Below, in pieces: positions 1 through 64,000 of a stretch of 64,000 nucleotides of DNA. The DNA comes from Oscillospiraceae bacterium (GTDB lineage: Bacteria; Bacillota; Clostridia; Oscillospirales; UBA644), in assembly GCA_015067305.1 (NCBI GenBank), contig SVMT01000006.1, forward strand, positions 18,751-82,750. The letters run 5' to 3'. Below the pieces are notes generated by a model, which was given only the letters and a program-made list of their open reading frames with translations, ran no database searches and was not told where the DNA came from. The position numbers and the translations under genes were made by a program. Within the stretch, counting starts at the first letter, position 1. Every line of letters starts with the position of its first letter.

Positions 1-2
1 TC

Positions 3-386
3 GGTCTTGAATATCTCCAGACCATTGCATTCATCGTTGTTATTGCGGCACTTGTTCAGATAATCGAAATGTTCCTGCAGAAGAGTATTCCTGCGCTTTA
101 TTCCGCATTGGGTATTTATTTGCCCCTTATCACTACGAACTGTGCGGTTCTCGGCGTTGCGTTGCTGAACATCACAAAAGAATACAATTTCATAGAATCT
201 GTAGTTTACGGTTTTTCCGCAGGCGTTGGTTTCCTCCTTGCGATATACCTTCTCTCCGTGGTTCGTGAACGTATGAGCTATGCCGATATTCCCAAGCCTT
301 TCAGAGGTTTCCCCATTGCTCTTATTGCAGCGGCGCTTCTGAGTATCTCTTTCATGGGCTTCCAGGGACTTAAACTTCCGTTTTAA
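3..386 (+). CDS. rnfA: Rnf electron-transport complex subunit A, C-terminal part (5' end lies outside the window)
   Basis: Frame 3 is open from the window edge. The translation contains [15 protein letters not shown] and has a polytopic hydrophobic profile typical of RnfA/NqrE. rnfB follows directly. Confidence 0.85.
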
Positions 387-401
387 CAGGGGGTAAAGAA
401 A

Positions 402-1310
402 ATGGATTTTTTGAATATTTTAATAACGGTTCTCGTCATGGCGGCTCTTGCTCTAGTGTTGGGCTTTGCTCTCAGTTTTGCAAGTAAAGTTTTCCATGTG
501 AAAAAAGATCCCAGACTTGAACAGATCGTTGAATGTCTTCCCGGTGCAAACTGTGGCGGTTGCGGATATGCAGGTTGCGGTGACTATGCCGAAAAGATTA
601 TTTCCGAGGGAGCACCCGTAAATAAATGTCCTGTCGGTGCTGCAAAAGCTGCTGCTGAGATCGCAAAGATCATGGGCGTTGAAAATGCAGGCGAAACAGT
701 TCGTATGCGTGCTCAGGTAATGTGTAGCGGTACAAATTCTCTTGCCAACAGAAAATACAATTATCTCGGTATAGATGACTGCCTTTCCGTTGCAAAACTC
801 GGTAACGGTCCCAAAGAATGTGCTCACGGCTGTATCGGTCTCGGAACTTGCGTAAAAGTATGTAATTTCGATGCGATCAAAGTCGAAAGAGGCGTTGCAG
901 TTGTTGAATACGAAAAATGTGTTGCCTGCGGTATGTGCGTGAACAGTTGTCCTCAGCATCTTATTCGTCTCATTCCTTTTGATGCGGATGTTTGGGTCGG
1001 CTGTAATTCCCACGACAAAGGCCCTGTTGTTCGTTCTCTCTGTAAGGTCGGCTGTATCGGTTGCGGACTTTGCACTAAAGTCTGTCCCACGGACGCTATA
1101 TCTGTAAATGAAGGCGTTGCTTCTATTGATTACACAAAATGTATTAACTGCGGCGCTTGCGTTGAAAAATGCCCCAGAAAGATCATCTGGTCAGGCAAAA
1201 AACAGATCAAAAACGGTGACACCATCGAAAATGATGCTGTCCCCAATGAATCTATAGAAAAAGAACCCAGAAGGGTCAAAAAAGCAGAACCCGAAGAGAA
1301 AGAATTCTGA
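402..1310 (+). CDS. rnfB: Rnf complex subunit B (polyferredoxin)
   Basis: N-terminal TM helix, an LPGANCGGCGYAGCGDYA cysteine motif and several CxxCxxCxxxCP 4Fe-4S motifs. It starts 15 nt after rnfA. Confidence 0.9.
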   Translation: MDFLNILITVLVMAALALVLGFALSFASKVFHVKKDPRLEQIVECLPGANCGGCGYAGCGDYAEKIISEGAPVNKCPVGAAKAAAEIAKIMGVENAGETVRMRAQVMCSGTNSLANRKYNYLGIDDCLSVAKLGNGPKECAHGCIGLGTCVKVCNFDAIKVERGVAVVEYEKCVACGMCVNSCPQHLIRLIPFDADVWVGCNSHDKGPVVRSLCKVGCIGCGLCTKVCPTDAISVNEGVASIDYTKCINCGACVEKCPRKIIWSGKKQIKNGDTIENDAVPNESIEKEPRRVKKAEPEEKEF

Positions 1311-1579
1311 TTTCGGGTGAAAATATCGGAGTTTAAAGGGAGAATCAAAATCTCCCTTTGCTCTGCGAAATGGAAGAGGTTTGAAAGTGAAACGGACGAT
1401 ACGCTTCAAAAGATCGACCCAGCCGAAGAAACGTGTAAACAAATGGTGGATAGTGTTTCTCGTTTTCGTCGGTTTGTTGGCGTTTTTTGTGGGTTTTATG
1501 GCTGTTCGTCCAGTATTTATGCTTTTCGGACTTGTTTCATAAATCAACTTTGTAATTTCAGGAAGGTCTTGAGTTTAAA

Positions 1580-2950
1580 TTGAAAGAAAAACGTCTTTCA
1601 AAAGATTTTACACAGGGTAATATCCCCAAGCAATTGTTGCTGTTTACTTTGCCTTTCATGGCTTCAAATGCACTGCAAGTTTTATACAGTACGATAGATA
1701 TGATAATTGTCGGCCACTATGTCGGCACAGCAGGACTTTCGGCGGTTTCTCAGAGCAGTCAGATATTGAATTTTGCCACAATGGTATGTCTCGGTTTTGC
1801 AAACGGTGGACAGGTCCTTGTATCCCAGGCTCTCGGCGCGGGAAAGAAAAAGGAAGTAAATAATATCATCGGAACACTTTTCAGCCTTATTTCTATCCTC
1901 GGTCTGATCTTCTCTGCAGTTGTTCTTTGTGCGTTTCCGTTGATACTGGATGTAATGAATATTCCTGTGGAATCATACGATATGTCTGTTGATTATCTGG
2001 TTATTTGCGGTTCGGGGCTTATTTTTACAGCAGGATACAATATGGTTTCCGCCGTCTTGCGCGGAATGGGCGACTCAAAAAGGCCTTTTCTTTTTATCGG
2101 AATAGCATCTGCCGTCAACCTTGTTCTTGATATTCTTTTTACCGGTATTCTCGGTTGGGGCGTTGCAGGTGCTGCTTGGGCGACTATTATCGGTCAGGCT
2201 GCTTCGTTTGTATTCTCACTTTATTTCCTTTACAAAAATAAAGATGCTTTTGGTTTTGATTTTAAATTTGAAAGCTTTAAGATCAAGTTGAAATATTTCA
2301 AGATGATATTCCAACTCGGTTTACCAATGGCTATTCAGTCAGGCTTTATAAATATTTCAATGCTCTTTGTAAATGCCCTTGTTAATGATGTTGGTGTGGT
2401 TGCGTCTGCAACATTCGGAGCCGGTATCAGAATTGACGATATTATAAACAAGATATCTCAAGGTATCCAGTATGCGGCAATGCCCATGATAAGTCAGAAC
2501 ATTGCGGCAAATAAGCCTGAAAGAGCGAAAAAAGTCGTGTATTTCTCGTGGGTGTATTCTTTTATTCTCACGGTTATCTCAATGGCGGCGTATGTGCTTT
2601 TCGGCAAAGAGCTGTTCATGATCTTCTCCGACGACCCACTTGTACATGAGATGTCAAGCACTTTCATCAGTGCTATTTTGTGGATGTTCCCCGCACTTGC
2701 GATAATGAGAGGTACGGGCGCATTTATTCAGGGAATCGGAAATGTACGTTTCAGCATGATCCTTGCGCTCCTTGACGGTGTAATTCTGCGAATCGGTCTC
2801 AGTTGGCTTTTCGGCTTGGTTTTGAACTGGGGCTTCTACGGCTTCGTTCTCGGTTACGGTATTGCGGCATACGGAAATGCAATTCCCGGATTGATCTATT
2901 TTCTTTCGGGAGTTTGGGAAAAACGTCGGGTTTTGGCTGAAGATATTTAA
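1580..2950 (+). CDS. MATE family efflux transporter
   Basis: 456 aa and highly hydrophobic. The N-terminus LLLFTLPFMASNALQVLYSTIDMIIVGHYVG is typical of MATE/NorM. The start is TTG and its exact position is uncertain. Confidence 0.8.
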   Translation: MKEKRLSKDFTQGNIPKQLLLFTLPFMASNALQVLYSTIDMIIVGHYVGTAGLSAVSQSSQILNFATMVCLGFANGGQVLVSQALGAGKKKEVNNIIGTLFSLISILGLIFSAVVLCAFPLILDVMNIPVESYDMSVDYLVICGSGLIFTAGYNMVSAVLRGMGDSKRPFLFIGIASAVNLVLDILFTGILGWGVAGAAWATIIGQAASFVFSLYFLYKNKDAFGFDFKFESFKIKLKYFKMIFQLGLPMAIQSGFINISMLFVNALVNDVGVVASATFGAGIRIDDIINKISQGIQYAAMPMISQNIAANKPERAKKVVYFSWVYSFILTVISMAAYVLFGKELFMIFSDDPLVHEMSSTFISAILWMFPALAIMRGTGAFIQGIGNVRFSMILALLDGVILRIGLSWLFGLVLNWGFYGFVLGYGIAAYGNAIPGLIYFLSGVWEKRRVLAEDI

Positions 2951-2959
2951 ATTTGATTT

Positions 2960-4333
2960 ATGAAAGGGGCTTTTATTGTGTTTGATCTTGAAAAAGATGC
3001 TCCCATTTACGGAGCATTGGCATCGTATGCCCGTTCAAAACAAGCCTCTTTTCATACTCCGGGACATAAAAATTATAGGTTTTCAGGTGATTTTTTTGGA
3101 ATATATCCCTTTGATGCAACGGAGATTTCCTGCACCGATGAGCTTTATTCCCCTGAAGGCTGTATTGCTGAGGCGGAAGCTAAAGCCACAGAACTTTTCG
3201 GTTCATATCATACATTTTTTTCTGCGGGCGGTGCGTCTCAATGTGTAAAAGCCGCATTGGCTGAATTTGCAGGTGAAAAGGTGATTTTTGACAGAAATAT
3301 CCACTTTTCCGCTGCAGCGGCAGTAGCTTTTTACGGAATTGATACTGTTTTTGTCTGCGGAAAAAATGATGCAAAAACATCTCTTCCGATGCCACCCACG
3401 GCTGAAGATATTCGTTCTGCCATTGAAAAAGATCCCGACGCAAAAGCTGTTTTTCTTACTTCTCCCAACTATTTCGGCATTTCTGCCGATTGCCTTGCAA
3501 TAAGAAAGCTTTGCGACGAAAAAAATATAACTTTTATTGATGACAATTCTCATGGGACACATTACTGTTTCTGTCCCGAAATGAGAAATTCCCCTTATGA
3601 CGGTCATCACGCTCATGTGGTCATAGACTCCGCCCACAAAACTTTGCCCGTAATGACAGGCGGTGCTTTTCTTCATTACAATAAGGAAATTTCTCTTGAG
3701 ACAGTTCGTCGCAGAATGATGGCAGCAGGCTCGACAAGTCCTTCGTTTCCAATACTTGCATCTCTTGATCACGGCAGGGCTGTCTGTGCTTGTGACGGCG
3801 AAAAAATTTATTCCGTTTGCTGTAAAAAAATAAAAGATCTTAAGAAAAAATTGATGTTGAACGGTTTTACCGTTGCAGACGGTACGAATACAGATCCTCT
3901 TCGTTTGGCTGTATATTTCGGTGAAAAATGTGAGGATACGGCAAAAAAACTTGAAAAGAATAATATTTATCCTGAAATGACTTCAAGCGGTTTTATCGTT
4001 TTTATAATTACCCCTTTCAATTCCAATGAAGATCTTGAACTGCTGGAAAAAACGCTTTTGAGCTTCGAAGCTGTTGAAATTGTGGAAAATTTCAACTCAG
4101 GTTTCGAGTTGCCGCCAAAAAAAATGAACATTCGTGATGCGTTTTTTGCCGAAAGGGAAGCTGTCGAACCGCTTATTTCTGAGGGTAGAATTTCTGCGGA
4201 AATGATTTCGTTTCATCATCCGCCCTGTGTCCCTCTTGCGCTTCCGGGGGAGGTCATCACTCATGATCTTGCGTTGTTTATGAGTGAAAACGGTTATGGC
4301 AAAGTGGAAGTCGTTGTGGAAAGCAATTATTGA
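2960..4333 (+). CDS. Orn/Lys/Arg decarboxylase-family PLP enzyme (YaaO-like)
   Basis: FHTPGHK near the N-terminus and an SAHKTLPVMTGGA PLP-lysine motif. It sits upstream of holB as in Bacillus. A GVG/GTG start at 2978 has a better SD (AAAGGGG) than the ATG at 2960. Confidence 0.75.
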   Translation: MKGAFIVFDLEKDAPIYGALASYARSKQASFHTPGHKNYRFSGDFFGIYPFDATEISCTDELYSPEGCIAEAEAKATELFGSYHTFFSAGGASQCVKAALAEFAGEKVIFDRNIHFSAAAAVAFYGIDTVFVCGKNDAKTSLPMPPTAEDIRSAIEKDPDAKAVFLTSPNYFGISADCLAIRKLCDEKNITFIDDNSHGTHYCFCPEMRNSPYDGHHAHVVIDSAHKTLPVMTGGAFLHYNKEISLETVRRRMMAAGSTSPSFPILASLDHGRAVCACDGEKIYSVCCKKIKDLKKKLMLNGFTVADGTNTDPLRLAVYFGEKCEDTAKKLEKNNIYPEMTSSGFIVFIITPFNSNEDLELLEKTLLSFEAVEIVENFNSGFELPPKKMNIRDAFFAEREAVEPLISEGRISAEMISFHHPPCVPLALPGEVITHDLALFMSENGYGKVEVVVESNY

Positions 4334-4348
4334 ATTACGGAGAAAATA

Positions 4349-5260
4349 ATGGATACTTCAAAAATTATCGGCAACGAGGCCCTCAAACGTGAATTGGAAA
4401 AGCCCTTCCATGCGTATATTATTGAGGGCGCTCACGGTTCGGGCAAAACACTCTTGGCAAATCTCATAGCGCAGGCAAATGTCTGTGTTTCCGATGGGGT
4501 TCGTCCTTGTGGAAAATGTTCCTCATGCGTGAAATTTCTTGCCGACTGCAACATAGATATTAAACATATCCCTGCGGATACCGATGTGAAAAATATGCGT
4601 GCCGCAATTTCGGATATTTATATCAGACCAAATGAGTCTGAAAAAAGGTGCTATATTATCGAAGACGGTGACGGACTTTCCGTTCCTTGTCAGAATGTTC
4701 TTCTTAAATCTCTGGAGGAACCGCCTGAATTTTCTGTTTTTATAATCACTTGCACTTCAAAGGAAAAACTTCTTGAAACGATCCGTTCACGTTGTGTGGT
4801 TCTGACCCTTGCTCCCATCAGAAACGAGGATGCTGAAAAATTCTTTGAAAAACGTGAATATGATAAATATACTCCTCAACAAAAACAGGCGGCGATCCGT
4901 CTTTCCGAGGGCTTTTTAGGTAAAGCTATTGAAGTTCTTGAGGGGAATTCCTACGGTATATACAATGCCTGTGAAAGTTTCACAAATGCGTGCCTTGACG
5001 GCACTGCAGGTGAGGCGATGAAGATCGCTTCATTCAAAAATCGTGAAGAACTTCAGGATTTTATTCGGACTTTAAGTATTTATGTTTCCGCAAGGATAAG
5101 GACAGGTGCGGAAAAACGTGATATCCAAAGGCTTTTTGCACTCAGCTCTGCGGTTGAGTCTCTTGTGAAAGATGTTGAATACAACATCAATGTTAAACTT
5201 TGGAATGTTGTCCTTGTAATGCGCTGTCTCAGCGCCGTGTCTCCTTCAAGGAGAAAATAA
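4349..5260 (+). CDS. holB: DNA polymerase III subunit delta'
   Basis: GAHGSGKT Walker A, a CGKCSSC zinc module, SLEEPP and SRC motifs, and GGAGA as SD. Confidence 0.8.
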   Translation: MDTSKIIGNEALKRELEKPFHAYIIEGAHGSGKTLLANLIAQANVCVSDGVRPCGKCSSCVKFLADCNIDIKHIPADTDVKNMRAAISDIYIRPNESEKRCYIIEDGDGLSVPCQNVLLKSLEEPPEFSVFIITCTSKEKLLETIRSRCVVLTLAPIRNEDAEKFFEKREYDKYTPQQKQAAIRLSEGFLGKAIEVLEGNSYGIYNACESFTNACLDGTAGEAMKIASFKNREELQDFIRTLSIYVSARIRTGAEKRDIQRLFALSSAVESLVKDVEYNINVKLWNVVLVMRCLSAVSPSRRK

Positions 5261-5335
5261 TGTTTTCGGATCCCGAATCTGACTCCGAGAAATTCGGGAA
5301 AGCATTAAAAATCGGAGAGAAGGATTGGTAAAACC

Positions 5336-6208
5336 ATGGAAATGGAAAATGGAACAGTTGAAATTGTAGGCGTAAGATTCAAACCTGTTGGCAAAATATA
5401 TTTTTTTGATCCCAAAGGATTCAGCTTTAACTTGGGTGATAAAGTCATCGTTGAAACGGTACGCGGTTATGAAATAGGAAATATTGCGGTTCCCAATAAA
5501 TATGTCGAACCTGATAATAAATTCATGCCCCTGAGTCCCGTTATCCGTCCCGCAACGGAAGAGGATCTTGAACGGTGCCGAGAAAACAAAGAAAAAGAGA
5601 AAGAAGCTTTGAAGATATGCGAGGAAAAGATCGCAAAACACGGTCTTCCAATGTCTCTTGTGGATGTGGAATATACTTTTGATAATAACAAGATCATATT
5701 CTGCTTCGTTGCGGAGGGTAGAATCGACTTCCGTGAACTTGTAAAAGATCTTGCATCTGTATTCAAGACAAGAATCGAGCTTCGTCAGATTGGTGTTCGT
5801 GACGAAACAAAAGTCGTTGGCGCACTCGGCATGTGCGGCAGAAAAGTCTGCTGTGCAAGTTTTCTTTCCGAATTCGTTCCCGTATCGGTGCGTATGGCTA
5901 AGGAGCAGTCTCTGTCTACTAACCCCCAGAAAATTTCAGGTGCTTGCGGCAAGCTTATTTGCTGCTTGAACTTCGAAGAATCCACTTATGAGGAAGCATA
6001 TAAAACTTTGCCCCGTCAGGGTTCTTATATAAAAACTCCCGAAGGCAACGGTATAGTTGTGGAAGTAAGTGTTCCTCTTGAGATAGTATCCGTGCGTCTT
6101 GAATCTGAGGGCAACCCCATAAAACAGTTCAAAAAAGAAGAGGTCAAGATCCTTAAAGGCGTTGAAAAGAAGTCTGAAAAGGACGATTCCGAGGAAATTG
6201 AAGACTGA
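5336..6208 (+). CDS. ricT: PSP1-domain protein (YaaT/RicT-like)
   Basis: The N-terminus VGVRFKPVGKIYFFDP..VIVETVRGYEIG and the Cys-rich CGRKVCCASFL / CGKLICCLNFE segments match the PSP1/YaaT family. Its position after holB is conserved. Confidence 0.85.
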   Translation: MEMENGTVEIVGVRFKPVGKIYFFDPKGFSFNLGDKVIVETVRGYEIGNIAVPNKYVEPDNKFMPLSPVIRPATEEDLERCRENKEKEKEALKICEEKIAKHGLPMSLVDVEYTFDNNKIIFCFVAEGRIDFRELVKDLASVFKTRIELRQIGVRDETKVVGALGMCGRKVCCASFLSEFVPVSVRMAKEQSLSTNPQKISGACGKLICCLNFEESTYEEAYKTLPRQGSYIKTPEGNGIVVEVSVPLEIVSVRLESEGNPIKQFKKEEVKILKGVEKKSEKDDSEEIED

Positions 6209-6246
6209 TTCTAAATTAAAGCCTTATATTTGTCCCATTTTACCCC

Positions 6247-6275
6247 TTGAAAAAAAGGAAAAAATGTGATAGAAT
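6247..6275 (+). promoter_or_regulatory. Ferredoxin promoter
   Basis: TTGAAA, 17 nt, then TGaTAGAAT. Confidence 0.55.
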
Positions 6276-6306
6276 ATATATGAATAAAAATAAGGAGGAT
6301 ACTCTG

Positions 6307-6480
6307 ATGGCTCATGTAATTTCTGATGAATGCATCGCTTGCGGTGCTTGCCAGGGCGAATGTCCCGTTGACGCAATCGCAGAAGCAGAAGGCAAATTCG
6401 TTATCGACGAAGATCTTTGCATTGACTGCGGCGCTTGTGCATCTGTTTGCCCCGTCGGTGCTCCTGCTCCGAAGGAATAA
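6307..6480 (+). CDS. 2x[4Fe-4S] ferredoxin
   Basis: 57 aa with CIACGACQGECP and CIDCGACASVCP. AAGGAGGA sits 8 nt upstream of the ATG at 6307. The ORF-track start at 6247 lies inside the promoter. Confidence 0.85.
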   Translation: MAHVISDECIACGACQGECPVDAIAEAEGKFVIDEDLCIDCGACASVCPVGAPAPKE

Positions 6481-6547
6481 GACACTCTATGGGGCTGTGG
6501 CATTAGCGACAGCCCCTACTGTCATTTCTATTTATTGTAATTAAAAT

Positions 6548-7282
6548 ATGATACGGTTAGATGATCTGCAAGTTGGCGGTCTCAAGATCTACCAGAATTC
6601 CGACAGCTTTTGTTTTGGAACAGACGCTGTCTTGCTTTCATGGTTTGCGTCCGTCAAGAAATTTACCGATATAGTGGACTTGTGTTCAGGTAACGGCATC
6701 GTTGCGATACTGCTCTCCCGCTTTGGTTGTATGAAAAGCGGGGTTTGTGTTGAACTCAATGATGCTCAGGCATTGTTATGCAAAAAATCATTGGAACTGA
6801 ACCGTATTGAAAATAAAATTTCCGTTTTGAATACCGATCTGCGAAAAATACGAAAGGATAAATTGCTTCCTACCGCTTGCTGTGATCTTGTGACTGTAAA
6901 TCCGCCTTACAGTGCTGTGAATTCAGGTGCTGTGTCTTCGGGTACTAAAGGATTTGCGAGAACGGAACTCGAATGTACATTGAAAGATGTTGCGGAACAA
7001 AGTGCATTTCTTTTGCGTCAGGGCGGAAGACTTTGCGTTGTCCACAAACCGGACAGGCTTACAGATCTGATCTGCGAATGCCACAATGTGGGGCTTGAAC
7101 TCAAGCGTTTCCGTACAGTTCATGCTCACGCTGACGATACGCCCTCAATGATACTTGCAGAGTTTATAAAATTCGGGAAAAGCGGTGTGAATATCGAACC
7201 TCCGCTGATAATTTACGACGAAAACGGTCAATACACGGATATTATGAATAAGATCTATGAAAGAGGCAACAGCCATGAGTGA
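6548..7282 (+). CDS. SAM-dependent methyltransferase (YabB / tRNA m6A37 TrmN6-like)
   Basis: DLCSGNG SAM-binding loop and a VNPPY catalytic motif. It is located just upstream of rsmI as in Bacillus. Confidence 0.7.
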   Translation: MIRLDDLQVGGLKIYQNSDSFCFGTDAVLLSWFASVKKFTDIVDLCSGNGIVAILLSRFGCMKSGVCVELNDAQALLCKKSLELNRIENKISVLNTDLRKIRKDKLLPTACCDLVTVNPPYSAVNSGAVSSGTKGFARTELECTLKDVAEQSAFLLRQGGRLCVVHKPDRLTDLICECHNVGLELKRFRTVHAHADDTPSMILAEFIKFGKSGVNIEPPLIIYDENGQYTDIMNKIYERGNSHE

Positions 7283-8132
7283 AAAATATATTTCTTCTCC
7301 AAAGGACAAAGTTTCCCTGTATCTCGTGGCGACTCCCATCGGAAATCTTTCCGATATTTCCGAGCGAGCTTTGGAAACTCTTGAAAATGCGGATTTCATT
7401 GCCGCTGAAGACACTAGAAAAACAGGTGTCCTGCTTGCTCATTATTCAATAAAAAAGCCTCTTGTGAGTTATTATGAACACAATCTTCGTCAGAGGGGCG
7501 AAGAAATAATTGCCCGACTTGAAGCGGGGGAGACTTGCGCCCTTGTTTCCGATGCGGGAATGCCTGCTGTGTCGGACCCGGGTGAACAGCTTGTAAAACA
7601 GTGTTATGAACACGGGCTTAAAGTCAGTGCTATTCCCGGACCTTGCGCATTTGTCTCTGCAATCGCAATTTCGGGACTTTCGACCAAGCGTTTTACTTTT
7701 GAGGGATTTCTCAGCACTGCGAAAAATAGCCGCAGGGAACGTCTTGAATCCGTGAAAACTTTGGAGCATACTCTCATTTTTTACGAAGCTCCGCATAAAT
7801 TGCAAGGTCTGCTTGAGGACATTCTTCAGGTCCTCGGGGACAGACGTATCTCTCTTGTGAGAGAAATTTCTAAAATATATGAACAGGTCATGCTTACCAC
7901 TGTTTCCGAAGCGATAGAATATTACAAAGAAAACGAGCCGAAAGGTGAATTTGTTCTTGTTATTGAGGGTGCTGCGGAAGAAAAAGAAGAGGTTTCCGAT
8001 GAAACTCTTGAAAAAGAATTTTTTGAACTTGTGGAAGGCGGCATGACAAGAACATTTGCCGCAAAGACATTGGCACGCAAGTATAATCTTTCCAAAAGAG
8101 AGATATACGAGCGTTTCAAAGAGGAAAATTAA
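7275..8132 (+). CDS. rsmI: 16S rRNA (cytidine1402-2'-O)-methyltransferase
   Basis: LYLVATPIGNLSDIS, AEDTR and SDAGMPAVSDPG motifs. The ATG at 7275 is preceded by AAGAGG and overlaps the upstream gene by 8 nt. Confidence 0.9.
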   Translation: MSEKYISSPKDKVSLYLVATPIGNLSDISERALETLENADFIAAEDTRKTGVLLAHYSIKKPLVSYYEHNLRQRGEEIIARLEAGETCALVSDAGMPAVSDPGEQLVKQCYEHGLKVSAIPGPCAFVSAIAISGLSTKRFTFEGFLSTAKNSRRERLESVKTLEHTLIFYEAPHKLQGLLEDILQVLGDRRISLVREISKIYEQVMLTTVSEAIEYYKENEPKGEFVLVIEGAAEEKEEVSDETLEKEFFELVEGGMTRTFAAKTLARKYNLSKREIYERFKEEN

Positions 8133-8271
8133 GCCATTTTGCAGGTAAAAATAGGTAATATTGGTGTATTTTCATGACTTTTGCAGGATGATACTTGCAA
8201 AAACACCAAATATATAATATAATAAATACAGATTGAATTTAATTTAGTATTTTTGCCGCATAAGCGGCGGA

Positions 8272-9981
8272 ATGGAGTGTTGTATGCCTCGAATAATAAC
8301 AGGCAAGACAACGGGGTCTTCCGAGTCTCAGCATTACAGCGTCAGGCCGGAAATCACAAAACAAAAGAAAAGATCTTCAAGAAAAAAGCCAAGCAAATTT
8401 TTGCGAACAGTAGTTTACCTCATTTATTTTCTTCACCTTGAGGGTGTTATAAGAGGTTCTTTTGAGCTGTTCCGTAAATTTGCCGATTTTGCGTATACGA
8501 GTCAAGGTATAGATTACCACGTTAATAAGGTTCATATCAGATATACTAATTATATATACAGACTGAAATACTACATAAAGCACGCCGTAACGCTGTTCTT
8601 TTTCGGCGTTTGGGGGCTGCTCAGACTGATCGTTCCCGTGGCTGCTCCCGTTGCAGGTACTGCGATCCTTGTTTTTTCTCTCTGGGCTTTCAATACTTAT
8701 GCAATAGCCCTTGAGGTCACCGTCGGAAATGAGTCCCTCGGTTACATAAGCAACGAACAGCAGTATTACAGGATCCAGCAGAGTGTCGAAAAGCGTATCG
8801 AAGAGGAAGGAAGCGGTGATGAGTATATCACGGAAGCTATACCGTTGCTTACTCTTTCCGTTGTTAAGAAAGATGAGATATCCGACGGTGCGGCAATAGT
8901 TGATACTCTTTATGATAATTACCGTGATTATATCGGTCAGTCTTACGGATATTTTGTTGACGGTCGCCTTGTCGGTACATCAAAAAGCGAATCAGACCTT
9001 GATCTTATCTTGTCTGAAGTCGTATTACCCTATCTTTCCGGAGAGGAAAACGAATCTTATTATATTTTGAACAGTATCGAGGTCGTCCGTGGAGAATATC
9101 CGAGAGAATACGAAAAGACGACTTCCGAGCTTCTTGAACTTTTCACAATGCCTTTGGGCAGTGATACTTACGTTGTTAAAAAAGGCGATACCCTTGAAAG
9201 TATCGCATCAAAATATTCCCTTGATGTGCCTGTTCTTCGTCTTATAAACGGAAATATTTCCGAAGACTATCTGACTGTCGGAACCCGTCTCAAAGTTGAC
9301 TCACCCGAAGTTACATTGTCTGTACAGACTACGAGAACAGTTACATATACCGAAATTATTCCCTACGAAACGAAATATATTTACAGTAATTCCCTTTATG
9401 AAAATGTTACGCAGACAAAACAGAACGGTTCCAACGGTACTTATGAAGTTTCTGCGGAAATACGTTCCGTAAACGGGGTGGAGATCGACAGATCTGTTAT
9501 CGACAAGCGTAAAACAAAGGACGCTATCGCAAAACAGGTCCTTGTGGGAACAAAGACCATCGCTCCGTCAGGTACATTTATTTGGCCGGTATCCATGAAC
9601 GGTTTCCAGTTCGTTTCGTCTAAATTCGGCGGAAGAACTCTCCGCGGTAAATATGACTTCCACAGAGGTTACGATATCGCTTGCGAGTACGGTACAAAAA
9701 TATTTGCCGCAGACGCAGGTACTATCATCAAAAAGGGCTGGCAGGAAGGCGGTCTCGGTAACTACATTGCCATTGACCACGGAAACGGTATCATTTCCTA
9801 CTACGGACACTGCAGTTCTTTGGAAAAATCCATTAAGATCGGTGACAAGGTCTACCAAGGACAAGTCATTGCATATGTCGGCAGTACTGGTAACAGTACA
9901 GGTAACCACTGTCATTTTGCGTTATTCAACAAGGAAACAGGTTCATATTTCGACCCCGAACCTTATTTGAAAAAACCTTAA
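8272..9981 (+). CDS. Membrane-anchored LysM / G5 / M23 metallopeptidase
   Basis: A TM segment. A LysM motif (YVVKKGDTLESIASKY..LINGN). A G5-like segment (TKQNGSNGTYEV...VLVGTK). M23 motifs (HRGYDI, HGNGIISYYGH, GSTGNSTGNHCHF). Confidence 0.85.
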   Translation: MECCMPRIITGKTTGSSESQHYSVRPEITKQKKRSSRKKPSKFLRTVVYLIYFLHLEGVIRGSFELFRKFADFAYTSQGIDYHVNKVHIRYTNYIYRLKYYIKHAVTLFFFGVWGLLRLIVPVAAPVAGTAILVFSLWAFNTYAIALEVTVGNESLGYISNEQQYYRIQQSVEKRIEEEGSGDEYITEAIPLLTLSVVKKDEISDGAAIVDTLYDNYRDYIGQSYGYFVDGRLVGTSKSESDLDLILSEVVLPYLSGEENESYYILNSIEVVRGEYPREYEKTTSELLELFTMPLGSDTYVVKKGDTLESIASKYSLDVPVLRLINGNISEDYLTVGTRLKVDSPEVTLSVQTTRTVTYTEIIPYETKYIYSNSLYENVTQTKQNGSNGTYEVSAEIRSVNGVEIDRSVIDKRKTKDAIAKQVLVGTKTIAPSGTFIWPVSMNGFQFVSSKFGGRTLRGKYDFHRGYDIACEYGTKIFAADAGTIIKKGWQEGGLGNYIAIDHGNGIISYYGHCSSLEKSIKIGDKVYQGQVIAYVGSTGNSTGNHCHFALFNKETGSYFDPEPYLKKP

Positions 9982-10097
9982 AAAATCAAGTTTTTTATAA
10001 CTTTACAAAAAATCTCATGACTATATCATGTATGCCGTGGAATACTTATACGGCAGACTTTATCATTGCTTTTTTATAAACGAAAGGATGTTACTTC

Positions 10098-11402
10098 TTG
10101 AAAAAGTACGTTATCAGAGGCGGCAATCCCCTTGAGGGTGAAGTTCGCATAAGCGGCGGCAAAAATGCTGCTGTTGCAATTATTCCTGCGGCTTTGCTTG
10201 TTAATGGGGTATGTATAATTGAAAATGTTCCCGTGGTAAACGATGTTATTCTTCTCACAAAGATAATGTCCAACATGGGGGCAAAGGTCAGCTTCTTGGA
10301 TAAAACCACTCTCAGAATAGATTCCACAGAGATCCACACTTGTGCTGCGATCTCCGAACTTGTGCGCAAAATGAGAGCTTCTTACTATCTCATCGGCGCT
10401 CTTCTCGGCAGATTCGGAAACGCACAGGTAGGTCTTCCGGGCGGATGTGACTTCGGTGTTCGCCCCATAGACTATCATATCCGAGGTTTTGAGGCTCTCG
10501 GTGCAACCGTTACCATTGAACACGGTATCGTAAATGCTGTGGCTGAAAACGGTGTGAAAGGCACTTCCTTGAGCCTTGATTTTCCCTCAGTTGGCGCTAC
10601 CATCAATATCATGATGGCGGCTGTTCTTGCTGAAGGTACCACAGTCATTGAAAATGCAGGAAAAGAGCCACATATCGTTGATATCGCAAACTTCCTCAAC
10701 GCAATGGGTGCGGAAATTCGCGGTGCAGGTACAGATACAATTAAAATAAAAGGTGTAAAAGAACTCCACGGTGGCAGATACGAGATCATTCCCGATCAGA
10801 TCGAAGCGGGAACTTATATGGTAATGGCTGCAGCTACAGGCGGCAGAGTAAAGGTCTCCAATGTTATTCCAAAGCATCTTGAATCTATTTCCGCTAAATT
10901 GGAAGAGATCGGTGTTACTGTTGAAGAGGATGATGATTTTATCACTGTTTCAAGAGAACCGAGTCAGATCATGAATAAAGTTAATATAAAAACTCTTCCT
11001 TATCCCGGTTTCCCTACAGATATGCAGCCTCAGATGTCAACACTTTTGTGCCTTGCCAACGGAACTTCCATTGTTACGGAAGGTATTTATGAGCATCGTT
11101 TCAAGTATGTGGACGAACTCCGCAGAATGGGCGCGAAAATGGATGTTGACGGCAGAGTTTGTGTTATTACGGGTATTGAAAAATTTACAGGTGCTGCTGT
11201 TACGGCTTGTGATCTGCGTGCAGGTGTATCCCTTGTCATCGCAGGACTTTGCGCAGAAGGCATGACTGAAATATCAAATGTACAGCTCATTGAGAGAGGC
11301 TATGAAGATATAGTCGAAAAACTTCGCGGTCTCGGAGCTTCTATCGGAATTTCCGATGACGAACCTCAGATCTCTGAAAAAACAGGAGAAAACGCAGGCT
11401 GA
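10098..11402 (+). CDS. murA: UDP-N-acetylglucosamine 1-carboxyvinyltransferase
   Basis: The full-length 434 aa resembles MurA throughout (IRGGNPLEGEVRISGGKNAA, GCDFGVRPID, YPGFPTDMQ). TTG start. Confidence 0.93.
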   Translation: MKKYVIRGGNPLEGEVRISGGKNAAVAIIPAALLVNGVCIIENVPVVNDVILLTKIMSNMGAKVSFLDKTTLRIDSTEIHTCAAISELVRKMRASYYLIGALLGRFGNAQVGLPGGCDFGVRPIDYHIRGFEALGATVTIEHGIVNAVAENGVKGTSLSLDFPSVGATINIMMAAVLAEGTTVIENAGKEPHIVDIANFLNAMGAEIRGAGTDTIKIKGVKELHGGRYEIIPDQIEAGTYMVMAAATGGRVKVSNVIPKHLESISAKLEEIGVTVEEDDDFITVSREPSQIMNKVNIKTLPYPGFPTDMQPQMSTLLCLANGTSIVTEGIYEHRFKYVDELRRMGAKMDVDGRVCVITGIEKFTGAAVTACDLRAGVSLVIAGLCAEGMTEISNVQLIERGYEDIVEKLRGLGASIGISDDEPQISEKTGENAG

Positions 11403-11441
11403 TAGTCTGAAAATTATTGAAACGGAGAACTTTTTTGCAAT

Positions 11442-12239
11442 ATGGTCAGAGTTTGTACGCTGTATAGCGGAAGCAGTGCCAACTGTACTTATATCGAAAA
11501 TGACGGCAGAGCCATACTTATCGACGCCGGTGCAGGCGTGAAAAAAACAGGTCAGGCTCTTCGTGACATCGGTAGTGATTATGATAAGATCGAAGCTATC
11601 TTTGTAACTCATGAGCATTCCGATCATATTGCTGGTCTCAAAACTATACTTAAACATCATGAGCGTATCCCTGTTATTGCCAACGAAAAGACTCTTACGG
11701 CAATAAAGGCTGCGTATCCCGAAATAAACTGCAAGAATTTCCATGTCATGGCGACAGGTTCCAAGGCGAACAACGGTGTAATTCAGGTCACTTCTTTTTC
11801 TACTCTACACGATAGCGCTGAATGTGTCGGATACATAGTTAATACGGGTAATAAAAAAATAGGAGTTATGACCGACGTTGGCGAGGAACAACCTTCAACT
11901 GCAGAGATCATAGGCAGTTGTGATACTCTTGTCATTGAATCTAACCACGATGTTGACAAACTGTGGAACGGGGCGTACCCATATATGCTGAAAAAACGTA
12001 TCGGCGGCAAGTACGGTCATTTTTCCAACGAGCAGTGCGGAGATCTTCTTGAAAGGACCGTAAAAGGTACGGTGAAAAATATCATCCTTGCCCATTTGAG
12101 CAAAGAAAACAATACGCCTGAACTTGCATTTGAAACGGTTTCAAAGCATCTTTCCAATTTGGGAGCTGTTATCGGCGGAGATATTGATCTTTCAGTTGCT
12201 CCCCGAAGCGAAGTTTCAAAAATAATAATTCATGAGTAA
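11442..12239 (+). CDS. MBL-fold metallo-hydrolase (YycJ-like)
   Basis: THEHSDH metal-binding motif with a CTLYSGSSANC N-terminus; 265 aa. Confidence 0.8.
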   Translation: MVRVCTLYSGSSANCTYIENDGRAILIDAGAGVKKTGQALRDIGSDYDKIEAIFVTHEHSDHIAGLKTILKHHERIPVIANEKTLTAIKAAYPEINCKNFHVMATGSKANNGVIQVTSFSTLHDSAECVGYIVNTGNKKIGVMTDVGEEQPSTAEIIGSCDTLVIESNHDVDKLWNGAYPYMLKKRIGGKYGHFSNEQCGDLLERTVKGTVKNIILAHLSKENNTPELAFETVSKHLSNLGAVIGGDIDLSVAPRSEVSKIIIHE

Positions 12240-12256
12240 TTATAATATAAGATTTT

Positions 12257-12294
12257 GTGGGAAAAACCTCTTTTCTGAAAAAGGTCTTTCCCAC
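12257..12294. repeat. Solo hairpin related to the module hairpins (probable bidirectional terminator)
   Basis: GTGGGAAAAACCTCTTTTC-tg-AAAAAGGTCTTTCCCAC between convergent genes, flanked by T- and A-rich runs. Confidence 0.5.
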
Positions 12295-12302
12295 ATGTTT
12301 TA

Positions 12303-12518
12303 TTATTCTTCATCGAGGATCTTCATGAATGATCTTCTGCGTCTTGCGTCATGTTTGTCCATGAGCGAGGTCTTTTCTCTTATGATTGCGTTTGCCTCGT
12401 CCAGGATCGCTCTTCTGTTGACTTTTTTAGAATCTTTTTTTAGTATGAATATAGCCTCATCTATGAATTTTCCTCCGCATTTTACCACTACTGTTTCTCT
12501 GCAAATACCTTTGATCAT
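12303..12518 (-). CDS. Small conserved-looking hypothetical protein (71 aa)
   Basis: The ATG at 12518 is preceded by GAAGGGG at an 8-nt spacing. No recognisable domain. The longer TTG-initiated form (to 12548) is less likely. Confidence 0.4.
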   Translation of the reverse strand: MIKGICRETVVVKCGGKFIDEAIFILKKDSKKVNRRAILDEANAIIREKTSLMDKHDARRRRSFMKILDEE

Positions 12519-12574
12519 TTTTATTGCCCCTTCGGTTTTTGATTTCAAAGGTATTTTACACCGTTTGCAGAAAA

Positions 12575-12841
12575 TTATTCACCTATGAGCATAAATACCG
12601 ATATAGCCGTTCCAATAATAAGTAAAGCCCAGACTGCAAATTTCCGTGATACTCCCCACCAATATGAGGGGGTAAGGGACTCATAGTTTTCGTATTTGAA
12701 AAAATCCTCCATTTTGTAGTTTTTCCATTCGATTTTAGCTTCTTCCTCTTTGGATAGCGGTTTCGGCAGTTTTTCGCCGCAGTCCGCACAAAAAACTTTA
12801 TTGTCTCGGTGTACTGCACCGCATTTTTGGCATATTTTCAT
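12575..12841 (-). CDS. Zinc-ribbon membrane protein (88 aa)
   Basis: MKICQKCG...CADCG zinc ribbon plus a C-terminal TM helix, with an AAAGGAAC SD. The upstream 92 codons of ORF 12575..13117 overlap secG and are rejected. Confidence 0.5.
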   Translation of the reverse strand: MKICQKCGAVHRDNKVFCADCGEKLPKPLSKEEEAKIEWKNYKMEDFFKYENYESLTPSYWWGVSRKFAVWALLIIGTAISVFMLIGE

Positions 12842-12915
12842 TTTGTGTTCCTTTGGGATAAAGAAAAACAGAGTAAAGAATTTCTTCTCTACTCTGATAT
12901 CTTTTGATCTTGTAG

Positions 12916-13158
12916 TTAGATAGTTTCGATGATACCAACGATTACGATCGCAACGATGAAAACGATGGAAACGATAACTGTAAGTCTCTTCAGGAGAAGA
13001 TCTTTTGTCTGAGCTTTGTTCTTGCTGAGGAAGTTTCCTGCGCCGCCTGTGATAGCGCTGGCACCTGCTGTTCTTCCGGACTGGAAAAGAATGATCGCAA
13101 TGAGTGCAACAGAGCAAACCATGAGGATCAGAGTAAGTACAAGTACGATGGGATTCAT
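12916..13158 (-). CDS. secG: Preprotein translocase subunit SecG
   Basis: 80 aa with two TM helices flanking the Gly-rich loop SGRTAGASAITGGAGNF. GGAGGC as SD. Confidence 0.85.
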   Translation of the reverse strand: MNPIVLVLTLILMVCSVALIAIILFQSGRTAGASAITGGAGNFLSKNKAQTKDLLLKRLTVIVSIVFIVAIVIVGIIETI

Positions 13159-13420
13159 TGTTTTTTAGCCTCCATTATATTTTAATTCTGTTGTGTTTGT
13201 GGACACAAACCTTATGTCCCTCACTACGGCCCTTCTGTCGAAGCGCGTCAAAAGACATAATAAACTTAGTATAAAAGATTATACCACATTCCGATGAAAA
13301 AATCAACTGTTTTTTGCAAGAAAACAGAATTTATTTGTAAAATCTTTTTTAACTAATGCGGAATTTTTGTTTTAGTACCTGAAAATGGCAGAGATTCAAT
13401 GAATCTTTACGTTTGCGACC

Positions 13421-13449
13421 TTGACTTTTTGCTTGAAAAAAGGTATACT
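13421..13449 (+). promoter_or_regulatory. AraC-family gene promoter
   Basis: TTGACT, 17 nt, then TATACT. Confidence 0.5.
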
Positions 13450-13484
13450 GTATAGTAGATGAAAATATAAAGGAGATGTGCCGA

Positions 13485-14297
13485 ATGGATTATCCTGAGA
13501 ATATATGTAATTTCCCACCAACAAAGGCTCCGTTGAGAGAACTTGATATTTTGAATTTTGTTTATGAACGTCGCTGTGCTTTTCCCGATAAATACATTAT
13601 CGAGGCGGCATACGCTTTGCGTCTCGTTACTTCAGGTGAAGGTCATCTCAGTACGCCCAATGGCAGATATCCGCTGAAAAAAGGAGACTTGTTTTTTACA
13701 TTTCAGGCGAAACCATTTAAGATCAGAAGCGATTCGGGACTAGAGTACATTTACATCTCTTTTGTCGGACGGCGTGCCGATGATCTTTTGCGCAGAATCG
13801 GTGTCAACGAAGCCACTCCCGTTATTGGAGGAAAAGAGAACCTGATCCCGTTATGGGAAAATTCTGTTTGTTCCGTTACCGAAAGTAATATCGACCTTAT
13901 GGCAGAGGGACTTCTTCTTTTTACACTTTCTGATCTTTGCGATGTTCCCATGAATGCCAAAGGTAAGACAAAACGACCTGCGGAGGTAATCAAAGAATAC
14001 GTTGACGCACATTATTCCGAGTCTGACCTGACCCTTGACAGCGTCAGCAAACAGCATTCCTACGGCAAAAAATATATCTCCGAGGCGTTCAAGCGTCATA
14101 CGGGAATGTGCTTCAGTATGTATCTTTCCAAATTGAGGCTGAACCATGCAGTCCGTATGATGAACGCAGGCTTTACCAGCATAAAAGAGATCTCATCTTT
14201 TTCGGGTTTTTCCGATCCGCTGTACTTCTCCAAGGTATTCAAGAAATATTACGGTATGCCGCCGGGTGAGTACATGGAAAAAGAAGTAAAAAAATAA
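13485..14297 (+). CDS. AraC-family transcriptional regulator
   Basis: C-terminal double HTH (ISEAFKRHTGMCFSMYL...FSDPLYFSKVFKKYYGMPPGEY). The ATG at 13485 is 9 nt after AGGAG. Confidence 0.8.
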   Translation: MDYPENICNFPPTKAPLRELDILNFVYERRCAFPDKYIIEAAYALRLVTSGEGHLSTPNGRYPLKKGDLFFTFQAKPFKIRSDSGLEYIYISFVGRRADDLLRRIGVNEATPVIGGKENLIPLWENSVCSVTESNIDLMAEGLLLFTLSDLCDVPMNAKGKTKRPAEVIKEYVDAHYSESDLTLDSVSKQHSYGKKYISEAFKRHTGMCFSMYLSKLRLNHAVRMMNAGFTSIKEISSFSGFSDPLYFSKVFKKYYGMPPGEYMEKEVKK

Positions 14298-14309
14298 GAA
14301 AGGCTTATT

Positions 14310-15038
14310 ATGGCAGATTATATTATTGAGGGTTCGGTGTCCGTCAAAGCGGTTTTGAACGGCGGAAAACGTGAAATATCGGAAATACTTTTTGACCGCG
14401 ACAGGAAGGACAGGGACCTTTCCTATATTTTAAAAAAAGCAAAGGAAAAAGGCGTGAAATATACCCCTTGCAAGCGCAGCGATATAGACGCTGTTGCTTC
14501 GGGGAAGACCCACGGCGGGCTTATTGCTTATGTGGGAGACCGTCGTTATGAAACGGAAGAAGATCTTTTCGGTGCTGAAAAACCGTTTATAGTTTTGCTT
14601 GAGGGAATTGAAGATCCCTACAATTTCGGCGATTCGCTTCGCTCCGTCATGGCGGCAGGCGCTACGGGGGTTATCGTTCCATCACGAAACTGGCTCACAG
14701 CGGCTTCCGTTGTCATCAAAGCTTCTGCAGGTGCTTCCGAATACTTGCCCACATTGGTTTCCGAAGACCTTGGTAAAACGGTTCTTGCGGCACGTGAACG
14801 CGGAATAAAAGTCTATTGTGCAGAACGTCGTGATGCGGTGTCTCTTTATGAAAAGGATCTTACCGAGCCTGTTATCCTTGCCATCGGTGGAGAGATGCGC
14901 GGACTTTCCCGTGCTGTTCTGGATAACGCCGACGGAAATGTTTTTATTCCTTACGGTTCAGATTTTCGCTGTGCATTGTCCGCTTCTGCGGCTTCTGCTG
15001 TTATCGGTTTTGAAGTCATGAGACAAAGAATGAAATAA
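14310..15038 (+). CDS. TrmH/SpoU-family RNA 2'-O-methyltransferase (RlmB-like)
   Basis: LEGIEDPYNFGDSLRS and ILAIGGEMRGLS motifs of the SPOUT class. Confidence 0.8.
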   Translation: MADYIIEGSVSVKAVLNGGKREISEILFDRDRKDRDLSYILKKAKEKGVKYTPCKRSDIDAVASGKTHGGLIAYVGDRRYETEEDLFGAEKPFIVLLEGIEDPYNFGDSLRSVMAAGATGVIVPSRNWLTAASVVIKASAGASEYLPTLVSEDLGKTVLAARERGIKVYCAERRDAVSLYEKDLTEPVILAIGGEMRGLSRAVLDNADGNVFIPYGSDFRCALSASAASAVIGFEVMRQRMK

Positions 15039-15051
15039 TATTAGATTTTTT

Positions 15052-15264
15052 GCGGGAGAAGAAACCTTATTCCTAAAAGGTTCTTCTCCCGCACCCCTAT
15101 TTCCAAAACTCGTTGGGGCTAATTGATTGCAGGCATTATTTGCGTTAGCTTTATTTTTTATACTTAGTAAAATGTGCGAATGCACGGCAAAAGTTTATTG
15201 GAAAGGGTTCGGGGGAAACCTGTTTCACACGTGCAAGCAAGTGCACAAAAATGGTTTCCCCGCG
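15052..15264 (+). repeat. Structured intergenic module, copy A
   Basis: HP1 at 15052-15092. 5' arm ACCCCTATTTCCAAAA at 15093-15108. GCGTTAGCT at 15142-15150. Hairpin GTGCgaatGCAC at 15174-15185. 3' arm AAAGTTTATTGGAAAGGGTT at 15190-15209. HP2 GGGGAAACC...GGTTTCCCC at 15210-15264, then TTTTTA. Confidence 0.7.
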
Positions 15265-15285
15265 TTTTTAAATTTTACTTTTAAA

Positions 15286-15516
15286 TTAGTCCCTTGTTCT
15301 CATCATTCTTTCGTCTTCGGGAACGAAGCTTCTGAAGATGAGGGATGCGGTCCAGATACCGGAGAGCCCGACCAATGTATAAATGATCCTGCTCATGACG
15401 GATGTGTCGCCGTCGAAAAGCCAGCCCACGATATTGAACCCGAAGATTCCGATACAGCCCCATACGATAGCACCGATGACGGAGAGTGTGAGGGCAATTT
15501 TATCAATTACGTTCAT
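15286..15516 (-). CDS. DUF378-family small membrane protein
   Basis: 76 aa. IALTLSVIGAIVWGCIGIFGFNIV...IIYTLVGLSGIW is the typical DUF378 pattern. Confidence 0.8.
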   Translation of the reverse strand: MNVIDKIALTLSVIGAIVWGCIGIFGFNIVGWLFDGDTSVMSRIIYTLVGLSGIWTASLIFRSFVPEDERMMRTRD

Positions 15517-15627
15517 GGTTAAAATACCTTTCTTGTTTCAATTTTTGAATTGAAAAACTCGCAAATAGTTTTGTTTGCGCAATAGTATGTTTCCCATGTT
15601 TGGGCGTAATATTCGGATTTTAGTTTT

Positions 15628-17982
15628 TTAAGGTTCTGAAAGAATCTTTTTTAGTTGAGGCATTGACCTCGCAACGGAAAAATTCTTCCATTCGGGCGGA
15701 AAAAGACTTTTGTATTCCTCTGTGGAATAGCGTGTGTCCGCAAGTATCACGAAACCTTTGTCTGTTTCACTGCGTATGACGCGCCCTGCCGCCTGCATGA
15801 CTCTGTTGAACCCCGGGAAAAGATATGCGTAGTCGTAACCGCTGTTTTCACGCTTGTCGTAAAATTCTTTTATTACGTTTCGTTCAAAACATATCTGCGG
15901 CAGTCCGACTCCTATTATTACTGCTCCCGAAAGTCTTGTTCCTACAAGATCAACGCCCTCGGAAAAGATTCCGCCACTGACTGCGAAAGCCACCAGAGTT
16001 TCCGTTGGGTCTTCGTCGAATTCTTCCAGATAATCGTCTCTTTGTTCTTCCGTCAGGGAAGTCCTTTGCAGGAGAGTTTTGATTTCGGGATATCTTTCCG
16101 TGAAAATGGAATAGACCTCGTTCATATAGGCAAATGAGGGGAAAAATGCAAAATAATTCCCTGTTTTCTGAATTGCTGTGTAGATAAGCTCCGCTATTGG
16201 TCCGTAGCTTTCTTCACGGTGGGCATACTTTGTGTTTATGAACGGTGCAGTTATTACTTTCAGATTTTCACGGGGAAAGGGGGAAGTCAGTCTTATTATA
16301 GGTGCTTTGTCGAATTCCTCGTCCTTTTTCCGTTTCATGCCGATGGTGCTTCTGAAATAATCGGGAGGCAGGAGTGTTGCCGAGAAAAATATACTTGCAC
16401 GGCACATATCCAGAACTTCCGATATTCTTGATGACGGGTCAACGCAGAAAAGTTTTACAGTAGTCAGTTTCCCTGTTTTTTCCGCACAACAGCGGTAGTT
16501 TTCATCAAGGGCTTCAAAAACCGAAACGAAATTGAGCGCATCAAAATAAAGTTCTGCCGCATCATTTTTCAGTTTGTCGTTGCCTTCTTCCGAGAGAAAA
16601 ACAGAAAATCCTCTGCAGAAATCAGCCGCTGCATTATATATTTTCGTCGGTTCTTCGGTGATTATTCCCGAATCTTTTTCCACTTCTCGTGTAAAGTTTA
16701 GAACCGCATTGTTCAGCCTTTTTAAAAATCCATATATCTTTTTATTTTTTTGCTTGAAAAGCTTCATGACTTCCAGAATTTTCGTTTTTTCAAGCTCTGC
16801 GGAAAACATTTCACGGGCGCGCTGTGGCATATTGTGGGCTTCGTCACAAAGAAGTATGTAGTCACCGCCGTCGGTGAAAAATCTTTTCAATGATGCAGAC
16901 GGGTCAAATGCGTAATTGTAGTCTCCCACGATGCCGTCGCACCATGTGGCGGTGTCAAGGGCAAGCTCGAAAGGGCAGACCTTGTGCTTATCTGCATATT
17001 TCGCCAGAACTTCCGTGGTGATTATGTATTCATTTGTGAGGACATCAAAAACAGCATCGTTTATGCGGTCAAAATGTCCTTTTGCGTATGGGCAGATGTC
17101 GGGCTTGCACTGTTTTTCGTAGTCACATACCTTTTCTTTTGCGCAGAGAAAAACATTTCTCATTCTCAGACCTTTTTTGTGCATCAGTTTCAGCGCAGAA
17201 TCTGCGGCTCTTGAATTCACAGTTTTTGCCGTGAGGTAAAATATTTTTTCGCCCATTCCTTCCCCTTTGGCTTTGATTGCGGAGAATAAAACGGAGATCG
17301 TTTTTCCTATTCCCGTTGGCGCTTGGGCGAAAAGGGTAGAGGAGTCTCTGATAGCTCTGTAAACCGTGCCTGCCAGTTCTCTCTGTCCCTGTCTGTAGCC
17401 GTCATAAGGAAATTGGAGCGCTTTTGCCGAATCGGTAAACTCTTTATCTGCGTCAATTTGTCTGTATATCCACTTGGAATATCTGTCGCAAACGCTGTAG
17501 AAAAAGTCCTCCAACTCTGTCAAGGTGTGGTCCTTTACGAAATATTTTATCTCTTCCGTGTCAAGATTGAAATATGTGAGTCGTGTGGATATCTCTTTCA
17601 GTCCGTTCTGCTTTGCGTACATATAGGCGTAAAACATCGCTTGTGCCCTGTGAAGACGGCTGAAATCTTCGTCGATGAGTTCAATGGGTATCGAAGTGGA
17701 TTTTATTTCATCTATGGTGACTGTTTCATCTTCGATAATGCCGTCGGCAATACCTTGAACTGTCAGATTGAAATTCGTGTATGGAACGCTTTCCGAAAGG
17801 CGGACCTCAGAACGGTATAACCCTGTTTTTTCTTCTTTTTTCTGTATTTTTCTGTGTATTCGCGTTCCTTCGAGCAAGTCGGGCGGCGACTGCATTCCCA
17901 TGTTGTTTATGTTGCCCCAGCGCAGTATAAATTCAACTATATTTCTGACTGATATTTTGTATTCGGGAACAGCTCCGTTCAT
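15628..17982 (-). CDS. PD-(D/E)XK nuclease domain fused to an XPD/DinG-type Fe-S DNA helicase
   Basis: The N-terminus has GTRIHRKIQ...GIADGII...IDEIKS (a nuclease-like D...ExK). Then come APTGIGKT Walker A, four Cys (CAKEKVCDYEKQCKPDICPYAKGHF), a DEAH box and a C-terminal helicase_C_2-like QAAGRVIRS. Confidence 0.8.
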   Translation of the reverse strand: MNGAVPEYKISVRNIVEFILRWGNINNMGMQSPPDLLEGTRIHRKIQKKEEKTGLYRSEVRLSESVPYTNFNLTVQGIADGIIEDETVTIDEIKSTSIPIELIDEDFSRLHRAQAMFYAYMYAKQNGLKEISTRLTYFNLDTEEIKYFVKDHTLTELEDFFYSVCDRYSKWIYRQIDADKEFTDSAKALQFPYDGYRQGQRELAGTVYRAIRDSSTLFAQAPTGIGKTISVLFSAIKAKGEGMGEKIFYLTAKTVNSRAADSALKLMHKKGLRMRNVFLCAKEKVCDYEKQCKPDICPYAKGHFDRINDAVFDVLTNEYIITTEVLAKYADKHKVCPFELALDTATWCDGIVGDYNYAFDPSASLKRFFTDGGDYILLCDEAHNMPQRAREMFSAELEKTKILEVMKLFKQKNKKIYGFLKRLNNAVLNFTREVEKDSGIITEEPTKIYNAAADFCRGFSVFLSEEGNDKLKNDAAELYFDALNFVSVFEALDENYRCCAEKTGKLTTVKLFCVDPSSRISEVLDMCRASIFFSATLLPPDYFRSTIGMKRKKDEEFDKAPIIRLTSPFPRENLKVITAPFINTKYAHREESYGPIAELIYTAIQKTGNYFAFFPSFAYMNEVYSIFTERYPEIKTLLQRTSLTEEQRDDYLEEFDEDPTETLVAFAVSGGIFSEGVDLVGTRLSGAVIIGVGLPQICFERNVIKEFYDKRENSGYDYAYLFPGFNRVMQAAGRVIRSETDKGFVILADTRYSTEEYKSLFPPEWKNFSVARSMPQLKKILSEP

Positions 17983-18101
17983 GTTCTCACCTCTTTCAAA
18001 ATCACTTTCTTAAATTGTATCATATCGGAGTTAGAATGTCAAGGCTTTTTTGTAAAACTCAAACAAATCACGGAAAAGTATTTTTTTGCACTGCATAACT
18101 A

Positions 18102-18130
18102 TTGACAAAATAACGGTTTTCTGCTATAAT
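18102..18130 (+). promoter_or_regulatory. Promoter of SBP-like lipoprotein paralog 1
   Basis: TTGACA, 17 nt, then TGcTATAAT. It is followed by the inverted repeat TTTACA-tg-TGTAAA (18130-18143). Confidence 0.65.
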
Positions 18131-18195
18131 TTACATGTGTAAATGTTGGTTTTATACTGGCAAGTTTTAACTTAAATAAAATGGAGGATTTTTAA

Positions 18196-19641
18196 ATGAA
18201 ACGCATTATTGCAACTATTTTATTGGCAGTGATGGTTCTTGTTACTTCATGTGGCGCAGAACCCCCTGTACTTATGGACTTCCTCGGTCCCCAGACTGAC
18301 GGAAATGACTTCGGTGGTGTTACCATCAGGATTAACTCTGACGATAACTCAGAGGCAGAAGATGACAGCGGTTCCAAAAAAGGTTTTATCGGTACGGTTT
18401 TGAGATATGACCTTGAAACAACACTCGGTGATGCTATCATGCAGAGAACGGAAGCTGTTAAAAAAGCTTTGAATGTCAATATTGAATATGAATGGGAAGT
18501 GGACAGAGAAACAGCGAGAATGAAGCTTATGTCAGGTTCCTGGGATGCTGATATCACAAGCTATACAGGTTTCGGCGGTATGCAGGACTTTGCAGCTGCG
18601 GGAATGCTTCATCCCATTGCTGATTTTGATATTATCGACCTCAATGAAACATGGAAATACGGCGGCCCCAACGTACTTGAAGGCGGTATGGTGAACTCTG
18701 TTCCTTACTCTGTTCAGCCTGTTTCCTGGCCCGGTTGGGAACCCATGGAATGTTACGCCCTTTTCTATAACAGAGATATCGGTTCTATGAACGGTATTAC
18801 AGATCCTCAGGAATTCTATGAAAATCAGACTTGGGTATGGGATACATTTGAATCCGAATATCTTGCAAAGGTAAATCTTACCAGCGGTTCTGAAAAAATT
18901 CCCTGTCTTGCTACAGGTATTGACCCTCTTTACTACTGTCTTGCATATTCCAACAATGTTCAGTATGTAGAAATGGGTGCTGACGGTGCTTTTAAGATAA
19001 ATGCCGCACCCAATGAACTTATTGAAGCCCTTTCAGAAGGCAGAGAATGGGTTACCATGTATGGCGACAACATTGATCTTTCCGAAGGTTATTGGAGCCA
19101 TGACAACTACGACGACGGTTACGGTTACATGACGCTTGCTTCTCCCGGTACCATCGTTACAGGTTCTCTTGCGTACGAAGTTGACTTCTTCTCCGGCATT
19201 ATGCCCTTCCCCTGCGGTCCTTCCGTTGAATACGGCAGATGGGGTCAGGCTATTCAGAGAATTGAAGGTTTCGGTATTCCCATTTCTTCCAAGGAACCCG
19301 AAGTTGCGGCTCATGTTATTTCCGAACTCTTTGAACCCTTTGATGAATACATCGGAACTCTCGAAGAATACTACAGCTCCATGGCTTTTGAAGAAGGTAC
19401 ATACGACACAGAGATCTACACATCTCTTGATGACTACTCCAAATATGACTACACATTTGCAGGCGGTTCCGACCTTATGAGAGGTGTTAACAACAACCTC
19501 GCAAGTGTTCTCCGTTCCTCCAAGGGTGTTGCTGAAGCTATTCAGTCATATTCAGGGCAGATCACCGTAATTGCTGAAAAATATATTCTCCCCAACTACG
19601 ACTATATGTACAACAATTATTATGCAAATCTTGAAAACTAA
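18196..19641 (+). CDS. Lipoprotein, extracellular solute-binding-protein-like (paralog 1)
   Basis: Signal peptide with lipobox LVTSC. 481 aa with an SBP-like layout. It has its own consensus promoter and terminator. By eye, roughly half of the positions are identical to the next gene. Confidence 0.65.
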   Translation: MKRIIATILLAVMVLVTSCGAEPPVLMDFLGPQTDGNDFGGVTIRINSDDNSEAEDDSGSKKGFIGTVLRYDLETTLGDAIMQRTEAVKKALNVNIEYEWEVDRETARMKLMSGSWDADITSYTGFGGMQDFAAAGMLHPIADFDIIDLNETWKYGGPNVLEGGMVNSVPYSVQPVSWPGWEPMECYALFYNRDIGSMNGITDPQEFYENQTWVWDTFESEYLAKVNLTSGSEKIPCLATGIDPLYYCLAYSNNVQYVEMGADGAFKINAAPNELIEALSEGREWVTMYGDNIDLSEGYWSHDNYDDGYGYMTLASPGTIVTGSLAYEVDFFSGIMPFPCGPSVEYGRWGQAIQRIEGFGIPISSKEPEVAAHVISELFEPFDEYIGTLEEYYSSMAFEEGTYDTEIYTSLDDYSKYDYTFAGGSDLMRGVNNNLASVLRSSKGVAEAIQSYSGQITVIAEKYILPNYDYMYNNYYANLEN

Positions 19642-19656
19642 AGATAAGTGATAGAA

Positions 19657-19690
19657 GTTCCCCAATCGCAATCCGCTTGGGGAACGATTT
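19657..19690 (+). terminator. Terminator after SBP-like paralog 1
   Basis: GTTCCCCAA-N11-TTGGGGAAC followed by gatttt. Confidence 0.65.
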
Positions 19691-19871
19691 TAGCCGAATA
19701 CTGCAAAAATTGTGTATATTGTACTAAAGAGAGTGGAATAAAACGAAATATTTTTCTATTTGTTCTTAAAAATAGGCTTGCTTTTTTTGTATGTTTATGT
19801 TATAATATATTTAACGGTAATATTTAGTGTGATTTTCCGTATTTTTATTATTTTTTTGGAGGATAAAACCA

Positions 19872-21293
19872 ATGAAGAAAGTTTTAGCTTTTTTACTTTT
19901 GGCTGTAATGTTAGTTTCAACTTCATGTGCGGCTGAACCTATGACCCTGCTCCCGTTCATTAACGATTCGGATTCAAGCGGAGTGAACTACGGTGGTGTT
20001 GAGATCATCATCAATTCAAGTGATAACGCAATGAATGATGACGAGACATATTGGGCTCAGATTCTCAAATACGATACCAATACAAATTACGGCGACGCTA
20101 TTCTTGCGAGAGTTGCCGATGTTGAGAAAAAACTCGGTGTTAAGATCGGTTATGACACGGAAGCAGACGGAGAGGATATTCTTCCTCTGCAAATCATGGC
20201 AGGTTCTTATGTAGGTGACATCGTTAATTATACAGCTTTCGGTGCTATGGAAAATTTTGCATCTGCAAATCTCCTTTTCCCCATGACCAATTTTGATCAT
20301 ATAGATCTTGCTGAGACATGGAAATACGGTAATGCAAACGTTCTCGAAGGTGCAATGGTCAAATCTGTTCCTTATGCTGTTCAGCCCGTTCAGTGGCCTA
20401 ACTGGGAACCTTCAGGTATTTCTTCCATGATTTACAATATGGATATGATTTCAGAATTATCTCTTACGGATCCCCACGAATTTTGGGAAAATGAGAATTG
20501 GTATTGGGATACATTTGAAGATACATATCTTAATGCTACAACGGGACTTGCTGAAGATGAATGGATGCTTTCCGCTTCCGAATACATTTTCTGGTACGGT
20601 CTTATGTATTCCAATGATGTGCAGTTCGTTTCTGCAAATGCAGATGGTGAATACGTTGTAAATTCCATGCCGCAGTCTATTATAGAAGCTGTTCAGGAAG
20701 GTGTAGACTGGTATCAGAACCATAGAGATATTGTAAACCTTTTCAGTGAGTATTGGAGTCATGAAGACTATGATAACGGTCTTTCCGTATTTACGGTTAC
20801 AGGCGCAACTACAGCAGTATCTGCCAGTATAGATGTGACTTCGGGTCTTATGCCTTTCCCTTGCGGCCCTTCTGCAACATACGGTACATGGCGTCAAGCA
20901 TTTGACAGAATTGAAGGTTTTGGTATTCCCATAACTTCACCTGAACCTGATATTGCTGCCCATGTTATTTCTGAACTTTTTGAACCCCTTGATGAATATC
21001 TCGGTGTATCACTTGAAGAATACTATAAAGAAATGATGTTCAATACAGAACTCGACGCAGAGATCTATATGGAACTTATTAAAGACGTTAGATATGATTA
21101 TACATTCCATGGCGGTTCAGACTTGATGAGAAGTGTAAACAATAATTTCTCAGGGGCTATCAAGTCAGGTAAAGCTGCAAATGAAGCTGCAGAAACATTC
21201 TCAAATCAGATTTCAGTGATTATGACCACATATGCACTTCCCAATTATGAGTATATGTATAAGAACTACTATTCTTTGGAAAACGCAGATTGA
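19872..21293 (+). CDS. Lipoprotein, extracellular solute-binding-protein-like (paralog 2)
   Basis: Lipobox VSTSC. Shares blocks with paralog 1: ETWKYG..NVLEG.MV.SVPY.VQPV.WP.WEP, GLMPFPCGPS, RIEGFGIPI.S.EP..AAHVISELFEP, YDYTF.GGSDLMR.VNNN. Confidence 0.65.
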   Translation: MKKVLAFLLLAVMLVSTSCAAEPMTLLPFINDSDSSGVNYGGVEIIINSSDNAMNDDETYWAQILKYDTNTNYGDAILARVADVEKKLGVKIGYDTEADGEDILPLQIMAGSYVGDIVNYTAFGAMENFASANLLFPMTNFDHIDLAETWKYGNANVLEGAMVKSVPYAVQPVQWPNWEPSGISSMIYNMDMISELSLTDPHEFWENENWYWDTFEDTYLNATTGLAEDEWMLSASEYIFWYGLMYSNDVQFVSANADGEYVVNSMPQSIIEAVQEGVDWYQNHRDIVNLFSEYWSHEDYDNGLSVFTVTGATTAVSASIDVTSGLMPFPCGPSATYGTWRQAFDRIEGFGIPITSPEPDIAAHVISELFEPLDEYLGVSLEEYYKEMMFNTELDAEIYMELIKDVRYDYTFHGGSDLMRSVNNNFSGAIKSGKAANEAAETFSNQISVIMTTYALPNYEYMYKNYYSLENAD

Positions 21294-21308
21294 TAAAATG
21301 AATTTTAG

Positions 21309-21341
21309 CGGTGCGGAACAAAGGTTCTGCACCGTATTTTT
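21309..21341 (+). terminator. Terminator after SBP-like paralog 2
   Basis: CGGTGCGGAAC / GTTCTGCACCG stem, then TATTTTTAT. Confidence 0.7.
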
Positions 21342-21360
21342 ATAAAAAGGAGAAAATATC

Positions 21361-24300
21361 ATGGTATACACCAATTACAATTACAGACTCATTACAAAAA
21401 TGAATGTCGCATTTGAAAAGTATCATGAAAAAAGCTACATTAAACTTTTCGATGTCGCAAACCCGAAAAAACACATAACAAAAGAACATTACCGCACTGT
21501 TCCCACAAAGAACTGGTTCAAGCTTTCCAAGGGTGAAGAGTGGGGCGGACGTTGGATGAACATGTGGGTTCGTTTCAATTTCAAAGTTCCCGCTGAATAT
21601 GCAAATATCCCCCTTTTCATGGGCCCCGATATGACTTACCGCGAAGGTCTTGTTTTCGTTAACGGTAAACCTTCCGGCTTGATCAATAACAACGATCATT
21701 TCTACCACAGAATTACTTGCGGCGCTCCCGAAGGTACAGAATTTGACGTTGCTACCGAATTCTATGCAGGACATCCTTGCGCTGAAGAAACTCCTTTCAG
21801 ATTCTACGGTCTTGACGGTGACCCCGGCGAATACAAACAGATGTATAACGGCATGGCTATTTATACAGTAGACAGAAAGCTTTGGGAACTCAGTGTTAAC
21901 GGTATGTGTCTGTGTCAGTTGGCTCAGTCCCTCGATGATTCAAACAACCTGAAGAAAAAAGCTGTTGATGCTCTTGAAGAACTTTATAAGATCCTTCCCG
22001 TTCAGCCTCATTTTGCATCCGCTGAAGATATTGCAGCGTTCATTGACGATTGCACCGAGATCATCTCTAAATTCAAACTTGAAAACAAACTGACCTCAAC
22101 TGCAAAATCCAGACCCTCCATCGGTATTCTCGGTCATTCTCATATGGATACAGCATGGTTGTGGCCCGTGGATGAAACAATCCGTAAGTGTGCCCGTACA
22201 TATTCCAACGCACTCCACATGATGGAACTCTATCCCGAATATAATTTCATCCAGTCTTCAGCTCTCCACAGTGAGTGGATGAAAGATTACTACCCCACAA
22301 TTTTTGAAGATATGAAAAAACGTGTTGCAGAAGGCAGATATGAACCCAATGGTGCTGTTTATGTTGAATGTGACTGTAACATCACCTCCGGCGAATCCAT
22401 GATCCGTCAGTTCCTCAAAGGTCAGATGTTCACACGTGAAAACTTCGGATACACTTCCGATTCTTTCTGGCTCCCCGATACTTTCGGTTACAGTGCCGCA
22501 ATTCCTCAGATCATGAAGGGCTGCAGCGTTAAATATTTCAACACCACAAAGATCGGCTGGAATGACCTGAACATATTCCCCATTGATACTTTCAAGTGGA
22601 AAGGTATTGACGGCAGCGAAGTCCTCACACACTTCAATGTTACTCACAAACATCCCTCTCCGAAAGATGTAATAGACACATGTAATGTCGAACTTAAAAA
22701 TACTCGGGTAAACAATAAGAAACTTTATACATACGGTTACGGTGACGGTGGCGGCGGCCCCTTCGAAGAAATGATCTTTGAAGGCAGATTCACCTCCGAT
22801 CTTGACGGTATGCCCAATATCTACCCCACAACAGTAAGCGAATTCATGCAGGATCTTGAAAAGGATATTGATAAATACCCCACATATTCCGGTGAACTTT
22901 ACCTCGAACTTCACAGAGGTACTCTTACTCAGATGCACGATATCAAGCGCGGCAACCGTAAGACTGAATTTGCAATGCGTGATACAGAATATTTCAACGT
23001 TGTTTCCGGCGCAAAGAAAGACCCCGAAGCTGACAAGAAACTTAAAATGCTTCTTAAAAATCAGTTCCACGATATTCTTCCCGGCTCAAGTATCAACGAA
23101 GTAAATACTCTTGCAATTTCCGAATTCAATGATCTTATCGCAAAATATAAGGATCTGACATCCAAGTACTCCAAGAAACTTGTCAACAATGCGGAAAAAG
23201 AAATCACAGTATTCAATACTCTTTCCTTTGAAAGAAACGATGATATCTGCTTTGAAAATCTCCGCGGCGGTGTTAAGGGTGCAAAAAATCAGAAATACAC
23301 AGACCTTAACGGTAAAAAGGTTACTGTTGTCGGCGGCGTAAAAGTTCCTGCTTTTGCAGCTAAGACTCTTGAACTCTCCGACGGTTACAGCAAGGGCAAA
23401 TCCGCATTCGTTTACGACGGAACAAATCTCGAAACACCTTTTGCAAAGATCGTATTTGCTGAAAACGGCGGTATTGCTTCCTACATCAACAAGAAAACAG
23501 GCAGACAGCTGAAAAAAGAAAACGGCGAACCCCTCAATACTTTCTGGCTTGCAGAAGACGTTCCCCATTACTGGGATAACTGGGATATCGACTGCGATAC
23601 ATTCATGAAGTTCAAGCCCGACATGAGACTTGTTTCCCGTGAACTTGTTTCTGAAGGTCCTGTTCAGCTCGTTATCCGTTCCGAATATAAGATCGGCAAA
23701 AAATCCTCCATCAAACAGGATATGATCTTCCATGCAAATTCCGAACAGATCGACTTCCATACAATAATCACATGGGATGAACCCCATACACTTCTTAAAG
23801 CAGGCTTTGATGTTGATATCCTCTCAAATACTGTTAAAAATGAAGTTCAGTACGGTCACGTTGAAAGACCCACAACTCAGAATAACAGTATTGAAGCTGC
23901 TAAATTTGAAATTTGCAACCATAAATGGACAGATATTTCCGAATCCCGTTACGGAGTGGCTATCCTCAATGACTGTAAATACGGTATTTCCGTTGAAGAC
24001 GGTAATCTGAGACTTTCTCTCCACAGAGGCGGCAGACATCCCGACACAACAAATGACCGTGGTATTCACGAAGTTACATATTCTTTCCTGCCTCACGAGG
24101 GCGCTCTTGCAACAGAAAACGTAATTCAGCCTTCTTACATGCTCAATGTTCCCGTTGTTGTTGCTGAAGGTTCTGCAAAGAATGAAAAGAGCTTTATTGA
24201 AATCTCTGCTCCCAACGTAATTTGTGAAGCTGTAAAATATGCTGAATACGCTGAAAAGTCCTTCGTTGTTCGTCTCTATGAATGTGAACGCAACAGAACT

Positions 24301-24450
24301 TCTTCCACAGTTAAATTCGGTAAGAAGGTAAAGAAGGTTTATGCGACAAATATGCTTGAAGATATTATCGAAGAGCTTCCTGTTGTGAATAACTCCGTGG
24401 ATCTTACATTCAGACCCTTTGAAATCAAAACACTTATGGTTGAATATTGA
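21361..24450 (+). CDS. GH38 alpha-mannosidase (cytoplasmic)
   Basis: GHSHMDTAWLWPVDETIRK motif and 1029 aa of typical bacterial GH38 length. No signal peptide. AGGAGA as SD. Confidence 0.9.
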   Translation: MVYTNYNYRLITKMNVAFEKYHEKSYIKLFDVANPKKHITKEHYRTVPTKNWFKLSKGEEWGGRWMNMWVRFNFKVPAEYANIPLFMGPDMTYREGLVFVNGKPSGLINNNDHFYHRITCGAPEGTEFDVATEFYAGHPCAEETPFRFYGLDGDPGEYKQMYNGMAIYTVDRKLWELSVNGMCLCQLAQSLDDSNNLKKKAVDALEELYKILPVQPHFASAEDIAAFIDDCTEIISKFKLENKLTSTAKSRPSIGILGHSHMDTAWLWPVDETIRKCARTYSNALHMMELYPEYNFIQSSALHSEWMKDYYPTIFEDMKKRVAEGRYEPNGAVYVECDCNITSGESMIRQFLKGQMFTRENFGYTSDSFWLPDTFGYSAAIPQIMKGCSVKYFNTTKIGWNDLNIFPIDTFKWKGIDGSEVLTHFNVTHKHPSPKDVIDTCNVELKNTRVNNKKLYTYGYGDGGGGPFEEMIFEGRFTSDLDGMPNIYPTTVSEFMQDLEKDIDKYPTYSGELYLELHRGTLTQMHDIKRGNRKTEFAMRDTEYFNVVSGAKKDPEADKKLKMLLKNQFHDILPGSSINEVNTLAISEFNDLIAKYKDLTSKYSKKLVNNAEKEITVFNTLSFERNDDICFENLRGGVKGAKNQKYTDLNGKKVTVVGGVKVPAFAAKTLELSDGYSKGKSAFVYDGTNLETPFAKIVFAENGGIASYINKKTGRQLKKENGEPLNTFWLAEDVPHYWDNWDIDCDTFMKFKPDMRLVSRELVSEGPVQLVIRSEYKIGKKSSIKQDMIFHANSEQIDFHTIITWDEPHTLLKAGFDVDILSNTVKNEVQYGHVERPTTQNNSIEAAKFEICNHKWTDISESRYGVAILNDCKYGISVEDGNLRLSLHRGGRHPDTTNDRGIHEVTYSFLPHEGALATENVIQPSYMLNVPVVVAEGSAKNEKSFIEISAPNVICEAVKYAEYAEKSFVVRLYECERNRTSSTVKFGKKVKKVYATNMLEDIIEELPVVNNSVDLTFRPFEIKTLMVEY

Positions 24451-24460
24451 TCATAATTGC

Positions 24461-24490
24461 AAAAGCCCCGAGATTTATTTCGGGGCTTTT
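24461..24490 (+). terminator. Terminator after GH38
   Basis: Perfect 10-bp stem AAAAGCCCCG / CGGGGCTTTT. Confidence 0.65.
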
Positions 24491-24509
24491 ATGAAAGTGA
24501 GGAAAAAAT

Positions 24510-26462
24510 ATGCGAAAAAGAAAAGATTCGTTTTTCGGTTTACATTTTGATTTCCATGCAGATAATGACACCCGTGGCTTGGGCTTTTGCAATGTGGATG
24601 TCATTGACAGAATGCTTTCCGAGGTCAAACCCGATTTCGTTCAGTGCGATACGAAAGGCCATGCGGGTTTTTCGAGCTACCCCACAAAAGTGGGTAATCC
24701 CGCACCTGAAATGAAAGGTGATTTGCTGAAAACATGGCGTGAACTGACTAAAAAACACGATGTTGCCCTTTATGCACATCATTCAGGTGTGTGGGATTCT
24801 GAAGCCGTTGCGAAAGATCCCGATTGGGCTGTTGTTAAAGAAAATGGCGAACAAAGTGAAAATATTACTTCTGTTTTCGGTCCATATGCTGATGAACTTC
24901 TGATTCCTCAGCTTATTGAAATGGCGAAAGACTACGGTCTCGACGGCGCTTGGGTAGACGGCGAATGTTGGGCTACGGAAGAGGATCACAGCTATTACGC
25001 GGTTGAAAAATATAAAGAACTTTACGGTAAGGAACCTCCTTGTAAGGGTGACTCAAACTACTCTGAATATCTTGAGTTCTGCCGTAACGGGTTCCTTGAA
25101 TATGTGGATCACTACATGAAAGAAGTCCACAAGGTAGCTCCCGATTTTCAGCTTATTTCCAACTGGCTTTATACCATGTATGTAGTGAAACGTCCTGAGA
25201 TCGACATGGATTCCATTTCGGGGGACTATGATGCCAACGATAGCGTTAATACTGCTCGTGTTGACGGAAGGGCGATCATGAGCCAGCAGAAACCTTGGGA
25301 TCTTATGGCTTGGGGCTTTGGAAGACACGGAGATTCATTCTTCAATAAAACATGGAAGCAACTTTGTCAGGAAGCAGCAGCTGTTATTATGCTTGGCGGC
25401 GGTTTCCAGGTATATAACCGACAGGTAGCCGATACGACTCAGGAGGGGGACTTCAATATTGCAGGTTCTATTCAGGAATTTATTGTTCCGGGACTCATTG
25501 AACTTGCAAAATTCTGCCGTGCCCGTGAAGATATCTGCTTCAAGGCTGAACCTGTTCATCAGATCGGTATTGTTTATTCCGAAAAAGGGCATAATTCCGG
25601 TATTGACGAACTGTTCTCCCTCGGCGGAAAACATCATGGCGGTGTCAGAGGTACTACTTTGGCAATGGGGGATTGCGGTTTCTCTTCGGAAATTTTGATG
25701 ACTCATCATGTTCTTGACCGTGATATTTCAGAGTTCGGACTTATAATAGTTCCGGAACTTTCTGATATTGAACCTGAACTGAAAGAAAAATTGCTCGATT
25801 ATGCGAAAAATGGCGGAAAACTTGCTGTTATGGGTGCAAATTCCGCAAAGATATTCGAAACTGAACTTGGTGTGAAGATCACGAAGACGGTTGAAGATAC
25901 CATGATAGATATCAATTACGACGGTTTCAGAACTTCTGTTAAAACAGCTTTCGCTTGTGTTGAGCCGAATGTCGGAACAGAAGTTATCGGTGAAGTCTTT
26001 AAAACTGCTCATCATGAAAGCAAAAACGGGACTGCTCCCATTGCTACCGTTTGTAATTACGGAGACGGTCTTATCTGCGGCGTTTATTTGAATGTCGGAA
26101 GCTACCGTGAGTGGAGATCTTCCTCATTCAGAGGCTTCCTGAAAAATGTTGTCCGTAAGATATACACACCGTCAGTTCGCATTGTATCCAATTCCAATGT
26201 TGATGTCGCATTGATGAAAAAGAACGGTGCGCTTTGCGTAAACCTGATGAATCTCAACGGAGAACATGCTGACAGAAATGTTTGCGGTTTTGATGATATC
26301 CCTGCTCTGTACGATATTGAGATCGAGCTTGATGTTGCTGAAAAGCCTACGGAAGTCAAGCTTGAACCCGAAGGAAAGAGCCTACCATTTACATGGGAGG
26401 ACGGCGTTCTGAAGACTTGCGTCGATAAGATCGAAATTCATTCAGTTGTGGTAATTAAATAG
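24510..26462 (+). CDS. Putative glycoside hydrolase, GHL6-like TIM barrel with a beta-galactosidase-trimerisation-like domain
   Basis: The N-terminus FGLHFDFHA...CDTKGHAGFSSYPTKVG resembles the hypothetical GH-like family 6. The mid region LIIVPELSDIEPELKEKLLDYAKNGGKLAVMG resembles a GATase1-like trimerisation domain. No signal peptide. Confidence 0.5.
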   Translation: MRKRKDSFFGLHFDFHADNDTRGLGFCNVDVIDRMLSEVKPDFVQCDTKGHAGFSSYPTKVGNPAPEMKGDLLKTWRELTKKHDVALYAHHSGVWDSEAVAKDPDWAVVKENGEQSENITSVFGPYADELLIPQLIEMAKDYGLDGAWVDGECWATEEDHSYYAVEKYKELYGKEPPCKGDSNYSEYLEFCRNGFLEYVDHYMKEVHKVAPDFQLISNWLYTMYVVKRPEIDMDSISGDYDANDSVNTARVDGRAIMSQQKPWDLMAWGFGRHGDSFFNKTWKQLCQEAAAVIMLGGGFQVYNRQVADTTQEGDFNIAGSIQEFIVPGLIELAKFCRAREDICFKAEPVHQIGIVYSEKGHNSGIDELFSLGGKHHGGVRGTTLAMGDCGFSSEILMTHHVLDRDISEFGLIIVPELSDIEPELKEKLLDYAKNGGKLAVMGANSAKIFETELGVKITKTVEDTMIDINYDGFRTSVKTAFACVEPNVGTEVIGEVFKTAHHESKNGTAPIATVCNYGDGLICGVYLNVGSYREWRSSSFRGFLKNVVRKIYTPSVRIVSNSNVDVALMKKNGALCVNLMNLNGEHADRNVCGFDDIPALYDIEIELDVAEKPTEVKLEPEGKSLPFTWEDGVLKTCVDKIEIHSVVVIK

Positions 26463-26477
26463 TTTAGTGTTTGTTAT

Positions 26478-26619
26478 CCTCCAACAAAACCGATGTATGG
26501 ATATTCTTTGAAGCAGACTGAAAAAGATACGGATTTATTTGCGTAAGCTTTTTATGTTTTGTTTTTTGAGTATTCCGTTATGAAGCATAGAATGCTTCAT
26601 CCAAAAGTTTTTTTGGAGG
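26478..26619 (+). repeat. Structured intergenic module, copy D (core only)
   Basis: 5' arm CCTCCAACAAAAC at 26478-26490. GCGTAAGCT at 26541-26549. Hairpin GAAGCAtagaaTGCTTC at 26582-26598. 3' arm AAAAGTTTTTTTGGAGG at 26603-26619. Confidence 0.6.
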
Positions 26620-26689
26620 GCGCAATAACCTCTTTATATATTCCTGCATATTATGTATTGTTGAAATTTTATATGTAAGGATTGATTTT

Positions 26690-27736
26690 ATGAACGGACT
26701 GACAGTAAGGACATTTCTCAGCGCAAATTCCGCTGAGGGATTTTTTTCGTTTTTTGATGAATTTTTGAAAGGGAAGAATACCTATATCATCAAAGGTGGT
26801 CCCGGTACGGGGAAGAGTACTTTTATGAAAAAAGTCGCATCTTCGGCGGTTTCAAAGGGAGACGTCACTGAATATGTTTACTGTTCTTCCGACCCGGGCT
26901 CTCTTGATGGGGTTTATATACACGGGTCTGAGACTGTTTTTACCGATGGTACTTCACCTCATGTTATGGAGCCGAAATATCCCGGTGCAATGGGCGGTAT
27001 AATCAACGTGGGACAATTTTTGAACAGCGAAAAACTGTCGTTGTCTAAATCCGACATAATCTCTCTTAGCAGGAAGATATCAGACAGTTATTCCCGTGCG
27101 TACAGATACTTGAAAGCGGCTCAATGTGCGGTATCAGATTTGCGTGAAACTGCGCTCAGATACCTTGATAAAGATGAGATGATGCAGTATTTCAAGACTG
27201 TTTCTGAAAAAAGATTTGCCTATAAAAAGGGTGAAAAAGGGAAGATTTTCCCTCGTTTTCTTTCGGGTATAACTCCAAAGGGCTTTATGACTTTTAAAGA
27301 TACCGTTTATACTCTTTGTTCCGAGGTCTTTGTTGTCCGTGATAAATACGGTATCGGTGGCAAAGCATTTGAATTTCTTAAAAATGCGGCAATATCTCAC
27401 GGTTTTGATGTCTATGAATTTCGCTCTCCTCTTGAACCGTGTCGCATAGTTCATATAGCGATCCCCGAATTGGATATTGCGTTTGTTACTTCTGATAAAT
27501 TCACTCAGTTTGAACCCCAGAACGCAAAAACGGTAAATCTTATGAGGTTTGTTTCCGACGACATTGATCTTGAGGGGAAAACATGCGTTTCCGCTTCAAA
27601 AATCATGAAGATCTGTATGAATGAGACATTTGAGTCTTTGCGTTCCGCAAAAGCTCTCCATGACGACCTTGAAGATATTTACATTGCTGCAATGGACTTT
27701 GCTGGTCTTGATAAGCTGATCGAAAAGTATATTTAG
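26690..27736 (+). CDS. P-loop NTPase of unknown function
   Basis: GGPGTGKST Walker A, 348 aa, no other recognised domain. It resembles conserved Firmicute hypothetical ATPases. Confidence 0.55.
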   Translation: MNGLTVRTFLSANSAEGFFSFFDEFLKGKNTYIIKGGPGTGKSTFMKKVASSAVSKGDVTEYVYCSSDPGSLDGVYIHGSETVFTDGTSPHVMEPKYPGAMGGIINVGQFLNSEKLSLSKSDIISLSRKISDSYSRAYRYLKAAQCAVSDLRETALRYLDKDEMMQYFKTVSEKRFAYKKGEKGKIFPRFLSGITPKGFMTFKDTVYTLCSEVFVVRDKYGIGGKAFEFLKNAAISHGFDVYEFRSPLEPCRIVHIAIPELDIAFVTSDKFTQFEPQNAKTVNLMRFVSDDIDLEGKTCVSASKIMKICMNETFESLRSAKALHDDLEDIYIAAMDFAGLDKLIEKYI

Positions 27737-27791
27737 TTTTTATGAAAATAGTAGTATATTAAGATATCGGTTTCTTTTTTTGATGAGGAAA

Positions 27792-27829
27792 GGGGAAACC
27801 TTTTTCTGCGAAAAGAAAAAGGTTTCCCC
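27792..27829. repeat. Solo hairpin of the GGGGAAACC/GGTTTCCCC type
   Basis: GGGGAAACCTTTTTCT-gcgaaa-AGAAAAAGGTTTCCCC between convergent genes. It is preceded by TTTTTTTGatGAGGAAAG, which resembles the module's 3' arm. Confidence 0.6.
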
Positions 27830-27850
27830 ATAAAATAATATTCATGATAT

Positions 27851-28216
27851 TTAATTCATATTGGCGTGTTTTTTTATTGCTTCAAAAGTCTCGTCACTTA
27901 TTACGTGTTCGATCTTGCAGGCATCGGCTGAGGCGATTTCTTCTGGTACACCAATGCGAGTGAAAAATTCTGTGAGCAGTTCATGTCTTTCATATATCTT
28001 AATTGCTCTTGCTTCACCCTGTTCCGTCAGCGTTATGTATCCTTTTTGGTCAACAAGAATTAGCCCCTCATCTTTCAGCAACCCGATGGCGCGGCTGATG
28101 CTGGGTTTTGAATATCCCGTATGGTTTACGATGTCGATCGAGCGAACTCCCGACATCTGTTGACTTAGCACGTAAATGTTTTCAAGATACATTTCGCCTG
28201 ATTCGTGTATGTTCAT
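27851..28216 (-). CDS. DtxR/MntR-family metal-dependent transcriptional regulator
   Basis: HESGEMYLENIY...SIDIVNHTGYSKPSISRAIGLLKDEGLI winged HTH plus a metal-binding helix region. The ATG at 28216 gives the canonical N-terminus. Confidence 0.85.
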   Translation of the reverse strand: MNIHESGEMYLENIYVLSQQMSGVRSIDIVNHTGYSKPSISRAIGLLKDEGLILVDQKGYITLTEQGEARAIKIYERHELLTEFFTRIGVPEEIASADACKIEHVISDETFEAIKKHANMN

Positions 28217-28490
28217 GGTCATCTCCAAGATCAAATTTGTTATCCTCATAATGATACCATAAAATCGTGGGAAAATCAAGGGCTTTTTTGTGTTATTTGC
28301 TGATTTTTCAAATATTATGCGGTTTGTATTTTATTGCAATTATTTGTGAATCCTGTTGACTGTTAATCTTGAATATGTTATAATATAAGCGTAATTAAAT
28401 CTGTTTAAGAGGTGTAAAATTAGCCGTTATTCTCGGAATTATGGCTGTATATGGGTTATTATCTAAATATTTGAAAAAGGAGAGATCTGT

Positions 28491-29084
28491 ATGAAGAAAT
28501 GCTTGTTTTTTGTAATTTTTTGTGTTGCTATGTTTGCAGTTGGTTGTTCTGACCCTCATAAGAACCTTGAAGATTTTCCTGAAATTATTTCCGACGAACC
28601 TGAGATCGTAATGCCTGAAGATCCCATACAAGATGCTTCGTCGAATTCTGACGAGCCTTCTGTAGAGCCGGAGGTTGAAGAATTTGAGTTTGATGTTTCA
28701 ATGCTGACTATCACAAAATATCCCGATGCGGTGAAAGATTCTTCTTATCTTTCGCTCAATCCGACTGTTGTAAGGAAAGGCAACCTTATAGATGTCGAAA
28801 TTTCTTACGGCAATGAAAACGCAAATGGTTATTGCGGTAGGGCTTATATCATCGAAGTTTTCATAGACGGAAATTGGTATGATATTATTGGTGATTATAA
28901 AAGTTTTGTTCCAAAACAATACTGGGATTTGGTTTATACTTTTACCGAAGATCCTGTTCCGTTGTGGCTGATAAATAAACAAACGATTCCGGTTACAACC
29001 TCTTTTCAGAATTTACCGATTGGTCGATATCGGGTCGTGAAAGAGTTGAATGGTTGGAAGTATGCTGAATTTGTAATTGAATAA
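28491..29084 (+). CDS. Hypothetical lipoprotein
   Basis: Signal peptide with lipobox AVGC, an acidic linker, then a beta-rich domain of about 120 aa. AAGGAGAG as SD, and a terminator follows. Confidence 0.6.
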   Translation: MKKCLFFVIFCVAMFAVGCSDPHKNLEDFPEIISDEPEIVMPEDPIQDASSNSDEPSVEPEVEEFEFDVSMLTITKYPDAVKDSSYLSLNPTVVRKGNLIDVEISYGNENANGYCGRAYIIEVFIDGNWYDIIGDYKSFVPKQYWDLVYTFTEDPVPLWLINKQTIPVTTSFQNLPIGRYRVVKELNGWKYAEFVIE

Positions 29085-29090
29085 AACATA

Positions 29091-29112
29091 TCGGGCAGTT
29101 TCGGCTGCCCGA
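29091..29112 (+). terminator. Intrinsic terminator after the lipoprotein gene
   Basis: TCGGGCAG-tttcgg-CTGCCCGA hairpin followed by a T-rich tail. Confidence 0.6.
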
Positions 29113-29137
29113 CATTTGTTTAAATATACAAATAGAG

Positions 29138-29156
29138 TTAGGGTGGGCTAACTTAT
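29138..29156. promoter_or_regulatory. DtxR/IdeR-type box 1 (upstream auxiliary site)
   Basis: TTAGGGTGGGCTAACTTAT matches the 19-bp consensus TTAGGTTAGSCTAACCTAA at 15/19 positions by hand count. Confidence 0.6.
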
Positions 29157-29211
29157 TTTTTGTGACTTTCGCCGAAATTGGAAAAAATATGAGAAATGTC
29201 GAATAAACCAC

Positions 29212-29240
29212 TTGACAAACCGCATATTCTGTGGTAAAAT
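29212..29240 (+). promoter_or_regulatory. feoA promoter
   Basis: TTGACA (29212-29217), 17 nt, then TGgTAAAAT (-10 at 29235-29240). Confidence 0.65.
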
Positions 29241-29249
29241 ACTCTATGG

Positions 29250-29268
29250 TTAGAGTAGGCTAACTCAT
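29250..29268. promoter_or_regulatory. DtxR/IdeR-type box 2, overlapping the feoA transcription start region
   Basis: TTAGAGTAGGCTAACTCAT (14/19 to consensus) starts 10 nt after the -10 element. Confidence 0.65.
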
Positions 29269-29371
29269 GTTTGTGAATCCTTTTCATATCAGCGTTGTTG
29301 AGTACTGTTTGACTTTAGTTTTTGCAATAGTTAGCTGCATCGGTTAATTTAAAAATAGGGGGATATACAGC

Positions 29372-29593
29372 ATGAAGACATTGAAAGATGTTAAGATTGG
29401 CGGTACTGCTAAAGTCATTAAGCTTTACGGTGAAGGCGCTCTTAAAAGACGAATCATGGATATGGGTATTACAAAAGGCGTAGAAATTTACGTCCGCAAG
29501 GTTGCTCCTCTCGGTGACCCGATTGAAGTAAACGTCAGAGGCTACGAGCTTTCTATCAGAAAAGACGATGCCGAAAAGATCGAAGTAGAATAA
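29372..29593 (+). CDS. feoA: Ferrous iron transport protein A
   Basis: 73 aa SH3-like FeoA pattern (RRIMDMGITKGVEIYV...PLGDPIEV). Confidence 0.9.
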   Translation: MKTLKDVKIGGTAKVIKLYGEGALKRRIMDMGITKGVEIYVRKVAPLGDPIEVNVRGYELSIRKDDAEKIEVE

Positions 29594-29657
29594 TTACGAG
29601 GTTTCGAGCTTTTTGTCAACGGGGCAGACTTTCCCCAAAATTTTTTATAGGATACAG

Positions 29658-29676
29658 TTAGCATAGGCTTACTGTT
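29658..29676. promoter_or_regulatory. DtxR/IdeR-type box 3, between feoA and feoB
   Basis: TTAGCATAGGCTTACTGTT (about 11/19). It shares the core TTAG-N3-TAGGCT-AC with boxes 1 and 2. Confidence 0.4.
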
Positions 29677-29701
29677 TTTGACATCAGAAAGGAAAATAAT
29701 A

Positions 29702-31867
29702 ATGAGCATCAGAATCGCCCTTGCGGGCAACCCTAACTGCGGTAAAACAACGCTTTTTAATGCGCTCACAGGTTCCAATCAGTTCGTCGGTAACTGGCCA
29801 GGCGTTACAGTAGAGAAAAAAGAAGGTAAACTTAAAAAATACGATGATGTGATCGTTACCGACCTTCCGGGTATCTATTCACTTTCACCCTACACTCTTG
29901 AAGAAGTAGTTGCAAGAAACTATCTTATCGGAGAACGCCCCGACGTTATTATGAATCTCGTGGACGGTACAAATCTTGAAAGAAACCTTTATCTTACAAC
30001 TCAGCTTACGGAAATCGGAATTCCCGTTGTTGTTGCTATCAATATGATGGACCTTGTCCGCAAAAGAGGGGACACTATTGATATTGAAGCACTTTCCAAA
30101 GCTATCGGATGCAAGGTTGTTGAAATTTCAGCCCTTAAAGGTGACGGTATTATGGAAGCGGCTGAAGCTGCAATAGTTGCCGCAAATAAAACAAAAACTA
30201 TTCCTACTCATGCATTTTCAGGTGAAGTTGAACACGCACTTGCTCATATCGAAGAAGCGGCTGTTCATAATATGCCTGATGAACAGCAAAGATGGTATGC
30301 TGTAAAGATTTTCGAGCGTGACGACAAAGTTCTTTCTCAGCTTAATCTTGATAAAAAAATCATTGACCATATTGAAGCGGACATCGTTCATGTTGAAACT
30401 GAATTTGACGATGATGCTGAAGCTATCATCACTAATGAAAGATATAATTACATAGCTTCTATTACCGCTAAGTGTTATAAGAAAAAGAATACAGGCAGAA
30501 TGTCAGTTTCCGATAAGATTGACAGGATCGTAACAAACAGGATCCTTGCTCTTCCCATTTTCGTTCTCGTTATGTGGCTCGTTTATACACTTTCAATCGG
30601 TACTATCGGCGACTGGACAGTTGGCTTTATGAATGATACACTTTTCGGTGAGTGGATTCAGCCTGCTGTTGCTTCAGGTCTTGAAAGTATAGGTTGTGCC
30701 GAATGGCTGGTAAGTCTTGTTTCTGACGGTATCGTTGGCGGCGTTGGCGCAGTTCTCGGCTTCGTTCCTCAGATGCTCATTCTCTTCTTCCTTCTTTGTA
30801 TTCTTGAAGACATCGGTTATATGTCCCGTGTTGCCTTCATTATGGATAGACTTTTCCGCAAATTCGGGCTTTCTGGTAAATCTTTTATCCCCATGCTCGT
30901 TGCTTCAGGTTGTGGCGTTCCCGGTATTATGGCATCACGTACCATTGACCAGGATCGTGACCGTAAGATGACGATCATTACAACAGGATTCATTCCCTGC
31001 GGCGCAAAAATGCCTATCGTAGGTCTTATCGCTGCAGCCCTCTTTGGAAACAGCCCCCTTATTGCTACTGCCGCTTACTTTATCGGCGTTGGCGCAGTAG
31101 TTGTTTCAGGTCTTATTCTTAAAAAGACAAAGCCCTTTGCAGGCGACCCCGCTCCTTTCGTTATGGAACTTCCCGCTTATCACCTGCCTTTACCCTCAAA
31201 TATCCTTCGCGGAACTTGGGACAGAGGCTGGGGATTCATCAAACGTGCAGGTACAGTTATCCTTCTCGCAAGTGTAATTATCTGGACACTTAACAGTCTT
31301 ACATTTGAAGGAGGTCTCCACTACATCGGCGACGGCGACGAAAAATCTATTCTTTATGTAATTGGTTCATTTATCGCGGTTATCTTCAAGCCCCTTGGCT
31401 TCGGTACATGGCAGGCTGCTGTTGCAACAGTTCTCGGACTTGTTGCTAAAGAAGAAGTTGTCGGCGTATTCGGTACACTTTCTTCCATGGGTGACGCAGA
31501 CCTTGCATTTGAACTCGTTGAAAATGCTGACTCCGAACAGCTTGCTCTTATCGGTAACGAAATCTTCAACGGCAGCAAACTTGCAGGCTTCTCATTTATG
31601 ATATTCAACCTTCTCTGCGCTCCTTGTTTCGCAGCTATGGGTGCTATCAAGAGAGAAATGAACAACGCTAAATGGACAGCGTTTGCTATCACATATATGT
31701 GCGTGTTTGCTTACGCTATTTCTCTTATCGTTTACCAGCTCGGTTCCTGGTTCGTTGGCGCAGGTAATATTGTAGGCGTGATAGTAGCTCTTGCAGCTCT
31801 TGCGTTCTTTATTTATATGCTTGTTCGTCCTTACAAGGAATCCAAGACTCTTAATATCAAAAAATAA
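29702..31867 (+). CDS. feoB: Ferrous iron transporter FeoB
   Basis: IALAGNPNCGKTTLFNALTG G-domain, DLPGIYSL, then a polytopic membrane domain. The ATG at 29702 gives the canonical start. Confidence 0.95.
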   Translation: MSIRIALAGNPNCGKTTLFNALTGSNQFVGNWPGVTVEKKEGKLKKYDDVIVTDLPGIYSLSPYTLEEVVARNYLIGERPDVIMNLVDGTNLERNLYLTTQLTEIGIPVVVAINMMDLVRKRGDTIDIEALSKAIGCKVVEISALKGDGIMEAAEAAIVAANKTKTIPTHAFSGEVEHALAHIEEAAVHNMPDEQQRWYAVKIFERDDKVLSQLNLDKKIIDHIEADIVHVETEFDDDAEAIITNERYNYIASITAKCYKKKNTGRMSVSDKIDRIVTNRILALPIFVLVMWLVYTLSIGTIGDWTVGFMNDTLFGEWIQPAVASGLESIGCAEWLVSLVSDGIVGGVGAVLGFVPQMLILFFLLCILEDIGYMSRVAFIMDRLFRKFGLSGKSFIPMLVASGCGVPGIMASRTIDQDRDRKMTIITTGFIPCGAKMPIVGLIAAALFGNSPLIATAAYFIGVGAVVVSGLILKKTKPFAGDPAPFVMELPAYHLPLPSNILRGTWDRGWGFIKRAGTVILLASVIIWTLNSLTFEGGLHYIGDGDEKSILYVIGSFIAVIFKPLGFGTWQAAVATVLGLVAKEEVVGVFGTLSSMGDADLAFELVENADSEQLALIGNEIFNGSKLAGFSFMIFNLLCAPCFAAMGAIKREMNNAKWTAFAITYMCVFAYAISLIVYQLGSWFVGAGNIVGVIVALAALAFFIYMLVRPYKESKTLNIKK

Positions 31868-31900
31868 TTTATTTAAATATTTCCGAAGGAGGAAAATGAA

Positions 31901-32080
31901 ATGCTTAATTGGTTAATGGCAAATTGGGCAACAATCTTAGTTTTGCTTGTTGTTTTGGCGGTGATAGCAGGAGTTATTGCAATCATGGTTAAAGATAAAA
32001 AGCAAGGAAAATCCTCCTGCGGCTGCTCTTGTGGAAATTGCCCTATGAGTGGAAAATGTCACGGAAAAAACGATAAATAA
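31901..32080 (+). CDS. FeoB-associated Cys-rich small membrane protein (59 aa)
   Basis: Below the ORF-track size cut-off. One TM helix, then SSCGCSCGNCPMSGKCHG. GAAGGAGGA as SD. It lies 33 nt after feoB and is followed by the operon terminator. Confidence 0.7.
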   Translation: MLNWLMANWATILVLLVVLAVIAGVIAIMVKDKKQGKSSCGCSCGNCPMSGKCHGKNDK

Positions 32081-32084
32081 TACC

Positions 32085-32136
32085 ATATGGAAGAGGCTTC
32101 TCTTTATAGAGTAAAAGCTTCTTCCATATATTTTTT
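32085..32136 (+). terminator. feo operon terminator
   Basis: 15-bp stem ATATGGAAGAGGCTT / AAGCTTCTTCCATAT with one G-T pair, then TTTTTT. Confidence 0.8.
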
Positions 32137-32290
32137 ATGCGGATTTGAGTTTAATGTGTGAGGTGACGTATATGTAAAATAAATGTGATAAAAAATCTTC
32201 GGGGGGGGTAACTGCTTTAGCAGTACACATTTTTTTGTGTATTACCTCGGTTTCTATATTGTCATTTTGCTGAAATTATTTAGTCATTGC

Positions 32291-32319
32291 TTGATTTTTA
32301 CGGTTGTATATGGTATAAT
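32291..32319 (+). promoter_or_regulatory. Promoter of the ligase / giant-protein unit
   Basis: TTGATT, 17 nt, then TGgTATAAT. Confidence 0.6.
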
Positions 32320-32421
32320 ATCTCTGTATAAACTTTCGGGAGAATTGCGTCGGTTTTTGTCGGATTTTTCCTAAGTTGAATAATATTGTTATATAAAAAA
32401 AAATTTTTGTGAGGTGCTAAA

Positions 32422-34164
32422 ATGGCAAATGATGTTATGACCAAAAAGCCTTCGGAGGTTCGTCCATGGCTTAAGTATTATCCGCAAAAATCCGTTGAAA
32501 GAGCTCTTCCCCATTGCACTATTTATCAATATCTCAAAAGCAAAAACAGTAAACATCTTAATGAAAATGCTATTAATTATTTCGGTACAAATATTACATA
32601 TGATACTCTTTTTAAGCGTATTGAGCGCTGTGCCGATGCTTTCTATTCCATTGGTGTAAGAGAAGGAGATATAGTTTCTTATGTTACCGTCTCTATTCCC
32701 GAAACAGTAGTTGCTATGTATGCATTGAATAAGATCGGTGCTGTATCCAACTTTATCGACCCAAGAATGGATATTGACAGTATTAAGCGAGTTATCAATA
32801 ATGTAAAGTCCGATATCGTTATCATCGTTGATCTTGCATTCCCGAAACTGAAAGCTATCATGAAGGACGTAAAGCCCAGAATGGTCATTGTTCAGTCTCC
32901 TGCGGATTCTCTGAATCCCATTGCCGCAACCGTTTACAAGGGTAAAAATCCTCTTTTCCAGCCCATTCCATATTGCGATACCATTATAAGCTGGAAAGAT
33001 TTCGTCAGAAAGATGCCCACAACGCCTGCAGTTGAAGCTTCATACAAACCCGATTCCGTTTCCTGTATCACATATACCGGTGGTACAACAGGATTCCCCA
33101 AAGGCGCGATGCTTACAAACGACGGCATGAACGCTGTTGCTTTCAACTTCAAATATGCAGGAATACATTATGTCAGAGGTCAGCGTTTCCTTGACGTTAT
33201 TCCCGTATTTGCTTCCTACGGTGTGGTTTGCGGTATCCATATGCCACTTATTTTGGGTATTACCGATGTTATCATTCCCAAGTTGAATGTTGCTGAACTG
33301 GGCAAGATCGTTAAAAAATATAAGCCCTGTCATATGATCGCAGTTCCTGCGTATTATGAAGCTATGATGTCAAGCAAAGAGCTGAGAAATGAAGACCTTT
33401 CGTTCTTTATCACTCTCGGTTCAGGTGGTGACTCAATGAATAAGGGGCTTGAAGAAAAACTTCATAAATGGCTCCGTGCTCATAACGCTAAGTATCCTCT
33501 TGCTCAGGGCTATGGTATGTCTGAGATCTCTTCCGCAGTTTCGTTCTGCTTTAACGATATTTATAAAAGCGGAAGCGTAGGCATTCCCTCATTGACAACC
33601 ACCGTAGGTATCTTTGCTCCCGGCACCACAGACGAATTGGGCTTTGGCGAAGAAGGCGAGATCTGCATCACGGGACCTTCCATGATGAAGGGATACTTCA
33701 ACGATCAGGCGGAAACCGATAATATTATGAAGAAGCACCCCGACGGCAAGATCTGGATCCACAGTGGCGACATTGGCTATATGGATGTTGACGGCTTCCT
33801 GTACATCAAAAACAGGATCAAACACATCATCATCCGTTTCGACGGTCACAAGGTATTCCCCATCAACATGGAGACATATATCTGTAATCACCCAATGGTC
33901 AAGAACTGTTCCGTAATCGGTGTCAAAGACAAAGACCACATGCAGGGCTTCCTTCCCATGGCAGTGGTTGAACTCAAGCACGATCTTCCCGAAGGCACAG
34001 ATGTTGAAGCGGTCAGAAAAGAGATCTTCGAATCCTGCAACCGCGACCTTGAAGAGCGCGGCAGACCGTGTTCCGTGGTTCTCATTGACGAAATACCTCT
34101 TACCTCGTTTGGCAAAAACGACGTAATGAAGCTTTCTAAGATGTACGAAAACTACGACTATTGA
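32422..34164 (+). CDS. AMP-dependent synthetase/ligase (FadD-like fatty-acid CoA ligase)
   Basis: YTGGTTGFPKGAML AMP-binding motif, GYGMSE, SGDIGYMD, and an N-terminal WLKYYP. Confidence 0.8.
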   Translation: MANDVMTKKPSEVRPWLKYYPQKSVERALPHCTIYQYLKSKNSKHLNENAINYFGTNITYDTLFKRIERCADAFYSIGVREGDIVSYVTVSIPETVVAMYALNKIGAVSNFIDPRMDIDSIKRVINNVKSDIVIIVDLAFPKLKAIMKDVKPRMVIVQSPADSLNPIAATVYKGKNPLFQPIPYCDTIISWKDFVRKMPTTPAVEASYKPDSVSCITYTGGTTGFPKGAMLTNDGMNAVAFNFKYAGIHYVRGQRFLDVIPVFASYGVVCGIHMPLILGITDVIIPKLNVAELGKIVKKYKPCHMIAVPAYYEAMMSSKELRNEDLSFFITLGSGGDSMNKGLEEKLHKWLRAHNAKYPLAQGYGMSEISSAVSFCFNDIYKSGSVGIPSLTTTVGIFAPGTTDELGFGEEGEICITGPSMMKGYFNDQAETDNIMKKHPDGKIWIHSGDIGYMDVDGFLYIKNRIKHIIIRFDGHKVFPINMETYICNHPMVKNCSVIGVKDKDHMQGFLPMAVVELKHDLPEGTDVEAVRKEIFESCNRDLEERGRPCSVVLIDEIPLTSFGKNDVMKLSKMYENYDY

Positions 34165-34276
34165 TTTTCGGTAATTTTCGGCGCAAGCCGTTGATTATAA
34201 AAATTACAAAACAAAGCGAATTCACGCAAAAAATATAGGAGAAGAGTGAATCGCGAAAAAATAGGAGGAAAAAATT

Positions 34277-37200
34277 ATGAACTCAAAACACACACCCAAG
34301 TTCAAGGCGCTCCTCGCCCTGTTCTTGAGTATCAGTATGCTGTTCAGCATGGTCGTCACATCCTTTGCGGCATTGCCTCAGGATGTTGTCGATGATGATG
34401 TGATCAGATACGTTTCTATCGGTGACTCCGTTACTAATGGTTACGGCTTGGATGAATACTATTTTTACGACGCTAATGGTAAGCGAATAAATTCTACAGG
34501 TTTTCGTAGATATGTTCCTACCTCTTATCCTTATCGTATTAGTGAGATTTTAAGCGAAGCTTTAGGTATGCCTGTTGAACTTGATCCTATGGCTATTGCC
34601 GGAATGCGCTTCAATGATCTTCGTCTCATACTTGATGAGTCTTTTGGCGGCGATACATATATGGGTGATGAAAATGGCGACGGTATAAGAGAAACGGTTT
34701 GGCGTTATAATAGCGCTGTTGACTGTTGGCTTGATATTTATCTTTCAAACCCGGAAGATGATAAAATAGATCCAAATGGTACTGCTGCTAAATATATAAA
34801 AGATTATAACTATACTAAAGGTTCGGACTTGGATCCTGCTTCAAGATGGGAAATCCTTAATAATGAATTTACATTGTCAATTGAAAAAGCAGATTTTATC
34901 AGTATTGATCTCGGATCTAATGATTTTGGTACTTATCTTACAGACCGATTGATGGATTATGTACAGGGTGAAGCTTTTGATGTTTCTAAGGCAGATTATC
35001 AGCGTTTTGAAATTTTCTTCGATGAGGTTTCTGTTAAGTCTTTGGAAAACATGGTCCTTACCATGATTCAAAATGCAGGTTATGAAGAACCATTGAAGTC
35101 TGTTGTTGGAGACCTTGTTGAAACTCTTCTTTATGGCCTTGTATCTTTCTGTGGAAACTTTGATGCTTGTATGGAGTTGCTCTTTGATATCAACCCTGAC
35201 GCACAGGTGATGATTATTGATGCATACAACATGATGTCCAGTGTTAAAATTGACGGTACTGCAGTTTTTGGTGAAGGCATAAATGTCAGTGATATAATGA
35301 ATATATTTATTGATATGGCAAATCTCTACACAAGAGAGCTTTCCCCTTATGCAAGCAAAGTTCTTCATGTAGATATCGGTGCTGATTCTTATCCAGATCT
35401 TGTAATGGATTACTTTAATGATTTTTCCGGTTGGATGAATCTTGAAGATGACGAAGTAACAGAAGCAAGAACAATAATGAAGTTGTTGCTTGAAGAATTC
35501 CTTGGTGATGAATGGTCTGCAGTTGAAGAGCAGATTATTACTATTGACAACATGGAAGATGATATTTCCGGCACTATTTCACTTAATATCATCAGCGCAA
35601 TTCTTGAAAACGCTCAGACCTCTGTTGAGGGCGTTAACCTTGTTAAAAAAGCAGTTGACGGTGTTGCACAGGCAGAATCTCTTATTGGTAACATCACTTC
35701 TACATACGTAGATACTGCATTTCTTGAAGGATATCTCCCCGATATTGTTGCCAAATATGACGGAACATCTTTAGAATCAATTATAAGATCAAACATCAGC
35801 AGTACAGTTGAAGACCTTTTGAAGGATGAATCTTTAGCGTCCATGCTTCCCCAAGAGGTTACTTCTTCAGTAATTTCTGATATGGTATATGATGTAGCTT
35901 TAGCTTACGGAAAATCTACATCCAACGAAGCTAAAAATGCGGTTATAAAAGCGGCGGTTATTGACATTTTGGAACTCGCACAGAGTTGCGATGAAGCTTA
36001 TGCTAATTTCATCTACAATATAGTTTCGGAATATAATGATGAAGCAAATACAACAGATAAAGAAAAAATGGTTGCCGCTATCACAACATATCTTAGCGCT
36101 GACACATCTATTGAAAAACCCGAAGCTATGGCTGAACTTGCATATACAGTATACTGTATTTACGATGCCGTTGTAGTTAAAGGTACTTTAGCTGACGCAA
36201 ATGATGTTATTGCCGTATTGACAGCGCTGTACGGTGATCGTCTGTTGCCTGAACAGATAAACGCAATAGGTGCTTGCTATTCGGGAAATTATACTGATGA
36301 GGAGCTTGTGACTGCTGTTTCCACATTGATGGCTTTGGGCGGATACGCTGACAGCATTGATATGTATAAATTGTATCATCAGTTTCCCTATACATTATCT
36401 GAAATAGCACAGAGCAATACTATTTATCTTGATTCATTCTTGCCGTATTTGGCTGGAAAGGCTTTGGATTTTGACGGTATTGCTGCAAGATTTTTCAGCG
36501 ATGATGATCCCTTGATTCTTACTGAACCTGACAGAGAAAAATATGAATCTGACGAAGCGTATAATGAAGCTTTTGAAATGTTCAAGCATGACTCCACACT
36601 TCTTACAGTTTATATCAGATTCCTCTCCCTCACAGGTTTGTTTGTTCACCCCAATTCTACAGGACATGCAACTTTTACGGAAGTAATATCAGAATATCTT
36701 GATAAGTTCGTTCCCAATGTGGCTGCAGGTGACGATGTTTACGAGCTCAGAACCGATATCGAATATAAAGTTCTTGCTATCGGCGACGAATATATTAAAA
36801 ATGTTGAAGATTGTTATGCTGAGAAAGTTGCAGAGGCTTTGGACAGCACTGTTAAATATCAATCATATCCCGGTTGGACAGTAGGGGAAACTCTTACTTT
36901 TGCTAAGAATAATCCTGAAAATATTTCCGGTTATGACTTGATCCTCCTTAATGTCGGTGCTTGGAATGTAGGCTATATTGCAAAATATCTCAACTCTAAC
37001 GGAACAGCTCCCATAGATCTTACAGATATTGATATCCTTGATGTTTCAAAAGATGCTGACGGTAAAAACAGTATCGGTGAAAGATTCGAAGACATGCTTA
37101 GCGGCGACGATATGATGCTCATGGCTAAGGCTATGATGTATGGTTACGCTGACTTCGCAAACAGCATTGAGCCTCTTGTTGAAACTCTTCTTGATACAGG

Positions 37201-40003
37201 TGCTACCGTTGTTATCGTTGGACTTGATAAACTTATGTCCGACAACTCTATCTTTGCACTTGGTGAAAACCTTACATTTAAACTTGATCTCCTTATTGAA
37301 AAACTTACAAGTGACTTTAACGGTCATATGGAAGTTATAGCAGATAAATACGAGAATTGCTACTTCACAGATATCTCCGGTGTAAATACAGGCGTTTCCA
37401 CTCCTGTTGTGATTACTCCCAACGGTGTTGGAGATATGGCTACAATGATGGGTGAAACACTCTTTGATGAATATGAACATGAAGAGATCGCAAAGAGAAT
37501 CATTTGTGATACCCTTGGTATTCACGTTCCTAATGCTGACGATGAAGGAACAACTGAAAAGATAGCTACTTTGGACGAATGTTGCTACGTTACATATAGC
37601 GGATGTGAATTGTGCGGAGTAGGTTCTTTCACAAGAGAAGTCGAACATGTTTGGGGTATGTACTTGATAGGTAGTGATGAGGCTACAGGTAAGGACATAC
37701 TTGAGGCAAAATGGGCAGACGACTTTACTTCTGCAACACCTATTTTGCGTTGCCCCGCTTGTGATGTGGAAACTCTTGCTGAATACTATACATCTGAAAA
37801 CATTACCATTAAAAAATATGAATCTTGTGAAGAAGACGGATATTGGAACTATACTGTTACATTTGACATTGGCGGAGAAGAATATGTGAATGTTTACAGT
37901 CGTGAAGTTGGTCCTACGGGTCACAAGTACGTCGAACCCACTTGGGAATGGACTAAGAATGAAGATGGCGTTTACGTAAATGCTGAAGCTACATTCGTTT
38001 GCGCTAACGACGAAGAACATGTTGAAAAAGTTTCCACAGAAGAATTCTCTGTTAAGGTAGTTACAGAACCCACTTGTACAGGTGAAGGTGAAAACGAATA
38101 TACCGCTACAGTTGAATTTAACGATAAAGAATATTCTAATACTAACCCCGAATATGTTGTTGTAGACAAGATCGCTCACGCTTACGACAAACCTGTTTGG
38201 GCTTGGTCTGAAGATCTTTCCGAAGCTACAGCTTCCTTCGAATGCATTTCTTGCGACGATGTTCAGGTTGTAGAAGCTGAGATCGAATCCGAAACAACTA
38301 AGTCTACTTGTCTTGAACACGGCGAAACAGTTTATACTGCAACTGTAGTATTCGGTGACGACAAGAAAGAATTTACAGATTCTATAACAGTAGAGCTTGA
38401 ACTCGGCGATCACGATTATGTTGATGATATCTGCTCCGTTTGCGGTGAAAAAGACCCCGATGCTCGTCCCGACGAAACAGGCGACTGCGTATATGTAACA
38501 GAAGAAGAACTTGACGCTGACGGTGTTTACACAATGACTCTCGGTGGTGAAGAGGTTGGCGAATTTGAATTCATTGCGGTTGACGGCGGTTGGACGATTT
38601 CCGATGACGGTGAATATCTTGCAATCGAAAACGGCAAACTTGTTTACAGTGAAAATGCGTTTGTTTGGACATTTGAAGATGATATGTTCAGCGCAAGCGA
38701 AACTGTAGTTGAAGAAATCAAAAAAGGCTTCTGGGGCGGTCTCTTTGGCGGTTCCGACAGCACAGAAATCGTAGAAACTACAACAACATACTACCTCGCA
38801 GTTGTTGAAGACGAACTCACAGCAGGCGAGATCGGTGATGCGGCAGAATTCTCTGTTAAACATCATGATGACAAACACAGCTACGACGAAGGCGTTGTAA
38901 CTAAACCCACTTGCACAGATAAGGGTTACACAACTTATACTTGCGAAAAGTGCGGCGAAGAATGTGTTTATAACGAAAGAGAAAAAATCGAACACAACTA
39001 CGTAGACGGCAAATGTGAAGACTGCGGTAAGCTTGAGGATGTTGAAGAACCCGAAGAACCTGAAGAAAACTGCATCTACATTGAAGAAGTTGAGCTTGAA
39101 GAAGACGGTTCTTATATTCTCTCTATCGGCGGCTATGAAGTAGGTAAATATACTGTTACGGCAGTTGATGACGGTTGGACTATCTTTGATGAAAAAGATG
39201 AAACATATCTTGCAGTTCTTAACGGTATCCTCGTTTATACAGATGAAGAGTTTGTTTGGGCTTATGATGAAGAAGAATGCAAGTTCTTCTATGAAGATGT
39301 TAAGGTTGTAACTACAACAAACAACTTCTGGGGCGGACTCTTCGGAGGTTCCACATCAACAGAGACTATCGTTAATGTTTACTACATCGTTCCCGAAGAA
39401 GATAAACTCGTAGTTTCTGAAGATGATGAACTTGCAGAAGTAACCTTTGAGGTCATTGTTGTTGAAGAAGGTCACGACTATGTTGACGGTATTTGCGAAA
39501 ACTGTGGTAAGTGCGAAGATGATACCTGCGTACACTTCGATGCTGTAGAGCTTGAAGAAAACGGCGAATACGTACTTATTATCGGTGATGAACATCTTGG
39601 CTTCCATACATTTGAAAATGTTGACGAAGACCTTTGGACTATCGTTAATGAAGACGGCGACTATGTAGCACTTGAAGATGGCGAGATCGTTTACACAAGC
39701 GAAGAATTCGTATGGACATACGATTCCGAAAAATCCGTATTCTCTGTTGAGATCGTAACTGTTGCGACAAGCGGCTTCTGGGGTGGACTCTTCGGTGGAA
39801 ATACTTCTACAAAGGTAGAAACTTATTATCTTGTTGCTGAAGACGGTAACCTTGCTGTTTCCTTGAAAGACAAGACTGCAACAGCTGAATTCCTTGTTGA
39901 AGTCGAAGGCGAACATGAATACGGCGACTTGGAAGATTACTACGGTTTGGGTCGTTCTTTCTGCGAAAATTGCGGTACAGTAAAATTTGAAATTGCTGAA
40001 TAA
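34277..40003 (+). CDS. Giant secreted acidic protein: split SGNH hydrolase, degenerate SGNH-like domain, Cys-rich modules and three FWGGLFGG repeats
   Basis: AGGAGGA as SD. Signal peptide ending SFA/A. GDS at 34421-34429, GSND at 34907-34930, HPNSTGH at 36647. One uninterrupted 1908-codon frame. Strong terminator at 40019-40049. Confidence 0.8.
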   Translation: MNSKHTPKFKALLALFLSISMLFSMVVTSFAALPQDVVDDDVIRYVSIGDSVTNGYGLDEYYFYDANGKRINSTGFRRYVPTSYPYRISEILSEALGMPVELDPMAIAGMRFNDLRLILDESFGGDTYMGDENGDGIRETVWRYNSAVDCWLDIYLSNPEDDKIDPNGTAAKYIKDYNYTKGSDLDPASRWEILNNEFTLSIEKADFISIDLGSNDFGTYLTDRLMDYVQGEAFDVSKADYQRFEIFFDEVSVKSLENMVLTMIQNAGYEEPLKSVVGDLVETLLYGLVSFCGNFDACMELLFDINPDAQVMIIDAYNMMSSVKIDGTAVFGEGINVSDIMNIFIDMANLYTRELSPYASKVLHVDIGADSYPDLVMDYFNDFSGWMNLEDDEVTEARTIMKLLLEEFLGDEWSAVEEQIITIDNMEDDISGTISLNIISAILENAQTSVEGVNLVKKAVDGVAQAESLIGNITSTYVDTAFLEGYLPDIVAKYDGTSLESIIRSNISSTVEDLLKDESLASMLPQEVTSSVISDMVYDVALAYGKSTSNEAKNAVIKAAVIDILELAQSCDEAYANFIYNIVSEYNDEANTTDKEKMVAAITTYLSADTSIEKPEAMAELAYTVYCIYDAVVVKGTLADANDVIAVLTALYGDRLLPEQINAIGACYSGNYTDEELVTAVSTLMALGGYADSIDMYKLYHQFPYTLSEIAQSNTIYLDSFLPYLAGKALDFDGIAARFFSDDDPLILTEPDREKYESDEAYNEAFEMFKHDSTLLTVYIRFLSLTGLFVHPNSTGHATFTEVISEYLDKFVPNVAAGDDVYELRTDIEYKVLAIGDEYIKNVEDCYAEKVAEALDSTVKYQSYPGWTVGETLTFAKNNPENISGYDLILLNVGAWNVGYIAKYLNSNGTAPIDLTDIDILDVSKDADGKNSIGERFEDMLSGDDMMLMAKAMMYGYADFANSIEPLVETLLDTGATVVIVGLDKLMSDNSIFALGENLTFKLDLLIEKLTSDFNGHMEVIADKYENCYFTDISGVNTGVSTPVVITPNGVGDMATMMGETLFDEYEHEEIAKRIICDTLGIHVPNADDEGTTEKIATLDECCYVTYSGCELCGVGSFTREVEHVWGMYLIGSDEATGKDILEAKWADDFTSATPILRCPACDVETLAEYYTSENITIKKYESCEEDGYWNYTVTFDIGGEEYVNVYSREVGPTGHKYVEPTWEWTKNEDGVYVNAEATFVCANDEEHVEKVSTEEFSVKVVTEPTCTGEGENEYTATVEFNDKEYSNTNPEYVVVDKIAHAYDKPVWAWSEDLSEATASFECISCDDVQVVEAEIESETTKSTCLEHGETVYTATVVFGDDKKEFTDSITVELELGDHDYVDDICSVCGEKDPDARPDETGDCVYVTEEELDADGVYTMTLGGEEVGEFEFIAVDGGWTISDDGEYLAIENGKLVYSENAFVWTFEDDMFSASETVVEEIKKGFWGGLFGGSDSTEIVETTTTYYLAVVEDELTAGEIGDAAEFSVKHHDDKHSYDEGVVTKPTCTDKGYTTYTCEKCGEECVYNEREKIEHNYVDGKCEDCGKLEDVEEPEEPEENCIYIEEVELEEDGSYILSIGGYEVGKYTVTAVDDGWTIFDEKDETYLAVLNGILVYTDEEFVWAYDEEECKFFYEDVKVVTTTNNFWGGLFGGSTSTETIVNVYYIVPEEDKLVVSEDDELAEVTFEVIVVEEGHDYVDGICENCGKCEDDTCVHFDAVELEENGEYVLIIGDEHLGFHTFENVDEDLWTIVNEDGDYVALEDGEIVYTSEEFVWTYDSEKSVFSVEIVTVATSGFWGGLFGGNTSTKVETYYLVAEDGNLAVSLKDKTATAEFLVEVEGEHEYGDLEDYYGLGRSFCENCGTVKFEIAE
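38411..40003 (+). repeat. Three in-frame tandem coding repeats (~150-200 aa each) in the giant gene
   Basis: The units start at H-x-Y-V-D-x-x-C-x-x-CG (38411, 38993, 39473). Each contains FWGGLFGG (38729-38752, 39326-39349, 39776-39799). Confidence 0.85.
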
Positions 40004-40018
40004 GCGATAAATAGTATA

Positions 40019-40049
40019 AGAGGATGGGCAATTTGCTCATCCTCTTTTT
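40019..40049. terminator. Bidirectional terminator between the giant gene and the acyltransferase gene
   Basis: AGAGGATG-N11-CATCCTCT followed by TTTT. It lies between convergent stop codons at 40003 and 40054. Confidence 0.8.
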
Positions 40050-40053
40050 GTGA

Positions 40054-41376
40054 TTATTGAATTTTGTTTAACCGTTCTGCTCGTTTAGCAAGGCGCTTTT
40101 CCATTTTCTGCTTGTAAAGCTCTTCCGTAGCGAAAGAAAGTTTCGTGATCACATTTTGCTTGGTGGGGTAGCAGTAGAGTGAATCTTTTGAGGTTGAAAT
40201 ATCTATGCAGTCATCGGGGCGGACATAGCAATAGTCATATTCCACGTGAACTCCGTACATGCCCGGGACCATGCGGCTTATCTTATATTTTTTGCCGTTC
40301 AGCTCGCCCTCTACAGTAAATCCGTTGTAGTTGTGGGTCAGTTTTCCTTTTCCTAACTTTTGGAATTTCATGCAGGAGGGGAGAGAGTAGATTTCAACTT
40401 CATCTTCAAAGTAGTATTTCCCTTCGTCGATCTCCTTTCGGACATTTGCGCGTTCCCATTCAAACCAATCGGGAATATGGGAAAATTCCGTTTCGCCGCT
40501 GAGTGCCTTCAACCTTCCAAGTTCATCCATTTCCCACTCTTTGCCGCATTCCTTGCAGAAAATTTTCGTTCCTTTACTGTCCATTTTGCTTTCTGTCAGA
40601 CAATGCGGACACTGATAGAGTATCTTATGCAATCCCTCTGCACGGAATTCTTCGGTAATTCTGATATTTTGCTCTTCCTGCCACTTGTATTCGTTGTACT
40701 TCATAGCGTCCGTCAGCTTTTGCTGAATTTCCTCGGAAGTCATTTTTTCAATGTCTTCGGGCTTAAGGACACATGTCATTGTGGTGTGTAATGGAGCTTT
40801 TCTTGGTTGTCTGTAATTCCAGAAAGGTGTGTGGAGATAGTTTCCGTGGTGGAGAAGCACCACTACAGGTACATTCATTTTTTTCGCTAAATGTCCGAGA
40901 GAGTTTGGTAGGATCGCCGTTGTTCCCGCAGGGGAGTATCTTGCTTCGGGGTACATTGACATTACGCCTTTTTTCTTGAAAAGCACGTGCTCAATGGATT
41001 TTACGAGTTCCGGGTCTGTGGTGAATTTTCTCTTGCACATGCAGCCGATAAGCTCCATAAGGAACGGTCTTCTGTAGTATCCGTCTACGGTTGCAATGTT
41101 GTAGACCTTATGGGGATAAGTTGCAATGGAATTCAAATAGAAATCAACGAAATACATGTGGTTGCTCAATAAAATATAAGGCGGCTTGATGCCCTCCATA
41201 TTTATCTTTTCAACTTTGTATTCCTGACCCATCATAAGAATTTTGCTCAAAGCAAAAATTGCAAAGGTGAAGATTCCTGCCTGGGTCATGGGTAATTTAG
41301 ATGTATCGTAGTGCTTTACGTTTTTGCCGTAAGGTACTTCATCGTAGATGATCTCTTGAATTTCAGTGTTTTCCAT
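40054..41376 (-). CDS. PlsC/LPLAT-family acyltransferase with a C-terminal zinc-ribbon extension
   Basis: NHMYFVD (HX4D) and YPEARYS (block III) motifs, plus CPHC...CKEC. The ATG at 41376 has an AGGGGGA SD immediately after the MFS stop codon. Confidence 0.7.
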   Translation of the reverse strand: MENTEIQEIIYDEVPYGKNVKHYDTSKLPMTQAGIFTFAIFALSKILMMGQEYKVEKINMEGIKPPYILLSNHMYFVDFYLNSIATYPHKVYNIATVDGYYRRPFLMELIGCMCKRKFTTDPELVKSIEHVLFKKKGVMSMYPEARYSPAGTTAILPNSLGHLAKKMNVPVVVLLHHGNYLHTPFWNYRQPRKAPLHTTMTCVLKPEDIEKMTSEEIQQKLTDAMKYNEYKWQEEQNIRITEEFRAEGLHKILYQCPHCLTESKMDSKGTKIFCKECGKEWEMDELGRLKALSGETEFSHIPDWFEWERANVRKEIDEGKYYFEDEVEIYSLPSCMKFQKLGKGKLTHNYNGFTVEGELNGKKYKISRMVPGMYGVHVEYDYCYVRPDDCIDISTSKDSLYCYPTKQNVITKLSFATEELYKQKMEKRLAKRAERLNKIQ

Positions 41377-41389
41377 ATTGATTCCCCCT

Positions 41390-42685
41390 TTATTTTTCAA
41401 TTACTATTTTCTGATTTCTTACTACTTTATAGAGGTACAATGCCAGAATTATGAGTATTACAGAGCTGATAAGCGAGAGTATTTGTTGCGGATAGACTGT
41501 TATTCCAAGAATTTGGTTGCCGTTGGCTTCGATTTTTTGGATAAATACGGATTCTATACAGGAAGTAAGAAAACCTGCCACACCGCCGATTGCTGATTTC
41601 CAGCCGATGGCTACACTTCTGTTTTCTTCCTTGACGTAGTCGAATGTCAGATTCAGGATACCGCTGTTGATGCCTGCCATAGATATTGCAAAGATCATGT
41701 AATATATGGTGTATGTTATTTTGCCTGTTTCAGGCGTGCTGAATGTGTTGATGAAAAAACCGATCGAAGCGATAATAACGCATATTCTCAGCATTTTTTC
41801 CCAGGAATGTTTATCTGCGTATTTGCCAAAGGGAACGGAGAAGAAAGATCTGACGACGCTATATAGGAATGTTAGAACTGCTATAAATGTCATACTGAAA
41901 CCGAGGGTATTACGCTGAAAAGCTCCGAATGAATAGGTTGAGGCATTTGCGATGTAATAAAGTACGAAAACAACGATTATGTGGCGATAGGATTTATCTA
42001 AAATCGTCACTTTGAGAGAGTCTTTCAGTCCTTCAAGGAACGGTTTGTGTTCGTACTCCGCTTCGATGTGGTTGTCTTTAATAAGGCACATGGAAATAAA
42101 ATGAAGTATTGCAAGACCGATTATCGTAATGCCACCGGCGATAAAACTTCCGCTTATGTTTCCTGCGGCTTCAAATGAGTCGATTATCTGACCCATAATG
42201 AAGCTGAATACTACACCTCCGATGAGCGAAACGATCTCTTTTTTCGCTGTAAAAACGCCTCTGTGACCGTTCTCAACATTTGACATATGCCAAGTTGTCT
42301 TGAACGGACAAAGTGAATGTTCTATCATGCTTCCTGCAATTAGCAAAAACAGAAAGATTGCGGATTTTATACCTGTAGGAATATTAAAAAACGGCGTGAA
42401 ATACATCAGCGCAAAAAGCATTTGGTTGAAAAAATTCCATGCTGTTACCCAACGCTTGACCGATGAGGTCTTATGTATCAGAAGTACGGAAAAAAGTTCC
42501 GCCGAGAAAGTCATTGTTACAAGAGACGAAATGACCGTTTGAGCCGCCGTTGAAAAGCCTATATCGTTGAGCAGATTTGTGAGATATGCTCCCGTTATCA
42601 TTATTGAAATAAAGTATTCCAGTGCCGCTTCGGCGATATATGCGCCACGGCTTATTTTTCCCTGTTTTGTATTTAAATTCGACAT
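41390..42685 (-). CDS. MFS transporter
   Basis: 431 aa with about 12 hydrophobic segments. Its stop lies 13 nt upstream of the acyltransferase start. Confidence 0.75.
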   Translation of the reverse strand: MSNLNTKQGKISRGAYIAEAALEYFISIMITGAYLTNLLNDIGFSTAAQTVISSLVTMTFSAELFSVLLIHKTSSVKRWVTAWNFFNQMLFALMYFTPFFNIPTGIKSAIFLFLLIAGSMIEHSLCPFKTTWHMSNVENGHRGVFTAKKEIVSLIGGVVFSFIMGQIIDSFEAAGNISGSFIAGGITIIGLAILHFISMCLIKDNHIEAEYEHKPFLEGLKDSLKVTILDKSYRHIIVVFVLYYIANASTYSFGAFQRNTLGFSMTFIAVLTFLYSVVRSFFSVPFGKYADKHSWEKMLRICVIIASIGFFINTFSTPETGKITYTIYYMIFAISMAGINSGILNLTFDYVKEENRSVAIGWKSAIGGVAGFLTSCIESVFIQKIEANGNQILGITVYPQQILSLISSVILIILALYLYKVVRNQKIVIEK

Positions 42686-42770
42686 TTGTTTTTACCTGAT
42701 TTCTATTTTATTCTATATTATTATAGCACTTAAGTACGGTTCTGTCAAGAGAAAATAGAAAATTTCTCTG

Positions 42771-42799
42771 TTGACAAGTTGGAAAAAATGTTGTATAAT
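42771..42799 (+). promoter_or_regulatory. Housekeeping-type promoter of the sigma-factor gene
   Basis: TTGACA (42771-42776), 17 nt, then TATAAT (42794-42799). Confidence 0.6.
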
Positions 42800-42827
42800 T
42801 ATAGTATAGGAAATTGGAGGTGCTGAC

Positions 42828-43580
42828 ATGAACAAAACAGAAGAAAAACTTTTTATTGAGTCCGTTTTTGATGAATTTTCCCTTAATGTGAAAGCTATGG
42901 CTAAATATATTTTAAAAGACGAAGACTTGGCAGAAAAGGCTGTATATAGAACTTTTGTAAAGATCATCATAAACATGAAGCTTTTCGATGATGTTGAAAG
43001 TGAAGATTTCCGTCGTCTTGTAGTGGTGTTTCTCCGTTGCTCTTGCTATGAGATCTTACGTAAAAAAAGAAGAATTGAATACAGTCAGAAATTTGAAGCC
43101 CCCGAAACATACAACAATTACGGCACGTGGAATAAGATACTGAAAAAATCAACCCTTCGTTGGCTCAAAAATACTTTTACTTCATTCGGTTCTCCGTTCA
43201 AGGAGATCTGTATCCTGAGATTCTACTACAACATGGATATAAAATATATTGCACGGGCACTCACCATGAACAGATGGGATGTTTTGGCTGTATTGAGCAG
43301 ACGTTTGGTACAGCTGAGGAATGAAACGGAAAGTTTTGTCGGTGAATTTGTCTCAAATGCGGAAATGGGGCTTGCAATATCGCTTGTCAGCGGTGAATTT
43401 GTGGAAGAAGAATTTGCCCGTATGAACAAATTTGATGTCACACGGGTAAAGGTTGCCTCAAAAACAAAGGAGAAAATTTTGAACAAGCTCAAATTCGTCA
43501 GAGCGAAACCCTTTATTGTATTGGGACTTGCCGCGTTTTTGGTGCTGGTTTCTGTAATCGTAATTTTGGCAGTTTTGTAA
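42828..43580 (+). CDS. ECF-like sigma-70 family factor with a C-terminal tail-anchor TM helix
   Basis: Region-2-like (DLAEKAVYRTFVKII...FLRCSCYEILRKKRR) and region-4-like (ILRFYYNMDIKYIARALTMNRWDVLAVLSRRLVQLR) segments. About 85 extra residues follow, ending PFIVLGLAAFLVLVSVIVILAVL. Confidence 0.65.
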   Translation: MNKTEEKLFIESVFDEFSLNVKAMAKYILKDEDLAEKAVYRTFVKIIINMKLFDDVESEDFRRLVVVFLRCSCYEILRKKRRIEYSQKFEAPETYNNYGTWNKILKKSTLRWLKNTFTSFGSPFKEICILRFYYNMDIKYIARALTMNRWDVLAVLSRRLVQLRNETESFVGEFVSNAEMGLAISLVSGEFVEEEFARMNKFDVTRVKVASKTKEKILNKLKFVRAKPFIVLGLAAFLVLVSVIVILAVL

Positions 43581-43669
43581 GAAAATATTTTATCGTGGAA
43601 CTTTTGGAAATATTTGTCGTCTAAACAGTGAGAGCTAAAACTCTTAATATATTTGAAAGGATCGGTATT

Positions 43670-45016
43670 ATGAAAAACTTTTTTGCAATGTTGCTTGCTT
43701 TCGCAATGCTTTTTACGATGATTGGTTGCGGTGAAGTCTCCGGAATTTCAGAAGAGGATTCCGTGAATGATGAAAATATCACGGATGAGATCGAAACCGA
43801 TTTGTTGGATTCTGTTTCCGTAAATGACGAAGAATCTGAAAAAACTGAAAAGGTTGAAGAACCCAAAGCGCCTCAAGAGGTAACGCTTAGATCTGACCAT
43901 GCGTATGATTTAACTAAATATGACGGATTATTTAAATGGCTTCCTAAAAACAAAGAGGATACGATTGTTTGGGCTGAAACTTCAATTTGGACTATGTACG
44001 GAGGTAAAGAGACTTACAGTACTTTTTATATTATGGACGCTGTTCCTCAGTTCAGGGAAAAGAATGAAGATACTGTTGCTTTGAATCAGACCGCTTCTGA
44101 TTTTCTTGAATCTATGGACGGAAATCTGTATACGTATATTTGTGGCGATCGCAATGATATAGTTACAGTTTTATCTGAAGTAAAAACTATTGGTTCAGAA
44201 CCTTGTTGGTTGAATTACGGTTATGACTTCATTAATGATTGCCGTATTTCCATGAAAGAGTATCTTGAAAAACGTGGAATTTTTGAAGCTGAAATAATCG
44301 AAGCTGTAAATGAAAACGCATATTTGCTTGATTATCTGACTGTTCCGGATGGAGTTACTGCGGAGATCTGTCTTGAATTCGATGGCGATTATTGTATGAT
44401 GCTGCCTACAAGAAATGATGCAATAATTTTCTATTCTGTTGTTTATCATTCAGATTCTGATGAGATAATTCCATATAAAGTCGGTTCTGTGACATTTGCT
44501 TTAAAACCCTTTGATTACGAATTGCAAGAGGCTTTTGCCGATGATCTGGATTGGTTTTATGATGGAGTCTTCGTACATTCAGTACACTCTTATATGGAAG
44601 ATTCGATCAGTGTTTGGGGTGGGCTTCCTCTTTTGAAGAGTGATTCCGAAGACGCAAAAAAGATAAATGCTCAAATTATGTACAACAGATTCGGAATGTT
44701 GGGTTCTGATGTTTATAAGCGTCCCGACAATATTTTGGTTCTTTCATTGACATATGAAACAACTTGTCATGGGATAGATCGTCCGTCTTATGTTTTCAAC
44801 ACCGAAACAGGAAAACGGATTTCAAACTATGATTATCTTATATCTTTGGGTATTGACTTTGATGAGGTTGTAGAAAAGATACTTGAAAAACCCGGTACTC
44901 TTTATAGCGATCAAATAGATTTCAGGTCGGGAAACGATTACAGTTTCAATTTTGTTGACACTGATACCGTCAGAATATTTTATAATGAATACAGCAGCAT
45001 AGAAATTGATTTCTAA
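43670..45016 (+). CDS. Hypothetical lipoprotein (448 aa)
   Basis: Lipobox MIGC, an acidic linker and no recognised domain. GAAAGGA as SD. It lies 90 nt downstream of the sigma gene. Confidence 0.6.
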   Translation: MKNFFAMLLAFAMLFTMIGCGEVSGISEEDSVNDENITDEIETDLLDSVSVNDEESEKTEKVEEPKAPQEVTLRSDHAYDLTKYDGLFKWLPKNKEDTIVWAETSIWTMYGGKETYSTFYIMDAVPQFREKNEDTVALNQTASDFLESMDGNLYTYICGDRNDIVTVLSEVKTIGSEPCWLNYGYDFINDCRISMKEYLEKRGIFEAEIIEAVNENAYLLDYLTVPDGVTAEICLEFDGDYCMMLPTRNDAIIFYSVVYHSDSDEIIPYKVGSVTFALKPFDYELQEAFADDLDWFYDGVFVHSVHSYMEDSISVWGGLPLLKSDSEDAKKINAQIMYNRFGMLGSDVYKRPDNILVLSLTYETTCHGIDRPSYVFNTETGKRISNYDYLISLGIDFDEVVEKILEKPGTLYSDQIDFRSGNDYSFNFVDTDTVRIFYNEYSSIEIDF

Positions 45017-45023
45017 ATACAAT

Positions 45024-45058
45024 AACGGAGTCAGAAATTGGCTCCGTTATTTATTTTA
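45024..45058 (+). terminator. Terminator after the 43670..45016 lipoprotein gene
   Basis: AACGGAGTC / GGCTCCGTT stem, then ATTTATTTTAT. Confidence 0.7.
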
Positions 45059-45081
45059 TCAGATATTTCGTATCTTTTTCA

Positions 45082-45110
45082 TTGACATATTAAGAGAAAC
45101 GTGGTAAAAT
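45082..45110 (+). promoter_or_regulatory. nadE promoter
   Basis: TTGACA, 17 nt, then TGgTAAAAT. Confidence 0.6.
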
Positions 45111-45158
45111 ATAAGATAAAGTGAAAAATATAATTGTAATTACGAAAGGGTCATCAAT

Positions 45159-46712
45159 ATGAAAATTTTTTCCGGTGTGTTCCCAATAAGACTCGGTAAT
45201 CCTGTTGCGAACGCTGAAACTATTATTGATATCATAAACAAAAATAACGACGCAGATATTTATCTTTTCCCTGCGTACTGCCTTGAGGGTGCTACTTGCG
45301 GCCGCCTTATTGACTTCAAATACTTCAAGGAAGAGATCGAAGAAGCTATCGACAAGCTCTGCGAATTTACAGAAGACAATAAAAAGATCATCGTAACAGC
45401 GGCTCACGGTCATGATAATATCGTTATCAGAGACGGCGATGTGCTAAAGAACACCACTTTTATGTGTGACGGTAAGAAAGTTTCCGTTTCTCAGTCCGTG
45501 CGTGAGGCTTTTGACCTGCTCCTTCTCCCCACTTCCATGCCCAGCTACCCATGTATTCAGAACGATGTTATAGAATTCTGCGCAAAAGCATCTCTTGATA
45601 AAAAATGCTCCGTCGCTGTTGCTAACTCAGGTTTTGGTGAAAGTACAGCGGATAATGTGTTCAAGGGCTTTGCGGGTATCTTTAAAAACGGTATCATCGT
45701 TGATTTCATGGCTCAGGACGAGCCCGAATTAACTTGCTGTATTCAGGATTACGCAAAAGAAACAGGCCTTGTTTATGCAAGAAACCGTGCTATTGATTAT
45801 AAAATTCCTTATTTCGGTAAGAATGAGCCCAAGAGATACCTTTCCGAACTTTTCAAACTTCAGATCCAGGCTCTTTATACCAGACTTAAAAGTTCAGGTA
45901 TTTCCCGTGTTGTGGTAAATGTTTCAGGCGGTTTGGATTCCACACTTGCGCTCATGGTTGCTTCTGAGACAATGAAGATGTTGAAAATGCCCTCTCAGAA
46001 TATTATTGCGATCACTCAGCCGTGCTTCGGAACAGGCGGCAGAACATATAATAACGCAAAAAAACTCATGGAACTTCTCAATGTTACCTCTTTTGAGATA
46101 GATATCAAAAATGCCGTAACTACACATCTTTCCGACATCGGTGCTGATATCAATAACCACGATGTGGTTTACGAAAACGCTCAGGCGAGAGAACGTGCGC
46201 AGGTTGCTTTTGACATGGCAAACAAGTACAACGCAATCGTTATGGGTACAGGCGATATGTCCGAAGCGGCTCTCGGATTCTGCACTTTCGGGGGCGATAC
46301 TCTCGGTCATTACAATGTGAATGCTACAGTTCCCAAGACCGTTATGCAGCACCTTATCCGTCAGCTTTCCGCTGAGAATGAAGGCGAACTCGGTCAGGTA
46401 CTCCTTGATGTTGTTGAAACTCCCATCAGTCCTGAACTCAAAGAGGATCAGAAAACGGAAGATATCGTAGGACCGTATATTCTCCATGATTTCATCATGT
46501 ACTATTTTGCAAAACTTCACCTCTCCAAAGAGGATATCCGTCATTATATGCTCGCGACTTTTGAAGAATACGATGACGATGAGATCGACAAGTGGCTCGA
46601 AGTCTTCTTCAAACGTTTCAAGGCAAGTCGATTCAAGCGTGCGGCTGCTTGCGAGGGTGCAAACCTTATCGGTTTCACGCTCCCGTACATTCCCGCTGAC
46701 GCTGAGATGTAA
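45159..46712 (+). CDS. nadE: NAD+ synthetase with a degenerate N-terminal CN-hydrolase-like domain
   Basis: SGGLDS PP-loop and a C-terminal NAD-synthase pattern. The N-terminal ~215 aa aligns by eye to the glutaminase domain but lacks the catalytic residues. Confidence 0.8.
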   Translation: MKIFSGVFPIRLGNPVANAETIIDIINKNNDADIYLFPAYCLEGATCGRLIDFKYFKEEIEEAIDKLCEFTEDNKKIIVTAAHGHDNIVIRDGDVLKNTTFMCDGKKVSVSQSVREAFDLLLLPTSMPSYPCIQNDVIEFCAKASLDKKCSVAVANSGFGESTADNVFKGFAGIFKNGIIVDFMAQDEPELTCCIQDYAKETGLVYARNRAIDYKIPYFGKNEPKRYLSELFKLQIQALYTRLKSSGISRVVVNVSGGLDSTLALMVASETMKMLKMPSQNIIAITQPCFGTGGRTYNNAKKLMELLNVTSFEIDIKNAVTTHLSDIGADINNHDVVYENAQARERAQVAFDMANKYNAIVMGTGDMSEAALGFCTFGGDTLGHYNVNATVPKTVMQHLIRQLSAENEGELGQVLLDVVETPISPELKEDQKTEDIVGPYILHDFIMYYFAKLHLSKEDIRHYMLATFEEYDDDEIDKWLEVFFKRFKASRFKRAAACEGANLIGFTLPYIPADAEM

Positions 46713-46736
46713 TTTTTAAGTGAATATATTTTTTAT

Positions 46737-47079
46737 GGGGAACCGTTTTTCTTTTCGCGGAAAAAGAAAAACGGTTCCCCAAACCCCTCCAAAAAAGAAA
46801 ACCGATGCTGGAGGGTCCTGTTAAAATATTATTTTTATAAAAATATATTCTAAACGGATTCTTTTCGCGGAAAAAGAAAAAAGGTTCACCAAACCCTTCC
46901 AAAAAAGAAAACCGCTGATTGGGGCATCTTGGAAAAAATGTCCCAATAGCTGATGCATGGAAAAATGCATTTGCGATAGCTATTGGGGCTTTTAGTTTTG
47001 ATTTTGAGCTTTGCTCGGTAAAAGTTTTTTTGGATAGGGGTATGGGGAAAACCTATTTTTACAAAAAATGGTTTTCCCC
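46737..47079 (+). repeat. Structured intergenic module, copy B (expanded)
   Basis: HP1 is a perfect 19-bp stem at 46737-46780. A direct duplication links 46751-46813 and 46861-46923. Inner hairpin CCCAATAGCT / AGCTATTGGG at 46942-46987. Hairpin GAGCtttGCTC at 47006-47016. 3' arm at 47021-47040. HP2 at 47044-47079. Confidence 0.7.
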
Positions 47080-47101
47080 ATATAAAACTTAAATATTTCC
47101 C

Positions 47102-50100
47102 TTATGCTCTCCAGTTGGGGTTATAGGTTGAAATGTCAAATCCGTTGAGCATTTGCACTTTGAAATTCTTCACGGCGCAATACTTTTCATTGATTTTATC
47201 GTGGCAGAGATTAGCCAGCGCATGGTAGAGTGGCTGATGAACAGAGAGATGTACAAAATTGTATACGGAGAAATTCTTCACACCGATTTCTTTCAGCTTT
47301 TTCCGATTTTCAATGATCGTTTCTGCGTCTGACGGCCAAGAGAATATGCCGCCGTAGAATTTTACGTTGTATTTTGCCGCAATTTCCATGTACTTTTTTG
47401 CGCCCTCAATGATTTTTTTGAGGTCATGAAAATGGAAACGTCTGACGGTTTCAGTTACTTTGCACTTTTCGATGTATTTTTTCATATCAATGAATTCGCC
47501 ATCCATGCAGTCGTCAATTTGCTCGTAAAGCTCCATAGTATCCTGGCAAATGCAGTCTATAAGTCCGTTTTTCGCCCAAGTTTCAATGTCAATGCCGATA
47601 TGCTTTGCTGTTTCAGGGCTGTAATCCGTAATAATGTTTATTTTAACGTGTCTGCCTGCGAATTCATCAAGCTCTTTGCGGAGTTTCGTCATGAATTCCG
47701 TCATGAATTCACACCATATTCCGTGCATTCTGGGGTCTTTTATCGGCAGCAAGCAAGGGTCAATATCGGGATATTTTTCATGGAAACGTTTGATTACGGG
47801 TTCTTCAAAGCCTATCATGATTCCTCTGTGGAGAATAAGCGAGACTCCGTCAAAGCCATAGCCGAGCGCTTCTTTGAAGCCGTTTATCGCATAGTCCCAA
47901 ACTTCGGGATATGCAAAGGAGCAAACCTGAACAGTTCTTCCGTCACGGGTCTTGCAGAACATCTCCGAATGTTTTTGCACGAATCCGGTTTTGATATGAC
48001 CGTCGAAATCAATGCCCAAATCTGCAATACTCATTCGGTAGGCGGCAAGAGCTTCCACATTGATGCTATGGAGAAAATCTATCTTTGTTTTGTAGTATTT
48101 TTCTTTGTTTTCTCGGTGGACTGTATCTCCGTCAGCAATGAGTCTTGATGCTTTCCTCATCATTGTTTCGGGGGATTTTTTAACATCGTAGTCTGATGTT
48201 ATTTCCATGGAACAGATTTCGGCATCTGAATTTTTAAGTCTTGAATACCTCGATAAAACATTATCGTTTTCTGCAATGGCTTCCATGGTGTTTTCGTTGC
48301 CGTCGTAGTGATAATGAGCGTTTTTATTGCTTTTTGTGGAGGTATATGCCTTATACTCTTCCACCTCTTCGGTGGTCATTTGTTCAAATTTAAACCAAGC
48401 AATGGCTACGCCTTTAGCATTGAATCCTTTCGGCTTTTTCAGAATGATATCATTGTCGCTCATGTCTGCACATTTCCAGAAAAACTCCTGAGCATATTCG
48501 TAAGGTGCCCATTTGGACGGGGTTCCCTCCTTGGGCGGAACTACCGATTCGAATGCTATGTCAGAGGAAAGTTTCAAGTGGAATCTGTTCTGAAATTCCA
48601 TTTTGATAGTGCAAATATATATTCTGTGCCAACCTTTTAACTGCGGTGCGAGTATTACATCTTCAGGCACTGTTTCTTCTCCTGCTACCAATGCTTTCCC
48701 TTTGGTTTCGCCGATCTCGTAGTCCATTGCGAACCAGTTTTTGGAAGTGAGATCTGCGGTTACGGCATTTTTATTTTTTACTATTTGCGTGAGATCTGAA
48801 AATAGGATTTCCTTCATTATTAAAACCTTCTTTTGAGAATATTTATTTTTCAACCAAGCGGCATGTGTTGATTCTTTGTCGAAAGTCTTGCCTGCGGAAG
48901 CGTAGTCGATAAGAATAAGCTCGTCACCGTCTGTTGTCGGGACTGAAACTGTAAGCTCTGCATCGGGAATCACTTTGTTTAAGAGGATTTTTCCGTCAAC
49001 GGTTCCGTCCTTATTGAAGTTTATGGAAACAGGTGTTTTCGGATCAACGCCTGCTCTGCGGTCGATTGCAAGTATCAAAGCGCCTTTGCGCAATGCAACG
49101 TAATCATTTTTATAGGGTGAATCTTCGGGAGGATCTATGCGGAAAATGCGGGAATCAAATTCGATTTCCACAATATTTCCCGTTTCCCATGTCTTTTTGA
49201 TATGCTTATAGCCATTTTCTGCCGGAATATCCTCATGGTTTACTTTGATTTCAGTGTTTTTGCTCCATTCGGGTATTCTGAGTGCCAGATCAAACAGCTC
49301 TTCTTCACAGTTAACAGTAATTTTAATGGAATTTCCGTAAGGGTAGTCCGATTTTATATCAAATTTTGCGATTTTTCCGCTGGGGGTTTGTGCTGAAAGG
49401 TGACCGTTAAGATAGAAATTCAGAACTATACCATCTTCGGAGATCAATGCGGCGTGGGATGCAACCGTTCCGAATGCCATTGGGCTGATGCACGCACAGC
49501 AACCGTAAAAACTTCCGTCGCTCATAACTTTCATTCCGCCTGTCATTATCCCTTTTTCGGTTGCACGCAGGGCACTGTAACTATCAAAAGGCAGGAATCC
49601 GCAGTAATTTTTGCCGTCTGAAGAAACTTTTACTTCGTTTTTGTGAGTATTTGCCGCACCGATAAACGCATTGAAGAATGTCTGTTCAATGCAATCCGCA
49701 TAAGCAGGGTCTCCCGTTAGACGCAAAACCTGACCGCAGTATTTCATCCATGTGACGCTGACGCAAGTCTCTTGCATTATGCCATCAAATTTCGGGTCAA
49801 CCTGGCTGAGACGTGTGTTGTCGAAGATCTCGTGAGTGCAGCCGCTGCAACCGATGATCGAAATTTCATTTTCACGGACCTTTTCTGCAAAGTTGATTAC
49901 CGCTTTTTTGTATTTTTCAATACCCGTCAGACGGTAGTATTCCGCAAGCCCCTCAAAGCATGACATCGTTTCATAAGCTTTCTGTTCAGGGTATTGGTGG
50001 GGGAGAAGCTCATTTTCGTATGCCAATTTAAAAATTGTAAGTTCGTTTTCCGAACCGTGGCAGACCTCCACAATGTAATCTGCAAAATCCATGTATTCTT

Positions 50101-50710
50101 TTTTACCCGTGAATTTGTACAGTCTTACAACAGGTTCAAGGATCGAGCATGCATTTGCGCAGAGCCAGAAAGTGGAAGTTTCGGTGATTTTTATCTTATC
50201 TGACCCTATCTTGGTGATAATATAGTCCAGATGACGGCACATTACGGCGATAATTTCTTTTTTCAGAGCTTCGTCGTCGCAGATCTCATAAAAATATTGG
50301 AGTCCGAGAAGAACATATTTTCTGCCCCACATATCCCAGCCGTGGAATTCCGCTTCAGTGCTGTATGATGAGATCCTTCCGAGCTCATCCTGCGCAGAAA
50401 GCAGATCACGAACAGAATCTTCAAGGATCTTGTACAGTTCCTCATCCTGCGAATAAGCGCAAATAGCCGCCGCACCGCGCATCATTTTGCCCCAATATTC
50501 GCATCTCCAGCCGTTATCGTGGTCATCGGAGTTGAATTTGAACTGATAAACGAATTTTTTCCAAAGGTCAATATCTTTGATCTGATTTTCTTCTGTAAAT
50601 TTCAGCGTTTTTGCAAATATTCCGCCTAATTCCGCATCGGAAACGGGGTTGTAAAGAAATTTATCTTTTTCAAAAGATGATATCACAAACTCATTTTTAT
50701 ATTTTTGCAT
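47102..50710 (-). CDS. GH127-like (DUF1680) glycoside hydrolase fused to an uncharacterised ~570-aa C-terminal module
   Basis: The N-terminal 631 aa carries QETCVSVTWMKY and FYGCCACISP motifs reminiscent of GH127. An in-frame Met632 (ATG 48815-48817) begins a second protein-like unit. Confidence 0.65.
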   Translation of the reverse strand: MQKYKNEFVISSFEKDKFLYNPVSDAELGGIFAKTLKFTEENQIKDIDLWKKFVYQFKFNSDDHDNGWRCEYWGKMMRGAAAICAYSQDEELYKILEDSVRDLLSAQDELGRISSYSTEAEFHGWDMWGRKYVLLGLQYFYEICDDEALKKEIIAVMCRHLDYIITKIGSDKIKITETSTFWLCANACSILEPVVRLYKFTGKKEYMDFADYIVEVCHGSENELTIFKLAYENELLPHQYPEQKAYETMSCFEGLAEYYRLTGIEKYKKAVINFAEKVRENEISIIGCSGCTHEIFDNTRLSQVDPKFDGIMQETCVSVTWMKYCGQVLRLTGDPAYADCIEQTFFNAFIGAANTHKNEVKVSSDGKNYCGFLPFDSYSALRATEKGIMTGGMKVMSDGSFYGCCACISPMAFGTVASHAALISEDGIVLNFYLNGHLSAQTPSGKIAKFDIKSDYPYGNSIKITVNCEEELFDLALRIPEWSKNTEIKVNHEDIPAENGYKHIKKTWETGNIVEIEFDSRIFRIDPPEDSPYKNDYVALRKGALILAIDRRAGVDPKTPVSINFNKDGTVDGKILLNKVIPDAELTVSVPTTDGDELILIDYASAGKTFDKESTHAAWLKNKYSQKKVLIMKEILFSDLTQIVKNKNAVTADLTSKNWFAMDYEIGETKGKALVAGEETVPEDVILAPQLKGWHRIYICTIKMEFQNRFHLKLSSDIAFESVVPPKEGTPSKWAPYEYAQEFFWKCADMSDNDIILKKPKGFNAKGVAIAWFKFEQMTTEEVEEYKAYTSTKSNKNAHYHYDGNENTMEAIAENDNVLSRYSRLKNSDAEICSMEITSDYDVKKSPETMMRKASRLIADGDTVHRENKEKYYKTKIDFLHSINVEALAAYRMSIADLGIDFDGHIKTGFVQKHSEMFCKTRDGRTVQVCSFAYPEVWDYAINGFKEALGYGFDGVSLILHRGIMIGFEEPVIKRFHEKYPDIDPCLLPIKDPRMHGIWCEFMTEFMTKLRKELDEFAGRHVKINIITDYSPETAKHIGIDIETWAKNGLIDCICQDTMELYEQIDDCMDGEFIDMKKYIEKCKVTETVRRFHFHDLKKIIEGAKKYMEIAAKYNVKFYGGIFSWPSDAETIIENRKKLKEIGVKNFSVYNFVHLSVHQPLYHALANLCHDKINEKYCAVKNFKVQMLNGFDISTYNPNWRA

Positions 50711-50720
50711 GGTTTTTTCC

Positions 50721-52271
50721 TCACATATTGAATATTTTCTTTAAATATGGCAACAAAGTTTCTGCCATACAAGTGAATCCCATATCGTTGGGGTGGCAGT
50801 TGTCAACGGTACAACCGTCTCCTCCGAATAATTTGAATATCTCGGAACAGTCAATGAAATAAACGTTCTTATCTCCTTTTGCCAAGGCTTTTTCGTATGT
50901 GTTTTTTATGATGTCTCTGCGGCGTTTTTCATCTTCTGTAATGCGGATATGAGGTCTTGACATCATGATTATTGGCAGGTCGGGATTCTTTTCTCTGATT
51001 TGATTGAAGAATTTTTCATGAGTTTCTTCCAGATGGTCAGCTGTTGGTGCATTATGATCGTAATCCAATACAAAAGCGGACATTTTCAATCCTGCAATAT
51101 AGTCTCCAATAATATCCTCACCTTTTGCGCTGCCTGAAAAACCGAGATTTCTGTGGTCACAGTTTATTTTTCTTGAAATTATTGCCTGATAAGCGTTTCC
51201 CGGTCTGGACGCGCATCCACCTTGGGTTATGGAGCTGCCGTAATAAACCACAGGATCGGTTATTTCGTAGTCCGAAGCCTCGCTGAGGGTTGAGTCTGTT
51301 TTCAGACCGATCTTGAATTCCTTAACCCCGCTGTAGAGAGGAAAGTTTATTGTATATTCATATTCGCCCTCGCTCACGTATACAAGGGACTCGTATCCGT
51401 CTTCGATTCCATAAGGTGGGAAGAATGAAGCACAGAAAATGTCCTCTCCGCCTTCATTTTTGTAGAGGTCAAAGCCTGCAGAACCTGTTGTAGCAAAATG
51501 AGGCATTTTACCTATTTCGTGGAGCTTCGCTTGTATTGCGATGAAAGGAGAATTTGTCTTGAATTTCACACGGCCACCTGCAGTGTGTTTGCTGAGTAAC
51601 GCAACGCCTTCATTCGTTCCGTCAGCGATATCTTTTGGAACTCTTCTGAAAAATCCTTCCTCTTCGGTGGGCATGAGCAGTCCGAATATCTTTATAGGCT
51701 TTTTCATGCAATCAATAAATACGATGTCATCTCTGCCGCAAGCTGATGTTGGTTTAAAGTTCTTGTCAATTTCTTCGATTTTCATGGTTTTGGTCTCCTT
51801 TTGATATGCTATTCTGGGTTCGCCGTTTGCAAGCTTTATAATTCCGCAACGGACAAAACCTTCTTTTTCAAGTTGGTGTTGCATTACTTTATTGTCGTGG
51901 TGTGTGTCGATCTTTATGTTGTCGGTATGCTGTAATGCGTATTTTACACATTCGTGTAGCATCCCTTTTTTCTTGCCTGCGCTTGCAACCCTGTGCATGG
52001 CGGCGTAAGGTTTGTCGTTGAGCCACTTTCCGTCTATCTCGTTGTAAGTGGGGTCAACTCCGGGAATGAACGCAAAAACAGCATGAATGATTTCGTCCTC
52101 GCAAACAGCGTAAAGATTTTCCCTTTTAATATCATCTTCGATGATCTCACGTGTGGGGTAAATATTTTTCCATTGGTTTCCGTTTCCCGTTTGACGCATG
52201 AATTCACGTGCGCCTGCGTAAATATCTAGGACCGTTTCAAGATCCGAGGTTGTAGCTTTCCTGATTTTCAT
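50721..52271 (-). CDS. GNAT N-acetyltransferase fused to an SGNH/GDSL esterase
   Basis: aa 1-160 look like a complete GNAT. aa 163-516 carry SGNH blocks (YYGSSITQG, LGFSGSA, YDHNA, DNCHPND). An internal AAGGAGA plus ATG lies at 51783-51785. Confidence 0.75.
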   Translation of the reverse strand: MKIRKATTSDLETVLDIYAGAREFMRQTGNGNQWKNIYPTREIIEDDIKRENLYAVCEDEIIHAVFAFIPGVDPTYNEIDGKWLNDKPYAAMHRVASAGKKKGMLHECVKYALQHTDNIKIDTHHDNKVMQHQLEKEGFVRCGIIKLANGEPRIAYQKETKTMKIEEIDKNFKPTSACGRDDIVFIDCMKKPIKIFGLLMPTEEEGFFRRVPKDIADGTNEGVALLSKHTAGGRVKFKTNSPFIAIQAKLHEIGKMPHFATTGSAGFDLYKNEGGEDIFCASFFPPYGIEDGYESLVYVSEGEYEYTINFPLYSGVKEFKIGLKTDSTLSEASDYEITDPVVYYGSSITQGGCASRPGNAYQAIISRKINCDHRNLGFSGSAKGEDIIGDYIAGLKMSAFVLDYDHNAPTADHLEETHEKFFNQIREKNPDLPIIMMSRPHIRITEDEKRRRDIIKNTYEKALAKGDKNVYFIDCSEIFKLFGGDGCTVDNCHPNDMGFTCMAETLLPYLKKIFNM

Positions 52272-52433
52272 ATTTTTCCCTCTTTTCGGTAAAAGCCCAA
52301 ATTTATCATAAAATTTTATGTAAGTCTATTGACTTTTTCAATAGAATGAGTTATACTTTTCTATATGATTTTATCATATTTAAGCGCAAATGTCAACCCT
52401 AAAATAAATATAAATATAAAAAAGGATATAAAA

Positions 52434-53144
52434 ATGGATAAAAAAATAAAAGTAGTAATGTTCGACCTTGACGGAACGCTTCTTCCCATGGATCAGGATG
52501 TTTTTGTCGGCACATATTTCAATCTTCTTGCGAAAAAAATGACAGAATACGGCTATGAACCGAAGTCTTTAATCGAGAATGTTTGGAAATGCACTTATGC
52601 AATGGTGAAAAATGACGGAAAATGCACTAACGAGACCGCATTCTGGAACGGCTTTTCTAAGATCTACGGGGAGGATCGCTTGAAAGATACTTCGATTTTT
52701 GATTCCTTCTATAATAACGAGTTCCTTGCAGTTAAAGATGTTTGCGGTTTTTCTCCCAAGTCAAGCGAAGTTGTCCGCAACTTGAAAGATCGCGGCTACA
52801 GAGTGGTTCTTGCCACAAATCCTGTATTTCCTGCGGTTGCAACGCTTAATAGATGCCGTTGGGCGGGACTTGAACCGAATGATTTTGAGCATATAACTAC
52901 CTATGAAAACTCAACTTATTGCAAACCAAATCCCGAATATTTCAAGGAAATAATGTCTAAGATCGGAGTTTCTCCCGAAGAATGCCTCATGGTCGGAAAC
53001 GATGTTGCTGAAGATGGTTCAGCGATGAAAGCGGGAATTAGCGTGTTTTTCCTGACTGATTGCCTTATAAATAAGGAAAATACCGATTTTTCTCCATATC
53101 CCCACGGTAATTTTGATGATCTTATTGAATATATAAACAGTTAA
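52434..53144 (+). CDS. HAD-superfamily hydrolase
   Basis: VVMFDLDGTLL motif I, a downstream ATNP motif and GNDVAEDG motif IV. The ATG at 52434 gives the canonical N-terminus. Confidence 0.8.
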   Translation: MDKKIKVVMFDLDGTLLPMDQDVFVGTYFNLLAKKMTEYGYEPKSLIENVWKCTYAMVKNDGKCTNETAFWNGFSKIYGEDRLKDTSIFDSFYNNEFLAVKDVCGFSPKSSEVVRNLKDRGYRVVLATNPVFPAVATLNRCRWAGLEPNDFEHITTYENSTYCKPNPEYFKEIMSKIGVSPEECLMVGNDVAEDGSAMKAGISVFFLTDCLINKENTDFSPYPHGNFDDLIEYINS

Positions 53145-53156
53145 AGGAGAAACAAA

Positions 53157-54782
53157 ATGAAACTTAGATTACCCGATATGATACGTATTTACGGTGAAAA
53201 CTGGACTAAGGAATTTGACTGTAAATATGTGAACGGAAGCGCTTTTCATGTGGATTTTGACGACGTTAATATTGATTTTGAAAAGAAAGACGCTCTTGAA
53301 GTCCGTGTGAAAGCAAATACCACTCCGTTGAATTTTATTCGTCTTCGCTATAATTTCACAGAGGACGAAAAACGCAAAGACCTCATCAAGATAATGGGCG
53401 ACACTTTTGAGCGAGGCTACGGTGAACTTGAATGGTTCGGCATCAAGCCCGAAAGAACTTTCCCCTGGTATATACTTGTTTCCAACGGAAGCGATACAAA
53501 CCTTGATTGCAGCGGCAGATTTACCGAAGGCTTTGGCGTAAAGACTATGACAAGCTCTTTTGTTGTTTGGCAGTATGACTCCGCAGGTATTCTTGTCTGG
53601 ATCGACATCAGAAACGGCGGTAAAGGTGTTCACCTTAACGGCAGAGAACTCCTTGCCTGCGAGATACTTTTCGGAGAATTCCGCGATATGTCCGCTTTTC
53701 ATGCAGGAAAAGAGTTCTGCAAAATGATGTGTCCCAACCCCGTTTTGCCGAAACACAAGGTCTATGGTTCCAATAACTGGTATTATGCATACGGAAATTC
53801 CTCTCATGACGAGATCCTTTCCGATACAAAGCTTGTTGCTGAGGAATGTAAGGGGCTTGAAAATATACCCTATATGGTTATTGACGACGGATGGCAGAAA
53901 AATGCGACCGATGCGCCCTGGACAGTTCTGAATGAAAAGTTCCGCGACATGAAAGAGCTGGCATCCGAAATGACGAAGTTGGGTGTCAGACCCGGTATTT
54001 GGGTTCGTTATCTCATTGACAGCCACAATGAAGTACCTGAAGCTAAGCCTGAATGGAGATTCAAACATTCGCCTAAATTCTTTGACCCCTCACATCCCGA
54101 AGTTATCGACTATGTAAAACGCACCACGAAAATGCTGGTTGATTGGGGTTATAAGCTCATTAAACACGACTTTTCCACCCACGATATTTTCGGAAAATTT
54201 CGTATGACGGAAAGAATTGCACCAAACGGCTGGGATTTTTACGATAAGACTCGCACATCTGCTGAAATCGTTGTTGATTTCTATAAAGCGGTAAAAGAAG
54301 CCGCAGGCGAAGACTGCGTTATTATCGGATGTAACACCGTCGGACATCTTTGCGCAGGAATTTATGAGTTGAACCGTACAGGTGACGACACGAGTGGCAG
54401 AAGATTCGAAGATACACGTAAAATGGGCGTAAATACTCTTGCTTTCAGAATGATACACAACGAGACCTTCTATATGGCTGACGCTGACTGCGTTGGTATC
54501 ATGGGCCCCATTCCCTGGGCACTTAACAGAGAATGGCTCACAGCCCTTTCACGAAGCGGATCACCCTTGTTTGTTTCATGTAAGCCCAGAATCCTCAACG
54601 AATCTGAGCTTGAGGAGCTTCGTGAGGCGTACAAGATCAATTCCGTTCAGGAAAATGAGCTTCGTCCTTTGGACTGGATGGAAAATGTTTGTCCTAACCG
54701 CTGGCTTCTTGACGGCAAGGAAATAGAATTTAAATGGTACGACCACGCAGGTCCCGAATACTATAATCCTTATTGGAATTGA
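53157..54782 (+). CDS. Clan GH-D-like TIM-barrel glycosidase (melibiase/alpha-galactosidase-like)
   Basis: YMVIDDGWQ and LIKHDF motifs resemble GH27/GH36-type alpha-galactosidases. No signal peptide. AAGGAGA as SD. Confidence 0.55.
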   Translation: MKLRLPDMIRIYGENWTKEFDCKYVNGSAFHVDFDDVNIDFEKKDALEVRVKANTTPLNFIRLRYNFTEDEKRKDLIKIMGDTFERGYGELEWFGIKPERTFPWYILVSNGSDTNLDCSGRFTEGFGVKTMTSSFVVWQYDSAGILVWIDIRNGGKGVHLNGRELLACEILFGEFRDMSAFHAGKEFCKMMCPNPVLPKHKVYGSNNWYYAYGNSSHDEILSDTKLVAEECKGLENIPYMVIDDGWQKNATDAPWTVLNEKFRDMKELASEMTKLGVRPGIWVRYLIDSHNEVPEAKPEWRFKHSPKFFDPSHPEVIDYVKRTTKMLVDWGYKLIKHDFSTHDIFGKFRMTERIAPNGWDFYDKTRTSAEIVVDFYKAVKEAAGEDCVIIGCNTVGHLCAGIYELNRTGDDTSGRRFEDTRKMGVNTLAFRMIHNETFYMADADCVGIMGPIPWALNREWLTALSRSGSPLFVSCKPRILNESELEELREAYKINSVQENELRPLDWMENVCPNRWLLDGKEIEFKWYDHAGPEYYNPYWN

Positions 54783-54809
54783 TTTATTATAATTTTTATA
54801 TTTTTTTAT

Positions 54810-55037
54810 GGGGGAAACCCTCTTTTCGCGTGAAAAGAGAGTTTCCCCCATACCCCTTTCCGAGAAAAGCGATACAGGGGCTTTATCAAAAAAGACTAAA
54901 AGCTAACGCAAATTCAGATCATGTATTATTGGCGTTAGCTATTGATCCTTTACCGTTTATTTTTTGTACGAAGTACAGTTAAAGTTTTTTTGGAAAGGGT
55001 ACGGGAAAACCAATTTTTACAAAAAATGGTTTTCCCG
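54810..55037 (+). repeat. Structured intergenic module, copy C (cleanest)
   Basis: HP1 at 54810-54849. 5' arm at 54851-54870. AGCTAACGC / GCGTTAGCT at 54901-54940. GTACgaaGTAC at 54966-54976. 3' arm at 54981-55001. HP2 at 55002-55037. Confidence 0.7.
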
Positions 55038-55058
55038 TAATTTTAATATTAAATTACA

Positions 55059-56483
55059 TTAGTCGTTATAGCCGGGGAAGAGGTGTTCCATTGTTTCTTT
55101 AACAGGAATGAATTCTTCTTCGAGTACGGACTGTATCAAAGATGCGTATTTTTCAAGAACTGCAGAAACTTCGCTTTTATTAAGTTCTTCGGAAATATGG
55201 TAGTTCAAATCGCTTGCTCTTGGTGCCTGAGGTAATACTCTGAGAGATTCCGCCAATTTGAAGATGATCTCTGTATCTCTTTCATCGAAGAAGATAGAAG
55301 TGTTGTAAATATCTTTCAGAGCATCTGTTGTTTCGTAGCCTTCAAATGGTTCGTAGATCTCGCTGATCGCATGTGCTACTGCTTCGGCATGGTTTGTGAA
55401 AGATGTAATGAAGATCGCTTCTACGTTTCTTTCATACTGACCGAAAATTGACTGACCGTCAGGTGAGGGGAAGGGGAGTACGCCGTATTCATAGCCTACA
55501 GATACGATTCCCGAATTGGGGTCTGTAAGGGATACTGTATGCATTGTGCTGATTGCGATCTCGGATTTTTCCCAAAGAGTTGACTGATCTCCGACACTTG
55601 CAAGATATATATTATCACTGAGAGCTCCTGTCTGGAAATCTCTGAGTTTCTGAGCTGCCTGTCTGCCTTCTGCTGTGAGACATCCTGCGACCCAAACACC
55701 ATTAACATCTTTTACTGCGCTGTCAGTGCCGTAGTACTGCATGAGCAACTCATAAAGATGTCTTTCGTTTGCGGAATAACCGTAAACAGTCTTATTTTCA
55801 GTAATATTAGAATAAACAGGAATGAGTTCTTCAAGTTTTTCAAGTGTCCAAACACCGTTTTCAAAGAAATCTCTCGGGTCTTCCTGATTGATGGATTTTA
55901 TGTAATCAATATTGGGAACGAGAATAAAGTCAGAGCTTGCGAACTGAAGTTCGGGCCAATAGTTAGGAATAACACCGTAGATCTCATTGTCCCATGCGAA
56001 CATTTCAAGTCTTTCGGGAGCACCCCATTTTGCACTGTCGTAAATGTCGATGTATTGGGAAACCGCAGACATCGGAGTAAGAGCAAGTTTAAGGTCTCTC
56101 ATTGAAAAATCTTCGTATCCCATGCCGATACTTGCGTCAAGTTTGCCGCCACCGGATGCAAGAAGGAAGATAACGTCATTCAGGAATCCTTCAGGACATT
56201 CTTTGGAAAGCTCGATGTTGATATCGAGTTTTTTCTCAACTTCTTCTAATCTTGCTCTTGCCATATCAGCAAAGTTTGTGTTCTGCGTATAGCCGAGCCA
56301 TGTTGTTGCTGTGTCGTCTTTTTCAGTCGGTCCCATTGATGCTTTAAAATAAAGTGTCAGACCGTCGTAAGTTCCACCTTTATCGTTTTCATTAATAAAG
56401 CTCATAAGTTGTGGAGCTTCGGAGCAAGCCGTGATAAACAGTATACCCGCCAACAATAAAAGCGAGATGATTCTCTTTGCCAT
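55059..56483 (-). CDS. Lipoprotein, extracellular solute-binding-protein-like (paralog 3, divergent)
   Basis: Lipobox ITAC. Shares YGVLPFPSPDG...AVAHAISEIYEPFEGY and the overall layout with 18196..19641 and 19872..21293. The ATG at 56483 has a GAGGA SD. Confidence 0.6.
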   Translation of the reverse strand: MAKRIISLLLLAGILFITACSEAPQLMSFINENDKGGTYDGLTLYFKASMGPTEKDDTATTWLGYTQNTNFADMARARLEEVEKKLDINIELSKECPEGFLNDVIFLLASGGGKLDASIGMGYEDFSMRDLKLALTPMSAVSQYIDIYDSAKWGAPERLEMFAWDNEIYGVIPNYWPELQFASSDFILVPNIDYIKSINQEDPRDFFENGVWTLEKLEELIPVYSNITENKTVYGYSANERHLYELLMQYYGTDSAVKDVNGVWVAGCLTAEGRQAAQKLRDFQTGALSDNIYLASVGDQSTLWEKSEIAISTMHTVSLTDPNSGIVSVGYEYGVLPFPSPDGQSIFGQYERNVEAIFITSFTNHAEAVAHAISEIYEPFEGYETTDALKDIYNTSIFFDERDTEIIFKLAESLRVLPQAPRASDLNYHISEELNKSEVSAVLEKYASLIQSVLEEEFIPVKETMEHLFPGYND

Positions 56484-56533
56484 GATAAATATCCTCATTT
56501 CTTTTTTGTTTGAAACTATTGGTTGCTACATAT

Positions 56534-56562
56534 ATTATAGCACAATTAAACTCTTCTGTCTA
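56534..56562 (-). promoter_or_regulatory. Promoter of SBP-like lipoprotein paralog 3
   Basis: On the minus strand: TAGACA, 17 nt, then TGcTATAAT. Confidence 0.5.
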
Positions 56563-56606
56563 TCCCCTCGTTTATGAAGTTTTTGTAAACTTTAGGGACG
56601 TGTATA

Positions 56607-58655
56607 TTAAACTCTTTCTTCGCTCATTTCAAAGATAAGTTCGCCGCCGTTCATCATATCGGTAACGGAAATTTCAAAATCCTCAAGGGCTTTTCCGTTG
56701 AAAGTTACTTTCTTGGTGTAAATGCCTTTGCCTTTACGCTTGATGACGAGGTCAGCTTTCGGCAGATGCATTGTAGCTTCTTCAAATCTTGGTGTGCCGC
56801 AGATCATTGTGTTGAAACCGCTGACAGGGAACAATCCGAGAACATTCCAGATATAGCAAGAAGAAAGACCGCCGCTGTCGTTGTTTCCGGGGATACCGCC
56901 GCTGCCTGTGGTGAACATATATTCCACGCCTGCAGTGATTACTTCGCAGTACATATTTCTGTCAACATAGTGACAGAACGCAGGTGCTTCCATATCGGAC
57001 TCATTGTTGTATCCCTCAAATCTGTTGGAAACATCGTCGGGATTTGTGTAGCCGAAGAATTTTTCAAGCATATCCTTGTAGAATTCTTTACCGTATTCCT
57101 CAATTCTTTCTTTACATTCGGGTGTGGGACGGAAGGAGTAGTTAAAGTGTGAACCCTCGTAGTAGCTTGCATTTGCCTTGATAAGTCCGTTTTCGTAAAC
57201 GCCTTTGTACATATTTGCAAGTTCAAGGTATTCTTTTGCTTTTTCAGGCAGACCGAAATCAGTTGCCATGTTGGAAAGAATTCTGAATGCACCTGTCATG
57301 TCAACCACAGCTGCTGCTCTGGGAATACCGATGTGACAGTTGCGGACTTCGTTTTCGTATTTCTTGCAGTCTTCGGAAGCAAGTTCGAAAAGCTTTTTGT
57401 AATCTGCGTCAATACTTCTGTAGTAAGCGTCGCCGATGACATGTTCAGCCAAGAGGCAAGCCTGATCTTTGCAAGTAGTAAGGTCGCTGGAGACCATATA
57501 GCAGTGCGGGAAATCTCCCGTAACTTCATAAAACCTACTGAATGACTCCATGATCTTTTTACCCATTTCAGGGTAAAGTGTCAGAACGAGGGGAAGCTGA
57601 GTTTTGTAGATATCCCACATTGTGGAGAAGTCAAGAATATTTGCGTTTGGTTCTTTGCCCTCTTCGTCATAACCTTCAAGGAAACAATCTCCTGTAAAGT
57701 CCGCTGGCTTTACAAGACTATGGTAGAGGTTTGAGTAGAAGATCTCTTCGTCTTCTTTGCTGTCTGTTTTGATTTCGATCTTTGAAAGATATTTGTTCCA
57801 TTCAGCGGACGCATTTTCTTTCATTTCATCGAAAGAAGACGTCTCGTTTTCGGAAAGTTTAACGGCACGATCCATATTCTTGTTTGAAGCTGAAAGCTTG
57901 AGGATCTTTACACCTGCGTCCTTGAACGTAAATGTACCGATGATGGGATCGTGGGAGAATTCCGTTTTTTCCATAACCTCGCCGCAGTTGCCTTCTTTGT
58001 CGTAAACGCAGGAACCATCAGCATCTTCGCATTTCACAACGAAATACCACTTGACATTTCTGATTATCATTTCTGCGCGGATCTCATTTTTGCTTACCGC
58101 TTTAACTTTACCTTTCGTAACTTCTTTGGGATCGGGTTGATAAAGACCATCGTGACCGAAATCTATGGAAATATTGGAATCTGGTCTGTCAAATGTATAT
58201 CTGTGGAGGACTGCCTTATCGGAAACCGTCGTTTCGCAAAGGATATCTTCCGTTTTTACTGAATAATAACCAGGTTCGGCTTTTTCTCCGAGGACTTTTC
58301 TTTCAGCCCAAAAAGGCGTTTTTCCGTAAGCGGGGGAGGTAAGGGCGTAATTGTAGTAAACGCCGATGGTCCCTGTACCACTTTGATGGAAATGAGCCAT
58401 TCCGAAGAATTTCAGTTCATCATGGAGATACTGGCATGGCGGTTCGCAGGAAACTCTATTGATGCCGTAGCCTGTGGGATATCCCTTTGTGTGCAAACAA
58501 CAGGAATATTTACCGAAAGGAAGCTGTGCTCCGGGATGAGTGTTGCCTGTAACAGCTTTTATAAAATACCAAGCAGCGGCAATTCCTTTGGGTTCAGGCA
58601 ATTTTGTAGCGCCGTTGCCCTGAAATACATTTACATGTGTTGTATAATCTTTCAT
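56607..58655 (-). CDS. GH92-like alpha-mannosidase (cytoplasmic, short form)
   Basis: VNVFQGNG...GNTHPGAQLPFGK, FGMAHFHQSGTG and GNNDSGGLSSCYIWNVLGLFPV match conserved GH92 blocks. No signal peptide. Confidence 0.75.
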   Translation of the reverse strand: MKDYTTHVNVFQGNGATKLPEPKGIAAAWYFIKAVTGNTHPGAQLPFGKYSCCLHTKGYPTGYGINRVSCEPPCQYLHDELKFFGMAHFHQSGTGTIGVYYNYALTSPAYGKTPFWAERKVLGEKAEPGYYSVKTEDILCETTVSDKAVLHRYTFDRPDSNISIDFGHDGLYQPDPKEVTKGKVKAVSKNEIRAEMIIRNVKWYFVVKCEDADGSCVYDKEGNCGEVMEKTEFSHDPIIGTFTFKDAGVKILKLSASNKNMDRAVKLSENETSSFDEMKENASAEWNKYLSKIEIKTDSKEDEEIFYSNLYHSLVKPADFTGDCFLEGYDEEGKEPNANILDFSTMWDIYKTQLPLVLTLYPEMGKKIMESFSRFYEVTGDFPHCYMVSSDLTTCKDQACLLAEHVIGDAYYRSIDADYKKLFELASEDCKKYENEVRNCHIGIPRAAAVVDMTGAFRILSNMATDFGLPEKAKEYLELANMYKGVYENGLIKANASYYEGSHFNYSFRPTPECKERIEEYGKEFYKDMLEKFFGYTNPDDVSNRFEGYNNESDMEAPAFCHYVDRNMYCEVITAGVEYMFTTGSGGIPGNNDSGGLSSCYIWNVLGLFPVSGFNTMICGTPRFEEATMHLPKADLVIKRKGKGIYTKKVTFNGKALEDFEISVTDMMNGGELIFEMSEERV

Positions 58656-58679
58656 TGATTTTACTCCTTTATTATAAGG

Positions 58680-60338
58680 TTAATTTTCTTTATCCTTTTG
58701 TTCGGAATACTTATTCCATACTTTTCTTATTTCAGCCCAGTCCTCGTCGGTGAATTTGAATTCCCTTGAATCTCCGATCATGTAAATATCGGGAACGCCG
58801 AGTTCGACTGCTCTGAGGTAATACTCTTTAGCCTCTCTGTAATTTGAACGGTTTGAAGAGTCTGTATCTATAAGAGCGTCGGGCATTGCGGCGTGGAACA
58901 TTTCACAGCGGTATTTCATAACGGGCATCATGGAACGCATACTGTCGCGGTAGTCGTGGATCCTTACCTGATCTGTGATTTCCGCAAAATACGGGTGTGA
59001 ACAGCTGTTGTTTATGAGAGCATCGGGTTTTGCCGCTTTTGCCGCATCGTAAAAAAGTTTCATCATTCGTTTTACAAGTTCGATACCGTAAACCTTTTTC
59101 TCGTAGGTTCTCAGCTCTTTTGTCATGAAGATGCAGTTGACAAAATCAAGCTTGAACCCGTCACAGTTGAAACAGCCTTCGTCTGCGGAAAGTAATTTAT
59201 GAACAGTTTCACGTAGACGCTTCTGATATTTTGGGTTTGTGGGGTCTGCGGCATAGGGTTGCTGTTCGAGAGTTATACATTCGTCTGCATCAAGCCCTTC
59301 GGCATTCCAGACTTTTACCCAAAGCATAACTTTTCTGCCCTTTGCGTGCTGTGCGTCAACAAAAGCTCTCATATCCGGCCATTTTTTTGGGTCGGGGAGA
59401 AGTTCACCGTATTTACCCTGCCACTTGTCGTCGATTATCATTGCCGTCGGATGCAAGTCAAGCTCATCAAGTCTGTCGCTCAATTTGCTGTAAAATTCTT
59501 GATGTGCGAAATTCAACTCGTTAATTTTCATTTTAGCGCCGGTTTCGACTTGGTCACCCCAACCGCAATATAGAGGACCTTTCCACCAGCGTTCTTTCTT
59601 TTCGGGACCTTTGTTGCAGAATCCGTGGTCGTAGTTGAAATCCGCATATTTTTTTACTGTATCTGTGTCGGATGTTCCGAAACTTCCCCAAATTCCTTGA
59701 CTTTCCCATTTGCCGTTGACTTCCGTTTTGCCGTCAAGAGCGATTTCAAAATGACAGCGGTTGTTGTGGTTTTTATAAAGGAATCTGTTGAAATTGTATT
59801 GACCTTCACGGGCGATTAGTCCGATTCCCGTCCAGCCTTTCAGTCCAACTGTCCAAAAGGGATAAATAAATGGTGGGGGAGTCATAAATCCCATGCCGAT
59901 ATTGCAGTCAGAATTTATAAAACGAGTCATTCTTTCTCTGTCAAAATTTGCCGCCTCCGGAAGGGCATAGCCTGCGGCTTCATATTTTGCGCCGGGATAT
60001 TCGCTGTCTGGCGCACCCATGAAAAACTGTATTGAATCAGGATTTCCGTTTCCCTCAACAGAAATTCTGAAATAGAATCCATCGTTATATATATCTAATA
60101 TGTATGTTTTTTTGTGCCAAAGTTCGCTTGCGGCTATCCATTCAACGTGAAGCTCTCCGTCGTTTTCAGAAAAAACAGGCTCGCTGAGGAAAATATCCTT
60201 GTCGGAGTTTCCGTTTGCGGGTATCCTGCATTGAACAGGGAATGAAAATACGGTCAGATCTTCCTGAACCATATCAAAGTGGTCGCCGAACACGCATACC
60301 TTGTTTGGACCAATACTGAATTCTTTGATTGTACTCAT
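58680..60338 (-). CDS. TIM-barrel glycoside hydrolase, GH31/clan-D-like
   Basis: IIDDKWQ and DGFKLDF motifs with an N-terminal beta-sandwich-like region. Family assignment is uncertain. Confidence 0.45.
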   Translation of the reverse strand: MSTIKEFSIGPNKVCVFGDHFDMVQEDLTVFSFPVQCRIPANGNSDKDIFLSEPVFSENDGELHVEWIAASELWHKKTYILDIYNDGFYFRISVEGNGNPDSIQFFMGAPDSEYPGAKYEAAGYALPEAANFDRERMTRFINSDCNIGMGFMTPPPFIYPFWTVGLKGWTGIGLIAREGQYNFNRFLYKNHNNRCHFEIALDGKTEVNGKWESQGIWGSFGTSDTDTVKKYADFNYDHGFCNKGPEKKERWWKGPLYCGWGDQVETGAKMKINELNFAHQEFYSKLSDRLDELDLHPTAMIIDDKWQGKYGELLPDPKKWPDMRAFVDAQHAKGRKVMLWVKVWNAEGLDADECITLEQQPYAADPTNPKYQKRLRETVHKLLSADEGCFNCDGFKLDFVNCIFMTKELRTYEKKVYGIELVKRMMKLFYDAAKAAKPDALINNSCSHPYFAEITDQVRIHDYRDSMRSMMPVMKYRCEMFHAAMPDALIDTDSSNRSNYREAKEYYLRAVELGVPDIYMIGDSREFKFTDEDWAEIRKVWNKYSEQKDKEN

Positions 60339-60360
60339 ACAAAATTCCTTTCGTTTTATA

Positions 60361-61368
60361 CTACAGCAAACTTATAAGTGCATCTATTTGTTCTTCCGTG
60401 GTCAGATGAGTTGTAACAAGGCGGATGATCTCTTTGTCTTCTTCCCAATAGTGGAGTGAATATTTCTCCGTTATTTTTGCTACAGTCTCGTGGTCGATAA
60501 TGCAGAAAAGCAAGTTTGATTCCACTTTATAAGCGGTTTTGATACCTTTTTCAAGAAGTTTTTTCTCCAGAAGCTTCGCCATATCCGTGGCAATTTTGCC
60601 GTTTTTGAACCAAAGACCGTCTTTCAGAAGTTCAATAAGCTGAACACTGAGGAATTTTGATTTTGAAAGATGCTGGAGAGACTGCTTTTGAGAATATACC
60701 AGGTTCTTGGAAAACTCTTTTCTTCTGAAAATGACCATTTCTCCGAACATTGCACCTGCTTTCGTTCCGCCGAAAGTGAATGCGTCAATGTCGGGGTATT
60801 CGATCATGGTTTTTATGTCGGTGTTCAAAGCGGCTATTGCTGTAAAAAGTCTTGCACCGTCAAGGTAAACATACATTCCGTTTGAGTGTGCATAATCGCA
60901 GATATCTTTCAATTCATCGGGAGTGTAGACTGTTCCCAGTTCAGTAGGTTGTGCAAGAGTTATAACTTTGGGAATATATTTGTGATTGATGTGTATTTTC
61001 AGCAGATCTTTGATAAGGTCAACTGTTATTTTTCCGTCGGGACTGGGAATTGTCAAGATCTTGTTTCCCAAATTGTATTCAAAAGCTCCCGCTTCATAGT
61101 TGTCGATGTGGGTCTGTTCCGTGCAGAGGACGCTGTCCCAACGGTCAAGCATGGCTTTCAGCGCTATAATGTTTGCGGCTGTTCCGTTCATTGCAAAGGT
61201 CGTATAAATTTCGTCCTTGAAATTTTTCTGCATCAGCTCCGTAGCTTTTGCGGCGTATGATTCGACGCTGTAACCTCCGTCAACAGGTTCGGAATTGGCT
61301 TTTATCATTGCATTTAAAATATCTTCGTGGGTGTTTATCCACACTTCTCCTCTGAAATCGTTTAACAT
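60361..61368 (-). CDS. Threonine aldolase / beta-eliminating lyase family PLP enzyme
   Basis: NGTAANIIALKA and FGGTKAGAMFGE (PLP lysine) motifs; 335 aa. Confidence 0.7.
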   Translation of the reverse strand: MLNDFRGEVWINTHEDILNAMIKANSEPVDGGYSVESYAAKATELMQKNFKDEIYTTFAMNGTAANIIALKAMLDRWDSVLCTEQTHIDNYEAGAFEYNLGNKILTIPSPDGKITVDLIKDLLKIHINHKYIPKVITLAQPTELGTVYTPDELKDICDYAHSNGMYVYLDGARLFTAIAALNTDIKTMIEYPDIDAFTFGGTKAGAMFGEMVIFRRKEFSKNLVYSQKQSLQHLSKSKFLSVQLIELLKDGLWFKNGKIATDMAKLLEKKLLEKGIKTAYKVESNLLFCIIDHETVAKITEKYSLHYWEEDKEIIRLVTTHLTTEEQIDALISLL

Positions 61369-61382
61369 TTTTTATCTCCTTT

Positions 61383-61748
61383 TTAATTGTCCATGGGGCA
61401 TACTATCGCCATAAGTGTTTCTATCGCATCATGTAGCATTTTGGTCTGTTCTGTTTCCGCCGCTTTGTAATAGACTTCTTTGCCTTCTCTTCGACTGACG
61501 ATAAGTCCTGATGTCTTCAGTATTTTTAGATGGTGTGAGATCGCAGGGCTGGACATTTCCATCATTGCGGAAAGATTTATTACGCAGTCTTCGCAATGGC
61601 AAAGTATCCAGAATATTTTAAGTCTGTTTTTATCTCCGAGTTGACCAAAAATATCGGAAACTGTTTCAAAGTCTTTGTCTTGCGGCAGTTTTTCAAAAAC
61701 TTCCAGTGTTTTATTCCCGTGGTTGTGGGGCAGTTCGCCGTGTGTCAA
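61383..61748 (-). CDS. ArsR/SmtB-family metalloregulator (CadC-like)
   Basis: CHCEDCVINLSAMMEMSSPAISHHLKILKTSGLI is an HTH with an alpha3-type Cys/His cluster. TTG start with an AAGAGG SD. Divergent from the HMA/ATPase genes. Confidence 0.85.
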   Translation of the reverse strand: MTHGELPHNHGNKTLEVFEKLPQDKDFETVSDIFGQLGDKNRLKIFWILCHCEDCVINLSAMMEMSSPAISHHLKILKTSGLIVSRREGKEVYYKAAETEQTKMLHDAIETLMAIVCPMDN

Positions 61749-61775
61749 AAAGAAACGCCTCTTTCATTTTTAATA

Positions 61776-61785
61776 TAGATATCTA
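61776..61785. promoter_or_regulatory. Palindrome downstream of the arsR-side -10 element
   Basis: TAGATATCTA sits within the near-palindrome ATATAGATATCTACATAT. The minus-strand TGcTATAAT lies at 61792-61797. Confidence 0.35.
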
Positions 61786-61870
61786 CATATAATTATAGCA
61801 CAAATCTGTACGTAAATAAAGTGCCGAAGTTTGAAATTTTATGAAACTTGAAAATGGTTTCTTTTTTCTA

Positions 61871-61899
61871 TTGACAAAATAAATAAATTGTGCTATAAT
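61871..61899 (+). promoter_or_regulatory. Promoter of the HMA / P-type ATPase operon
   Basis: TTGACA (61871-61876), 17 nt, then TGcTATAAT (61894-61899). Confidence 0.7.
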
Positions 61900-61923
61900 A
61901 CGATTAAACAATTATTTAATCGT
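61900..61923. promoter_or_regulatory. Candidate ArsR/CadC operator
   Basis: Perfect inverted repeat ACGATTAAA-caatta-TTTAATCGT starting at the base after the -10 hexamer. Confidence 0.6.
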
Positions 61924-61945
61924 TTAATCAATGGAGGGATTTGTT

Positions 61946-62164
61946 ATGAACAAAATTTATAAAATCGAAGTGGATTGCGCAAACTGTGCCGCAAAAATGG
62001 AGGCTGCCGCAAATAAAATTGAAGGTATTAAAAAAGCTTCCGTGAACTTCATGGCTTTGAAAATGAATGTGGAATTTGAAGAGGGCTCAGAAGTTAAAAA
62101 GGTTATGGCTGAAGTCCTTAAGGCTTGCAGAAAAATTGAGCCCGATTGCGAGATCTTCTTTTAA
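61946..62164 (+). CDS. Heavy-metal-associated (HMA) domain protein
   Basis: 72 aa with VDCANCAAKME (CxxC) and a ferredoxin-like fold pattern. GGAGGGA as SD. Confidence 0.8.
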   Translation: MNKIYKIEVDCANCAAKMEAAANKIEGIKKASVNFMALKMNVEFEEGSEVKKVMAEVLKACRKIEPDCEIFF

Positions 62165-62176
62165 AAGGATAAAAGT

Positions 62177-64000
62177 ATGAACAGAAAACAGAAAAAATGG
62201 CTTGCCAGGATCATCATTTCTGCAATTATGTTTGTTATCGTGAATCTGATTCCTGCGGAAGGTGTTTTGAAATTTTGTATTTACCTCATACCGTATTTTT
62301 CCATCGGTTATGATATTTTGCGAAAAGCCTTTCTGGGAATAATTCACGGGCAATTGCTTGATGAAAATTTTCTTATGGCGATAGCTACTGTCGGTGCGTA
62401 TGCCATTGCGGCAACCCGCACGGGAGACTACAACGAAGCCGTTGCGGTTATGCTTTTTTACCAGATCGGAGAGTTTTTCCAGAGTTATGCTGTGGGTAAA
62501 AGCAGAAAAAATATCAGTCAGCTTATGGATATCCGACCCGATTATGCAAATATTGAGGCTTGCGGTAAACTTGAAAAAGTTGATCCTGATGAAATTCCTG
62601 TCGATACAGTAATTACCGTTCTTCCCGGCGAAAAGATCCCCATTGACGGTATCATAGTTGAAGGTTCTTCATCTCTCGATACTGTTGCTTTGACTGGGGA
62701 GAGTGTCCCCAAAAGCGTTGTGGCAGGTGAAGAGGTAGTCAGTGGATGTATCAATATGACGGGACTTTTAAAGATCAGAACCACAAAAGAATTCGGGGAA
62801 TCAACCGTTTCCAAAATTCTCGATATGGTTGAAAATGCAAGCTCTCGCAAGTCTCGCTCCGAGGCGTTTATTTCCAAATTTGCAAGGGTTTATACTCCCA
62901 TAGTGTGTGCTTCTGCACTCATTCTGGCTGTAATTCCGCCTCTGTTCAGAATGTTTTTCCTTAACCTTTCGCCCGATTTCGGTGAATGGATCTACCGTGC
63001 TCTGACATTCCTTGTAATCAGTTGTCCATGTGCCCTTGTTATCAGTATTCCCCTTGGATTTTTCGCAGGTATCGGAGGTGCGAGCAATGCAGGGATTCTT
63101 ATCAAAGGGTCAAATTTTTTCGAAGTTCTTGCCAAGGCAGATACCGTTGTTTTTGATAAGACTGGAACTCTTACCAAGGGAGTTTTTGAAGTTTCGGAAA
63201 TTACCGCCGAAAATTGCAGTGATGAAGAATTGTTGGAAATTGCGGCTTATGCAGAAAGTTCCTCGACTCATCCCATTGCAAAGAGTCTGTTAACAGCTTA
63301 CGGTGCCGAAATTGACAGAGAAAGAGTGAAAAATATCCGAGAATTTGGTGGTAGCGGTGTTATTGCTGAAGTTGACGGTAAAAAAGTCGTTGTCGGAAAT
63401 TCCAAGCTAATGGCTGCGGAAAATATAGGTTTTTCGGAGATCAAATCAATCGGGACAGTTGCATATATCGCTGTTGACGGTGAGTATTATGGCTGTATAA
63501 TTATCTCCGATAAGGAAAAATCTACATCGAAAAAAGCGATAACTGCTTTGAAAAATGCGGGAATTTCAAAAACTGTGATGCTTACGGGTGACAGAAAAGC
63601 TGTTGCTGATTCCGTTGCGAAGTTTCTCGGTGTTGACGAGGTCCACAGCGAACTTTTGCCCGACGGAAAAGTTGAAATTGTGGAAAACTTACTGAAAGAC
63701 CGTAAAGGTTCTCTTATTTTTGTCGGTGACGGTATCAACGATGCTCCCGTGCTTTCCCGCGCCGATGCTGGAATTGCCATGGGGGCAATGGGGTCTGATG
63801 CCGCCATTGAATCCGCTGATGTGGTCCTCATGGATGACGACCCGATGAAAGTTGCAAAGGCTGTGAATATCTCGCGTAAAGTGATGCGGATCATATATCA
63901 GAACATTGTTTTTGCTATCGGTGTCAAGATCCTGTGCCTCATTCTCGGCGCTTTTGGCTATGCGAATATGTGGCTTGCGATCTTTGCCGATGTTGGCGTA
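62177..64000 (+). CDS. P1B-type heavy-metal-translocating ATPase (CadA/ZntA-like), 3' end outside the window
   Basis: The frame is open from the ATG at 62177 to the window end (608 codons). It carries TGES, SCPCALVIS (CPC), DKTGTLT and GDGINDAP motifs. Confidence 0.92.
   Translation, partial: MNRKQKKWLARIIISAIMFVIVNLIPAEGVLKFCIYLIPYFSIGYDILRKAFLGIIHGQLLDENFLMAIATVGAYAIAATRTGDYNEAVAVMLFYQIGEFFQSYAVGKSRKNISQLMDIRPDYANIEACGKLEKVDPDEIPVDTVITVLPGEKIPIDGIIVEGSSSLDTVALTGESVPKSVVAGEEVVSGCINMTGLLKIRTTKEFGESTVSKILDMVENASSRKSRSEAFISKFARVYTPIVCASALILAVIPPLFRMFFLNLSPDFGEWIYRALTFLVISCPCALVISIPLGFFAGIGGASNAGILIKGSNFFEVLAKADTVVFDKTGTLTKGVFEVSEITAENCSDEELLEIAAYAESSSTHPIAKSLLTAYGAEIDRERVKNIREFGGSGVIAEVDGKKVVVGNSKLMAAENIGFSEIKSIGTVAYIAVDGEYYGCIIISDKEKSTSKKAITALKNAGISKTVMLTGDRKAVADSVAKFLGVDEVHSELLPDGKVEIVENLLKDRKGSLIFVGDGINDAPVLSRADAGIAMGAMGSDAAIESADVVLMDDDPMKVAKAVNISRKVMRIIYQNIVFAIGVKILCLILGAFGYANMWLAIFADVGV

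Follow-up and report, generated by a model that had tools for sequence, protein, structure and literature searches.

A worn, hairpin-less copy of a palindromic intergenic repeat family in uncultured Clostridia

Positions 26478..26619 (+ strand, 142 bases from 5′ arm to 3′ arm) of the window, by which we mean the whole 64-kb stretch of DNA analysed, hold a real but worn copy of a palindromic intergenic repeat family of uncultured gut or rumen Clostridia (Eubacteriales MAGs). This copy, designated c26k, lies in the 227-nt spacer between a GHL6-like gene (24510-26462, Pfam GHL6, stop codon TAG at 26460-26462) and a P-loop/STAND-like ATPase gene whose start at 26690 was read from the sequence; both genes are on the + strand. 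The family is probably a mosaic interspersed repeat comparable to BOX, REP/BIME and MITE elements, built from terminator-like palindromes and an inverted-repeat-bounded core, with c26k as a partly decayed copy that lacks the hairpins.

The sequence-only reading had placed a core-only repeat copy in the spacer between the + strand GHL6-like and ATPase genes, and this was confirmed both by reading and by models built without c26k. An nhmmer profile from which c26k was left out recovered 26480-26620 (E = 1e-6), and the covariance model CM R1, seeded from four other copies only, recovered 26474-26626 at full length (E = 8e-7); fold z-scores further support the assignment. c26k carries the ordered blocks of the core family, namely the 5′ arm, AAAACCGATG, the TGG box, the GCGTWAGCT box, the P3 hairpin and a AAAGTTTTTTTGG-type 3′ arm, and the blocks AAAACCGATG and TTATTTGCGTAAGCT, through which its flanks had been aligned to other copies, are present as described. 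It could still be argued that the resemblance arose by chance, or that c26k is an ordinary intrinsic terminator region unrelated to the other copies, since the region is AT-rich, T- and A-runs pair easily, and the AAAGTTTTTTTGGA pattern by itself, with two mismatches allowed, is no rarer than expected by chance. However, independent models converge on a full-length copy at E values of about 1e-6, and the block order is shared with the other copies. A scan of 26300-26800 found no intrinsic terminator inside c26k, where the P3 hairpin stands 6 nt from a T7 run and no hairpin leads directly into a U-tract, and the canonical A-tract/hairpin/T-tract terminators that also occur in this genome (e.g. 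24461-24490) look different. Chance resemblance is refuted by the model searches, and this explanation as a whole is scarcely credible.

The 5′ arm of c26k (P1 5′ strand, 26478..26490, +), CCTCCAACAAAAC, is a CCTCC variant, and the 3′ arm (P1 3′ strand, 26607..26619, +) is GTTTTTTTGGAGG; both were located by direct reading and by inverted-repeat search. The arms pair as had been proposed, being complementary at 12 of 13 positions with a single C/T mismatch, and in the inverted-repeat search the pairing reaches 22 nt, with 77% complementarity. The stretch AAAGTTTTTTTGGA within the 3′ arm is the same in three other copies. Between the arms, alignments identify a conserved internal block, the TGG box followed by ATTCTTTGAA (26496..26512, +), which in other copies could pair locally with the 5′ arm, as read from the sequences. 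The conserved box TTATTTGCGTAAGCT (26536..26549, +), supported by alignments and by a pattern count of eight matches against 0.65 expected, is the 3′ half of hairpin P2, whose 5′ partner is missing in c26k. Inverted-repeat search also identified the P3 hairpin (26580..26600, +), a perfect 9-bp stem, ATGAAGCAT-AGA-ATGCTTCAT, whose AAGCAT subtype recurs in L050, a contig of MAG JAZTZU01, and in ext1, a core just past the window end. RNAfold closes c26k with 7+5 of the arm pairs (-42.9 kcal/mol, z = -5.3). With half of P2 lost and the outer CCC/GGG pairs eroded to T-G, A/C and T-G, c26k is a partly decayed core-only copy. It contains a 17-codon ORF without counterpart in other copies, as read from the sequence. 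The 5′-arm segment AACAAAAC (26483-26490) also pairs perfectly with the internal GTTTTGTT (26556-26563), which matches the ext1 3′-arm variant GTTTTGTTGG; given this internal match, c26k may be a fusion of two partial cores.

Besides c26k, the window contains three further full cores, all in + orientation and each between type A and type B palindromes, plus a 5′ half-core (46784-46855). The canonical module c55k (54807..55039, +) comprises hairpin A (54807-54852), the core (54853-54999) and hairpin B (55000-55039), and the full module c15k (15051..15262, +) comprises hairpin A (15051-15093), the core (15094-15209) and hairpin B (15210-15262). The composite c47k (46734..47082, +) starts with hairpin A (46734-46783) and continues through the half-core, a degenerate hairpin (46856-46893) and a full core (46894-47040) to hairpin B (47041-47082). 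A partial unit consisting of a T-run, GAGGAAAG and a type A hairpin lies 3′ of the ATPase stop (27776..27833, +). Cores are about 115-150 nt long, with imperfect inverted repeats at their ends (CCCTTTCC-A-run ... T-run-GGAAAGGG; family end sequences of the form CCCTTTCCAAAAAAAC). Inside lie the TGG box, the P2 hairpin with GCGTTAGCT at its end, and the P3 hairpin, which is short and variable. A DtxR/IdeR-type operator was considered for the GCGTTAGCT box and rejected, the half-sites lying 10-25 nt apart (consensus from general knowledge). Both palindromes are long and terminator-like: type A reads GGGGAACC..CTTTTC-GCGG-GAAAAG..GGTTCCCC, and type B reads GGGAAAACCTATTTTT-ACA-AAAAATGGTTTTCCC and is near-identical across species, loop included. 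The flanking GGGGAAACC-type hairpins are indeed missing at c26k, the nearest being at 27790-27831 and 24461-24490.

Two more cores, ext1 and ext2, lie in tandem within 8 kb past the window end (L047 790-1260 of the extended window contig, minus strand), which with the four in the window makes six cores in about 82 kb. Pattern scans of genome and metagenome collections yielded five further true copies, three in the Eubacteriales MAG JAZTZU01, one in MAG JAZSMD01 and one in a metagenome contig, and the remaining matches were judged to be chance; the copies in the two other MAGs and in the metagenome contig sit at non-orthologous places. As a strict pattern gave just three matches in the whole JAZTZU01 assembly, the family is denser in the lineage of the window organism, which is uncultured and seen in many metagenomes. 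Of two scans of viral contigs, one returned chance matches alone and the other no match, so that neither gave a true copy, and blastn against plasmids and phages gave no match. Outside the conserved blocks, identity between copies is only about 50-60%, and therefore no recent burst of the repeat is indicated. Rfam had no match on the window at gathering score, and none on c26k, L014 or L007 at E up to 1 except spurious miRNA-hairpin matches; a full-text literature search with four signature sequences of the family found no paper containing them. The family thus appears to be undescribed, though it appears to be a repeat of an already familiar kind.

The core had been said to be separable from the terminator-like hairpins, and this is borne out by the build of the copies: some have no hairpin A or no hairpin B, c26k has neither, and ext1 and ext2 are joined arm to arm, so that a hairpin arises directly from the 3′ arm of one core and the 5′ arm of its neighbour, without an intervening type A or type B palindrome. 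Core and terminator-like hairpins are separable modules. The mosaic extends to the parts of the core, with only fragments of the 5′ arm in L004, no 5′ arm in L006 and L010, and P2 entirely absent from the L050 orthologue of c47k, whose layout is otherwise the same. In L023, three units of another core subtype stand in tandem and share hairpins. In L021, a lone P2-type hairpin is the terminator after the ATPase gene, and in the convergent spacer 3′ of the ATPase gene the hairpin varies by species, each having its own member of the repertoire. A separate element of about 220 nt, with ends that pair (GGGGGTGGCTCA...TGAGCCAGCCCC) and a terminator-like hairpin inside, was seen at L049 578-800 and L026 11064-11279 (also in L027-L029); two species carry it at non-orthologous places, with 79% identity. 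It is absent from the window and has no Rfam match at E ≤ 0.01, and in L049 it comes immediately after a partial repeat core, where hairpin B would otherwise stand.

The replacement of GGAAAGG/CCTTTCC by GGAGG/CCTCC on both sides of c26k had been put forward as the sign that pairing, rather than primary sequence, is under selection in the closing stem P1. The arms of c26k do match in this way, but the route to the match (two mirrored 2-nt deletions, or TT>CC with AA>GG) depends on the alignment. P1 was therefore tested in the nine copies having both arms, c26k included, using fixed windows anchored on the invariant CC/GG and 500 shuffles of the 3′ letters among copies. No significant covariation was found, since 80.7% of the cells were paired compared with 80.1% after shuffling, and 217 of the 500 shuffles equalled or exceeded the observed value, with power limited at nine copies. 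Cells changed on both sides numbered 3 against 1.9 expected (117/500 and 134/500 shuffles reach that number), and an independent script run on the CM alignment gave the same picture, whereas RNAalifold on a MAFFT alignment, in which the arms and P3 were misaligned, recovered P2 only. The claim of selection on P1 pairing is not supported by these values, and the outcome named beforehand as refuting it, arm changes that are independent and often unpaired, is the one seen. In the two columns that look compensated, U-A occurs in three to four copies and C-G in c26k only, and the columns are unpaired in five and three of the other eight copies. The CCTCC 5′ arm also occurs at 46787-46793, there without a distal partner, and in ext1 (L047), where it faces an unchanged GGAAAGGG with two C/A mismatches. 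Overall, the 3′ arm is near-invariant in sequence (AAAGTTTTTTTGGAAAGGG in most copies) and changes accumulate in the 5′ arm without compensation. REPINs, a class of mobile DNA hairpins, have been reported to show two-sided matching changes commonly (PMC3116915), and such changes therefore do not point to RNA specifically. The end sequences of c26k match each other, yet the family shows no pairing-driven co-evolution in P1, and the match is not good evidence for a selected RNA fold.

Maintained pairing is better evidenced by the P3 stems and hairpin A than by P1. Five different P3 stems are found, TGTAC/GTACA, GAGC/GCTC, GTGC/GCAC, GTGTG/CACAC and ATGAAGCAT/ATGCTTCAT, each perfectly complementary, although they could not be placed in one register for covariation counting. 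In hairpin A of the 47-kb module, an inserted A is matched by an inserted T and a G-C pair is exchanged for T-A between the window and JAZTZU01. Such variation with pairing kept, together with strong plus-strand folds (z = -5.3, -4.8 and -3.6 for three of four copies), would be expected of a cis-acting structured RNA in 3′ UTRs or operon spacers, acting as a stabiliser, processing signal or protein-binding element. P1 would then close a P2/P3 junction, the 5′ arm would switch between the TGG box and the 3′ arm, and c26k would be a functional minimal version. The two alternative partners of the 5′ arm show some matched changes that fit this scheme (CCACG/CGTGG in ext1, CCCTCCA/TGGAGGG at 46.79 kb, CCCCCAA/TTGGGGG in L007), as do conservation of orthologous blocks above the neutral level and the co-orientation of four of five tandem-spacer copies with their genes. 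Against these stand the lack of P1 covariation, the loss of all or half of P2 in c26k, ext1 and the L050 orthologue, and the loss of the 5′ arm in L006 and L010. Moreover, the minus strand folds with z-scores similar to those of the plus strand, and G-T and A-C mismatches are about equally frequent (13 vs 9), with no strand asymmetry. The element is not kept at the orthologous GHL6-ATPase or SpoU-DUF378 spacers, no promoter-like site was found upstream of c26k, and the neighbouring genes show no link to a gene class. We consider a structured RNA possible but doubtful.

The conservation above the neutral level comes from c47k and its orthologue in L050. In the neighbouring alpha-galactosidase gene, the window and JAZTZU01 agree at 56% of the four-fold degenerate sites, whereas identity reaches 89% in the block of hairpin A and 5′ arm and 80% in the block of second hairpin, 5′ arm and TGG box; the P2/P3 interior could not be aligned. 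This implies that purifying selection or concerted evolution among copies maintains some blocks, and a host function is possibly behind their conservation. Compatible with this conservation of hairpins and 5′ arm, and with the near-identity of the type B hairpin across species, would also be a hitherto unrecognised class of Firmicutes hairpin-borne element that is both mobile and functional. Its single-stranded DNA hairpins would be moved by a domesticated Y1/RAYT-like or other enzyme, or it would act as a 3′-UTR RNA module that controls mRNA fate, its 5′ arm pairing by turns with the TGG box and the 3′ arm, with c26k as the minimal active core either way. This combination is rather unlikely. 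As a separate observation, the AT-rich 27 nt from the alpha-galactosidase stop to hairpin A are 26/27 identical between the window (54783-54808) and L050 (7627-7652), where four-fold sites are 56% identical. Only 133 nt of the JAZTZU01 contig remain beyond the alpha-galactosidase gene (L050 7627-7759), so that it stops just past the orthologous hairpin A, and its sequence after that hairpin differs from the window core; this contig end inside the module suggests that the repeats break assemblies.

c26k is present in all same-species contigs (L001-3 and L020), with at most two substitutions and none in the arms. A selection test on c26k against L020, a relative by its 93% identical ATPase, had no power, L020 belonging to the same species with 98-99% identity in the flanking DNA. 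In the orthologous GHL6-ATPase spacers of L031, L021, L022 and L030 (ATPase identity to the window 78%, 79%, 70% and 68%, respectively), which are 24-130 nt long, the module is absent, and L023 and L026 have neither a GHL6 gene nor a module upstream of the ATPase gene. Spacer alignments and gene maps delimit the segment that is extra in the window species to approximately 26463..26623 (+, about 160 nt). The rest of the spacer (26624..26689, +) is homologous by alignment to the short spacers of the relatives and constitutes the ancestral 5′ leader of the ATPase gene, outside the repeat. By comparison of these sequences, c26k seems to have been gained recently in, or retained only by, the window species. 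In L031, whose spacer sequence is the most similar among the relatives, a further 30 bases (TTATTTTTATTGCGAGGCGCC) look like the 3′ arm with its flank, and the module may therefore have been gained earlier and then deleted in L031. Comparison of filled and empty spacers revealed no target-site duplication at the c26k borders, which are blurred by divergence. At the orthologous 15-kb site, where the window has c15k, L026 and L030 have a single terminator hairpin and L023 has the three tandem units described above; like MITEs, the family thus shows presence/absence differences at orthologous sites.

The same spacers bear on whether c26k is a gene-specific leader, attenuator- or riboswitch-like, of the downstream ATPase gene, as its position 70 nt upstream of the ATPase start, its strand and its strong structure might suggest. 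This is largely refuted by the orthologous spacers, in that c26k is absent upstream of the ATPase orthologues in L021, L022, L023, L026, L030 and L031, while the relatives share a different conserved leader sequestering the Shine-Dalgarno sequence, which the window keeps downstream of c26k. As the same module also occurs after unrelated genes and between convergent genes, and has no Rfam match, a leader role of c26k is very improbable. The conserved ATPase leader itself (window 26624-26689; L021 6905-6985; L022 9932-10000; L030 9928-10000; L023 9930-10000) is a long hairpin (e.g. AATCCCTTTTTACATATTATGATTACGGATAGTAATCTAATTTTGCAAAAAGGGATT) pairing the Shine-Dalgarno sequence, common to species with 67-79% identical proteins, and from its sequence it may be a translational control element.

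The orientation of neighbouring genes was compared at ten loci. Five of the ten lie between convergent genes and four or five in tandem spacers, with none between divergent genes. The co-orientation in tandem spacers (4/5) is a weak hint of an RNA-level role. The neighbours are mixed, including glycosidases, an ATPase, a methyltransferase, an NAD synthase and a sigma factor, and the palindromes of full modules often have no downstream U-tract. No transposase domain and no Y1/RAYT-like gene were found in the window or about 17 kb of its flanks (~80 kb), nor was an insertion sequence with matching ends found there. Some genes without Pfam matches were observed alongside. A 1908-aa ORF (window 34277-40003) has internal repeats, e.g. 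TTCTGGGGCGG...TTCGG units at 38720, 39317 and 39767. Two adjacent paralogous ORFs of 481 and 473 aa (window 18196-19641 and 19872-21293), whose DNA repeats are 76-78% identical, lie upstream of a GH38 mannosidase and are conserved in relatives. A 969-aa ORF without a Pfam domain, between a thioredoxin-like gene and rnfC (L048 2653-5562), varies between strain contigs of the window species, being present in this one and missing in L049.

Among known systems, BOX of Streptococcus pneumoniae (boxA-boxB(n)-boxC), together with RUP, resembles the c26k family in its Firmicutes host, its modular, mosaic build with optional and repeated internal modules, its paired inverted-repeat end modules, its intergenic location mostly downstream of genes, its structure when transcribed and its many diverged copies (PMC3049150); the terminal inverted repeats of BOX and RUP pair in the duplex (PMC3049150). 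Unlike them, the c26k family has no sequence similarity to BOX or RUP, its core usually lies between long terminator-like palindromes, its host is an uncultured Clostridia lineage, and no cognate insertion sequence or target duplication was found for it. REP/BIME/REPIN elements likewise are extragenic palindromes in composite mosaics and tandem clusters, with inverted pairs that form a long hairpin, common two-sided matching changes (in REPINs) and lineage-specific repertoires (PMC3116915, PMC2817692), and the eight GGGGAAACC-type hairpins in 64 kb, in tandem and mosaic arrangement, are palindromes of this kind. In contrast to theirs, the palindromes of the c26k family are 35-50 nt long and AT-rich inside, their feet read TAT/TAC/TGC-GGGG with no GTAG or CGTC tag, the unit is about 140-230 nt rather than 70-110 nt, and about 80 kb contain no RAYT/Y1 gene. 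SPRITE, a pneumococcal repeat resembling Rho-independent terminators, shows enrichment in convergent spacers (PMC3049150); hairpins of types A and B are similarly repeated long terminator-like stems at gene 3′ ends and between convergent genes, and some hairpins of relatives have canonical A-tract/T-tract flanks (L030), whereas full-module hairpins often lack a downstream U-tract and occur in combination with a separate core. Correia elements and other bacterial MITEs are also small, non-coding, bounded by inverted repeats, intergenic, multi-copy and variable between close lineages. The c26k family has arms of 13-22 nt in every copy having the 5′ part, as terminal inverted repeats of a MITE would be, and no conserved ORF; it differs in that no target-site duplication or matching insertion sequence was found and in that its copies are far more diverged.

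Taken together, a mobile repeat is supported by the dense, multi-copy, mosaic and lineage-specific occurrence of the family, its location at gene ends, the lack of P1 covariation, the similar folding of both strands and the lack of an Rfam family. It is weakened by the lack of a target-site duplication and of a nearby transposase, the divergence of the copies, the retention of c47k with 80-89% identical blocks, the tandem co-orientation and the 3′-arm-like stretch in L031. If the mobile-repeat reading holds, the family would spread and reshuffle as DNA, through non-autonomous transposition and/or recombination and slippage between copies, as modelled on proposals for BOX, REP/BIME/REPIN and MITE elements, and would insert mostly just downstream of genes. 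The "closing stem" would then simply be a pair of terminal inverted repeats, and the matched CCTCC/GGAGG ends of c26k would have been inherited from, or homogenised within, a CCTCC sub-lineage rather than produced by two selected RNA-level changes. In the window species, c26k would have entered the spacer directly after the GHL6 stop codon, upstream of the old ATPase leader, as the family proliferated in this lineage. Presumably c26k is transcribed together with its neighbours into a stable, rod-like structure, with secondary effects, if any, on expression.

The finding opens no long-standing question, and it carries a caution, in that an RNA fold should not be deduced from matched changes in the two arms of a single repeat copy. 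For the annotation of MAGs, it matters that such repeats appear to break assemblies, mimic terminators and mimic structured RNAs in motif screens. If our reading is right, the window shows an uncultured Clostridia lineage filling its gene-end spacers with modular palindromes and an inverted-repeat core, the parts of which would be swapped, multiplied or lost between close species.

Follow-up and report, generated by a model that had tools for sequence, protein, structure and literature searches.

A giant secreted SGNH esterase-like protein with a hypervariable N-terminal half, encoded beside an acyl-CoA-ligase-like gene in an uncultured gut Clostridia bacterium

Background

SGNH domains perform O-acyl transfer in the Dlt and Pat/Oat systems, DltA of the former being an AMP-binding enzyme, and beta-trefoil carbohydrate-binding modules (CBMs), e.g., CBM13 and CBM42, are common on enzymes of the carbohydrate esterase (CE) type. 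In C. difficile, SlpA of the S-layer occurs as distinct cassette types and CwpV is phase-variable via the RecV inverton, and in E. coli the LplT-Aas system serves lysophospholipid salvage. Among the enzymes of cellulosomes, SGNH hydrolases act as p-coumaroyl/feruloyl esterases (PMC12774918).

We analysed a locus that lies in a contiguous stretch of 64 kb of genomic DNA, referred to below as the window, and compared it with these systems. As judged from its sequence, the giant gene of this locus, from an uncultured gut bacterium of the Clostridia, encodes a real secreted protein that resembles an esterase. Our main reading, to which we give a probability of roughly one half, is that this gene and the ligase-like gene preceding it form a ‘release outside, activate inside’ module.

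Results

The giant gene and its signals are located as follows.

34263..34268, + strand: Shine-Dalgarno AGGAGG, 8 nt 5' of the ATG of the giant ORF (sequence)
34277..40003, + strand: giant ORF of 1908 aa, an uninterrupted single frame with an ATG start
34277..34369, + strand: predicted signal peptide, aa 1-31 (hydrophobicity and conservation; inferred cleavage site)

An earlier note on this DNA had described an uninterrupted ORF with a strong Shine-Dalgarno sequence, a type-I signal peptide and a product very rich in Asp and Glu, and each of these descriptions agrees with what was found. Indeed, the putative signal peptide (MNSKHTPKFK-ALLALFLSISMLFSMVVTSFA, with AL after the predicted cleavage site) has, when judged by eye, the n/h/c layout of type I, is 100% identical between alleles and, having no Cys, has no lipobox. 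The protein is acidic (pI 4.05), with 390 Asp and Glu residues (20.4%) against 111 Lys and Arg, and contains 38 Cys; its sole hydrophobic stretch is at aa ~8-34, and dN/dS remains below 1 in every part of the ORF. It would thus appear to be a Sec-type protein, from which the signal peptide would be removed on export.

Searches with the whole protein gave no match above threshold in Pfam, NCBIfam or PDB sequences, and none of the CE-type models of Pfam or NCBIfam matched it; the NCBIfam search gave no match at all, and the lone PDB-sequence match of both the full-length and the N-terminal-profile searches, ScoC, was rejected as spurious. The combination of modules therefore stands outside described families, as the earlier note had suspected. 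Nor did homology over the full length link the protein to any characterised adhesin or esterase family; every full-length relative is an uncharacterised protein from metagenomes. The clostridial SGNH family to which the query belongs counts 376 clusters at E<=1e-30 and is likewise uncharacterised. A scan of genome contigs with the whole protein, a scan of metagenomes with the conserved C-terminus and an Rfam scan of the window returned no match.

The same note had divided the exported part into an SGNH hydrolase with catalytic blocks spread over about 750 aa, a second SGNH-like region lacking the nucleophile, about 300 aa of Cys-containing modules and three large tandem repeats without a recognisable anchor. 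This layout was recovered in full, with the following boundaries.

34370..35401, + strand: N-terminal part of SGNH module 1, aa 32-375, strands beta4-beta5 (invariant columns, profile, Foldseek)
34427-34429, + strand: block I GDS, codon of S51 (alignment)
34919-34921, + strand: block III GSND, codon of N215 (alignment)
35402..36601, + strand: all-helical insert, aa 376-775, from beta5 to block V (AF2 secondary structure, low-confidence model)
36602..36721, + strand: block V of SGNH module 1, aa 776-815, FVHPNSTGH (invariant H, P and G)
36647-36649, + strand: codon of H791 (alignment)
36722..37546, + strand: SGNH module 2, aa 816-1090, catalytically dead (alignment; alpha/beta secondary structure in AF2)
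37547..37921, + strand: Cys module a, aa 1091-1215, within the variable cassette (sequence, allele comparison)
37922..38446, + strand: Cys modules b and c and the first H-x-Y...CxxCG knuckle, aa 1216-1390
38474..38896, + strand: large repeat 1, aa 1400-1540, beta-trefoil-like (AF2 pLDDT ~95, SeviL match)
38897..39058, + strand: PTCT...YTC..CG mini-module and knuckle, aa 1541-1594 (sequence)
39059..39472, + strand: large repeat 2, aa 1595-1732 (repeat alignment)
39515..39943, + strand: large repeat 3, aa 1747-1889, followed by the last CxxC knuckle and the stop (repeat alignment)

Across nine homologs of 26-59% identity, three motifs have invariant positions: block I GDSVTNGYG (G49-D50-S51...N54-G55-G57), block III GSNDFG (G213, N215, F217 and G218) and block V FVHPNSTGH (H791-P792...G796). 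In two sets of 36 and 26 members of the wider family, the block I Ser, within G(D/A)S, shows little or no variation, and the block V His is nearly invariant as well. The nucleophile and the His are thus separated by 740 residues. The block II Gly is not kept across homologs, since AIAGMR of the query (G109) corresponds to SSMR, with Ser, in P0001 and P0003 and to ISSMR in the family consensus. In addition, the residue at H-3 of block V is Leu and the canonical Asp is absent, so that the enzyme may use a Ser-His dyad or an acid placed elsewhere. The catalytic motifs stay invariant across alleles at 23-50% identity, and the invariance of S51, N215 and H791 with their motif contexts amid such divergence suggests selection for catalysis. 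SGNH module 1 is therefore likely to be an active enzyme, with Ser51 as nucleophile, Asn215 in the oxyanion hole and His791 as base.

HMMER-type and structure searches, which the earlier note had advised, bear on whether this is an SGNH fold. In Pfam, the query remains below threshold with 17 bits against Lipase_GDSL (cutoff 23.6) and 14.5 bits against Lipase_GDSL_2 (cutoff 32.9); relatives that pass are P0020 (51.4 bits), P0006 (46.7 bits) and 16/36 members. The AF2 model of aa 32-1090, built from an 8-sequence alignment, has a pLDDT of 62 and is weak as regards the fold of the insert or the active-site geometry, the closeness of S51 to H791 included; the local Foldseek matches of this weak N-terminal model are GDSL esterases/lipases with probability 1.0 and E ~0.03. 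The nearest structures include Geobacillus GDSL esterases (8ik1/7e16), a Streptomyces rimosus lipase (5mal) and a phospholipase A1 (4hyq). The wider family aligns to profile positions 1-375. Divergence peaks in the helical insert (23-27% identity between alleles), which also varies in length, from ~400 aa in the query to 545 to 1186 aa in homologs, and from 100 to >1000 aa across the wider family.

In SGNH module 2, IGDEY replaces the GDS of relatives and Leu replaces the block V His; its homolog in P0006 reaches the 46.7 bits against Lipase_GDSL_2, above the cutoff of 32.9. On this evidence, module 2 is a genuine but dead SGNH copy. The three Cys modules that follow, between aa 1091 and 1390, are of ~80-90 aa each; module c was modelled by AF2 as a six-stranded beta unit with pLDDT >90, and aa 1216-1390 show 96-98% identity between alleles.

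The three large repeats, of about 135-140 aa each, display 40-48% pairwise identity, and each comprises three Y-L...G...L/V...F/W sub-repeats in the alignment. The C-terminal repeat region was modelled as all-beta (AF2 pLDDT 89), a repeat having 11-12 strands in ~135 aa with pLDDT ~95 over the repeat. With Foldseek, the beta-trefoil lectin SeviL (6lf1) was the only high-probability PDB match (E 0.08, TM 0.44), and sub-threshold Pfam matches recur in repeat copies, namely Fascin (PF06268) in 6/13 and FRG1 (PF06229) in 4/13 with E ~1e-3; a search with the repeat profile returned two fragments only. These models and sub-threshold matches suggest that the repeats are probably beta-trefoil lectin-like modules. 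Homologs of the mini-module at aa 1541-1594 are tandem modules of surface proteins, SLH-bearing and other (P0012, P0013 and P0015).

As for anchors, Pfam and NCBIfam detected no SLH, dockerin, CWB2, choline-binding, sortase-signal or LysM element in the giant protein, and sequence and hydrophobicity gave no LPxTG motif and no C-terminal TM segment. CWB2 domains occur in two other members of the family. SLH, dockerin or CWB2 domains were found in 0/9 trefoil-bearing lineages against 30/61 other members (Fisher p = 0.008). The repeats, which are probably trefoil-like, occupy the position that such anchors have in relatives.

The giant gene follows a ligase-like gene, and the operon region contains the following additional features.

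32291..32319, + strand: promoter-like site TTGATT-17-TATAAT with a TG extension, upstream of the operon (consensus scan)
32422..34164, + strand: 580-aa AMP-binding (class-I adenylate-forming) acyl-CoA-ligase-like gene (Pfam)
40018..40046, + strand: intrinsic-terminator-like hairpin with a 13-bp stem and a T-run, 15 nt past the stop of the giant ORF

Note that promoter-like sites in this region are no more numerous than expected from shuffled sequence, and that the hairpin is bidirectional and would serve the convergent downstream gene too. We found no terminator in the interval from the ligase gene to the giant ORF, and a strong one after that ORF. The ligase scores above threshold in Pfam (AMP-binding 218.7 bits, AMP-binding_C 42 bits); its best NCBIfam models are long-chain-fatty-acid--CoA ligases, all below their curated cutoffs (best 280.7 bits vs 476). 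Its PDB relatives are mixed, with 4-coumarate-CoA ligase (4CL) as the best, then FadD8, FadD-1 and feruloyl-CoA synthetase, and no substrate-specific equivalog was assigned.

A ligase gene of ~580 aa lies directly upstream of the SGNH gene in 9/9 homolog loci, the other neighbours differing. Conversely, an SGNH-family ORF lies directly downstream of the ligase ortholog in 50/75 species-level loci, and elsewhere on the same strand in 5 more. Without a functional link, such adjacency amid unrelated neighbours would be difficult to account for. The gene order indicates a conserved operon of two genes in which the giant gene comes second; the SGNH enzyme may be coupled metabolically to the ligase, for which adjacency alone is no proof. 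Among 26 ligase-paired SGNH proteins, 11 carry a dockerin and 4 carry SLH domains; the pairing is thus independent of anchor type, and a role of the ligase in anchoring was rejected. Apolipoprotein-like amphipathic-helix matches were found in 10/26 of these relatives (best E 2e-24); like the lipase and phospholipase among the structural matches, they are a hint at a lipid substrate. No transporter conserved with the ligase-SGNH pair was found. In the genus studied here, genes for an MFS transporter and for a PlsC-like acyltransferase follow just downstream of the operon; the PlsC-like match is marginal (22.7 bits vs a cutoff of 23, with no NCBIfam match), and the two genes are not conserved as a pair beyond the close relatives within this genus.

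The comparison of five alleles (three conspecific and two of a sister species) revealed that the giant gene is a mosaic.

34372..37918, + strand: hypervariable allelic cassette, aa ~32-1215 (breakpoints from blastn: 34372, 37919)

In 300-bp windows, the DNA identity of the cassette is 43-59% with the conspecific locus L001 and 44-74% with the conspecific locus L003 (reaching 74% in two windows), and the flanks show 95-100% identity in all windows except the first one of L003 (32300-32599), at 80%. Likewise, dS is ~1.5 in the cassette vs 0.05-0.12 in the flanks. The dN/dS ratio of the cassette (0.3-0.44) implies that the region is still constrained. Between strains, the ligase is 99% conserved and the convergent downstream gene is also conserved. 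Strains that are otherwise near-identical differ in the enzymatic half (aa 32-1215), which forms an allelic cassette. That the variable part is the catalytic half rather than the binding half is unusual. Programmed variation was set aside because the window contains neither silent cassettes nor another copy of the family and shows no flanking inverted repeats; variation of DGR type does not fit a 3.5-kb cassette.

In other species, a site-specific recombinase is accompanied by inverted repeats that bracket a promoter segment upstream of the operon in 8/8 tested loci, which indicates that the operons of these relatives sit behind a recombinase-linked inverton. Neither a homolog of the recombinase nor the inverted-repeat motif was found in the window, in L001-L003 or in L011, and an inverton in the window was ruled out accordingly; the inverted repeats present there are short and AT-rich only.

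Discussion

We propose that the Sec pathway would export the giant protein and that its signal peptide would then be removed. Outside the cell, SGNH module 1 would act via Ser51, Asn215 and His791, without an Asp at the canonical H-3 position, and cleave an acyl ester on an insoluble extracellular substrate. The ester could be long-chain fatty-acyl, as in lipid, cutin or suberin, or hydroxycinnamoyl, as in the plant cell wall, and the helical insert of ~400 residues just ahead of the catalytic His is probably a lid or a substrate-docking surface. The freed carboxylic acid would then enter the cell and be thioesterified by the putatively co-transcribed ligase. SGNH module 2, being dead, may serve together with the Cys modules as a non-catalytic binder and a rigid stalk, and the C-terminal repeats could be lectin-type binders that hold the protein on a glycan (own wall polymer or substrate), in place of the SLH, dockerin or CWB2 domains by which relatives are anchored. 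Should these repeats be CBMs that target the substrate, the giant protein may simply be released. Being presumably exposed, the enzymatic half would persist as allelic cassettes that have diverged deeply and are swapped when strains recombine homologously in the conserved signal-peptide and stalk sequences on either side; in other species, an invertible promoter would switch the same operon.

Several other readings share part of this evidence. We hold it unlikely that the protein is an ordinary carbohydrate esterase (e.g., a deacetylase of plant or host glycans) with trefoil CBM-like repeats, freely secreted and uncoupled from the ligase. Many CE families do belong to the SGNH superfamily, glycoside hydrolases (GH38, GH92, GH127 and GHL6) abound in the window, which also holds another SGNH esterase, trefoil CBMs are frequent on such enzymes and many relatives carry dockerins. 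However, such an enzyme would leave the adjacency to the ligase, kept in 50 of the 75 species, unaccounted for, acetate would not require a ligase of the 4CL/FACS type, and no CE-type profile matched. Rather unlikely, in our view, is a variable surface antigen or adhesin of the cell-wall or S-layer-accessory type, in which binding or shielding would be primary and the esterase fold secondary. The hypervariable exposed half combined with a conserved stalk and binding half, and the inverton-controlled relatives, recall C. difficile CwpV and SlpA, lectin-like repeats are present and one SGNH copy is already dead. In contrast, S51, N215 and H791 and their motif contexts are invariant where the surroundings are only 25-50% identical, and this reading gives the conserved ligase partner no role.

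The pairing of an AMP-binding protein with an SGNH protein superficially resembles Dlt, which raises the case of an extracytoplasmic acyltransferase acting on a cell-envelope polymer, like DltD, PatB or OatA-C, with the ligase supplying the acyl group. We judge this very unlikely, since neither a carrier protein nor a membrane acyltransferase of the MBOAT or AT3 type is conserved beside the pair, which leaves the acyl group no route across the membrane; moreover, the ligase is FACS/4CL-like and not DltA-like, and dockerin-bearing relatives would sit on scaffoldins, away from the wall. The polymorphism of the enzymatic part and its lipase-like fold could also evoke an antibacterial lipase or phospholipase toxin, whose variable part would reflect an arms race with immunity proteins. 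This is highly improbable and was rejected on context: variation affects an N-terminal and internal part and not the C-terminus, the signal is of Sec type instead of LXG, Rhs or T7SS trafficking domains, and, in place of a variable immunity gene, the cassette gene is flanked by the 99% conserved ligase and the conserved convergent gene, with no silent or extra cassettes in the window.

Returning to the module of external release and internal activation, if the coupling is real, it would represent an unannotated common route by which uncultured gut Clostridia harvest ester-bound ferulate, coumarate or fatty acids from fibre or lipids; it would then matter for how phenolic acids and lipids are metabolised in the guts of ruminants and other hosts, and for lignocellulose enzyme discovery. 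A broader claim, which we put forward tentatively and regard as doubtful, is that the ligase-SGNH pair is an undescribed module that gut Clostridia share widely, given the at least 50 species counted here. In it, a lid-bearing surface esterase would harvest one specific acid, a hydroxycinnamate or a long-chain fatty acid, from insoluble material of the diet or the host for a dedicated CoA ligase, with ancient trans-specific cassettes here, inverton phase variation elsewhere and a new trefoil-type module as non-covalent wall anchor. The locus also offers a clean case from nature in which alleles of a catalytic domain have diverged deeply although the genomes that carry them are nearly identical; this divergence, together with inverton control of the orthologous operons, speaks for strong selection, by phage, immunity or niche, on what may be a commensal surface enzyme. 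In addition, the trefoil-like repeat is nominated as a candidate new retention or targeting module of Gram-positive surface proteins.

Compared with the SGNH/GDSL superfamily (PF00657 Lipase_GDSL, PF13472 Lipase_GDSL_2), the query shares the GDS, GxND and His-Pro motifs and the alpha/beta core, but this core is split by the 400-aa helical insert ahead of block V, the H-3 Asp is absent, the block II Gly is not conserved and the Pfam scores are sub-threshold. Furthermore, module 1 is followed by a tandem dead copy, and the protein reaches 1908 aa against ~200-350 aa in characterised members. The repeats resemble beta-trefoil lectins and CBMs (SeviL, Fascin, FRG1, CBM13/CBM42) in their length, all-beta content and ~12 strands, with no match to any of these reaching significance; they differ from known trefoil lectins by an aromatic/Gly loop that is invariant (FWGGLFGG) and by H...CxxCG knuckles on their flanks. 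The MFS transporter, acyltransferase and AMP-binding ligase of this genus recall the transporter, acyltransferase and acyl-activating domains of E. coli LplT-Aas.

As in the SlpA cassette types and the phase-variable CwpV (RecV inverton) of C. difficile, a conserved part, either near the wall or binding, is combined with a divergent exposed part in discrete allelic types, and relatives of the query are, like CwpV, under a recombinase and inverted-repeat switch; unlike these proteins, the query has no CWB2, its variable part is an enzyme-like region with conserved catalytic residues, and its own lineage has no inverton. Finally, Ccel_1060 and Ccel_2017 of Ruminiclostridium cellulolyticum, compared here by description, are also secreted clostridial SGNH proteins outside the CE sub-families (PMC12774918). 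A C-terminal dockerin is common to them and to many relatives of the query, and their products, p-coumarate and ferulate, would suit the 4CL-like ligase partner of the query. However, each of them consists of a single catalytic domain and a dockerin, whereas the query is multi-module, and a ligase partner, a helical insert, a dead copy and trefoil repeats, which all characterise the present locus, are not reported for them (PMC12774918).

Domain organization of the giant protein

The main features discussed for the window are the following:

32422-34164 (+), AMP-binding acyl-CoA-ligase-like gene (the ligase)
34277-40003 (+), giant ORF, encoding the secreted SGNH esterase-like protein
35114-35134 and 37175-37195, 21-nt direct repeat within the giant ORF
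38729-38752, 39326-39349 and 39776-39799, FWGGLFGG loops (aa 1485, 1684 and 1834)
40018-40046, terminator with a 13-bp stem, 3' of the giant ORF

The earlier note had described one uninterrupted ORF with a strong Shine-Dalgarno sequence, and this was confirmed by a product of 1908 aa and an AGGAGG located 8 nt before the ATG. The protein is as acidic as claimed (pI 4.05, D+E 20.4%, K+R 5.8%), nearly all of its 38 Cys lie beyond residue 1100, and hydrophobic sequence is confined to the signal-like N-terminus; neither LPxTG nor a C-terminal TM segment was present, in agreement with the first reading, and the SLH, dockerin and CWB2 domains of relatives are all absent from it. Pfam returned only sub-threshold GDSL matches, and NCBIfam and PDB sequences returned none. 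Self-comparison recovered both the Cys-containing modules (~80-90 aa each, between aa 1091 and 1390) and the three large tandem repeats announced by the earlier note (~140 aa each, at aa 1400-1540, 1595-1732 and 1747-1889, pairwise 40-48% identical).

The proposal of an SGNH hydrolase with widely spread catalytic blocks also held. Indeed, in an alignment of nine homologs (49-59% and 26-28% identity), module 1 retains the invariant blocks GDSVTNG(Y/F)G with S51, G-x-N-(D/N)-F-G with N215 and H791-P-x-x-x-G; the canonical Asp is missing from block V, and the block II Gly is not conserved. The spacing from block III to block V is 545 aa here and at most 1186 aa (in homolog P0006), and the short family member P0076 (453 aa) keeps the same block order with just ~100 aa between beta5 and block V, therefore the long insert enlarges an insertion typical of the family. 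For aa 32-1090, AF2 yielded a weak model (pLDDT 62) that predicts a continuous all-helical stretch at aa ~390-790 between the alpha/beta cores and gave GDSL esterases/lipases (8ik1, 7e16, 5mal, 4hyq) as its only high-probability Foldseek matches, which are non-significant (E ~0.03). The motifs, together with relatives above Pfam thresholds, give good support to membership of the SGNH superfamily; the giant protein itself is an outlier.

Module 2 (aa 816-1090), already noted as SGNH-like without a nucleophile, is homologous to a P0006 module above the Pfam threshold (46.7 bits) and, in the query clade, carries Glu at the nucleophile position and Leu at the His position; it is a predicted pseudo-enzyme. 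The tandem SGNH-SGNH arrangement is the norm in the family consensus. LVETLL is encoded in both modules by the 21-nt direct repeat, whose copies are 95% identical, and the second module of homolog P0004 also aligns to aa 286-367 of module 1, which is consistent with module 2 being an ancient tandem duplicate of module 1.

C-terminal repeats and their possible role in attachment

The model built from a 19-sequence alignment around aa 1296-1600 is all-beta and confident (pLDDT 89), and in it Cys module c forms a unit of six strands, while the large repeat, ~135 aa long, has ~12. When this model was searched against PDB with Foldseek, no match was significant, the only high-probability local one being the beta-trefoil lectin SeviL (probability 0.92-0.97, TMt 0.42-0.44, non-significant). 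When 13 repeat copies were searched singly against Pfam, sub-threshold trefoil families recurred (Fascin in 6/13, FRG1 in 4/13), Fascin was also matched by P0006 in the homologous region, and the repeat alignment displays three sub-repeats of the form Y-L...G...L/V...F/W. The large repeats probably adopt a beta-trefoil-like fold. Every large repeat carries the invariant aromatic/Gly loop FWGGLFGG, the sole low-confidence part of the model; in relatives, poly-Ser tracts are followed by counterparts such as WWGSWGG or WFSSIFG, and homolog P0025 terminates in such a motif.

H-x-Y...C-x-x-C-G knuckles flank each large repeat, and the Cys modules recur in surface proteins bearing SLH, LRR or Flg_new, which would suit a role as a stalk. 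SLH, dockerin or CWB2 occur in 0 of 9 trefoil-bearing lineages versus 30 of the remaining 61 members (Fisher p = 0.008), which supports, without proving, an equivalent retention or targeting role of the repeats. When the N-terminal profile was run exhaustively with HMMER, 1363 clusters passed E<=1e-3, 376 of them also passing E<=1e-30; only about 13 of these matched the full profile with the long insert. Among 36 spread members, SLH was found in 7, dockerin in 7 and CWB2 in 1 (the C-termini of P0022 and P0027 appear CWB2-like by eye), and the family is largely one of wall- or scaffoldin-attached enzymes.

A hypervariable enzymatic cassette

The ligase shares 99% aa identity with its counterparts at the closest homolog loci L001 and L003 and 92-93% with that of L002, unlike the giant protein, which is merely 49-59% identical across these loci. 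The blastn breakpoints, 34372 and 37919, correspond to the signal peptide end and to aa 1215, where Cys module b begins. In 300-bp windows over 34400-38000, DNA identity is 43-59% to L001 and 44-74% to L003, and the remainder of 32300-41500 stays at 95-100%, save the first L003 window (32300-32599, 80%).

Identity of the giant protein to homologs P0001 and P0002, by region
Signal peptide: 100%
SGNH1 core: 41-50%
Helical insert: 25-27%
SGNH2: 44-60%
Cys module a: 30-31%
aa 1216-1908: 96-99%

Within the cassette (aa ~32-1215), dS is saturated (~1.5; flanks of the same genome pairs, 0.05-0.12) and dN/dS is 0.3-0.44, and therefore the cassettes are old or imported alleles under constraint. Decay and assembly artefact were both ruled out because every allele is an intact ORF with conserved catalytic motifs. 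P0001 and P0003, whose flanks are 97-98% and ~80% identical to the window, have the same cassette type (SGNH1 core 86% identical, insert 79%), therefore one allele class spans two lineages; the sister species locus L011 has a different type. Neither silent cassettes nor flanking inverted repeats were found in the window, and cassettes would change by allelic replacement through recombination in the conserved flanks.

Association with a CoA ligase

An AMP-binding gene (~572-583 aa) lies directly upstream on the same strand in the window, in the three close loci and in all distant loci examined (L004-L010), among which the other neighbours are unrelated. The window has a promoter-like site upstream of the ligase, a 113-bp gap and no terminator between both genes. 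Scanning one genome per species with the ligase alignment yielded 80 loci from gut Clostridia MAGs, mostly of ruminants and other animals. Of the 75 loci with enough downstream sequence, 50 have an SGNH-profile match as the next ORF, a figure that holds for this ligase orthogroup (at least 49% identity) and not for ligases at large; in 5 further loci an ORF of this kind lies elsewhere on that strand. No conserved third gene was found beside the 44 paired loci, the most frequent extra neighbour being a second SGNH paralog (19/44), and therefore the family expands by local paralogy. Many species have at least two SGNH-family giants around the ligase gene, for example at:

L016, 5349-9872
L060, 6507-10667
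L081, 7378-9960 and 15774-19394
L090, 284-3169

The best NCBIfam models for the ligase are long-chain-fatty-acid-CoA ligases, far under cutoffs, and its closest PDB sequences are plant 4-coumarate-CoA ligases, then FadD8, FadD-1 and a feruloyl-CoA synthetase; these relatives allow no substrate assignment. Its GEICITG motif resembles the 4CL 'box II' GEICIRG, which may serve as a lead.

Inverton-type segments in relatives

Of the 44 paired loci, 10 carry an orthologous, conserved tyrosine recombinase (~280 aa) whose end lies 400-600 bp upstream of the ligase, and all eight recombinase-operon gaps tested contain a perfect or near-perfect inverted-repeat pair (18-28 nt) around 170-316 bp, with arms related between species. 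This is a predicted inverton architecture, with the following segments:

L015, 9559-9928
L017, 9613-9962
L019, 9589-9929
L030, 2087-2419
L037, 9481-9702
L052, 9587-9922
L058, 9592-9876
L084, 9406-9685

The L058 segment contains a perfect sigma-70 consensus (TTGACA-17-TATAAT) directed away from the operon, i.e., in OFF orientation, and the equivalent position in L004 is occupied by a serine resolvase. The arrangement is absent from the window's lineage. In the other species, the predicted phase variation of the operon would fit a surface-exposed product under fluctuating selection.

Other genes in the window

21361-26462 and 56607-58655, glycan-foraging genes: GH38 alpha-mannosidase, GHL6/fucosidase-like protein and GH92 alpha-mannosidase
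26690-27736 (+), 348-aa protein with a sub-threshold nSTAND3 NTPase match, conserved in L001
31897-32080 (+), small ORF after feoB: hydrophobic helix, then Cys-rich tail (CGCSCGNCPMSGKCH)
32085-32129, hairpin terminator after the small ORF
40054-42685 (-), convergent pair: 447-aa acyltransferase-like protein and 430-aa MFS transporter
42828-45016 (+), ECF-type sigma factor (weak NCBIfam matches), then a 462-aa protein without family match; conserved in L001 and L002
47102-50710, GH127-like beta-L-arabinofuranosidase, 1201 aa
50721-52271 (-), conventional SGNH esterase (GxDLY N-domain and Lipase_GDSL_3, 121 bits)

The 447-aa protein is a marginal PlsC-type acyltransferase match (22.7 bits, cutoff 23). 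This pair, kept only in the closest relatives (L001 and L003; MFS alone in L002), is together with the AMP-binding gene reminiscent of the LplT-Aas lysophospholipid salvage system. The esterase adjoining the GH127-like gene is not related to the giant protein's family, and the GH38, GHL6 and GH92 genes suggest use of N-glycans or mannosides. The product of the small ORF resembles a Cys-rich membrane peptide associated with FeoB; at this position L002 and L003 have additional HMA and DUF2325 genes. The genes at 42828-45016 may form a sigma/anti-sigma pair.

Functional model and comparison with known systems

In the best-supported model, which like every functional statement here is inferred from sequence and to which we give a probability of about one half, the giant protein, surface-exposed or bound to its substrate, would act as an esterase, and the partner ligase would activate the freed acid. 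Candidate substrates fall into two classes. Hydroxycinnamoyl esters are favoured by the ligase's 4CL-like PDB neighbours, by dockerin-bearing relatives, by the herbivore gut origin of most relatives and by cellulosomal SGNH hydrolases, demonstrated to be capable of p-coumaroyl/feruloyl esterase action (PMC12774918). Fatty-acyl esters are favoured by the ligase's NCBIfam neighbours, amphipathic helices of Apolipoprotein-like type (present in 10 of the 26 paired relatives), a lipase and phospholipase A1 as structural neighbours, and the PlsC-like acyltransferase and MFS pair downstream in this genus. Rivals to the esterase-ligase model are a plain carbohydrate esterase to which the neighbouring ligase would be unlinked, a variable adhesin or antigen, an envelope acyltransferase and a polymorphic toxin.

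The catalytic fold is already known, and no element is categorically new. The combination, of which Pfam, NCBIfam, PDB and the papers searched hold no description, brings together six features: on the enzyme side, a split SGNH domain with a giant helical insert, a dead SGNH copy and an allelic cassette of the catalytic half, and for the rest, an unannotated Cys stalk, trefoil-like repeats replacing a classical anchor and a conserved CoA-ligase partner.

Follow-up and report, generated by a model that had tools for sequence, protein, structure and literature searches.

A probable BIME/REPIN-like cluster of REP-like hairpin units in the spacer between nadE and a GH127 gene of an Oscillospiraceae bacterium

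Palindromic repeat families and the nadE–GH127 spacer

To our knowledge, repeats of the REP, BIME and REPIN types have been characterized almost entirely in Proteobacteria, and debate continues over how they spread and persist and what functions they have in the host. In Escherichia coli, REP sequences often occur close to stop codons. The BOX element of Streptococcus pneumoniae is a modular intergenic repeat in which the copy number of the internal boxB varies; as far as we know, BOX elements lack terminal perfect palindromes. Correia elements (NEMIS) of Neisseria possess long duplex stems that have been shown to be RNase III substrates, together with a TA duplication and an IHF site. [quoted passage not shown] Di Nocera et al., 2013, found no such families in Clostridia (PMC3733652). 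REPINs have been reported to be vertically inherited and long-persisting (PMC3116915, PMC3337134).

We analyzed a 64-kb stretch of DNA from an Oscillospiraceae bacterium (64,000 nucleotides, 41% GC; hereafter the window), which is identical to the JGI metagenome contig Ga0216340_10000967 over the 7,554 nt compared. Within it, the NAD synthase gene nadE, whose named homologues come from uncultured Clostridia, converges with a gene encoding a GH127-family enzyme, and the 389-nt spacer between the two holds a cluster of repeats (Table 1, copy B). The first hairpin, HP1, begins 23 nt downstream of the nadE stop codon (46710–46712), and the last one, HP2, ends 19 nt from the stop codon of the GH127 gene. 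The region 46736–47082 consists of a beta unit, a truncated beta unit, an inner hairpin and an alpha unit, that is, three unit copies, one of them truncated. We consider it probable that this region represents a BIME/REPIN-like cluster formed by three copies of a dispersed REP-like unit in the 3′ spacer of nadE and the GH127 gene. The features of the cluster are not a product of chance, as the window contains the 3′-arm motif 3 times and the hairpin-foot motif 10 times, where shuffles give expectations of 0.01 and 0.98, respectively, and the plus strand of the cluster folds with a predicted energy of −137.3 kcal/mol, corresponding to z = −9.5 relative to shuffles.

Table 1. Coordinates of the nadE–GH127 cluster (copy B), its flanking genes and further family members in the window, with identity to the orthologous locus L002 where compared.
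Feature	Coordinates	Strand	Basis or description	Identity, window vs L002
nadE (NAD synthase)	45159..46712	+	ORF list; Pfam PF02540, E = 1e-29	
GH127-family beta-L-arabinofuranosidase-like gene, 1202 aa	47102..50710	-	ORF list and domain search	
Stop-to-HP1 spacer				54%
Left (beta) unit				89%
HP1, hairpin of beta unit 1	46736-46755 / 46762-46781	.	inverted-repeat search; perfect 20-bp stem, 6-nt loop CGCGGA	
Tail of beta unit 1, AACCCCTCCAAAAAAGAAAACCGATGCTGGAGGG (5′ arm of the preliminary description)	46782..46815	+	homology and fold	
AT-rich spacer between beta copies	46816..46858	+		72%
5′-truncated second beta unit	46859..46939	+	direct-repeat search	87%
Inner hairpin region	46936..46993	.	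stem 46942-46951 / 46978-46987; inverted-repeat search	
Small hairpin GAGC-TTT-GCTC directly upstream of the alpha arm	47006..47016	+	read from sequence	
Right (alpha) unit				79%
Alpha-unit arm, AAAAGTTTTTTTGGATAGGGG (3′ arm of the preliminary description)	47018..47040	+	motif counts and alignment	
HP2, alpha-unit hairpin	47041-47060 / 47063-47082	.	90% complementary; nhmmer E = 9e-9	
Copy A	15052..15262	+	hairpin 15052-15092, tail, alpha arm 15189-15208, HP2 15210-15262	
Copy C, canonical doublet	54807..55039	+	beta hairpin 54807-54852, tail, inner hairpin, alpha arm 54981-55000, HP2 55000-55039	
Singlet unit, arm and hairpin 27792-27829	27775..27829	+	profile search	
Related hairpin GTGGGAAAAACC...GGTCTTTCCCAC without conserved flank, then a T-rich run	12256..12295	.	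repeat search	

All sequence features listed in a preliminary description of this locus were recovered, exactly or within 1–2 nt. HP1, given there as a 19-bp stem, is indeed perfect but measures 20 bp. A direct duplication 110 bp apart had also been reported and is borne out: positions 46749–46829 recur at 46859–46939, at an offset of 110 nt; the two 81-nt segments are 83% identical, and their first 56 nt differ by only 3 substitutions. Of its 5′ stem, the truncated beta copy retains the top 7 nt, which are followed by the loop, the complete 3′ side of the hairpin and the tail; this tail (46894–46907) is the predicted partner of the 3′ arm. In the minimum free energy fold, the tail of the first beta unit forms a local hairpin in which CCCTCC (46785–46790) pairs with GGAGGG (46810–46815), and the homology of this unit with the orthologous locus L002 and with the L120 singlet, both described below, stops at about GGGAG. 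The AT-rich spacer that follows includes a weak sigma-70-like match, which is not kept in L002.

The inverted-repeat search also returned the inner hairpin and the hairpin nested in it, as previously noted: CCCAATAGCT at 46942 forms the stem with AGCTATTGGG at 46978 and encloses ATGCAT at 46953 and again at 46965. The same inner region holds GCGATAGCT, a motif common to copies A and C. The equivalent of the small hairpin upstream of the alpha arm covaries, reading GTGC-GAAT-GCAC in copy A and TGTAC-GAA-GTACA in copy C. The previously described 3′ arm is present, with its sequence AAAGTTTTTTTGGATAGGGG beginning at 47021, and the alpha arm containing it is the most conserved primary sequence in the repeat family. 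A small 'gene' of 57 aa called across the cluster is a false small-ORF call; no database record was found for its product.

The dispersed hairpin unit and its likeness to known systems

The preliminary description treated the whole 'module' as a single element. It resolves instead into two smaller units in inverted arrangement, and the unit mostly stands alone. A pattern composed of the 3′ arm and the HP2 foot, scanned against one genome per GTDB species, matched at least 110 stretches. An nhmmer profile search over the window and about 120 pattern-selected loci then yielded ~220 units, comprising 36 inverted doublets and ~148 singlets, a singlet-to-doublet ratio of about 4:1. In the inverted doublets the hairpins face outward and the arms inward, with spacers of 19–470 nt. 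A further ~11 doublet cases have a divergent left unit, and a hidden divergent second hairpin is found on the arm side of ~15 of the 78 well-scored singlets and on the hairpin side of none. As the loci were picked by the exact alpha pattern, both the copy density (~2 units per 10 kb of pattern-selected locus DNA) and the within-family similarity are biased upward.

Each unit combines a near-perfect palindromic hairpin of 15–20 bp (35–46 nt) with a one-sided conserved flank that adds ~20 nt, giving 55–80 nt in total. The alpha unit is formed by the arm AAAGTTTTTTGGAAAGGGT, one variable base and the hairpin CGGG(G/A)AAACC-T5-loop-A5-GGTTT(C/T)CCCG. The beta unit possesses a CTTTTC...GAAAAG hairpin top and the tail ACCCCTCCAAAAAAGAAAACCGAT, which takes the form ACCC(C)TCCAAA(A)GAAAAGCGAT; it makes up the left half of modules in the window, in the JAZTZU metagenome-assembled genome (MAG) and in a verrucomicrobial MAG. 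In singlets, conservation starts abruptly ~20 nt before the stem.

In an alignment of 62 units, the 16-bp stem is paired in 95.5% of cells, and the foot pair alternates between UA (28), GC (16), CG (7) and AU (3). Double-change cells number 67, a value reached in 0 of 500 shuffles; as judged from this alignment, the unit hairpin is maintained. The palindromes resemble DNA-level elements: stems have a mean length of 17 bp and loops are mostly of 2 nt, so that most stems amount to perfect palindromes. Mismatches of the G.T and A.C types are balanced (15 vs 10), indicating no visible strand preference; the asymmetry that was looked for as evidence of an RNA-level function was thus not found.

The closest counterparts are REP and BIME sequences. 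The family shares with them short extragenic palindromes with conserved sequence at one end, present in many copies and mostly located after genes (PMC3733652, PMC2817692), as well as the occurrence of singlets, inverted dimers and larger clusters without target-site duplication. Alpha and beta may also alternate within clusters as Y and Z do in BIMEs: they are inverted in the window and in the JAZTZU and CAYWEO MAGs, but the beta and beta′ units of copy B are direct repeats, and the locus L025 carries a pair in the same orientation. However, the units are of 55–80 nt against 20–40 nt in REPs, with longer, nearly perfect stems. The one-sided tag is the conserved ~20 nt, and GTAG and CGTC are absent: in the 62-unit alignment GGAAAGGGT-N precedes the stem and variable sequence follows it, neither of them containing either tetranucleotide. 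In addition, the hosts include Clostridia, no RAYT gene has been linked to the units, and near-identical units occur across phyla, whereas REP families are usually lineage-specific. Given the missing REP tag and the deviating size, we describe the family as working like a REP/BIME family and do not file it as REP–RAYT.

REPINs offer a second parallel, since they likewise consist of two inverted units and a spacer able to fold as one long hairpin (PMC3116915, PMC3337134). The doublet is copied whole in several MAGs, and the nadE copy is conserved in the vertical, long-persisting manner of REPINs. Unlike in REPINs, singlets dominate, the spacers are long (57–470 nt) and have a hairpin of their own, the two halves are different unit types, and the defining single-copy RAYT was not found with approximate queries in the window and about 1 Mb of loci. 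As with BOX and Correia elements, these are modular intergenic repeats with an internal module of varying copy number that would be co-transcribed with their neighbours as stable hairpins, and the stems are plausible RNase III substrates; however, there is no sequence similarity, and neither a TA duplication nor an IHF site is seen here. Two further sets of candidates were rejected. An integron attC site, whose R″/R′ core sites (RYYYAAC ... GTTRRRY) frame an imperfect palindrome behind cassette ORFs, does not agree, by inspection, with the ends GGGGAAACC / GGTTTCCCC or with flanking housekeeping genes in mixed orientation. A sigma-54 promoter, a Shine–Dalgarno-like arm and a mirror repeat (H-DNA) were dropped, as the sequence holds no matching features.

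Units are present in many MAGs of ruminant and other gut Clostridia, Eubacteriales and Oscillospiraceae (42–56% GC), in an Opitutales MAG (48% GC), in Verrucomicrobia bacteria GWC2_42_7 and GWF2_51_19, and in deltaproteobacterial/Thermodesulfobacteriota contigs of 2.7–4.7 Mb and 55–62% GC. Host GC content ranges from 41% to 67%. Their sequences are 80–90% identical across phyla. The alpha unit of copy C is identical to that of the Opitutales MAG at 53 of 58 positions and is closer to it than to copy B. On the Opitutales contig, all named homologues of the gene beside the units come from Verrucomicrobiota, so that a binning error does not account for the presence in more than one phylum. Many similar copies are found in each of several MAGs; mean unit identity is 0.79–0.90 within a MAG and 0.76–0.83 between MAGs, values biased upward by the exact-pattern search. 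Rfam 15 gave no match in the window at the gathering score and, under permissive settings, only sub-threshold hits, the strongest to generic hairpin (miRNA precursor) models; over 120 kb of related loci no Rfam 15 family covers the units. In the literature searched, no relevant description of a repeat family from Oscillospiraceae, Ruminococcaceae or Verrucomicrobia was found. The repeat family appears to be undescribed and unusually widespread.

Age and conservation of the nadE copy

The NCBI MAG GCA_045637625.1 carries on contig JAZTZU010000075 an orthologous locus (L002), in which nadE is 94% identical to that of the window at the amino acid level, 85% at the nucleotide level and 54% at four-fold degenerate sites. 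Downstream of this gene follow an HP1 whose 21-bp stem is perfect, a tail, a spacer, a 5′-truncated second copy, an inner hairpin, the 3′ arm and HP2, and the beta and truncated beta repeats are offset by 109 nt. HP1 shows compensatory changes on both strands between the two loci. The inner hairpin of L002 is different and shorter, and the inner region is unconserved between the orthologs. The same architecture in an independent MAG whose nadE has diverged to this extent shows that the duplication is old and not an artefact. By this comparison, it arose before the split of the window and JAZTZU lineages.

The duplication had been read as a sign of evolution by local rearrangement. The part of that statement concerning a rearranging family stands: L120, a metagenome contig from a conspecific of the JAZTZU MAG (nadE 98% identical to the JAZTZU copy at the nucleotide level), keeps only the left unit, beyond which lies unrelated DNA with ordinary canonical terminators. 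Recent turnover does not stand, as the event predates the lineage split. In L123, which is more distantly related, the spacer measures 36 nt and contains a classic bidirectional terminator and no unit, and relatives with nadE at 91% and 88% amino acid identity have other downstream genes, lost synteny and no unit. The nadE locus is thus polymorphic, with an expanded doublet in the window and L002, a singlet in L120 and no unit in L123. Comparison of filled and empty nadE loci defined no exact insertion boundaries, the empty L123 spacer being wholly different. Within the family, the nadE cluster is a rearranged member of an ordinary kind, albeit an old and conserved one.

All three orthologous units at nadE are conserved above the four-fold degenerate sites (Table 1), and this copy is the unbiased case. 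Such conservation suggests purifying selection (a host function) or homogenisation and is not what a purely selfish insertion would give. Two more orthologous unit pairs, biased samples in that both members of each were found through the alpha pattern, are 96% identical vs 63% at four-fold sites and 84% vs 77% (compensatory stem changes).

Position, folding and spread of the units

In the gene-to-hairpin-to-tail orientation, an ORF of 80 or more codons has its stop codon no more than 80 nt upstream of the hairpin in 107 of 137 units, mostly at a distance of 3–25 nt; on the arm side, the next gene usually lies more than 100 nt away. Stop codons at a distance of 3–25 nt are far more frequent on the hairpin side than on the arm side, which hints at a 3′-end function or a target preference. 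The former possibility could be taken further, with the units acting as native 3′-end punctuation, i.e., host-selected factor-dependent terminators or 3′-exonuclease barriers, the doublet supplying one per converging gene and the nadE expansion being a local duplication. We regard this reading as rather unlikely, although several observations besides the proximity to stop codons agree with it. Fourteen of 27 doublets lie between converging genes (the other 13 between co-directional ones); within the window, canonical terminators are missing after genes with a downstream unit and present after the others; L123 has its bidirectional terminator at the same place; and orthologous units are conserved above four-fold sites. 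The cluster also resembles an intrinsic bidirectional terminator in its location between converging genes, with a GC-footed hairpin no more than ~25 nt from the stop codon.

However, no U-tract is present on either strand (the sequence after HP1 is AACCCCTCC and that after HP2 is TATAAAAC), and a scan of positions 46400–47400 found 0 terminator-like sites. A replacement of canonical terminators by units would agree with the window but is not borne out family-wide, as such terminators occur in 30%, 40% and 33% of converging spacers with 0, 1 and 2 units, respectively; the two kinds of element coexist, and in L120 the unit is itself followed by a canonical terminator. Between co-directional genes units are found in both orientations (21 vs 12), and some hairpins face gene starts. 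Primary-sequence conservation across phyla is likewise foreign to intrinsic terminators: a host-specific terminator would not keep 80–90% identity across Clostridia, Verrucomicrobiota and deltaproteobacterial MAGs of 61–67% GC.

Another explanation holds that the cluster is a structured non-coding or cis-regulatory RNA, with the duplication providing a two-state switch between 5′ partners. This seems very improbable to us. The fold is predicted to be very stable in both copy B (−137 kcal/mol, z = −9.5) and copy C (z = −9.1), the terminal hairpins covary, and either 5′ arm can pair with the 3′ arm. Nevertheless, the minus strand of copy B folds nearly as well (z = −8.6), as expected of palindromic DNA, and most hairpins are perfect palindromes with 2-nt centres. 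In the predicted ensemble of copy B, HP1 is locked (19.4 expected base pairs), and the expected number of base pairs made by the 3′ arm is 12.7 with the proximal tail and 1.0 with the distal one. If the proximal arm is blocked, at a cost of ~9 kcal/mol, the distal arm becomes the partner of the 3′ arm, and HP1 is still locked. The mutually exclusive folds proposed in the preliminary description are therefore partly retained: two 5′ partners do exist, but the ensemble is one-sided, and the alternative fold is possible and predicted to be rare.

The proposed helix between the 5′ and 3′ arms lacks specificity. Cognate tail/arm duplexes have a mean energy of −14.1 kcal/mol vs −15.4 kcal/mol for non-cognate ones, and in the verrucomicrobial MAG variant arms (e.g., AAGGGGGAGGT) change together with their own hairpin, the opposite tail remaining unchanged. 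For singlet arms, no local partner in the adjacent 150 nt is better than in control DNA, and the arm is equally conserved in these partnerless singlets. Since the arm is conserved in singlets and cognate pairs are not stronger, the stem between the arms is a by-product of the inverted arrangement, arising from two units facing each other. The arms are kept as sequence, and the long-range helix, which lacks covariation support, shows no sign of selection. An RNA with a switch function is further contradicted by the unconserved inner region, by the lack of a conserved promoter and by the absence of an Rfam match.

The units behave much like insertions, in agreement with the BIME/REPIN-like reading: the median length of spacers between converging genes is 76 nt if they lack units and 233–276 nt if they contain them, target-site duplications are absent, and the nadE locus is polymorphic. 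In the JAZTZU and CAYWEO MAGs, whole doublets of ~170–250 nt recur nearly unchanged, and their ends are inverted repeats. The longer spacers and these recurring doublets would suit a TIR-MITE derived from a DDE-type insertion sequence, in which the doublet is the element, the hairpins and arms are its terminal inverted repeats and singlets are its broken halves, yet we assign this origin a very low probability. Target-site duplications of at least 3 nt, and so those of 3–6 nt, flank 0 of 25 doublets; singlets prevail by ~4:1, and the hidden second hairpin is seen in only ~15 of 78. No parent insertion sequence or transposase occurs near the copies in the fetched loci, and BLAST against plasmid and phage collections gave no real match.

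The search for a mobilizing enzyme was extended in several ways. ORF clustering across about 1 Mb of loci revealed no ORF that recurs beside the units, and tblastn with three approximate Y1 transposase queries gave no significant match in the window and the same loci (best E = 0.11). No transposase is found among the ORFs lying between inverted units or bracketed by units, and these genes look housekeeping by inspection. A pattern scan of viral contigs produced a single match, without a hairpin. With no transposase found, mobility is deduced from the distribution of the units only. As for the duplication being an assembly artefact, a repeat collapse or expansion of the kind to which short-read assemblers are prone in repetitive palindromic regions, this is extremely improbable, because the same architecture exists in diverged form (87–89% identity for the beta copies, 79% for alpha) in an independent MAG from another study and the window matches the JGI contig exactly.

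Under the BIME/REPIN-like reading that we favour, the units would be non-autonomous DNA that spreads through the action in trans of a hairpin-recognizing single-strand (HUH/RAYT-like) enzyme. The extra copy at nadE stems either from a local duplication of the 3′ half of the beta unit or from the arrival of another beta unit that later became truncated; in either case the event preceded the divergence of the window and JAZTZU lineages. Once in place, the units may be co-transcribed as 3′-UTR hairpins, tolerated by the host or used as 3′-end barriers or stabilisers. Going further, we tentatively speculate that alpha and beta constitute a horizontally spreading 'hairpin plus 20-nt head' system, not described before and common to gut Clostridia, Verrucomicrobiota and deltaproteobacteria, that is recognized by one conserved trans-acting protein, such as an untagged RAYT-like HUH enzyme or an RNA/ssDNA-binding factor, that inserted units come under purifying selection as 3′-end elements, and that the nadE copy, whose extra truncated beta unit is conserved between lineages close to saturation at synonymous sites, is a selected variant and not debris.

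The family would be well suited to asking whether such repeats cross phyla and whether they are domesticated as 3′-UTR elements, as it combines hosts among uncultured ruminant-gut Clostridia, Verrucomicrobiota and deltaproteobacteria, 80–90% identity across phyla and at least one orthologous copy conserved well above the neutral rate. In practical terms, the units cause false small-ORF calls, mark rearrangement breakpoints and could mislead structured-RNA searches.

The 64-kb window contains 8 units; all units of the family lie in intergenic DNA, and any genome-wide copy number is an extrapolation. Every long near-perfect palindrome within the 64 kb is a member of the repeat family. In copy A, the HP2 loop carries an inserted extra hairpin. 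The hairpin side of the singlet at 27775..27829 lies ~20 nt from the end of a minus-strand gene (27851–28279). The flankless hairpin at 12256..12295 may be an ordinary terminator or a decayed unit.

The nadE–GH127 repeat cluster

The module between the converging nadE and GH127 genes (copy B) carries a 57-aa ORF called by the JGI gene caller, which spans its inner hairpin and alpha unit. Because the inner region at the orthologous nadE locus of the JAZTZU MAG (L002) differs from that of the window in both length and sequence, the repeat has almost certainly provoked a spurious ORF prediction here, as judged from sequence comparison. When the same JAZTZU locus is compared with L120, a metagenome contig from a conspecific, nadE is 98% identical, and everything downstream differs from just past the beta-unit tail (...GGGAG). 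A rearrangement breakpoint thus falls at a unit boundary, and does so among members of one species.

Components of the inner regions

Each of the three modules in the window has the motif GCG(T/A)TAGCT in its inner region. It is not enriched window-wide (11 matches versus 8.3 expected), and its sharing is therefore module-specific. In Clostridia MAGs of ~54% GC (L009, L020, L036, L037, L067, L081, L087, L091, L096, L113, L114), a hairpin motif GTGCAGAT...ATCTGCAC recurs in module inner regions and also on the arm side of many "singlets" (lone units); it may represent a third repeated component of these genomes.

In the CAYWEO Opitutales MAG (L013, L031, L048, L056, L066, L069, L092, L094, L107, L110), a full module measures ~170 nt and runs from the beta hairpin and tail through the inner hairpin GGAAGGCATTTTT...AAAAATGCCTTCC to the arm and then the alpha hairpin. 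Copies differ in the distal portion of this inner hairpin but remain self-complementary there, and in some copies a G-rich variant, AAGGGGGAGGT-CCGGAGGGGGTGC, replaces the alpha hairpin and arm jointly.

Coordinates of repeat-associated features and of the adjacent gene pair
Feature	Location	Strand	Remark
57-aa ORF	window 46919-47092 = L001 4761-4934	+	TTG start
GCG(T/A)TAGCT in modules	window 15142-15150, 46973-46981, 54901-54909, 54932-54940
Unit cluster	L025 1112-1354 and rest of locus		Verrucomicrobia bacterium GWC2_42_7
Unit with interrupted hairpin top	L084 3016-3090; L014 7944-8000
Orthologous site, tail + G-rich stretch	L061 5002-5100; L111 3740-3830 (reverse strand)
Two adjacent genes	window 18196-19641 and 19872-21293		~475-480 aa
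Their matching stretches	window 19192-19355 vs 20841-21004; 18797-18864 vs 20464-20531

Clusters, variant units and a pair of adjacent genes

A single 8-kb stretch of Verrucomicrobia bacterium GWC2_42_7 (L025) contains seven profile matches, of which at least four are well-scored units; among them, two complete units lie 190 nt apart in the same orientation, and an inner hairpin of its own follows each. The nadE locus is thus not the only one where more than two units cluster.

One unit in each of two different MAGs, fecal_MAG_213 and RGIG1778, has its hairpin top broken by the same ~30-nt insert GGGAGGTTCACGGAGTGAAACTCC, which suggests nested insertion or a variant common to both. At an orthologous site found in two loci (L061 and L111), the C-rich unit tail pairs with a G-rich stretch downstream, followed by GTATTTTTGTTTG; here the tail makes up the 5′ half of an apparent canonical intrinsic terminator.

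Elsewhere in the window, the two adjacent genes have stretches of 76–78% nucleotide identity in common and, on this sequence evidence, look like tandem paralogues.
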